Assembly (NCBI GenBank): GCA_003990765.1
Contig: RBNJ01000308.1
Coordinates: forward strand, 1-33,483
Origin: Jimgerdemannia flammicorona
Lineage: Eukaryota
Direction of reading: 5' to 3'
DNA length: 33,483 bases
In this document: positions 1 to 33,483 of the stretch, piece after piece
Numbering within the stretch: the stretch's first letter is position 1
How the letters are laid out: every line of letters begins with the position of its first letter
Position numbers and translations under genes: made by a program
The notes under the pieces: generated by a model
Database searches by the model: none
The model's input: only the letters and a program-made list of their open reading frames with translations
What the model was told of the DNA's origin: nothing

Positions 1-30
1 GGAGTCCAAGTGACTATAAAAAAAAAAAAA
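1..30 (+). mobile_element. 3' end and poly(A) tail of a LINE, probably the same family as 4234-10093, inserted into an LTR
   Basis: AAGTGACTAT(A)13 closely matches the reverse complement of the 3' end of the downstream LINE, AAGTAACTAT(A)18; LTR homology starts right after the A tract. Confidence 0.65.
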
Positions 31-512
31 GAGGAGGTTTCCTATTTCATACTCCTGCCACATTTGGAGGTATTCAGTGGCAATGGTGATCCTTGTTTCT
101 ATTTTATGGCAGTAGAGGATATAATGATAAGAGTTACCAGTACCCAGATTGATACTAGAAGTCCTTTTTGTATGGGTCCTCATGGCTCTTCTGATATCTT
201 AGAACATCCTTTCTTCAACTGAGATACCTTGGTGATTCCTTGACCTTAAGGTTTGGCAAGCAGTAGGCATTTTATTTGTAGTAAGTCTTTGAGCTATTTT
301 GGGATTGGTGGGTCTTATTGGTTGCTGCTACTGCAGTTTCTTGATCCTTCTTTTATATTCCTCAATATACCCATACTGTGGTCATAATGACTTACAGTTG
401 GTCATCATTGTTCATCTTATATGCTGTATGATCTTCTTGTACTCTGATCTGGTGGCTTGTAAGAAAAGGCTGTCTCCTGTACTGATGTCATCATTCTGGG
501 GTCACCATTATA
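31..512 (-). mobile_element. Partial third copy of the Ty3/Gypsy LTR (U3 5' end)
   Basis: Colinear with ~12094-12575 and ~19378-19859; ends GGGGTCACCATTATA versus GGGGTCACCATCACA in the intact LTR; no PPT or internal sequence follows. Confidence 0.92.
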
Positions 513-543
513 ATATGTAAATTCACATAACTAAGTTTTTTAT

Positions 544-3417
544 ATGATATCTTCTTCTTCTACTATTTTATCTGTCTTACCTACTTCTAATACTCCTATA
601 TCTACATCAGCTACTACTATTGCTAGATGGCATGACTATACTCTTACTGTTATCTCCTTATTCAGCCAAGCCATTGCTCACTTATCTTCATTATCTGAAG
701 CTATTGCTGATCTGTCTTTGTTGCCTCAAGCTGTTGCTAGCTCTTTCTTATCTTTGTCTACCCAAGTTATTACCACTCCATCCTTGTCCACTCAAGTTGC
801 TGCTAGCTTATCATTAGCTTTCCTTGTAGACAAGTATAACATTCCTATTAATGTCCTCTTTAGTTACCCATGTATAAGTGTTTTGAAAAATTTTCTTAAA
901 CAAATAAATAGAAAATTACCTAAAGAAGTAAAGCTGTCCAGAAATATGAAAAAAGATGAGTTGCAGGAGCAGTTGTACAAGTTTCTTGGGCTTGGGGATA
1001 GTGGTTTAGTGATAAATATTCAAGATCCTATTACTGTTTGCAAGATCTGGAGTTTTTGAGAATCAATCATGGATATGATAAAGTACTTAGATATGTAAAC
1101 CAAACTGTATCTGAGAAGTCTTTTGAGGATTACATATGTAACAATTGCCACCATAAGGTCTGGAGATCTTTCAGAAATACTTCTTTATAAGCAGACATAC
1201 TTAAATCTATCAAAACAACTAAGCCATCATCAATAACAATACAGATCACCTCAAGTATACCCACTCTTACTATTATTTCTCAAGTGAAGAATATTGTGGA
1301 GGCTGTTCATCAATGGGAGGATGGAACAATCAAGCAGCTTACAGATCTATACCACAATATAACTAATTGGCATATTTTTAAGAATACAGTTTCTAAATAT
1401 AAAGTAAGGATCAATTTATTTAAAATAGGCAGAAATTGATAGGAATCATTAGTAAACTATATATTTTAGTAGAAAAAATGTTGAATTGTGCTAATCTCAA
1501 ATTCTTTATATTATCCTTAAATTATAGTATCTGTATGAAGAATATATTAATCATCAAAGTAATATAGATCAATTTATTACAGTATATTCAAATGCTAATG
1601 CAGATAGACAAAAAATTATATAGAGTGTCAAATAGATGATAGACAAATTGAAAGAACATAACAGTTATAATAAGTAAGCATGATTGAGTGAGGATTAAAC
1701 AAATGTACAATATATGTATATATATATATATCACTTCTATCAATGTAATTTCAATTTTATCTTATAATAGATAAGGATAAATACTGTAATTAATGTGGCT
1801 ATCAATGCATGAGTTCAATAAGATGAGGTTGAAGATCATATAGACATACTTGGCATTTTAGCTGAAGAAGAAGCTATTGATGGAAATAATTCAAATTGAA
1901 AATTTCCAACTCTTATTAATGATACTCAAAATGATCTTGATGATAATGATATAAAGAACCCTCTATAGTAGATTATATCTCTCTTATATAAAAGCAAGAG
2001 ATTCATGATATTAATATAGTTATAGTAAAAAACTATAATTAACTATAAAAAAATAAATAAATAAAAAACTATAATTAATAAGTGATTATTTCTAATATAT
2101 ATTAATATATGTATACATCAGACTTCTTATTTATTATTATTATTATATATTTTAGAATTATTAAAGCCTACACTATTTTTCATCAAGAATGCAATTCTAA
2201 GTTTGATCTTGCCTTTTTGATAGAAGATACTTTAGGCTATATTTGTACATATGTTTATAAAAAATGTAATTTTGAGGATCAAAAGAATATTGATGAAAAG
2301 ATTGTTAGATGTAAAGGCAAATCTGTAAGTGTTTAAATATATATAATTCATTAATGTATCTGATAACAAAAAATACTGATATCTTCTTTATATATGTATA
2401 TATGATATTCTCTTGCTATGGCAATTCAATCAGCAATCAGCAAATATTACTGTAATTTGTATAACTATAGTAATCAATAATGAAATTTCAGCTATATAGA
2501 GAAGAAATAAATGAGTAATACATCATTATTTACCAAAGTCAGCAGATATATATAGAGTTTATACAAGTGCAAGACACAAGCAAGTAATAGTGCTGAATCT
2601 GTTTGAGTATTGACAAGTAATGATATAAAAGCTTTTTATATACTTTGTCAAACAAAAGATACAATTAGAGCTAGATAATATATAAATATTTTTATTTATT
2701 TTTTTAATATCAGTCAAATATATGTATTATTATTAACATATCATAGTGTATTTATTTATTTGCATTTCTTTGTCTTTTATGTAGAGATGAAACTTTGCAG
2801 ATAAAATAGAGGTATGTTGAATATATACCAGATAGAACACAAATTATCTTGATATTAGATTTTCTGCAAAACCCATCAAGTTAGTGGTAAGTTTTACTTA
2901 ATAACTTTAATTTTGATAACTCTATTTCATTTGAACTAATAATCTCTATTACCTAAAGGAATACAACTATTTTGTTTACATATATCATAATAATTATATA
3001 AAGTATATATATCCAGTTCATACCTATTTAAACTGAAAAGTCCACTGTGGTAATTTTCCAGATATACTTTTTACTAAAGTTAATAAGTATAATCATATTC
3101 ACATATATGATCCTTTGCTTTATCCAGTATTCAAGAGTCAGTTTGAGAGTAATTTATGTAATGTAGATTATGCAAAGTGGTATCTTTATGGCACTCACTC
3201 TTTTTAAAGAGGTGGATATCAGTACTGATATCATTATATAAGTCTGAAATGGGATATTTAACAGTTGTATATTTGGGGTGGATAGAGTATTGATTTTGAT
3301 AGTTTGACTATTATATGGTATATGGTCAGCACAAATAATGTCTATTATACTTCTAGAGATCTTTATATGAAGCCTTACAAACTACTTATTAATGGTACTG
3401 AAGAATCTCCTTTTTAA
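544..3417 (+). pseudogene. Intron-containing tyrosine recombinase (Crypton-like DNA breaking-rejoining enzyme), inactivated by stops and frameshifts
   Basis: Manual translation gives YSLAMAIQSAISKYY (~2407), SNTSLFTKVSRYI*SLYKCK (~2514), IYLFAFLCLL[C for R]RDETLQIK (2747-2806), KTHQ (~2868), YGTHSF[* for R]RGGYQY (3187-3225), WGG*S and LTIIWYM with a candidate catalytic Tyr at 3319. GT-AG introns at ~1403-1527, ~1674-1770 and from 2325. The 5' part (544-1680) may be the same gene or a separate one. Confidence 0.8.
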
Positions 3418-3779
3418 ATAAATATATTTATAGATTTTGTTAGTAAGTAATTTAAATTTAAATTTAACAGAAATCAGCTAAATATACTAATAAATGACAA
3501 ATTTAAGTTGAAGAATGGCTTATTTCTACTGATTTCTAATATATCATATTTATTCTGAAGAATGCAATATAAAATCACCATTTAGAAATATATATTTATA
3601 TTTATATAAACTATAATATTATCATTTATATTTCTCATTAAGCTTTCAGAGAACCTAATTATTCACTATTATTTATATTTTTTCTTCAGAATTCAGAGAG
3701 TATCTAATTATTTAAAACTATGTAAGCTGTCAATTATTTATATAAAATTTATTTTAATAGATATAATGCAAAAATATAC

Positions 3780-4233
3780 TTACAATCTTCTTCACTTAGA
3801 CCCAATACTTCTCCATCTCTGAACTTCTCTTATGTTTTGATTGCAGCAGTCCAGGCTGTATCTAATTACTGGTACATTTCCTGTAAGTCAACTCCATTGA
3901 TTGTTGTAAGGATATTCTTATACCAAGTTTTCCAAATTAGTTCTTTGAACTTTGACCTTATGATAGTGATATATGCCTAAAACAAATGAAGTATAATTAG
4001 ATTCTATAATTTATGAGTGAAAAATATTAACATTATATAAACTTACCACAGTAATAGTAAAAGCTGTCATTCTTCTATCTAATGTCTTTAATTGGCATAT
4101 TTGGGCTAAACTTTGTATTATCTTCAACCTATGATATAATTTATAATTATGGTGCATGAAGAAAATTCAAATTATTTCTTTAAAAATAGGGCCTATATAG
4201 ATCCAATTGACTGTATACTCCTTGAACTTCACT
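3780..4233 (-). pseudogene. 3' part of an unknown intron-containing gene disrupted by the LINE
   Basis: Removing the LINE and one TSD joins ...RIFNLSIA*QVKF to KEYTVNWIYIGPIFKENNLNF in frame; a GTAAGT donor near 4047 is followed by an exon reading AYITIIRSKFKELIWKTWYKNIL. Confidence 0.55.
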
Positions 4234-4261
4234 AATTTTTTTTTTTTTTTTTTATAGTTAC

Positions 4262-7200
4262 TTAAACTTTGCTATTTATTACCAGTCTATAGATATAGTT
4301 ACAGTATCTCCTCCCACTACCCAATCCCCATAGGGGAGCCCTCCCCACTACATCCTTATGCTTAAAAACCACCTTACTACCCACTACCCCAACCCTTTCC
4401 CCACTCTGGCCACAGATTTTCTCCACCAAGTGATGCTGCTGACTACTCTGCAGACCCCAACCTAACCACCAGCCTGTCAGAATGTCCTCCAACAACCCTT
4501 CCCATCTCAACAGCTACACCCCCAAACCCAGATACCTCTCTTCCTTAAAAACAAACAACCAGTGACCTGCTAGCTCCACCAAAATAGCCAATATCTAATC
4601 TATGGTAAGCCACTCCTTTTCCACCCCTCCCATCAATCTATCTCTCAAATCCTCCCAACTGACTCCTCTCTCCAACTCCTCTATGTATGATATCCAATTG
4701 ATCTCCAACTGCTAACCAAAAGTTGCTAAGTACCTTATACTCTCTCAGCCAATGTTCTGGTATCTATACAAATCCCCCTTCCTGTCCTACATTGTAGCAC
4801 TCCTCACAGTCAAAACTTTCCCCCTCTACAAGATAGCCTAAGCAAAAGTTGAGTGTAACATTCCTCTACAGCATGTGCCACCAGATCACCCAGTACTTTG
4901 ATGGCAGCCACTGCCTTACCTCAGCACTCTAGGCCCAGACCCCATTCCAGTCTCACTCTTTTCTGATATCTGCCAACTACTATCCACTGAACCATAAATC
5001 CTGTCCTAGTCCCCTCTGGCACTCTACCTCATTATCAATATTGAAATCAATTAGGGGAATGCCCCCCAACAACACTTGGTCTCATCTCTACATCACTGGG
5101 CCCCAAAGCATCTCTCCTCCTTCATTTCCCTGCCAGCAGATTCAATGTAGTACACCCCATCTGCTACCCTCTACCAAACCTTTATACCACATTCATCCAT
5201 TATTCTGAAGCCTAACCAAGGACAGTAGATCCCCTATAGAGCCTCTTGGTGAGGACCTCATCTCCCAGACCTTCTTCATCAGGAGAACCCAGCTACCCTC
5301 TCTCAGCTCCACAGCTCTCTTCAGCCACCATACTCTCAGACAGTACAGCCTCTTCAGAAAGTCAACCAGCCTGAGGCCCCCTCTAGCCACTGGCAAAGAC
5401 AAGATTTTCCAGCTAATCTGACTTCTCCTCCTGGCTCAGATCCACCCCTTGGCCAGTTTCAATAGTCTCTTTACTACCTAGGCTAGAAAGTCTAGGTGAT
5501 AAGCTAAATACCACAACTTTGGTAGCCAGTAGACATTCAAAATTGTAACCCACCCTACAGTGTCCTCCCCAACACTACAGGGTCTCTTCCCAGATTGCAA
5601 CTCACTGCTCTCACCAAGGTCTCAGTTGGACTGACCCACACCAACAGATAAATGCCCAAGTATTGCACTACCTCTCCAGCAGAGACAATTGTTCCAATGA
5701 TATCCCCTCCTACTAAACCATTGCCCAACACTATCATTTCACACTTATGTCAATTGAGTTTAGCCCCAGAGTACACTTCATACCACTCCACTGTTTCCTT
5801 GAGTTCCTCAATATCAGCAATTGATCTCAGGTCAACTATCATATCATCTGCAAAGACTTCAACTTTCCACCCAATCTCAAATACTGAGAGCCTGACTATC
5901 CTCTGCCAAATCCTATCTATCAAAGGCTCCAAGAAGAGAGTATACAGAATGGAGGACAGTGGGTCCCCCTGGAGAACACTCCTACCCAGAGGGAATGCTA
6001 CCCCTTTATACCCATTATACATGAGTGCAGCTCTACTCTCTTCCAGAAGACTGACTATTATCATCCAGAACTGGTGCAGGACACCAATCTGATCCAATAC
6101 CTTTACTAACCAGATCTGCTGAACACAGTCATATATCTTCTCCTGATTCAGAAAAACCAGTTGCCCATTCAGTCCATAGGCTTGTATCCCTTTAATAATG
6201 CTATGTACCCAAGCCATGTCATCCCTAATGAGTCAACCTCCTATAAAGCTCCACTGCTCCTCACTCAAGACTTGCTGGGCCACCTTCTACAGCCTTACTA
6301 CCACCACCTTAGTAACCAACTTTCTGTTCATGTCTAGAAGTATGATTGGCCACCAGTTCTTCCAATCCTCCCTCCTGCCCTTATTCTTATAAAGCAGTAC
6401 CACCAGCTCCAGGTCCTGCTCACCCACCCATCTTCTTGACTGTAGTATCAAGTTGCAAAGTGCTATCAGCTCCCCCAGGACTTCAGGGACTCCTATCATC
6501 TTCTTCCAAAAGTCCCAGAGCAGACCATCCTCCTCTGGTGCCATGCCCAGTATAGTTGTGATAAGAACCTAGTGAATTTCCTCCTCCTGTACAGATATTT
6601 CCAAGCCACCCAGCCCTTCTGCTTGTAGTAGGTGCCAATCCTCCAAAGCATGGTCAATGGTGGCAGCATCAGCCCCACCCTCCTTCTCACTCCAAAAACC
6701 ACTCCACCTCTTCTTTAATGATCTGAGAATGTCTTATATACTATATACTAGCAAATCATCAGAATCTAGCACTCCCTCCCACTTCTGCTTAACCATCCTT
6801 GCCTGAAGGGCCCTTGTAAGATACTTAGAGGGCCTCTCCCCTTTCTCCAGTCCCTGCAAATGTAACCACACTGCCAAACTCTGCACCTGTACCTCCTCCT
6901 CCTTCCACAACACTCATTGTAACTTCCTAACCTCTATTCACATCTGTATCAATCTCCAGTCCTCCACCCCCTCCAGTGCCAACAGACCTGCCCAATCTTC
7001 CAGAAGCCTAGCCAGTCTAACAGAAGCCCACATCACCCTCTTCCTCCTCTGTCTTCTAGCCACCTTGCCAGCCTCACTCTAGTAGACCCTAGCAGCCTCT
7101 TTCATCCTCATCCACCAGACACCAACTGGGGCACCTTCCTGTATCCAATCCTCCACCCTCTGCTGAATGTCCTCAGCCTACTTGTCCCACAGCACCTTAT

Positions 7201-7963
7201 TGTCCAATAAAGAGTAATTGAGGTGCCAATGTCCAGGCCCATCCCCACTCCCTCCAAAATGATCCTATTCTAGTAACCCCCAATGATCAGACCACAGACA
7301 CCACTCAGTCTTCAGTGACTTCCAAACATCTAAGCCCCAGCAGTTTGCCATCAGAACCCAGTCAATTCTTGTTCCCAGGCCACTTGCCCAGTGTATGTAC
7401 ACCCTCTTATTACTCCAGAACCCCCTGCCAGCATCCACCAGAACACTTAGCCTTTCCACTTCCTCCCATACCTCCAGACCTCCACTCCTACCCTCAGCTC
7501 CCTGCCCTCTATCAGTTCTATCCACCAGCACATCCCTGACCATATTAAAGTCCCCTCCAAGCATATCCACTCCAGCCTCTGTGAGGGCTCCACTCTCCTA
7601 GAGACTCTTCACCCAATTCACATGCTCACTCCATACAGCAGGGCAGTAATAGGAACCTACTATAACTGGCTCCTAACCTGTTCATATCCACTCTCCCCAA
7701 ACCAGCCTGTCTTCCCAGCTTCTCATATCTCATATCTCCCCTCTACCTCTCCAGACCAGAATCCCAACCTTGCCCATCCAAACTACCTCACCTCTCTATT
7801 CCTTCATCTATTCCAGTCTATCCAAATCATCCTCACATCTGACATCCTGCAAAAGAAAGAGATTAGCCTCCAATCTCTTCAGCTAAGCAAAAATGTTCCA
7901 ATGCTGAAACAAATCCTGTAACCTATTTACATTCAAAGAAAAAATGTTGGTTGTACTGTTTAT
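4262..7963 (-). pseudogene. LINE ORF2: APE endonuclease plus reverse transcriptase, with many stops and frameshifts
   Basis: APE motifs IFSLNVN, LFLLQD, GGDFN, RIDWVL, SDH; RT motifs LLYKNKG..DWKNWWPI, LQGDPLS.ILY.LFLEPL, FADD, GAKLN. Confidence 0.93.
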
Positions 7964-7999
7964 AAGAAATATTGTAAAATAGCAAGTGCATTTTCTACT

Positions 8000-10006
8000 A
8001 CTCTATGTTCATCTCCTCTTGTGCCAAGTCCAGATTATGTTCAGCAGACACCTCCTCCTCTTCAGCCCTTTTAGCCTCCAATCCAACCAGTAGCTCAGTT
8101 ATTTCTCCATCCTCCTTTTCCTCAAAATTCTCACAATACTCTAGGCAGACCTCCTGCCAGAGCTACAATCTATGATGCTCTGTCCAACAAAAGGTGGCTC
8201 TCTCATCAGCAGCAACTACCAGCTTGGCCTCTCTCTCCTTATCAACCTCATACTCTTCCTCCTTCAGAAAAACTACAAATATCTCCACCTTCAGTACCTC
8301 CACCACTCCATTACCATGCATGATCCTCACTCAATACTCATCACTCATCACTCTCAGGTCCACTTCTCTCAGCTCTTCAGCCACAAAGTTGTTCATCATC
8401 TAGCACATCTATAGTAGATTTCCCACCTTCTTCCTCCCTGGAGTCACTGACCATCCTCTATCCAGCATCAAGGTATCAGCTCCTATACTCATATTCTCAT
8501 CCCACTCCTCCTCTGAGACATCCACCAGTCTCTCCTCACTAACTGCCACTACCTGTCTCCCCTTCACCACATCAGGAACTCCAAAGTGCACTTGCTGAGT
8601 ACTGTGCATTGATACATCCTCTGCTGCCTGGCCTCTCACTGCTGGTCCCCATCTGATGAGAGTAGGAGGGATATCCTCCCAGACTTCAAATGTACCATCC
8701 TCATATAGGTCCTTACTCAGTGCCTTCCTGGCCTCCTCCTGACCCACCTCTACATTCTCTTTACTACTGCTGGCCCAGACACTTGCTTTGGCTCCTCCAG
8801 TATTCTTACTACCACCAGCAGCCCTCTTTGCCTCTCTCTCTAGTTTTGCCACAACTTTCTCTGCCTCTTGCATCCTTGGAACCTCTTCCATAGCCTCTTA
8901 TCAATATAGATATGCCTTCCATCAATAATCTCCAAGTGTGTCAACTCTACAAATACCTTTCAAGCTTTTGCCCTCCACTCTACTATATCACTCAGCTCCT
9001 CCAGCACCTCCAGCAGGTCCTCCTCCTCCTTCTCACTCCCCTTCACCCTTGTCATCTTATATATGAAGGCTCCCCACACCATTATAGAAGGCCAATTATG
9101 AGCTTTCCCAGTAGCCTCTCTCTCTGCCAATAAAATCTGAATGTCAATATCTTCTGTCTGGAAGGAGGTCTCTTCCCAGACCCTGAACCCAACATCAACC
9201 ACCTCTCTATACTCAGCCATGACTTCCTCAACTCTCCTTCTCATCTCCACAGCAGTTACTATAGGAACCCCTTTCACCAAGAGCTGCATCACTCTGGGAT
9301 CCCACCTCAAGCAGCATGCCATTGGGACATATATCTCCCTAACTATCAACCCAGCCTTCAGCACATCCTCCAATAGCTTAGTCTTCTCAAAGCCCACCTC
9401 CACCCCTTTCAGGCTCTTCAGGAACTTAACAGATACTGTACCATCCATCTGCTTCACAATTAGCCCCAGGACCATTTTTGCTATTACCACTAAGCCCTGG
9501 AAGCACAAGGTAACTACAAACTCTGAGATCAACTTCTTGAGTAATGGGGTCACTGCCAGACCTGTTATACTATCAGCCAGATCACTAGGCCTCATGCCTT
9601 TCCCACAACTTGGTCTATCATCAATAGTTCCATCTAGATTTTTTTCCAGATTGCCTGTTATGCTCCCATCAGCAGTCACTCCCTCAGCTGCTATACTACT
9701 AGCCTCACTACTCTGGCCCCCCAGAGAGACTCCCCCCTGCAGCTGCTGCCTCACATTCATCACTGTCTCCTTGTCCCTTCTCAGCCAACCCTCCAGTCTA
9801 GCTACTGGCTGTCTTTCCTTCACCTTATCTGTGAAGCTCACCCTTTCAATCTCCTGTCCTCCAACATTACTCTCTCCCCTACCACATCCTCCCACTAGCA
9901 AGTCTCTCATACTCTCTCCCAAGCCAGGGCCCCTCCCCACATATTGCCAGTCAAAAGCACTTGGGCCCCCCTGCCTAGTATATATTTCAGAATGCTCATT
10001 GCTCAC
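8000..10006 (-). pseudogene. LINE ORF1 (probable nucleic-acid-binding protein), fragmented
   Basis: 348-aa and 160-aa minus-strand ORFs directly upstream of ORF2 and inside the TSD-bounded element; call is based on position. Confidence 0.75.
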
Positions 10007-10104
10007 TATGTTACTAGTATCTTCTCTCTAAAAACTATGTTGTGAGTATTTTCAGAAGGTTGTGTAACCCAAATGTTACTAGAGAAAGGTATGTGAACTT
10101 CACT

Positions 10105-10650
10105 TGTTAAGCAATACTAAGGTTAAATATTCTATCAATTGGATCTGCCAAAAGGCTGAACTTGGGGTTGCATTTTTCATAGGTCATAAATATCTTATCA
10201 AAGTTGAGTATTAACTGTCTAAATTGATAATTCTTATTAAGATTGAAAATGTTCAAAAGAATAAAAGTGAATTCAGAGGAAAGATTGAATTTGACCACTT
10301 TGAGAACCTATCTCCTCATGTTGCTCAGCCAAACTACAATCTATAGATGAAAGATAATTAGATAAAATAAGAAAGAGGTGGTAATTTAATATATATCTTA
10401 CTACATTTTGCAATTAATACTTCCAAGTCAAAACTCATATATTCAGATATCTTCTTGAGAGTGTCTTCTCATTTCTTTTTATTCAGCCACATGTTAACAA
10501 TAATCATATATATATCTAAGAAGCTTGAGCTTGGTCATTCTCTCCTAATTAGAATACATATCTTTGGATTTGACTTCATGTTTCTCAAGAAGTTTAGTAT
10601 AGTAGATTGTAGAGGGTATATCTTGAGCTTGATTAGATATTGTATTATTA
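10105..10650 (-). pseudogene. 5' part of the unknown gene split by the LINE
   Basis: ORF 10107-10298 (VKFNLSSEFTFILLNIFNLNK...) continues in frame across the TSD; intron-like GTAAGA...AG near 10345-10400. Confidence 0.5.
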
Positions 10651-10844
10651 GATAGTAGGTATAGGTGGATGAGTGGATTGAGTGGATTTTAACAGTTTGG
10701 CTTATACATTATGATAGTAAGCAATGAATATAAGCATGAGTATGATATAGCAATATAGTAATAATTGTGTGAGTGTAAGTAAGTATAAGGATGGAAAAGT
10801 GGAGAGATTGAGAGGGGTGTTTTTATATCAATAAGCAGATGCAA

Positions 10845-10978
10845 GCAAGCTTGACCAGATATGAATATATGCTCACTATATATATGCTAAGCTTACTATA
10901 TATGCTTGCCACATATGCTTACTATATATGTGCTGAGCTTATTATATATACTCACTATATATATACTAAGCTTACTAT
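10845..10978. repeat. Minisatellite (AAGCTTACTATATAT motif), left part of the array interrupted by the LTR element
   Basis: Repeated (aag/gag)cttactatatat units that resume at 19860. Confidence 0.8.
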
Positions 10979-11182
10979 TGTCATGTAGTGGTCACTGAGT
11001 CCTTCAAATATGCCAGATTCTCTTCAAGGTGTATCTCTTAGACTAACTCAAGTTTGTTATAAGCAAGTTCTTATTGGAGTGCCTTCCCAAGGTCTTATAG
11101 TTCTCAAACTTCTTATCTTTAACTGTCTTGTTATCTCTTAGATTGCTTGCAAGGGATTGTGTGTAAGTGAACTGGAACTGAC

Positions 11183-11215
11183 TTTATTTCAGAGAAAATA
11201 AGAGGGGTATTTATA
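11183..11215 (-). promoter_or_regulatory. LTR TATA box (TATAAATA, 11215-11208) and poly(A) signal (AATAAA, 11188-11183)
   Basis: Motifs in the expected U3/R order on the minus strand; conserved in the other LTR (18504-18511 and 18479-18484). Confidence 0.6.
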
Positions 11216-11336
11216 CAAAATATAATTCAATGGTTGCTAAGATATAAAGCTAAATATAAATTCCAATAACTAAAATAAAATGCCAGGAGAGGAAAAACTG
11301 CTAAGTTCCAGGGTTGGCACTGATGGTTGTACAGGT

Positions 11337-11470
11337 TCAGGATGCTGGTATAATTCAGTGTTACATCAAAATACTGGTGCTGGAACAATTCCGCGTCACC
11401 TCAGAATGCTGGTGCTGGCATTATTTGGTATCACATCAGAATGCCAGTGCTGGCATTATTCAGTGTAACC
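11337..11470. repeat. Four ~33-bp imperfect tandem repeats in U3 (CAGAATGCTGGTGCTGGCATTATT), enhancer-like
   Basis: Repeated units upstream of the TATA box, one containing the near-palindrome AATGCCAGTGCTGGCATT; also present at ~18633-18765. Confidence 0.7.
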
Positions 11471-11477
11471 AAGGGAC

Positions 11478-12471
11478 TTAGAGCAGAATGTTCAGGACCA
11501 TGGGGGCTTCATCATCAGAGGTCAGAATGTCTTCGAAGGAGATGAGGTCTGCGAATTTGTCATGTAGGTCGTGCGTTTCGCGTATATACTTCGCGTGCTT
11601 CGTCGCGCGTCTTGCATATGTCGCGCAGGATGACGTCATCACCGATGACGTCATCACGTTCGGTGGCAGGGAAATCGGGAACAAGGAGATCTGGAGCTCT
11701 CCAGTCTATGAGGTTCTCTTCCACAAAATAGGGAACAAATGTGGGGTCTTGGGGAGGTCTAACCTGGATGCTTGGGCCTTGGAATACTGAGATCAATCCT
11801 TGCAGGAATTGGTCTGGGTTGTCCTGGAGGATGGGGTGCCAGAAGTCTTCTACTTTGTCACTATTGAGGGTGATAGTGGACTGGGCTTCTGTAGCCACCC
11901 TGGCTTCTAGTGCATTGATATGGCAGGATGACAGGTCTCTGAAATCTGAGACTCTAACATACTCCAAGTTGGGGATTGACCATGGTGCATGTCTGAAGAT
12001 CTGATGGATCTTCTTAGCTGTCCTTACCTTGTGTATATCCATAGGAGTGGCATCTTGTAGCTCTTGAGGGCTGGCTTGTGGGAACTCCCAGCAGAGGAGG
12101 TTTCCTATTTCATACTCCTGCCACATTTGGAGGCATTCAGTAGCAATGGTGATCCTTGTTTCCATTTCACAGCAGTAGAGGATATAATGATAAGGGTCAC
12201 CAGTACCCAGATTGACACTAGGAGTCCTTCTTGAGTGGGTCCTCATAGCTCTTCTGATGTCTAGAAATATCCTTTCTTCGACTGAGGTGCCTTGGTGGTT
12301 CCTTGGCCTTGAGGTTTGGTGAGCAGCAGGTATTTTGTTTGTAGTAAGTCTTTGAGCTATTTTGGAATTGGTGGGTCTTGTTGGTTGCTGGTACTGTAGT
12401 TCCTTGATCCTTCTTTTATATTCCTCAGTATGCTTGCACTGTGGTCACAATGACTCACAGTTGGTCATCAT
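11478..12471 (-). pseudogene. LTR-encoded ORF of ~330 aa, unknown function (second copy at 18774-19755)
   Basis: The two LTR copies have different lesions (4-bp insertion in one, ~8-bp deletion in the other), so their consensus is one frame from MMTNCESL to APMVLNILL*. Confidence 0.75.
11534..11680. promoter_or_regulatory. CpG-dense island with tandem CRE-type palindromes (GATGACGTCATC twice)
   Basis: Palindromes at 11629-11640 and 11644-11655; dense CG/CGCG in an otherwise CpG-free window; regulatory role is inferred. Confidence 0.6.
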
Positions 12472-12575
12472 TGCTCATCTCATATACCATATGATCTTCT
12501 TGTGCTCTGATCTCGTAGCTTGCAAAGAAAGACTGTCTCCTGTGCTGATGTCATCATTCTGGGGTCACCATCACA

Positions 12576-12585
12576 TCTTCCTCCT
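12576..12585 (-). other. Polypurine tract
   Basis: AGGAGGAAGA on the minus strand immediately before the TG of the 3' LTR. Confidence 0.85.
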
Positions 12586-12888
12586 GAATAAGGATCTTCT
12601 TGAGCATCCTTATTCATTGGTCCAGTCCTGAAAAATTTACTGATCCCATAATCTCTGGCAAGGGGTTGAAAAGTGGTATTTATGGGCTGGTGTCTTCTCT
12701 TTGTATTTTGGCATGATGGTGAAGGGTCACTCCCTTCATATAGAGCAAGGGCCTAATTCTGATCTTGACCAATCAGTTGATGGTTCAAACTCCTCTGGCT
12801 TTGAAAGTCTCACAGATGAGTAGTTACTGGTACCGTATCTCTTAGAGAATGGTCCAGACAGATAGCCTGCTGGTCATGAGACATACTG

Positions 12889-13960
12889 TTATGATTCGCG
12901 GACTAGAACCTCGCAGGCAGTCATCACATTTTGCTTCTCTTGTATAGGTTTGTGGTACTTCTTGAGTCTGTTCCTATGTACCATGGTAGGCAGTATGGTC
13001 CCTGAGATTTTTCTAAGCCAGAAGGTAGTTTCCTTGATATCTTGCATATAGAAGGGTCCTTTCCATTTGGGCTCCAGTTTTCGTGACCATGAGGCTTCTA
13101 CCATATTTCGATACAGTAGGACCTTTTCTCTGATTTGGATGGGTTCTAGGGTCTTATGATTCTTTTCCACATTCTTCCTTATCAGTACTTGTGACTTGAT
13201 AATGTAATCTTTAGCCTTCTTCCTGATTTGGTGTAGTCTCCAGATTTCTGCATCTACCCATCTCCAAGTTAGGTCTAGATTTGTGGCTGAGGTTCCATCA
13301 GAATCTTCTTCCCCAAAGAGCAGTTCTCTTGGGGTAAAGTGTGTGCTCTGTGATCGTATATCTTGTAGAACAGAGAGGGCAGTTGGGAGATAGCTATCCC
13401 AATTCTCATATGTCTCTGAGATCTTCACCAGGATATTCTTGAGGATCTTGTTAGTTCTCTCTGTCTGTCCATTTTCTTGAGGGTGGTATGCAGTGATCTT
13501 GATGTACTGGATCTTGTATTTCTGATACATTATCTCATGGAATCCATTGACAAATTCTGTGCCACAGTCTGTTGTGATTTGCTTTGGTGTCTTATAGTGG
13601 CAGATGATTTCTCAGTACAGGAAGTCAGCTATAGAGAGGGCATTGGCTTCTTGTAATGCTCCTACTTCTATCCATTTGGTAAAGAGGTCTACAATAACTA
13701 TAATATAGCGGTTTCCTGATAGTGTTACTGGTAGTGGCCCAATGATATCTATTGCAATGTAGTGGAAGGGGATAGGCTCAATTCTTGATGACCCGAGTGC
13801 CTGGTCTTGCTGATCTTGTTTCTGTTTTTGGCACTTGTCACACCCTTTGACAAATTGGCACAGGTCTTCTTCCATCTTGGGCCACTACATGGTTCTTCTT
13901 GCTTTGCTGTATATGTTGATTCCTCTTAGGTGTCCTTGCTTGTGTACTTCCTTCATTACT
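12889..13960 (-). pseudogene. Integrase (zinc finger, DDE core, GPY/F motif)
   Basis: H..GHL.G, CDKCQ, IDIIGPLP, VDLFTKW, TDCGTEF, AYHPQENGQTER, WKGPF. Confidence 0.93.
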
Positions 13961-14149
13961 TGATACTTCTTGTATTCAGGTATTACTAGCTTTCCTCCTT
14001 TTCTGAGTATATTGTTGTCTAGTTCAAATTGTTTCCAAGTCTGGTTGATGATGGTGAATGTCTAGGGTTTGAGATGGTTAAGCATCTTCTGCTGCCCAAG
14101 GTAGCTGATTAATCCATAGTATAGCTCCTTATTCATATTGAATAGTCTT

Positions 14150-15480
14150 GATGGGGGTGTTTTGGGGTATCCTTGAGAGTGCATCAGCATTGGTGTTGGT
14201 TCTTTCTGAGCAGTGCTTGACAGTACAGTCATACTCTTGCAGCCTATAGATCCATCTGGCATATATTCCTTTAGGGTTCAGAGTGTGGAATAGCTAGGCA
14301 AGAGTGGAATGGTCTGTTTGAATAGTGAAGTGTTTCCTGGCTAAGTAGTAGTAGAACTTATCTACTGCTCAGACTACTGCTAAGTATTCAAGTTTACATG
14401 ACTTGTAGTTCTGTTCTGCTCCATGGGTACCTCAGCTTGTGTAGGAGATAACATATTTATGTCCATCTTTCTTCTAAGCTAGGACTGCTCCAAGTCCTAT
14501 AGCACTCGCATCTGTCTGCAGGATGAATTCTAGGTTCCAATCTGGTCTTCTGAGGATAGGTGCTTGGGTCAATCTAGTCTTGAGTTCATTGAAGGTTTCT
14601 TGGTGCTCCTTGGTCCATTCAAATTTGATTTCCTTCTTCAGTAGCTCATAGATAGGTGCTGCAATATTGGAATATTCTTTGATGAATCTTCTGTAGTAGC
14701 TGGTCAGTCCAAGGAAGGCATGGACTTCTGTGGTTGTTCTGGGTCTCAGGTAGGCTGCAACAGCCTCAATCTTCATAGGGTCTGTGTGGATTCCAGTCTG
14801 GTTGATGAGGTGTCCTAGGTAGGCGATTTCTTGAGCTGCAAACTTACATTTCTTGGGCTTGATGTAGAGGTCATGCTCTTTGAGCTTCTTGAGGGCTAGC
14901 TGTATGTAATTGATATGTTCCTGTGCAGTGTTGCTGAAGATGATCACATCATCAATATAGACAAAGAGCCATTTTCCAATCTCATTGCTGAAGACTCTGT
15001 TCATCATTCACTGAAAACTTACTGGGGCATTGCACATTCCAAATGGCATTCATAGGTAGATATAGGTGGCATCAGGTATGATGAAGGCTGATTTCTCACT
15101 GGCATCTTGAGTGAGTCTGATCTGATGGAAGTCTGAGAACAGATCCAAGGTGGTGTAGTATTTGGCTTTGCTTCCAAGGGTGGTAAGGATTTCTTGAATA
15201 TTTGGCAAGGGCTGCCTATCCTTCTTGGTGATGGCATTGAGCTTCCTGTAGTCGATGCAGAGTCTTAGCGCAAACTCTCCAGGCTTACTTTCTTTCTTTG
15301 GGGCAAGGACAATGGGTGAAGTCCAGGGACTGATAGCTTGCTTGATGATTCCGGCTTCTTCCATTTCCTTGAGTTCTGCTCACAGCCATTCTCTATAGGC
15401 AGGTGGTATGGGTCTGGCTTTCTGATAGATGGGCTTGGTATCACCAGTGTCAACTTCATGATAATACTTGGGTTCTTGAT
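14150..15480 (-). pseudogene. Reverse transcriptase and RNase H
   Basis: SPWTSPIVLAPKK, LRLCIDYRKLN, TLDL.S.FHQI, VYIDDVII, FLGLTSYYRRFI, LQTDASAIGLGAVL. Confidence 0.96.
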
Positions 15481-15644
15481 TGTGGATATCCCTGAAGTCT
15501 GTAGCAAGTACTCCTTCATTCTGATACAGGATCTTGAGAAGTTGCCCCCCTCAGGGGAAAGTTTTCTCCAATGGTATATGTGTACTTATTCTGGTCCTTA
15601 TCTTTCTTATGCTCAAGTTCAGTAATCTTAGTGGTGGCATAGGC

Positions 15645-16010
15645 TCCTCTTCCAGTAGATCCAAAGCCTTGTTCTCCTCTCTTGGTCTTGATGAGTTTGA
15701 TGGCTTCAGTGATCTTGGGCTTCTTGATTTCATGGATCAGCATCTGGCCAATCCTGTCATGCTTCTTGATTTCGAATGAGGTAGTGGGGTTGTAATTCCT
15801 GACTATGAGGAAGATCTCACCAGTGTAATCAGAGTCAATTACTCCTCCTTCAACTGAGATTTCACTTTTGGCCAGACTGCTCCTGGTCTTGATAATTCCA
15901 GCATAGTTCTCTGGCAGCTTGACTTCAATTCCAGTGCCAAGTAGGGTAGTGGTCTGTGGTTCAAGGGTAGCATCTTGAATGCTGGCAAGGTCCATTTCTA
16001 TGGCTCCTTC
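15645..16010 (-). pseudogene. dUTPase domain of the pol polyprotein
   Basis: All five trimeric dUTPase motifs: MDL, RSSLA, GVIDSDYTGEI, DRIGQM, RGEQGFGSTG. Confidence 0.95.
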
Positions 16011-16429
16011 AGTCTTATATTCTGAGATTTTGGCTTTGGGGTGAAACTTCTTGACCTTGAGGGTGATGTCTGATTCTTGTTCCTCCTCACCATCACTGTC
16101 AGCCTGAAGCTCAGGGGACTGGTCATCTTCTTCTGCTTTCCTTTTTGCTTCAGTGGCTTCTTGCTTGTGTTTCTGTTGGCAGATTTCCTGACTTCACTGA
16201 TACAGGACCAGCAGTCATTCAGGGGTTCAGAGCAGTACATCCTAGTACCATGGAGGCATCTTCCTTGAGGGGCATAGCCATCAATGATCTTGTTATACCA
16301 CTGCTCATCTGTGAGCTTGGGTGTCTTGTTCTTGTTCTTGTTCACTGAGTGCATGAAGACCTCTGTGTCCTCTTCATCTCCTTTCTCCATGTCTGGTAGA
16401 ACTCCTTTATAGACATTGATAGAGACTTG

Positions 16430-16770
16430 TACCTTTCTTCCTCTATAGTTGATCTGCATCTTCTAGGCATTGAGATCAATGATGGCCTTGGCCTTGTGAA
16501 GCCATTGGTTGCCAATGAGAATGTCATAGTTGGTGGTACTTGTAACAATCACATCTACTGGGATAGTAGCTCCTTCTATCTTAATGGAGACTTCTCAGAT
16601 TTTGCCAAGGGGGGTAGCTCATATACCATCTACTGTAATATAGACCATCTTGGTGGACTCTTCAATGTCTCAACCTAGGCAGTCAATTGCCTTCTTACTC
16701 ATGAGGCATCCTCCAGTGCCAGTATCAATGATGGCATTAAAGATACAGTCTTCGATCTGGCATGGAGTAT
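16430..16770 (-). pseudogene. Retropepsin aspartic protease
   Basis: AIIDTGTGGCLMS active-site motif, followed by a D-I-L-I-G-N-Q-W-like motif near 16505-16525. Confidence 0.85.
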
Positions 16771-16899
16771 AGGCTGATGTCTTGTACTGGTCTTCAGATT
16801 CTTCACCTGAGTTTTCAGATTCTTCCTGTGCATTGTGAGCTTCTACAATCTTGTACTCTTGATTCTTGACAGTAGTTGTAAGTCCTACTCTCAACTGCT

Positions 16900-18154
16900 G
16901 TCTAAAGGCAGAGACTTCAGCTAGCTGTCCAAAAGTAGCATTGACCTTCTATTCCTTGAGGTCCTTGTAGATATCATACTAGTGGATCTTGGTATTGCAT
17001 AGCTTCTATTCCTTCTTGCTTTTGCTTTCTCCTGAGACTGGAGTAGTGCCTTCTATGATTTGGTAGGCAGCTTCATCTAACTCCATGTCTTGATCAATCT
17101 CCTCAAGTTGAGTCTTGCTTTGAATAGTGATAGCTGGGGTCTTCTTTGGTCTTCCAACTGGCTTGCTGTTGCTCTTCTTGTCATAGGGCTTGGACTGGGT
17201 TCTGGTACCTTCAGTAGCAGGGTAGAATTCAAGCTTCTTATAGTATTCTTCATCATCAGTGTCACCAATCTCCTCGATGACTATTGCATTGATTTATTCT
17301 CTGGTTTTGCTAGCATTGCTTGGTTGGGCTTTGCGTCTTGTTTTGGTCATGCAACTCTTTGCATAGTGGCCTTCTTCTCTACATCTGAAGCATGTGATAT
17401 TGCATTCTTCTGTAGCAGCTGCAAATCTCTGCACTGATCTCCTGTTGGTGCTTCGGACTTCTCTAACAACATCACCAAGGTGTGCAGTCATCTCGGCGAA
17501 CTGCTTGGCGAGTTCCTCCACTGGGTCAGCTTTGGCTGCCTTGGGGGTAGGTGGAGTTGGTTGTCTGTTTATAACTGTAGCAGATATAATACTGATTGGC
17601 TTTGATGACTCCATCTTGATGCCAGTTATTTTCTCTATAGAGTGTTCAGCAGGGTGTCTGGCAGTCTAATATCTCTGTACAAAGACCACTTTCTGATCAA
17701 GGGTCAGTGCAGCTGGGGTAGATCAGATTGCTAGGGCAATTTCAGGGTGAACTCCTTTGAGGAAGGTTGAATCTGCTATTTGTTCCTTGAGGTGGTCATC
17801 ATAGCCAGCCAAGACAATCTGGTGGCAGATTTGGGTATAGAATGAGTTGGGATCTTCACTAAGTTCCTGGCAGATAGTATTGAGTTGATCCTTAAGAGCT
17901 TGCTTGATCTCTTCAGTATTGTATGTTGTTCTGAGGAAGGCCTTCATGTTGGCAAGTTTGGCTGCACCAGCATCAGCAATAGTGGCTGCATTGAACTTGT
18001 CTCTGGCAGGTTCTCTGAGGCTAACTGGTAGAAGGGCTAATTGTGCATCCACACCAAGGGCTCATACAGTGGCAAATTGTTCAAAGTCTTCAATGAAGGT
18101 CAGGATTGACTCTTCAGTAGTATATCCATAGAATGTGGGGGGGTGCATTTCCAT
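16900..18154 (-). pseudogene. Gag with a CCHC zinc knuckle
   Basis: Starts MEMHPPTFYG; capsid-like Q...E....F and FLKG motifs; CFRCREEGHYAKSC. Confidence 0.88.
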
Positions 18155-18254
18155 CTTGTCTTAAATTCTTACAGGGGTGACTCTTGTAGTCAGAGTAGTT
18201 GTTGTGGGGGTTGTTCATTTTTCAGCTTAAAAGTGAGAGATTTGTCTTGAATCA

Positions 18255-18271
18255 CTAGCCAATGGGCACCA
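18255..18271 (-). other. Primer binding site
   Basis: TGGTGCCCATTGGCTAG starts 3 nt after the CA end of the 5' LTR; TGG is complementary to tRNA CCA; tRNA identity not resolved. Confidence 0.75.
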
Positions 18272-18274
18272 AGT

Positions 18275-19859
18275 TGTTATGTAGTGGTCACTGAGTCCTT
18301 CAAATATGCCAGATTCTCTTCAAGGTATATCTCTTAGACTAACTCAAGTTTGTTATAAGCAAGTTCTTATTGAAGTGCCTTCCCAAGGTCTTATAGTCCT
18401 CAAACTTCTTATCTTTAACTGTCTTGTTATCTCTTAGATTGCTTGCAAGGGATTGTGTGTAAGTGAACTGGAACTGACTTTATTTCAGAGGAAATAAGAG
18501 GGGTATTTATACAAAATGTAATTCAATGGTTGCTAAGATATAAAGCTAAATATAAATTCCAATAACTAAAATAAAATACCAGGACAGGAAAAACTGCTAA
18601 GTTCCAGGGTTGGCACTGATGGTTGTACAGGTTCAGAATGCTGGTATAATTTAGTGTTACATCAAAATACTGGTGCTGGAACAATTCCGCATCACCTCAG
18701 AATGCTGGTGCTGGCATTATTTGGTATCACATCAGAATGCCAGTGCTGGCATTATTCAGTGTAACTAAGGGACTTAGAGCAGAATGTTCAGGACCATGGG
18801 GGCTTCATCATCAGAGGTCAGGATGTCTTCGAAGGAGATGAGGTCCGCGAATTCGTCATGTAGGTCGTGCGTTTCGCGTACTTCGCGTGCTTCGTCGCGC
18901 GTCTCGCGTATGTCGCGCGGGATGACGTCATCGCCGATGACGTCATCACGTTCGGTGGCGGGGAAATCGGGAACAAGGAGATCTGGAGCTCTCCAGTCTA
19001 TGAGGTTCTCTTCCACAAAATAGGGAACAAATGTGGGGTCTTGGGGAGGTCTAACCTGGATGCTTGGGCCTTAGAATACTGAGATCAATCCTTGCAGGAA
19101 TTGGTCTGGGTTGTCCTGGAGGATGGGGTACCAGAAGTCTTCTACTTCATCACTATTGAGGGTGATAGTGGACTGGGCTTCTGTAGCCACCCTGGCTTCT
19201 AGTGCATTGATATGGCGGGATGACAGGTCTCTGAAATCTGAGACTCTAACATACTCCAAGTTGGGGATCAACCATAGTGCATGCCTGAAGATCTGATAGA
19301 TCTTCTTAGCTGTCCTTGCCTCACATATATCCATGGGAGTGGCATCTTGTAGCTCTTGAGGGCTAGAACTCCTGGAAGAGGAGGTTTCCTATTTTATACT
19401 CCTGCCACATTTGGAGACATTTGGTAGCAATGGTGATCCTTGTTTCCATTTCACAACAGTAGAGGATATAATGATAAGGGTCACCAGTACCCAGGTTGAT
19501 ACTAGGAGTCCTTCTTGAGCAGGTCCTCATGGCTCTTCTGATGTCTTGGAACATCCTTTCTTCAACTGAGGTGTCTTGGTGGTTCCTTGATCTTGAGATT
19601 TGGCAAGCAGCAGGCATTTCATTTGTAGTGAGTCTTTGAGCTATTTTGGAATTGGTGGGTCTTGTTGATTGCTGGTACTGCAGTTCTTTGATCCTTCTTT
19701 TATATTCCTCAGAATGCTTATACTGTGGTTGCAATGACTCACAGTTGGTCATCATTGCTCATCTCATATTCCATATGATCTTCTTGTGTTCTGATCTGGT
19801 AGCTTGCAAGGAAAGGCTGTCTCCTGTGCTGATGTCATCATTCTGGGGTCACTGTTACA
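18275..19859 (-). repeat. 5' LTR (1585 bp)
   Basis: TGTTATGTAG...CACTGTTACA; adjacent to the PBS; differs from the 3' LTR mainly by C>T and G>A changes. Confidence 0.95.
18829..18970. promoter_or_regulatory. CpG island with two GATGACGTCATC palindromes in the 5' LTR
   Basis: About 27 CpG in ~140 bp by hand count; palindromes at 18921-18932 and 18936-18947. Confidence 0.6.
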
Positions 19860-20270
19860 CTATATATACTGATCATAATGCAAGCAATTAATTCTTATTA
19901 ATAATATATTAATGAAAGCTTGGCCAGACATATGCTACTTATCAACATAAGCTCACTATATATATATTGAGCTTACTACTTATACTCACCATATATATAC
20001 TAAGCTTACTATATATACTGGCCATAATGTAAGTAATTAATTCTCATTGATGATATATTGATAAAAGCTTGACCAGACATATACTGCTTATCAATATATA
20101 CATATAAGCTCACTATATATATATTGAGCTTACTATATATATATGCTGAGCTTGCTAGTATTACTTATCATATATTAGCCATAATGTAAGTAATTTAATG
20201 ATATATATATTGAGCCAAATATATACTGCTTATCAACTTATGATAAGATCAATACAATGTATATATATTG
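19860..20270. repeat. Minisatellite with a higher-order repeat (AAGCTTACTATATAT units in ~150-bp blocks)
   Basis: Repeated cttactatatatat, gccataatgtaagtaatt and ccagacatat..ctgcttatcaa blocks. Confidence 0.8.
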
Positions 20271-20372
20271 AGTCTCTTGATAGATCTCAAGCTTCTTAAA
20301 TTATTATCTTACATTATGAATTATTCTTGGGGCTAAATTATATAGCCATGATTAGAAATCAGCACATTTCAA

Positions 20373-20720
20373 TCTTTTAAGCTATAGTTATATAGTATTT
20401 ATATGTATTTTTGCTAAATTCTATAGATTTCCAAACTTATGAAGACATTATAATATTTCTATCAGTGAATAGTACAATTACTATATAACTATACTGAAAT
20501 TTATTGCTCTTTGTACTTTGTTCTTCATTTATGTGAAATTGGTATATCTTGATCTTTTAAGCTATAGTTATATAACATTTATATATATGTATTTTACTAA
20601 ATTCTGTAAATTTCTTCATATAATGAACTTATGAAGACATTATGATATAAATATATAACTAGGTTTTATACATTTTTTTTTCTTTTTATTAATGAATAGT
20701 ATAATTGCTACATGACTACC
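20373..20720. repeat. Imperfect direct duplication with ~180-bp period
   Basis: TCTTTTAAGCTATAGTTATATA...AACTTATGAAGACATTAT...TGAATAGTA occurs at ~20373 and ~20553. Confidence 0.75.
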
Positions 20721-20744
20721 ATCAATTTTTACCAAAATTTCTTA

Positions 20745-21140
20745 CCTTTCACAAAAGATATTATTATAATGTAATTTTTTCATAAATCTGTATCAAACTA
20801 TTAATATAGGTATTGCCTTAGGAACTTGAGAATATACTCAATGTGTTTATTTTCATTAATATAGATTTTTGGTTATAAAAATGATAATAGAAGTCAGCAT
20901 ATCTCAGTTGCATACTTTGGTGGAAATAATTATATATGACTCTTATTGAGGTATGCTTAATCTGCTTGGATGTGGCTTTTTCTTGATATCTCAAGGCCAA
21001 CAAAATCTGCTCATTTTCATTGAGATTCCATATTTTTCTGCATTTTTTCTAGGTGGGGTTTTATATAGAAGTAACTATTTTTCCTCATCAGCAAATTTGC
21101 TTGTCTGGTCCAATTGGCTAGCCGCAGTTGGCTCATTGAC
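20745..21140 (-). pseudogene. Possible degraded exon of an unknown gene
   Basis: Frame MSQLRLANWTRQANLLMRK...LFPPKYATEIC...EYILKFLRQYLY is interrupted only by TGA/TAA/TAG explainable by C>T decay and ends at a GTAAGA donor. Confidence 0.35.
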
Positions 21141-21463
21141 CCTCACTGTAAATTAATTAGGATAGGACTGACAAATTAGAATAGTACATGTAAAGTAGAT
21201 AGCTAAAAAATATATAAATAAATAAAAATGCAAGCTAAGAGAAAGGCAGCAAAAGTGCTCCCAGTCTCTTCTCTCTTCATCATGCTGCCAAAAAGGATTT
21301 CCACCAGAGTCATTGACACTCCTCCTGACCAGTAGTGCTATACTAGGTAGATATAACAGATATGTTCATTCCACCCTCTCCTCCTGACTTTGACTACTCA
21401 TTGTACACCTTGACAGCCTCAACCTACTCATCTCTAACTAATACAAACAAACCTCACCCAAGC

Positions 21464-22795
21464 ATGGACAATAGAGTGAGTAATTTCAAGTATTTGTGAT
21501 CTTGTATATCATAAAAAACTAAAGCTAACTCCTTCATCTATTTTCTTTCATTACAGCCAAAAGATGTGAGTAATGTCAAGTATTTGTGATCTTGGACATC
21601 ATGAGTAATTTTAAGTATTTGTGACAAATGTGATTAATCCCCCTCATCTTTTATCTCATATTGTAACAGGAAGATGTAAGTAATTTCAAAGATTTATAAT
21701 CTTACACATTATGTTAGTTGTGAAAATTAAGTTAATCCCTCAATATATTTATTTTTTATTGCAGCTGAAAGTTATCATAAGTATTCAAGTATTTGTACAC
21801 CATAAGTAACTATAAGTGTTTTTGATAAATATGATTAACTCTCTCATCTATTTCATCCTTTATTGCAAAATATTGACTGGATACCATTGAGTAATTTAAA
21901 ATATTTATGATCTTGTCATATCAGTTGTGAAAATGAAGCTAATCCCCACATATTTTCATCTTTTACAATAGTTACATATGAGTAATTTCAAGTATTTGAG
22001 ATCTTATATATTATGTCAATTATGTAAATAAAACTAATATCTTGTCATTTAATCTTTTGTAGTTTTCAGTGAGTAATTTAAAGTATTTGCAATCTTATAC
22101 ATCAAGTCAGTTGTGAAACATGAAGCTAACTCTCTCACCCTTTTATTCTTTATTATATCAGAAGAATGCAGTAATTTTGAATATTAGTAATTTAGCATAT
22201 TATGTTAGTTGTAAAAGATGATAGCTAACTCTCTCATCATTTTATCTGTTATTGCAACAGGGTAATGAAATTGTGAGTAATTTCAAGTAATTGCAATCCT
22301 ATATATAATATCAATTGTAAATATTAAAAATAACTCTTTCACTTTCATCTTTACAACAGAGTTATGTGAGTAATTTTAATTATTTGTGATCTTATACATC
22401 ATGTTAGTTAGAAATATGAAGCTAACCCCCTCATTCTTTATCTTTTGTAACACTAGTTTTATGTGAGTAATTTCAAGTATTTGCAATCTTGTGCATCAAG
22501 ATAGTTGTAAAAAATGAAGCTAACTCTTCCATTATGTTAATCTTTGTTACAATAGAGAACTGTGAGTAATTTCAAGTATTGCATCATATCAGTTATGAAA
22601 ACAAAGCTAACTCCTCATCCTTCTTATTGTTTGTAGCACCTGTATGATATGAGTAATTTCAAGTATTTGAAATCTTATATATTATATTAGTTTTGAAATT
22701 AAATTGAACCCTCTCATCTATTATAGGATAAGAATATTAAGAAAGTAGAAGAGAAGAAAGCAGAAGAGAAGAAAGCAGAAGAGAAGAGCAAATGA
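21464..22795 (+). pseudogene. Micro-exon gene: 14 exons and 13 homologous introns, ~61 aa; several donors mutated
   Basis: Each repeat is GTGAGTAATTTCAAGTATTTG...GCTAAC...pyrimidine tract...YAG. Exons: 21464-75, 21557-65, 21670-75, 21765-76, 21869-86 (tentative), 21972-77, 22063-68, 22162-67, 22261-72, 22360-65, 22457-62, 22556-61, 22637-48, 22727-95. Confidence 0.75.
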
Positions 22796-23373
22796 GGTCA
22801 TGTGCTCTGCATATAGACTAATATACACCAGGTTGTATTTATATATATACTGTAAAATAGTTAGATCTTGCCATCAATTTTTCTATTACCTATATATAAA
22901 GCATGCATCTAAAATGCATACAAGTACATATATTAAATGGAGATATTTTATTTCGCTATTGGTCAATATGTGGCTCCTGTTTCTTTCTGAGTGACATAAC
23001 TATCCATGGTCTCTTACCAAACAAACTATAATTAAATTATTTTTGTCTTTTGTAGTTATGTGTCTTGTCTAATGTATTATATAATTAGAATAATAAAGAG
23101 TCGATATTAGTTGCTTCCATGTTGTATGTTACCAGTACTTTATATTGAATGTAAAAACTGTGGGCTTGATATAATGAAACAATTGAGATAGAGATTTCAA
23201 TTAATTATGATATATATTTAAGCTAATCTCAGGTTACTCTTATCAATGACATATTTGATAGAGATTGATTAATAGCAATTAGGCAGACAAACTTAATGTA
23301 AAGAGAATTTTGCTATTGATAGATCCATCAACAATATATATATCATACCACCCAATGGCAAAATTAAAAATAT

Positions 23374-23688
23374 CATCACAAAACTAGAATCGCAATTCTG
23401 AGGTATTCCAGAACAAATTTAGCAGTATAGATACACTATTTTAGTTACTAGGGGACATTGTTCTGGAGTAGATGAAAATTACCCAAATCATTGCTAAAAT
23501 ATCTGGATCAATGTCAGAAATAGATTGATTACATTATGACTAATATCTGGATATATACATCATGAAACTAGAATCACAGTTCTGAGATATTCTAGAATAA
23601 ATTTAGCAGTATAGATACACTATTCTAGTTACTAGGGGACATTGTTCCAGAATAGATGAAAATTGCCCACTCATTGCTAAAATATCTG
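23374..23688. repeat. Direct repeat, two ~130-bp copies
   Basis: CATCA..AAACTAGAATC...AATTTAGCAGTATAGATACACTATT...CATTGCTAAAATATCTG at ~23374 and ~23558. Confidence 0.9.
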
Positions 23689-23859
23689 ATGCATTCTAGT
23701 CAATATCTGGATCTGTGCAAAAATATTTTGCTTTGGTTTTTGAACTGTCCTAGAACTCTCAAAATTACATCCAGATATATCTCTAGTTTCTGAACAATTC
23801 TATCCAGATGCTTCATATATATATATTTATATTATAATTATATAAAATAAGAATGCAGC

Positions 23860-24230
23860 AGATGATAGACCACAGGATATAAGGTTATGACAATGATGAC
23901 TTCACTTGTAAGATAATAATAGACTGCAAAATAATGATAATGGACTTAAAAATGATAATAGACTACAAGACAAAGATATCACAAGATGATGGAGTGCAAG
24001 ATAACAGACAGCAAGATAATAAATGATGAGATAATGGATGGTGAGATGAGGGATGGTGAGATGATGAACAGTGAGATGACAGATGACAAGATGATGGACA
24101 GCAAGATGGTGGACAGTGAGATAATAGATGGTATGATAACAGATGGTGAGATGATGAATAGTGAGATGATGGGCAGTAAGATGATAAATGGCAAGATGAT
24201 AGATAGTGAGATGATGAAAGGGTGACCAGG
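23860..24230. repeat. 15-bp minisatellite (GAGATGATGGACAGT-like)
   Basis: Visible 15-nt periodicity. Confidence 0.9.
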
Positions 24231-24279
24231 TGGCATGAAACCAATATGTACTATATTAGATACTGGGTCATGACAGGAA

Positions 24280-24750
24280 GCTGGAATATGGTGAGCAGTC
24301 CAAAGTTAAGAAGTCAAAATACCATAGGTTGTCAGAAGACAGGATGCTGGAATATGATAGGTCATCAGAATATAGTGAGTTGTCAGAATATAGTGAATTA
24401 TTGAAAGATGAGAAGGTGGAATATAATAAGTCATTAAAAGGAGCAGTCAGAATATGGTAGATTATCAGAAGATGGGAAGCTGGAATACAGTGGGTCATTG
24501 GAATATAGTAGGTCATTGGAATATAGTGGGTTATTGGAATATAGTGAGTCATTGGAATACAGTGAGATGGGAATATGATGAGTTATGAAGTTGGAATACA
24601 GTGAGTCATCAGAGTTTGTTAGGTAGCTGGAATATAGTAGTTGTTGAGAAGCCAGAATATGGTAGATACAGTGGATCATCAGAATATAGTAGGTCTTCAG
24701 AATATAGTAGGTCTTCAGAATATGGTAGGTTGTCAGAAAACAGTAGGTTT
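24280..24750. repeat. ~18-bp minisatellite (GAATATAGTGAGTCATCA-like)
   Basis: Repeated gaatat(a/g)gt units. Confidence 0.88.
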
Positions 24751-24825
24751 TTGGTCAGTAGTGCAGGGGCCTATTAATATAGGGTATAATGGTAGTGTCA
24801 GAGAGAGAGATAGCATTATTCAGTG

Positions 24826-25350
24826 AGTTACAGAGACATTTGCTGACCAGATAATAAAATAAATAAATAGAATGATCATAAGGCTTCAGTTATAGAGACA
24901 TTCACTAACCAGATAATAAAATAAAATAAAATAAATAGAATGGTCATAAGGCTTCAGTCACAGAGACATTCACCAACCAGATAATAAAATAAAATAAAAT
25001 AAATATGTAGAATGGTTATAAGGCTTCAGTCAGAGAGACATTTACCAACCAGATAATAAAATAAAATAAAATAAATATGTAGAGTGGTCATAAGACTTCA
25101 GTCACAGATATTTACCAACTAGATAATGAAATGAAATAAAATAAATATATAGAATGGTCATAAGACTTCAGTTATAGAGACATTTGCTAACCAGATAATA
25201 TAATAAAATAAAATAAATAGAATGATCATAAGGCTTCAGTTATAGAGACATTCACCAACCAGATAATAAATAAATAAAATGATCATAAGGCTTCAGTATT
25301 GCTGACTAGATAATAAATGAAATAAATAAGACTTCAGTTATAGAGATATT
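24826..25350. repeat. ~55-62-bp tandem repeat, about 9 copies
   Basis: CAGAGACATTCACCAACCAGATAAT(AAAAT)nAGAATGGTCATAAGGCTTCAGT. Confidence 0.92.
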
Positions 25351-26894
25351 TAAATAGAAATATTCTCACTTGGTTTCTGAGTGTTTCCATCTTCTGCCTG
25401 ATTGCTGTAGATAATGTAGCAATAAATGGGTATAATCTCAATGTATATAATACTTGTTTCATAATGTGGCACAGATATCAATGATCAACCTACCAAGGAT
25501 TACAAAAGAATAATCAATGATACTAACTAGCTTACCATAGTCCTCAAACAGCCATCTTGGCATGTCTACCCAGAGCATCAGATCAAGGTCTTTGTAGGCA
25601 GAGATGCAAACATATTATTGAGAAGCTGAATACTCTCAAGACTCAGGTCTTCAACTCTGATGAGTAGTGTAGTATTGTGGTGTTTTTTTCAGAGCACAGA
25701 ATATGCCACAGTTCCAAGATCTATCTGATCCCTTCCTATTGTAGGGCTGATGATCCACCGGCTACACAGGTTCTCTGGTAGGACAAGGAGAGCAGTAATG
25801 GTGAGGTGTACTGCTCCAATATATCACCTCCAACACCAAATGCTGACTAAAGACAGTTATGTCAAAAGCTTGGTCAGTAATATAGACAGGGGCTTATTAA
25901 TGTAGATTTGGGGGGAGGATGTATATAAGATAAGTAGGGAGGAAGAGAGGGAGAGTGGGAGGGAGATAGAGTATATATAAATACATGAGCATATATGGGG
26001 GCAAAAGCATAAGAGTAGTATAGTGATAGAAGATGTCCAACAAATCTATTTAATTCTGTCTGCTCAGTCCCTTTCCTTTATCTTTTTATCTCATTCTATA
26101 CTTGTGCTCCACCCCCCTTTCCCAAAAAAAGAAAAAAAGACTCCACCTACTGACTGCTCTGGATTGTGACAATATTCTCCTTTAAGTATCAGTAGATAAA
26201 ATGTGATCTCAGCATCAAAGTCCACCAAATTACTTCCACCAGTTTTCAGAGAAATGGAAGTGATATTAATTTCATCATCATATACAACAGTGACAACAGT
26301 ATCAAATTCAACACCATCTTTCACAATTGTGAAAGTACTGTATGTCTTTTTCATATTCTTTACCAAGCAGTGTGATATTCTGGCCAGGACCTAGAGTTGC
26401 TTCACCATTGCCAGGGAGTTTTCACAGGATACCACTGATGTAGTAAGTATTCAGGAGTAGCAAAACCTGACCTTCAATCATCTGCAGCTTGTCATATAGC
26501 AGATATCCATCAATGGTGCCTACCAGGGAAACATAGTTATGTTATTGAGAATTGAGTCTGATGACAATGACTAAGTACAGAATGGCAATGATATAAGTGG
26601 CATCTAGTCACTACAAAAATATTTCCCAAGATACAAAGACACTAACCAAAATTCTAGTAGTTTGTTATTGCAAAGTTACAATAGAGTGCAGTATAGGGGG
26701 GGGATAGGGGAAGATTGCTTGAGTTTGTCATTACCTTCAGGGGGCTTGAACAGGCTCAGTGATGGTAACTTCACCCAGGATAGCTATTTGAAAATGTCAT
26801 CTATATTATCATTCAGCATAAGTGATATACAAATTTGAACCAAAATACATATTCATACTATGAAATTAATGTCATGCTATATTTGAAGAGAAAA

Positions 26895-27022
26895 ATCTAC
26901 ATATTGCAATCTATCTGCATACTGCAATCTACATCTCACAATCTATCTATATACTGCAATCCACATCTCACAATCCATATCCTGTAATCCACATATCACA
27001 ATTTATACTACAATCTGCATAC
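26895..27022. repeat. Short tandem repeat (TACTGCAATCCACATCTCACAATC)
   Basis: Repeated caatc(c/t)a(c/t)at units. Confidence 0.8.
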
Positions 27023-27150
27023 TTAATTAAAAGCAAAGCCATATATTGAATTGAAGCCAAAGCTGTATGATAATAAAAGAAGAAGTAGTATACTAATATT
27101 AAATTAAAGAAGCTGCTAATATTTTGACTGAAAAACACAAAAGTTACATA

Positions 27151-28900
27151 CCTTTTTCACATCCAAGTATTTAGTATATCTTCAACATCACTCACCAATC
27201 CAGAACCAGATCCCTCACCATCTATATCTCCCATAGTACATACAGCATATACTTCCTTTTGAAGTTGATCTAGTTTCAATTTAACCTGATCATATTTTTC
27301 CAACCTTTTAATCTATATTCTGTAATTCTTTCTATCTGTCTTTTCATTCAACTTTGAGTCAATCTGTGATGTGAGATATTTTAACTGACAAAAGAAGAGA
27401 CAAAGATCTGATGAGCTTGAATATTTAGAGAGATGTCATTTTACAGATCAAAGTTTGAGATATATTTACCAAAGTTAGAACAAATGCAAGCTGTGAAATT
27501 GTTATCTCCTGAACAGACATATTCTTCCACCATGCTTGATGTGGATCATACCAGAGATACTTGAAAACATTTATAATATATTCAGAGTGGTATAGACTAC
27601 AAGGAGGTTGAATCATTTTTTTTTTTGCCATCTTCATTATGCTGAATCTCTCCATTATCATCAAGTGCATACTCCAGTACTCAATAAATGAATCTTAGTG
27701 ATGTGCCCTCTGACAGTAGCTTCAAAAGATCTATTCAGATCTTCTTCATTCTAGTTTGATCTTTCAAGCATCCTGGTAAGAGGTTTTTGATATCTGGGAA
27801 GATGAATGAGAGACAGTTCTGAAGCTTTTCTTTTTATTTTCTATGAGCCTGAGAAATTTCTTTATCATACTTTAAAAAAATAAATAAATATATATTTTTG
27901 GATTAGTTTTATATTTATAATAAATATTTCATATATAGTCTGAATATTTACCTTAGAATGTAAATCTTGAGTATTATCAAGATGTGGTGTATTGGCTAAA
28001 AGTAGTTCAGTAAATTTATACTAATTGGAAATACTTGGGAATGTATCCTCAAGAAATATAAAGTCACGGATTTTTTTGACTGCTCTGTTCTAGTCTTCCA
28101 TCAATATGCTATGTCTTTTCAAAATCTCATATATTGATATAATCTTCTTTGGCTTTCTAATCTGCTTGGTTCTGGAATAAAATATAAAATAAATATTTTT
28201 AATCTTCATACCTGATCAAAGGCACCCATTGGATCTTCATTATGTCTGCATGTACTGGTGAAATTGAGAATTGTTCTGATATATGATTCTCCTTTCCTTT
28301 CTTACTCTAAGTTGTTTGAGAACTCTGAAAATATTTTAATAATAATTTTTAGCTACTAAATATATATTCATTTAATTTTAATTTACATATTTCATATGTA
28401 TATATACATAACTACTTACATATATTAAATCTGAACTCTCAGGCTCATCATCATAATAGTGCCCAGTATCCATTTCTTGACTATAATAGAGAGCAGTAGT
28501 AGTGGGGGATGCTATTATAGTATATAGTGAGAGTTGTTGCAATTGACTTGAGATTTCTGAACCTATAAATAATCAAGAATATTAGTAAATTGAAAAGAGG
28601 AGAGAATTAAAAGTGGATGATGAGATAGATATTATACCTGGATTGTTAAGTTGATATTATCCATGGATCACATCAACATCATCTTCTTCTATAATAATTC
28701 TTTTTTACTTTTTCTGGATGTTATGCTTGGCCTGAAACTTAGAGGCTGACTCCACAAGTTGCTCATAACTCTTGCGGCTTTGCTTGATCTGGTTATTCTT
28801 CAAGTTATCATTCAGAATTACATGTTTATTGCCAGAGTGCATTTTTGGTAGCATGGTTGGTTCTGAATTACAATATGTACAAATGGGTAAGTTTGAGAAA
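27151..28900 (-). pseudogene. Multi-exon gene divergent from the Plavaka transposase; possible accessory gene (DUF6532-like helical domain, tentative)
   Basis: Exon frames LLKLLSEGTSLRFIY, PPCSLYHSEYIINVFKYLWYD, ITISQLAFVLTL, then LKYLTSQID after a GT-AG intron at ~27469-27386; further AT-rich introns upstream; the domain name is recalled resemblance only. Confidence 0.55.
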
Positions 28901-29077
28901 TAATAAAAATAATAAATATAATTAATAAATAGAAGCAACTCAAAAATTTACCTAAAGTCACTAGTAGCTACTGGACAATGAGTAATGATGAATCTGTGCC
29001 ACTGGACAACAGGCAATGAATCTGAGCCACTGGCAATGATGAGATGGCTAGATAATGGGCAATGATGAATCTGAGCT

Positions 29078-29418
29078 GCAAGCACTCTTTGCTTTATAGC
29101 AGAATCAGTCTGGTGACATTCTTGACTCAATATTCAATTCAGTACTCCTTTGCTTTGTAGTGGGATCAGTTCAGTAATATTCTTAGCTCAAGCACTCCTT
29201 CACTTTGTGGTAGGATGATTCAGCACTTCTTTGCTTTGTGGTGAGATCAGTCTGGTGATATTCTTGGCTCAAGCACTCCTTCACTTTGTGGTGGAATCAG
29301 TCCAGTAATGTTCTTGACTCAATATTCAATTCAATACTCCTTTGCTTTGTGACAGGATTGGTCTAGTGACATTCTTGGCTCAAGCACTCCTTTGCTTTGT
29401 AGTGGGATCAGTCTGGAG
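29078..29418. repeat. ~50-65-bp tandem repeat
   Basis: CAAGCACTCCTTTGCTTTGTGGTGGGATCAGTCTGGTGACATTCTTGGCT, about 7 copies. Confidence 0.9.
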
Positions 29419-29774
29419 AATAAATGTCAGGCAGTAAAATAATAATAATAGGTGATAGCTCTTTTAATATAGGATTAAGATACATCACATGAATCATGTT
29501 AGCTATCTCATCATTGTGTCACACTATCTATCACTCACATATTTCATAAGTACAAACTTACACACATCCTTCTTAATCTCTTATCTACTCTCACCTCTAT
29601 CAGTGAAGTTCCTCCTTCCTTGGAGATCTCTCTGCCCTCTCTTTCTATATAGATTTCTTCACTCCTAATATTACCCTCTCTCTGACTGTTTCCATCTACT
29701 ACTCTTTTCCACTCTGTGAACTTCTCCTCCAACTCTCAAGATCTCTCTCTGTAATTTTCTTCTCTATCTCTCAT

Positions 29775-30170
29775 TGCTCATTGTCCAGAGGCTCAGATTT
29801 ACCATTGCCCATTGTTCAACCTGAATGTGAGTTTTTTGTGAGATTAAGGAGAGAGTGAGTGTGTTATAATATTCAGATTTCTGGAAAATTATCTGATGCT
29901 CAATCACATCTGCCACTCAGCATTGCCCATTGTCCAGTAGCTCAAAATCATTACCCATCACCCAGCAGCTTGCAATTATCATTTTCTGTCATCTAGTGGC
30001 TCAGATTCATCATCACTCATTGTTCAGTAACTCAGATTCATCACTCATCATCCAATAGCTCAGCTCATATTCATCATCACCCATCAACCAGTAGCTCAGT
30101 CCAGCAGCTCAGATTTATCACCCAATGTTCAGCAGCTTGCATTCATCATTGCCCATTATCCAGCAGCTCT
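29775..30170. repeat. ~28-bp degenerate tandem repeat, with inverted copies at 28960-29080
   Basis: CAGTAGCTCAGATTCATCATTGCCCATTGTC units; the reverse complement GATAATGGGCAATGATGAATCTGAGCTGC is at ~29051. Confidence 0.8.
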
Positions 30171-30187
30171 GTATTTCTCATCTTAAT

Positions 30188-33100
30188 ATGACACACCCTA
30201 AAAAATCTGCTCTCAAAGATTCTTTGGAATGCCCCATTTGCAACCAGAAGTGTGTGAGTTGTGGAGGGTTGACCCAGCACTTCAACACTATACATACATA
30301 TGACACTGAATCTACCAGAGCCCCTTCAGTAACTGCAGATCAAGATAATATGCAGACTGACATGACAAACAGCTCAAGTAGTAAGCAAGTTAGCCTTGGT
30401 CGAACTATATCTGATATACCAACTGAGAGTGATAATGACTGTGAGGATTCTGACCAAGAGATAGCAAGTGACAGCAGTAATGAAGATGAAGATAGTTATG
30501 AAGCAAGTGACAGTAGCAATGAAGATGAAGACAGTTATGAAGTAGAATGTGATAATCTCAGAGACAATACTTTGGAGCTTTTAGAGGACATCATGCCACT
30601 TTCATCTATGTTGAAATTCAGGAATATTCTCTCAGATTGTTGTAGAGGTCATATCTATGATAGCACAGGTCAAGGCTCATATATATTTGATATACAAATG
30701 AAATATTATGAACAGTATCATAATCCATACTATCCCTGGACTAGTGGCAATGAATTGTAGTTGACAAACTTCATCTTCTTCAAGACAAGAATGTCTATTG
30801 GAGCTGCAGATGAATTTCTAGAAGCTATTAGAAGTGGACGGATGAATATTCAGAATGTTAGAGTAGCTAATTTGAAGGCTCAGCACTTGATAGATATGAT
30901 GATTGATTTTGGAATTAATAAGGTTGAGTTTACAGAGCTTTAACTTCAATAGTTTTTATTTGATTTAACTAATTTATATATATATATATATATGTTTTAG
31001 AAATTCTGGCAAATATCTATTCTGCTTGATGGATTGGAAAAAAATGAATCATGGAGTGGAGAATATCACCTCTGGTTTCGAAATCCTATTGAGATTATTT
31101 AAAGTTTGTTCTGCAATCCTCTTTTTAAAAATGAGATAATTTATGCTGCTGAGAAGCAGTATTCACATTCTGGAAGATGGATATATTCTGAAATACACTA
31201 TAGTGACTGGTGGTGGAAAACTCAGGTACATATATCTTTAATAATAATTTGCATATTTCTTTATCTATTTATTTTTCTTCTGAAACTCCGCCAGCTGAAA
31301 TAGTAAGTCTGAAATGACAAGTGAGCCAAACAAGTGAGCTGAATGAACGAGCCAAGTGAGTGAGCAAGCATGAAAAAAAATTTGATCTTATATCTAATCT
31401 CAAACTTTTTCTATACTATTTTTATAATTTTTACAATCTTTAATAATTAAAAATATTTATAGGATATATTACCAGAGGGAGCAATACTTATTCCTCTTCT
31501 TTTTGGCATTGATGAGACAAATGTCAATGTTCTAGGAAGAGCAACATGCTATTCATTATATCTCAGCATTGGAAATCTTCCTAGAAGGTTACATCAAAAT
31601 TATCAACAGCCTGGCTATGTTCTTGTTGGATATTTTCCATCTCTCAAGCCTACTGGAAGAGAAGGACATACTGAATACTTTGCATAGGCCAAGAAGTCCT
31701 TATATCATAAATGTATGAAGAAAATATTCAAATGTCTAGATGATACATCAAAAAGATAATATTAACTTAATTACTACTAATATAATTATTTATCTAAATT
31801 ATAATATTAAAATTATTCTCTTAACTATAATTTCAGAGGATGTTTATAGAAAAGCCCTGATGGCAAAACTCACTGGTGTTTTCCAGTTCTCATGGCCTTT
31901 CAGGTGGATTATCCGGAATCCTGCAAACTGACTCTTATACATCAGAACTATACTTGTCCTCAGTGTCTGGCAACAAAACAAGAATTTGGTGATCTGCAGA
32001 CAAAATATGAAGACCAAACAGTAAATCAAATGTCAAAGATTTATCAACATATAACAAAATTACAAGAAGATGGTATATCTGAAGATTCTTTTTGTCAAAA
32101 ATATGGTTTAATATATCAAAAGGTATATTTATAAATTATTTAAAAAATGATTTTAAATATTAATTATTGTAATAAATACTGATTAATATATTTATTTATT
32201 TAGAATTTACTCTGAAATGTCCCAAGGAGCAATATCTATTTGACAATTATGTCTGATCTATTGCATCAGCTTAAAAAGGGTTTGGATGCATCTAATGCAA
32301 TGGTTTGAAGATCTGGTTCATCATATTTATGCTCCCCGGGAAGCAAACAGATATCTGGATGAACTGTATAGGCGAATTGCACTAGTTCCTTGATTTACAG
32401 GTCTCAAGATCTTTCCAAAGGACATTCATAATATGCAAAATATAACTGCAAGTAAATATGCTCAAATTATGAAGGTAAATTATTTTATTTTATTTATTTT
32501 CAATAATTATAGACTCTGAATTTATATTAATATTATATTTTCCATAACTAATTCAGATCTTTTTACCATGTTCCTGAGGATTCTTTGATGATAAGAATGC
32601 CTTAAAAGCCATTGGAGCTATCCATGCTTTTGTGAACTGATTTATATTGATCTTATTACCAATTCAAGAAGAGGGATCTCTGGCAGATGCTGATGGACTT
32701 TTAGCTGAATTTGATGAGCTTAAGAATGGATTTCAGATCATTGACAGTTGGTCTGCAAATATTCCAAAGATATATGCAATGCAGCATTATACAGAGAATA
32801 TACAAGAATTTGGAACTCCTGGCAACTTTGATACAGAATCTACCAAACATCAACATATTGCAGACACATACCTACCCTATAAGGCAACCCACAAGCATGA
32901 TTCAGAACCTCAGATACTAAAATATATTCATTGTTGATCAGCAATTTATGCCAAGTACAATTTTCTGAAGTTTATAAATATACAGACTGGAGCTGACATC
33001 TCTGTTATAAATCAAAATCAACATCAACATCTCTTGGGATCCAGAATTCCATGTTGTCCAATGGAAATATCTGCTGCAAGCCAGAAATTTGATTTAAATC

Positions 33101-33483
33101 ATCTGGAGGTTGATCTTCGAGTTTTTCTTCATAATCAGTTGTATCTAGAAGGAGAAGGAAGCAGATATCAGGTGAAAATGCGAAATCTTCCAGAGCTTAA
33201 TAACTCTCAGATACTTATAATTTTAAAACATCTGTTGTTTAAAAATATATATTACAATGTTATTTTATATTATATTCATTTAGGTTATCTTATACAAAAC
33301 CCTCACTCTGCATTCTGCTGATCCTTGGGATAAAGAAATCATCAAGTATATTTGCTGATGCAACTCATCTTTCTACAATCAACCATATTATGATTGGGTG
33401 GTATTATTCAATTCTCAGATTAAGCACAGTGAGAGAAAGCCTAAGATCTCCGATTTCAGCTTTGGTCTGCTTCGATTGCTGTT
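30188..33483 (+). pseudogene. Plavaka-family transposase with an N-terminal C2H2 zinc finger, multi-intron, degraded; continues past the window end
   Basis: CPICNQK...LTQHFNTIH, PYYPW, WFRNPIEII, IYSEIHYSDWWWKTQ, LPEGAILIPLLFGIDET, LYLSIGNLP, VDYPE, CPQC, DLLHQLKKG, VP[R]FTGLKIF, IPKIYAMQHY.ENIQEFGTPGNFDTESTKHQHI; introns 30923-31000, 31226-31462 and others. Confidence 0.92.

Follow-up and report, generated by a model that had tools for sequence, protein, structure and literature searches.

The question raised by the locus at positions 21464–22795 of the window (the whole stretch of fungal DNA that was analysed, 33,483 nucleotides) is whether a head-to-tail array of intron-like units, separated by spacers of 6–18 nt, represents a coding gene made mostly of micro-exons or a repeat of intron origin. 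The tandem array of 13 homologous introns that an earlier note had described was recovered at these positions as 13 homologous intron-like units of 75–104 nt each, and the lengths of the 12 inter-unit spacers were likewise as given there, all multiples of three (3n) and all in phase 0 (Table 1). Joining of the exons reproduced the stop-free spliced peptide of that note as 61 residues, with 22 codons and a TGA after the last unit; exons no longer than 18 nt accounted for 117 of the 183 coding nucleotides (64%). Judged from the sequence, the locus is probably (at roughly 55%) a lineage-specific orphan micro-exon coding gene which would have grown by tandem duplication of exon-plus-intron modules and which appears to be decaying in this copy. 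Repeat periods of 99 and 190 nt were returned across the array by Tandem Repeats Finder. The consensus of the unit comprised GTGAGTAATTTCAAGTATTTG at its start, a GCTAAC-like block 25–32 nt before its end, a pyrimidine-rich stretch and a terminal YAG. With up to 3 mismatches allowed, the 20-nt 5' block was found 11 times in the window, always within the array (0.03 occurrences expected by chance), and an intron profile (nhmmer) recovered all 13 units, with no further hit below E = 5 anywhere in the window. Pairwise identity between the introns was 53–81%; these values were taken from the multiple alignment, and a pairwise aligner with lenient gaps gave inflated ones (0.74 for a shuffled control). 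An ATG in good context immediately precedes the array, which closes with a stop-bearing exon; AT-rich sequence follows the stop.

Table 1. Features of the array and its surroundings (window coordinates; signals were read from the sequence)
Feature	Position	Strand	Length and remarks
Reverse-transcriptase remnants	4–10 kb
Ty3/Gypsy-type LTR element with dUTPase	~10.8–20.2 kb	-	LTRs 97–98% alike
Candidate TATA box TATATAAA	21211–21218	+	upstream of a pyrimidine-rich leader; function putative
TATAA motif	21352–21356	+	in-frame ATG (21362) lies 6 nt downstream
Possible 5' extension of exon 1	21362–21463	+	ATG 21362 in frame with ATG 21464; 34 additional codons
Exon 1	21464–21475	+	12 nt; ATG with A at -3 and G at +4
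Intron 1	21476–21556	+	81 nt; intact: GTGAGT donor, CTAAC branch, CAG acceptor
Exon 2	21557–21565	+	9 nt
Intron 2	21566–21669	+	104 nt; GT-AG, TTAAT branch; a further 5' block inside the intron, ATGAGTAAT at 21601
Exon 3	21670–21675	+	6 nt
Intron 3	21676–21764	+	89 nt; GTAAGT donor, TTAAT branch, CAG acceptor
Exon 4	21765–21776	+	12 nt; alignable to exon 2 with a 3-nt indel
Intron 4	21777–21868	+	92 nt; both ends broken: donor ATAAGT, acceptor CAA; internal second 5' block at 21802
Exon 5	21869–21886	+	18 nt; start ambiguous because the acceptor is lost
Intron 5	21887–21971	+	85 nt; broken donor TTGAGT, CTAAT branch, TAG acceptor
Exon 6	21972–21977	+	6 nt
Intron 6	21978–22062	+	85 nt; broken donor ATGAGT
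Exon 7	22063–22068	+	6 nt; 4/6 bases as in exon 11, in register
Intron 7	22069–22161	+	93 nt; intact (GTGAGT, GCTAAC, CAG); nearest to the consensus
Exon 8	22162–22167	+	6 nt
Intron 8	22168–22260	+	93 nt; broken donor GCAGTA (1 base short of the consensus)
Exon 9	22261–22272	+	12 nt
Intron 9	22273–22359	+	87 nt; GT-AG, ATAAC branch
Exon 10	22360–22365	+	6 nt
Intron 10	22366–22456	+	91 nt; intact
Exon 11	22457–22462	+	6 nt
Intron 11	22463–22555	+	93 nt; intact
Exon 12	22556–22561	+	6 nt
Intron 12	22562–22636	+	75 nt; intact; 5' block with an 11-nt deletion
Exon 13	22637–22648	+	12 nt
Intron 13	22649–22726	+	78 nt; broken donor ATGAGT, degenerate branch block TGAAC
Last exon	22727–22795	+	69 nt including TGA (22 codons); Lys/Glu-rich tail
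15-nt tandem repeat within the last exon	22739–22787		3.3 copies, 97% matches
Unrelated tandem array	23969–24238
Unrelated tandem array	24334–24780
Unrelated tandem array	24785–25347
Plavaka transposase fragments	31.4–32.1 kb

The fungal layout GTRAGT...CTAAY...YAG supports the assignment of the units to the spliceosomal-intron type that the earlier note had proposed. A GT donor was present in 8/13 introns, and the exceptions were exactly the five non-canonical donors listed before (ATAAGT, TTGAGT, ATGAGT twice and GCAGTA); the acceptor AG was present in all introns except intron 4, which ends in CAA. The branch block claimed as GCTAAC was recognisable, but its exact form was found in only 6/13 units; CTAAY was found in 8/13, the remaining five departing from it, and where a TAAY block was present (12 units) it stood 25–32 nt from the acceptor. 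Judged by a GT donor, a CTRAY-like branch 20–35 nt ahead of the next AG and an AG acceptor, the signals were all intact in five units, three more were GT-AG with a weakened branch, and five were broken. Each exon was taken to start behind the first AG downstream of the TAAY branch block, a rule blind to the reading frame; this AG coincided with the annotated acceptor in 12/12 units having one, so that the test of the 3n rule described below is not circular. The further claim that the conserved blocks are 'exactly' splice signals did not hold: similarity in the 5' block extends to about +28, and the first G of the donor is not specially kept (9/13 units, against 6–10 of 12–13 for the other consensus G columns), the only G columns standing out being G5 (12/12) and G3 (10/11). 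By this comparison of donor G1 with the other G columns, no purifying selection on splicing since the divergence of the units was visible.

Changes relative to the consensus were biased from GC to AT, with per-site rates of 0.286 for C>T and 0.265 for G>A as against 0.09 for T>C and 0.07 for A>G; G/C columns had changed at 0.32–0.35 and A/T columns at 0.12–0.17. The apparent conservation of the AT-rich 5' block is therefore in part a matter of mutational bias, because A/T columns change less than G/C columns. This spectrum fits the suggestion that the copy may be dying, and the five donors and one acceptor would have been lost in it through GC-to-AT biased mutation. Most likely the full product of 61 residues (or of 95, see below) is no longer made by this copy: an in-frame stop was found in every one of the 13 introns, within 6–25 codons, and with splicing to the nearest acceptor the transcript would run from exon 4 into the broken intron 4 and reach a stop after 10 further codons. 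Since all modules are symmetrical, a frame-preserving product might still arise through the joining of intact donors to acceptors that lie beyond the broken units.

The frame was analysed with the introns as an internal control. Intron lengths modulo 3 were 0, 2, 2, 2, 1, 1, 0, 0, 0, 1, 0, 0 and 0, whereas 12/12 internal exons were 3n; the intron alignment held 12 distinct internal gap runs, one of them 3n, and the exon length changes were all 3n. Exon lengths of sister modules (see below) differed by 3, 6, 6 and 12 nt, with exon 9 as one further change, and independent exon-length changes were counted as 3 to 5 because the units share ancestry; Fisher's exact test of exon against intron indels gave P = 0.009 for 3 such events and P = 0.001 for 5. 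The earlier view that the 3n spacers are unlikely by chance thus stands against the intron control, but the naive (1/3)^11 makes the case look stronger than it is because the units, as the sister pairs indicate, are not independent. The joined exons formed a stop-free frame of 61 codons, open in only one of six frames, and the chance that its 35 internal codons are stop-free was 0.03–0.065 under four null models. Mutual identity of the 6-nt exons was 0.37, compared with 0.35 expected from base composition; six-column windows of the introns had a mean identity of 0.70–0.71, and just 3/83 (or 2/81) were as variable as the exons. Taken together, the open joined frame, the 3n rule as measured against the introns and the divergence of the exons are consistent with past selection on the reading frame, and these three properties are not predicted by a uniformly neutral repeat.

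The mode of growth was read from the intron tree, in which I2/I4 (support 0.91), I3/I5, I7/I11 and I6/I12 were sister pairs, at lags of 2, 4 and 6 units. Exons 7 and 11 lie within a match of 81% over 103 nt (repeat family D11), and older exons are no longer alignable. The homologous units, exon included, hence follow one another head to tail as in tandem duplication of a module, and the growth by duplication of intron-plus-exon units that had been claimed is borne out at least in part by the sister pairs and by exons 7 and 11. Under the preferred reading of a decaying micro-exon gene, the array would have grown by tandem duplication of single and of multi-unit (micro-exon plus intron) modules, each added module contributing 2–6 more codons without a frame shift; selection would have acted on the reading frame while the modules diverged, and each intron would be spliced out singly through intron definition.

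Two starts may be considered for this gene. The earlier note had placed a TATATA at about 21352; a motif does lie there, but it reads TATAA, and the element at 21211–21218 is the stronger TATA-like motif of the two. Upstream of exon 1 its frame stays open back to 21347, and use of the ATG at 21362 would give a first exon of 114 nt and a product of 95 residues. For both starts the absence of a signal peptide that had been noted was confirmed by Kyte-Doolittle hydropathy, the maximum over 9 residues within the first 35 being 1.33 from ATG 21464 and 0.49 from ATG 21362; the peptide was found to have neither a hydrophobic N-terminus nor a cysteine nor a known domain. Searches with the 43-residue exon-1 frame returned no relatives in either of two protein libraries, one of 5.8 billion clusters and one of 1.84 billion representatives.

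The main and serious rival, though we hold it to be unlikely, is a neutral minisatellite of intron origin, in which a piece of some gene, one intron with a small number of exon bases on its flanks, multiplied head to tail in a region rich in transposons and prone to repeats; splice signals and the 6-nt spacer would then have been inherited from the founder, and chance would account for the open frame and for the 3n variants. It accords with a donor G1 conserved no better than other Gs, with a GC-to-AT decay that is uniform over the unit and with the breakage of five donors and one acceptor, and it gains from the lack of homologues (of the exon-1 frame, which was searched) and of a known domain. 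Several unrelated tandem arrays just downstream (three within 2.6 kb, Table 1) raise the prior for a mere repeat, and the shared ancestry of the units leaves few independent 3n events. What such a repeat leads one to expect, however, is the absence of frame constraint and indels of any length, whereas the exon length changes were all 3n against 1/12 of the intron indel runs (P = 0.009–0.001), the joined spacers were stop-free (P = 0.03–0.065) in the ATG's frame and in no other, the array is bounded by a well-placed ATG and a stop-bearing exon, and divergence is much greater in the spacers than in the remainder of the unit.

The two other explanations were given much less weight. Serial insertion of a mobile intron (introner-like or by reverse splicing) into a pre-existing short ORF, which the earlier note had offered as the alternative to duplication, would account for homologous introns between exons that are mostly dissimilar to one another. 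It is disfavoured, and we regard it as highly improbable: all 13 copies lie in one array with none elsewhere in the 33.5-kb window, the metagenome scan described below (241 million records) gave 10 single matches and no array, the introns lack a stable fold, exons 7/11 and 2/4 were duplicated along with their introns, and 13 insertions, all in phase 0 and within 186 nt, would need an explanation of their own. A non-coding RNA locus, its transcript spliced or not, with the units rather than a peptide as the product (a host of small RNAs or a source of tandem-repeat siRNAs), appeared improbable, if slightly less so than serial insertion. The similarity of the 5' block up to about +28, well past the 6-nt donor, and a peptide with no recognisable feature speak for it; the 3n rule and the open frame are left unexplained by it, no Rfam match was obtained at E up to 1 over 20800–25600, RNAalifold gave 0 consensus pairs in 11/13 introns (I2 and I4 were left out of that alignment because of an internal 11-nt insertion), and the mean folding z-score of the 13 introns was -0.02. 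On these last three results a structured intronic RNA was rejected as a candidate.

The micro-exon gene preferred here was compared with known systems. Schistosome micro-exon genes (MEGs) are described as having a coding region mostly of tiny symmetrical exons that can be skipped in frame, conventional-looking terminal exons and a neighbourhood rich in transposable elements; their products are all said to carry a signal peptide, and the genes 'appear to be restricted to platyhelminths' (PMC4350168). The present array resembles them in that 12/12 internal exons are of 6–18 nt and 3n, in its conventional-looking terminal exons and in that it lies in DNA rich in transposable elements; it differs in its fungal host, in a peptide without a hydrophobic N-terminus where theirs has a signal peptide, in the lack of any sequence relation (of the exon-1 frame, which was searched) and perhaps in 13 introns that are visibly homologous to one another. 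The original MEG definition reportedly required about 75% of the coding region on micro-exons, of which the 64% found here falls short. That the locus belongs to a live fungal counterpart of the MEGs is a speculative reading to which we would give little credence: such a family would be growing by module duplication, with point mutations at individual donors silencing a module, which is merged into a longer intron, isoforms tuned both by splicing and heritably, and exons diversifying much more quickly than introns. The combinatorial peptide variants suggested in the earlier note would likewise be speculative.

With fungal introner-like elements (ILEs) the locus shares the presence of multiple recognisably homologous spliceosomal introns in one fungal genome. 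ILEs are defined by many near-identical copies dispersed in unrelated genes, longer than regular introns and with a stable predicted fold, whereas the introns here are, within the window, in tandem at one locus; they are 53–81% alike, of an ordinary length (75–104 nt) and without a stable fold (mean folding z-score -0.02). Introns are reported to be gained only rarely by intragenic tandem duplication, which accounts for <1% of single gains in Zymoseptoria (PMC4457414); a case of intron gain by tandem genomic duplication has also been reported for the potato RdRp. The likeness consists in the copying, head to tail, of a segment with splice signals from which new introns arise. To our knowledge the known gains of this kind involved one or a few duplications each, as against the 13 amplified modules of this array, every one of which brings a micro-exon of its own. 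Exons of 1–3 nt have been described from long-read cDNA of the basidiomycete Coprinopsis cinerea, with exons of ≤15 nt in about 9% of gene models (10.1101/2024.05.10.593147), so that exons of 6 nt should be spliceable in fungi. Like the array, the microexons of C. cinerea and of Trichoderma Xlr2 are cases of exons of ≤15 nt spliced in fungi; unlike it, they are single microexons in conventional conserved genes, whereas here nearly the whole gene is so built, between homologous introns. In the literature outside subscription journals and closed supplements, no fungal gene of tandem homologous introns and micro-exons was found.

If real, the gene would, as far as is known, extend the micro-exon gene architecture beyond flatworms for the first time, and it would preserve an unusually clear record of gene lengthening by exon-plus-intron copying, the common origin of its 13 introns being still visible. 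It would bear on the origin of introns (tandem duplication versus mobile introners) and on the splicing of runs of 6-nt exons under intron definition, and it serves as a warning to annotators, being callable by no standard gene finder. Should it prove to be just a decayed minisatellite derived from an intron, it would count as a curiosity. RNA data would put this striking structure to a direct test.

For the search beyond the window, 241 million metagenome records were scanned with the 20-nt 5' block; no array was found, and a single match each was present at 10 loci. At these loci the intron profile matched only the seed, with no full-length copies, and the loci were rejected as relatives, being chance matches in AT-rich contigs. 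A comparison of the window with sequencing runs by shared words returned one run, of soil-metagenome DNA (0.07 of the words), and no RNA run. No joints within the array were present in the contigs of that run, which, being DNA, have no bearing on expression. Cover by these contigs was 461–1233 in the bins of the LTR element, 0–6.7 elsewhere and 0.59–0.79 in the bins of the array, a weak sign that the array does not occur at high copy number in that soil sample. The neighbourhood of the locus is rich in transposons, the array being situated between the LTR retrotransposon and the Plavaka transposase fragments (Table 1). Relatives of the Plavaka fragments were mostly from Basidiomycota, and the best relatives of a reverse transcriptase/RNase H fragment (45–52% identical) came from plants, Rhizophagus and metagenomes.

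Introns 2 and 4 of the micro-exon array (21464-22795, 13 homologous introns) each carry an extra internal copy of the 5' block, the conserved start of the intron units with the donor included, and the donor-like sequences within these copies are ATGAGTAAT and ATAAGTAAC, respectively. An 11-column insertion is common to the two introns and marks them as sister modules, which originated by duplication of two units.

The reading frame of exon 1 (21464-21475) is free of stop codons back to 21347 and contains an in-frame ATG at 21362, so that exon 1 could be 114 nt long and the product could comprise 95 residues. With a start at this ATG, the TATA-like motif pointed out in the earlier note (TATAA, 21352-21356) would lie only 6 nt 5' of the start codon. 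At the other end of the array, the part of the last exon coding for the Lys/Glu-rich tail (22739-22787) is a 15-nt tandem repeat with 3.3 copies and 97% matches. One metagenome contig has a 5-nt insertion after 22766 in this repeat; the depth of 11.8 at this site suggests low-complexity matches from other organisms.

Coordinates of features within and around the micro-exon array
Feature	Position	Strand	Details
RVT_1 fragment	5750-6217	minus	
LTR retrotransposon, Ty3/Gypsy type	~10830-20200	minus	RT, RNase H, dUTPase domain
Intron 2	21566-21669		donor-like sequence at 21601
Intron 4	21777-21868		donor-like sequence at 21802
112-nt segment, two copies	23374-23485, 23558-23669		89% alike, 184 nt apart
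Tandem array	23969-24238		period 15 nt, 13 copies
Tandem array	24334-24780		period 18 nt, 8 copies
Tandem array	24785-25347		period 68-74 nt, 7 copies
ORF with weak C2H2 zinc-finger match	30095-30760	plus	precedes Plavaka fragments
Plavaka-family transposase fragments	31463-31687, 31850-32134	plus	

Three unrelated tandem arrays are located directly downstream of the micro-exon array, with the pair of 112-nt segments in between; the first two have periods that are multiples of three, and the 15-nt array is open in several frames. The Plavaka element (30095-32134) is split over several frames.

Upstream, the Ty3/Gypsy element has LTRs with 97-98% similarity to each other, at about 10978-12381 and 18274-19665, and a third LTR-like fragment (87%) is found at 19-318. 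Relatives of this element are highly abundant in one soil metagenome run (bins at 461-1233). The 6 kb from 4001 to 10000, within which the RVT_1 fragment lies, show marked strand asymmetry (GC skew -0.37 to -0.50) and are probably a further, decayed retroelement.
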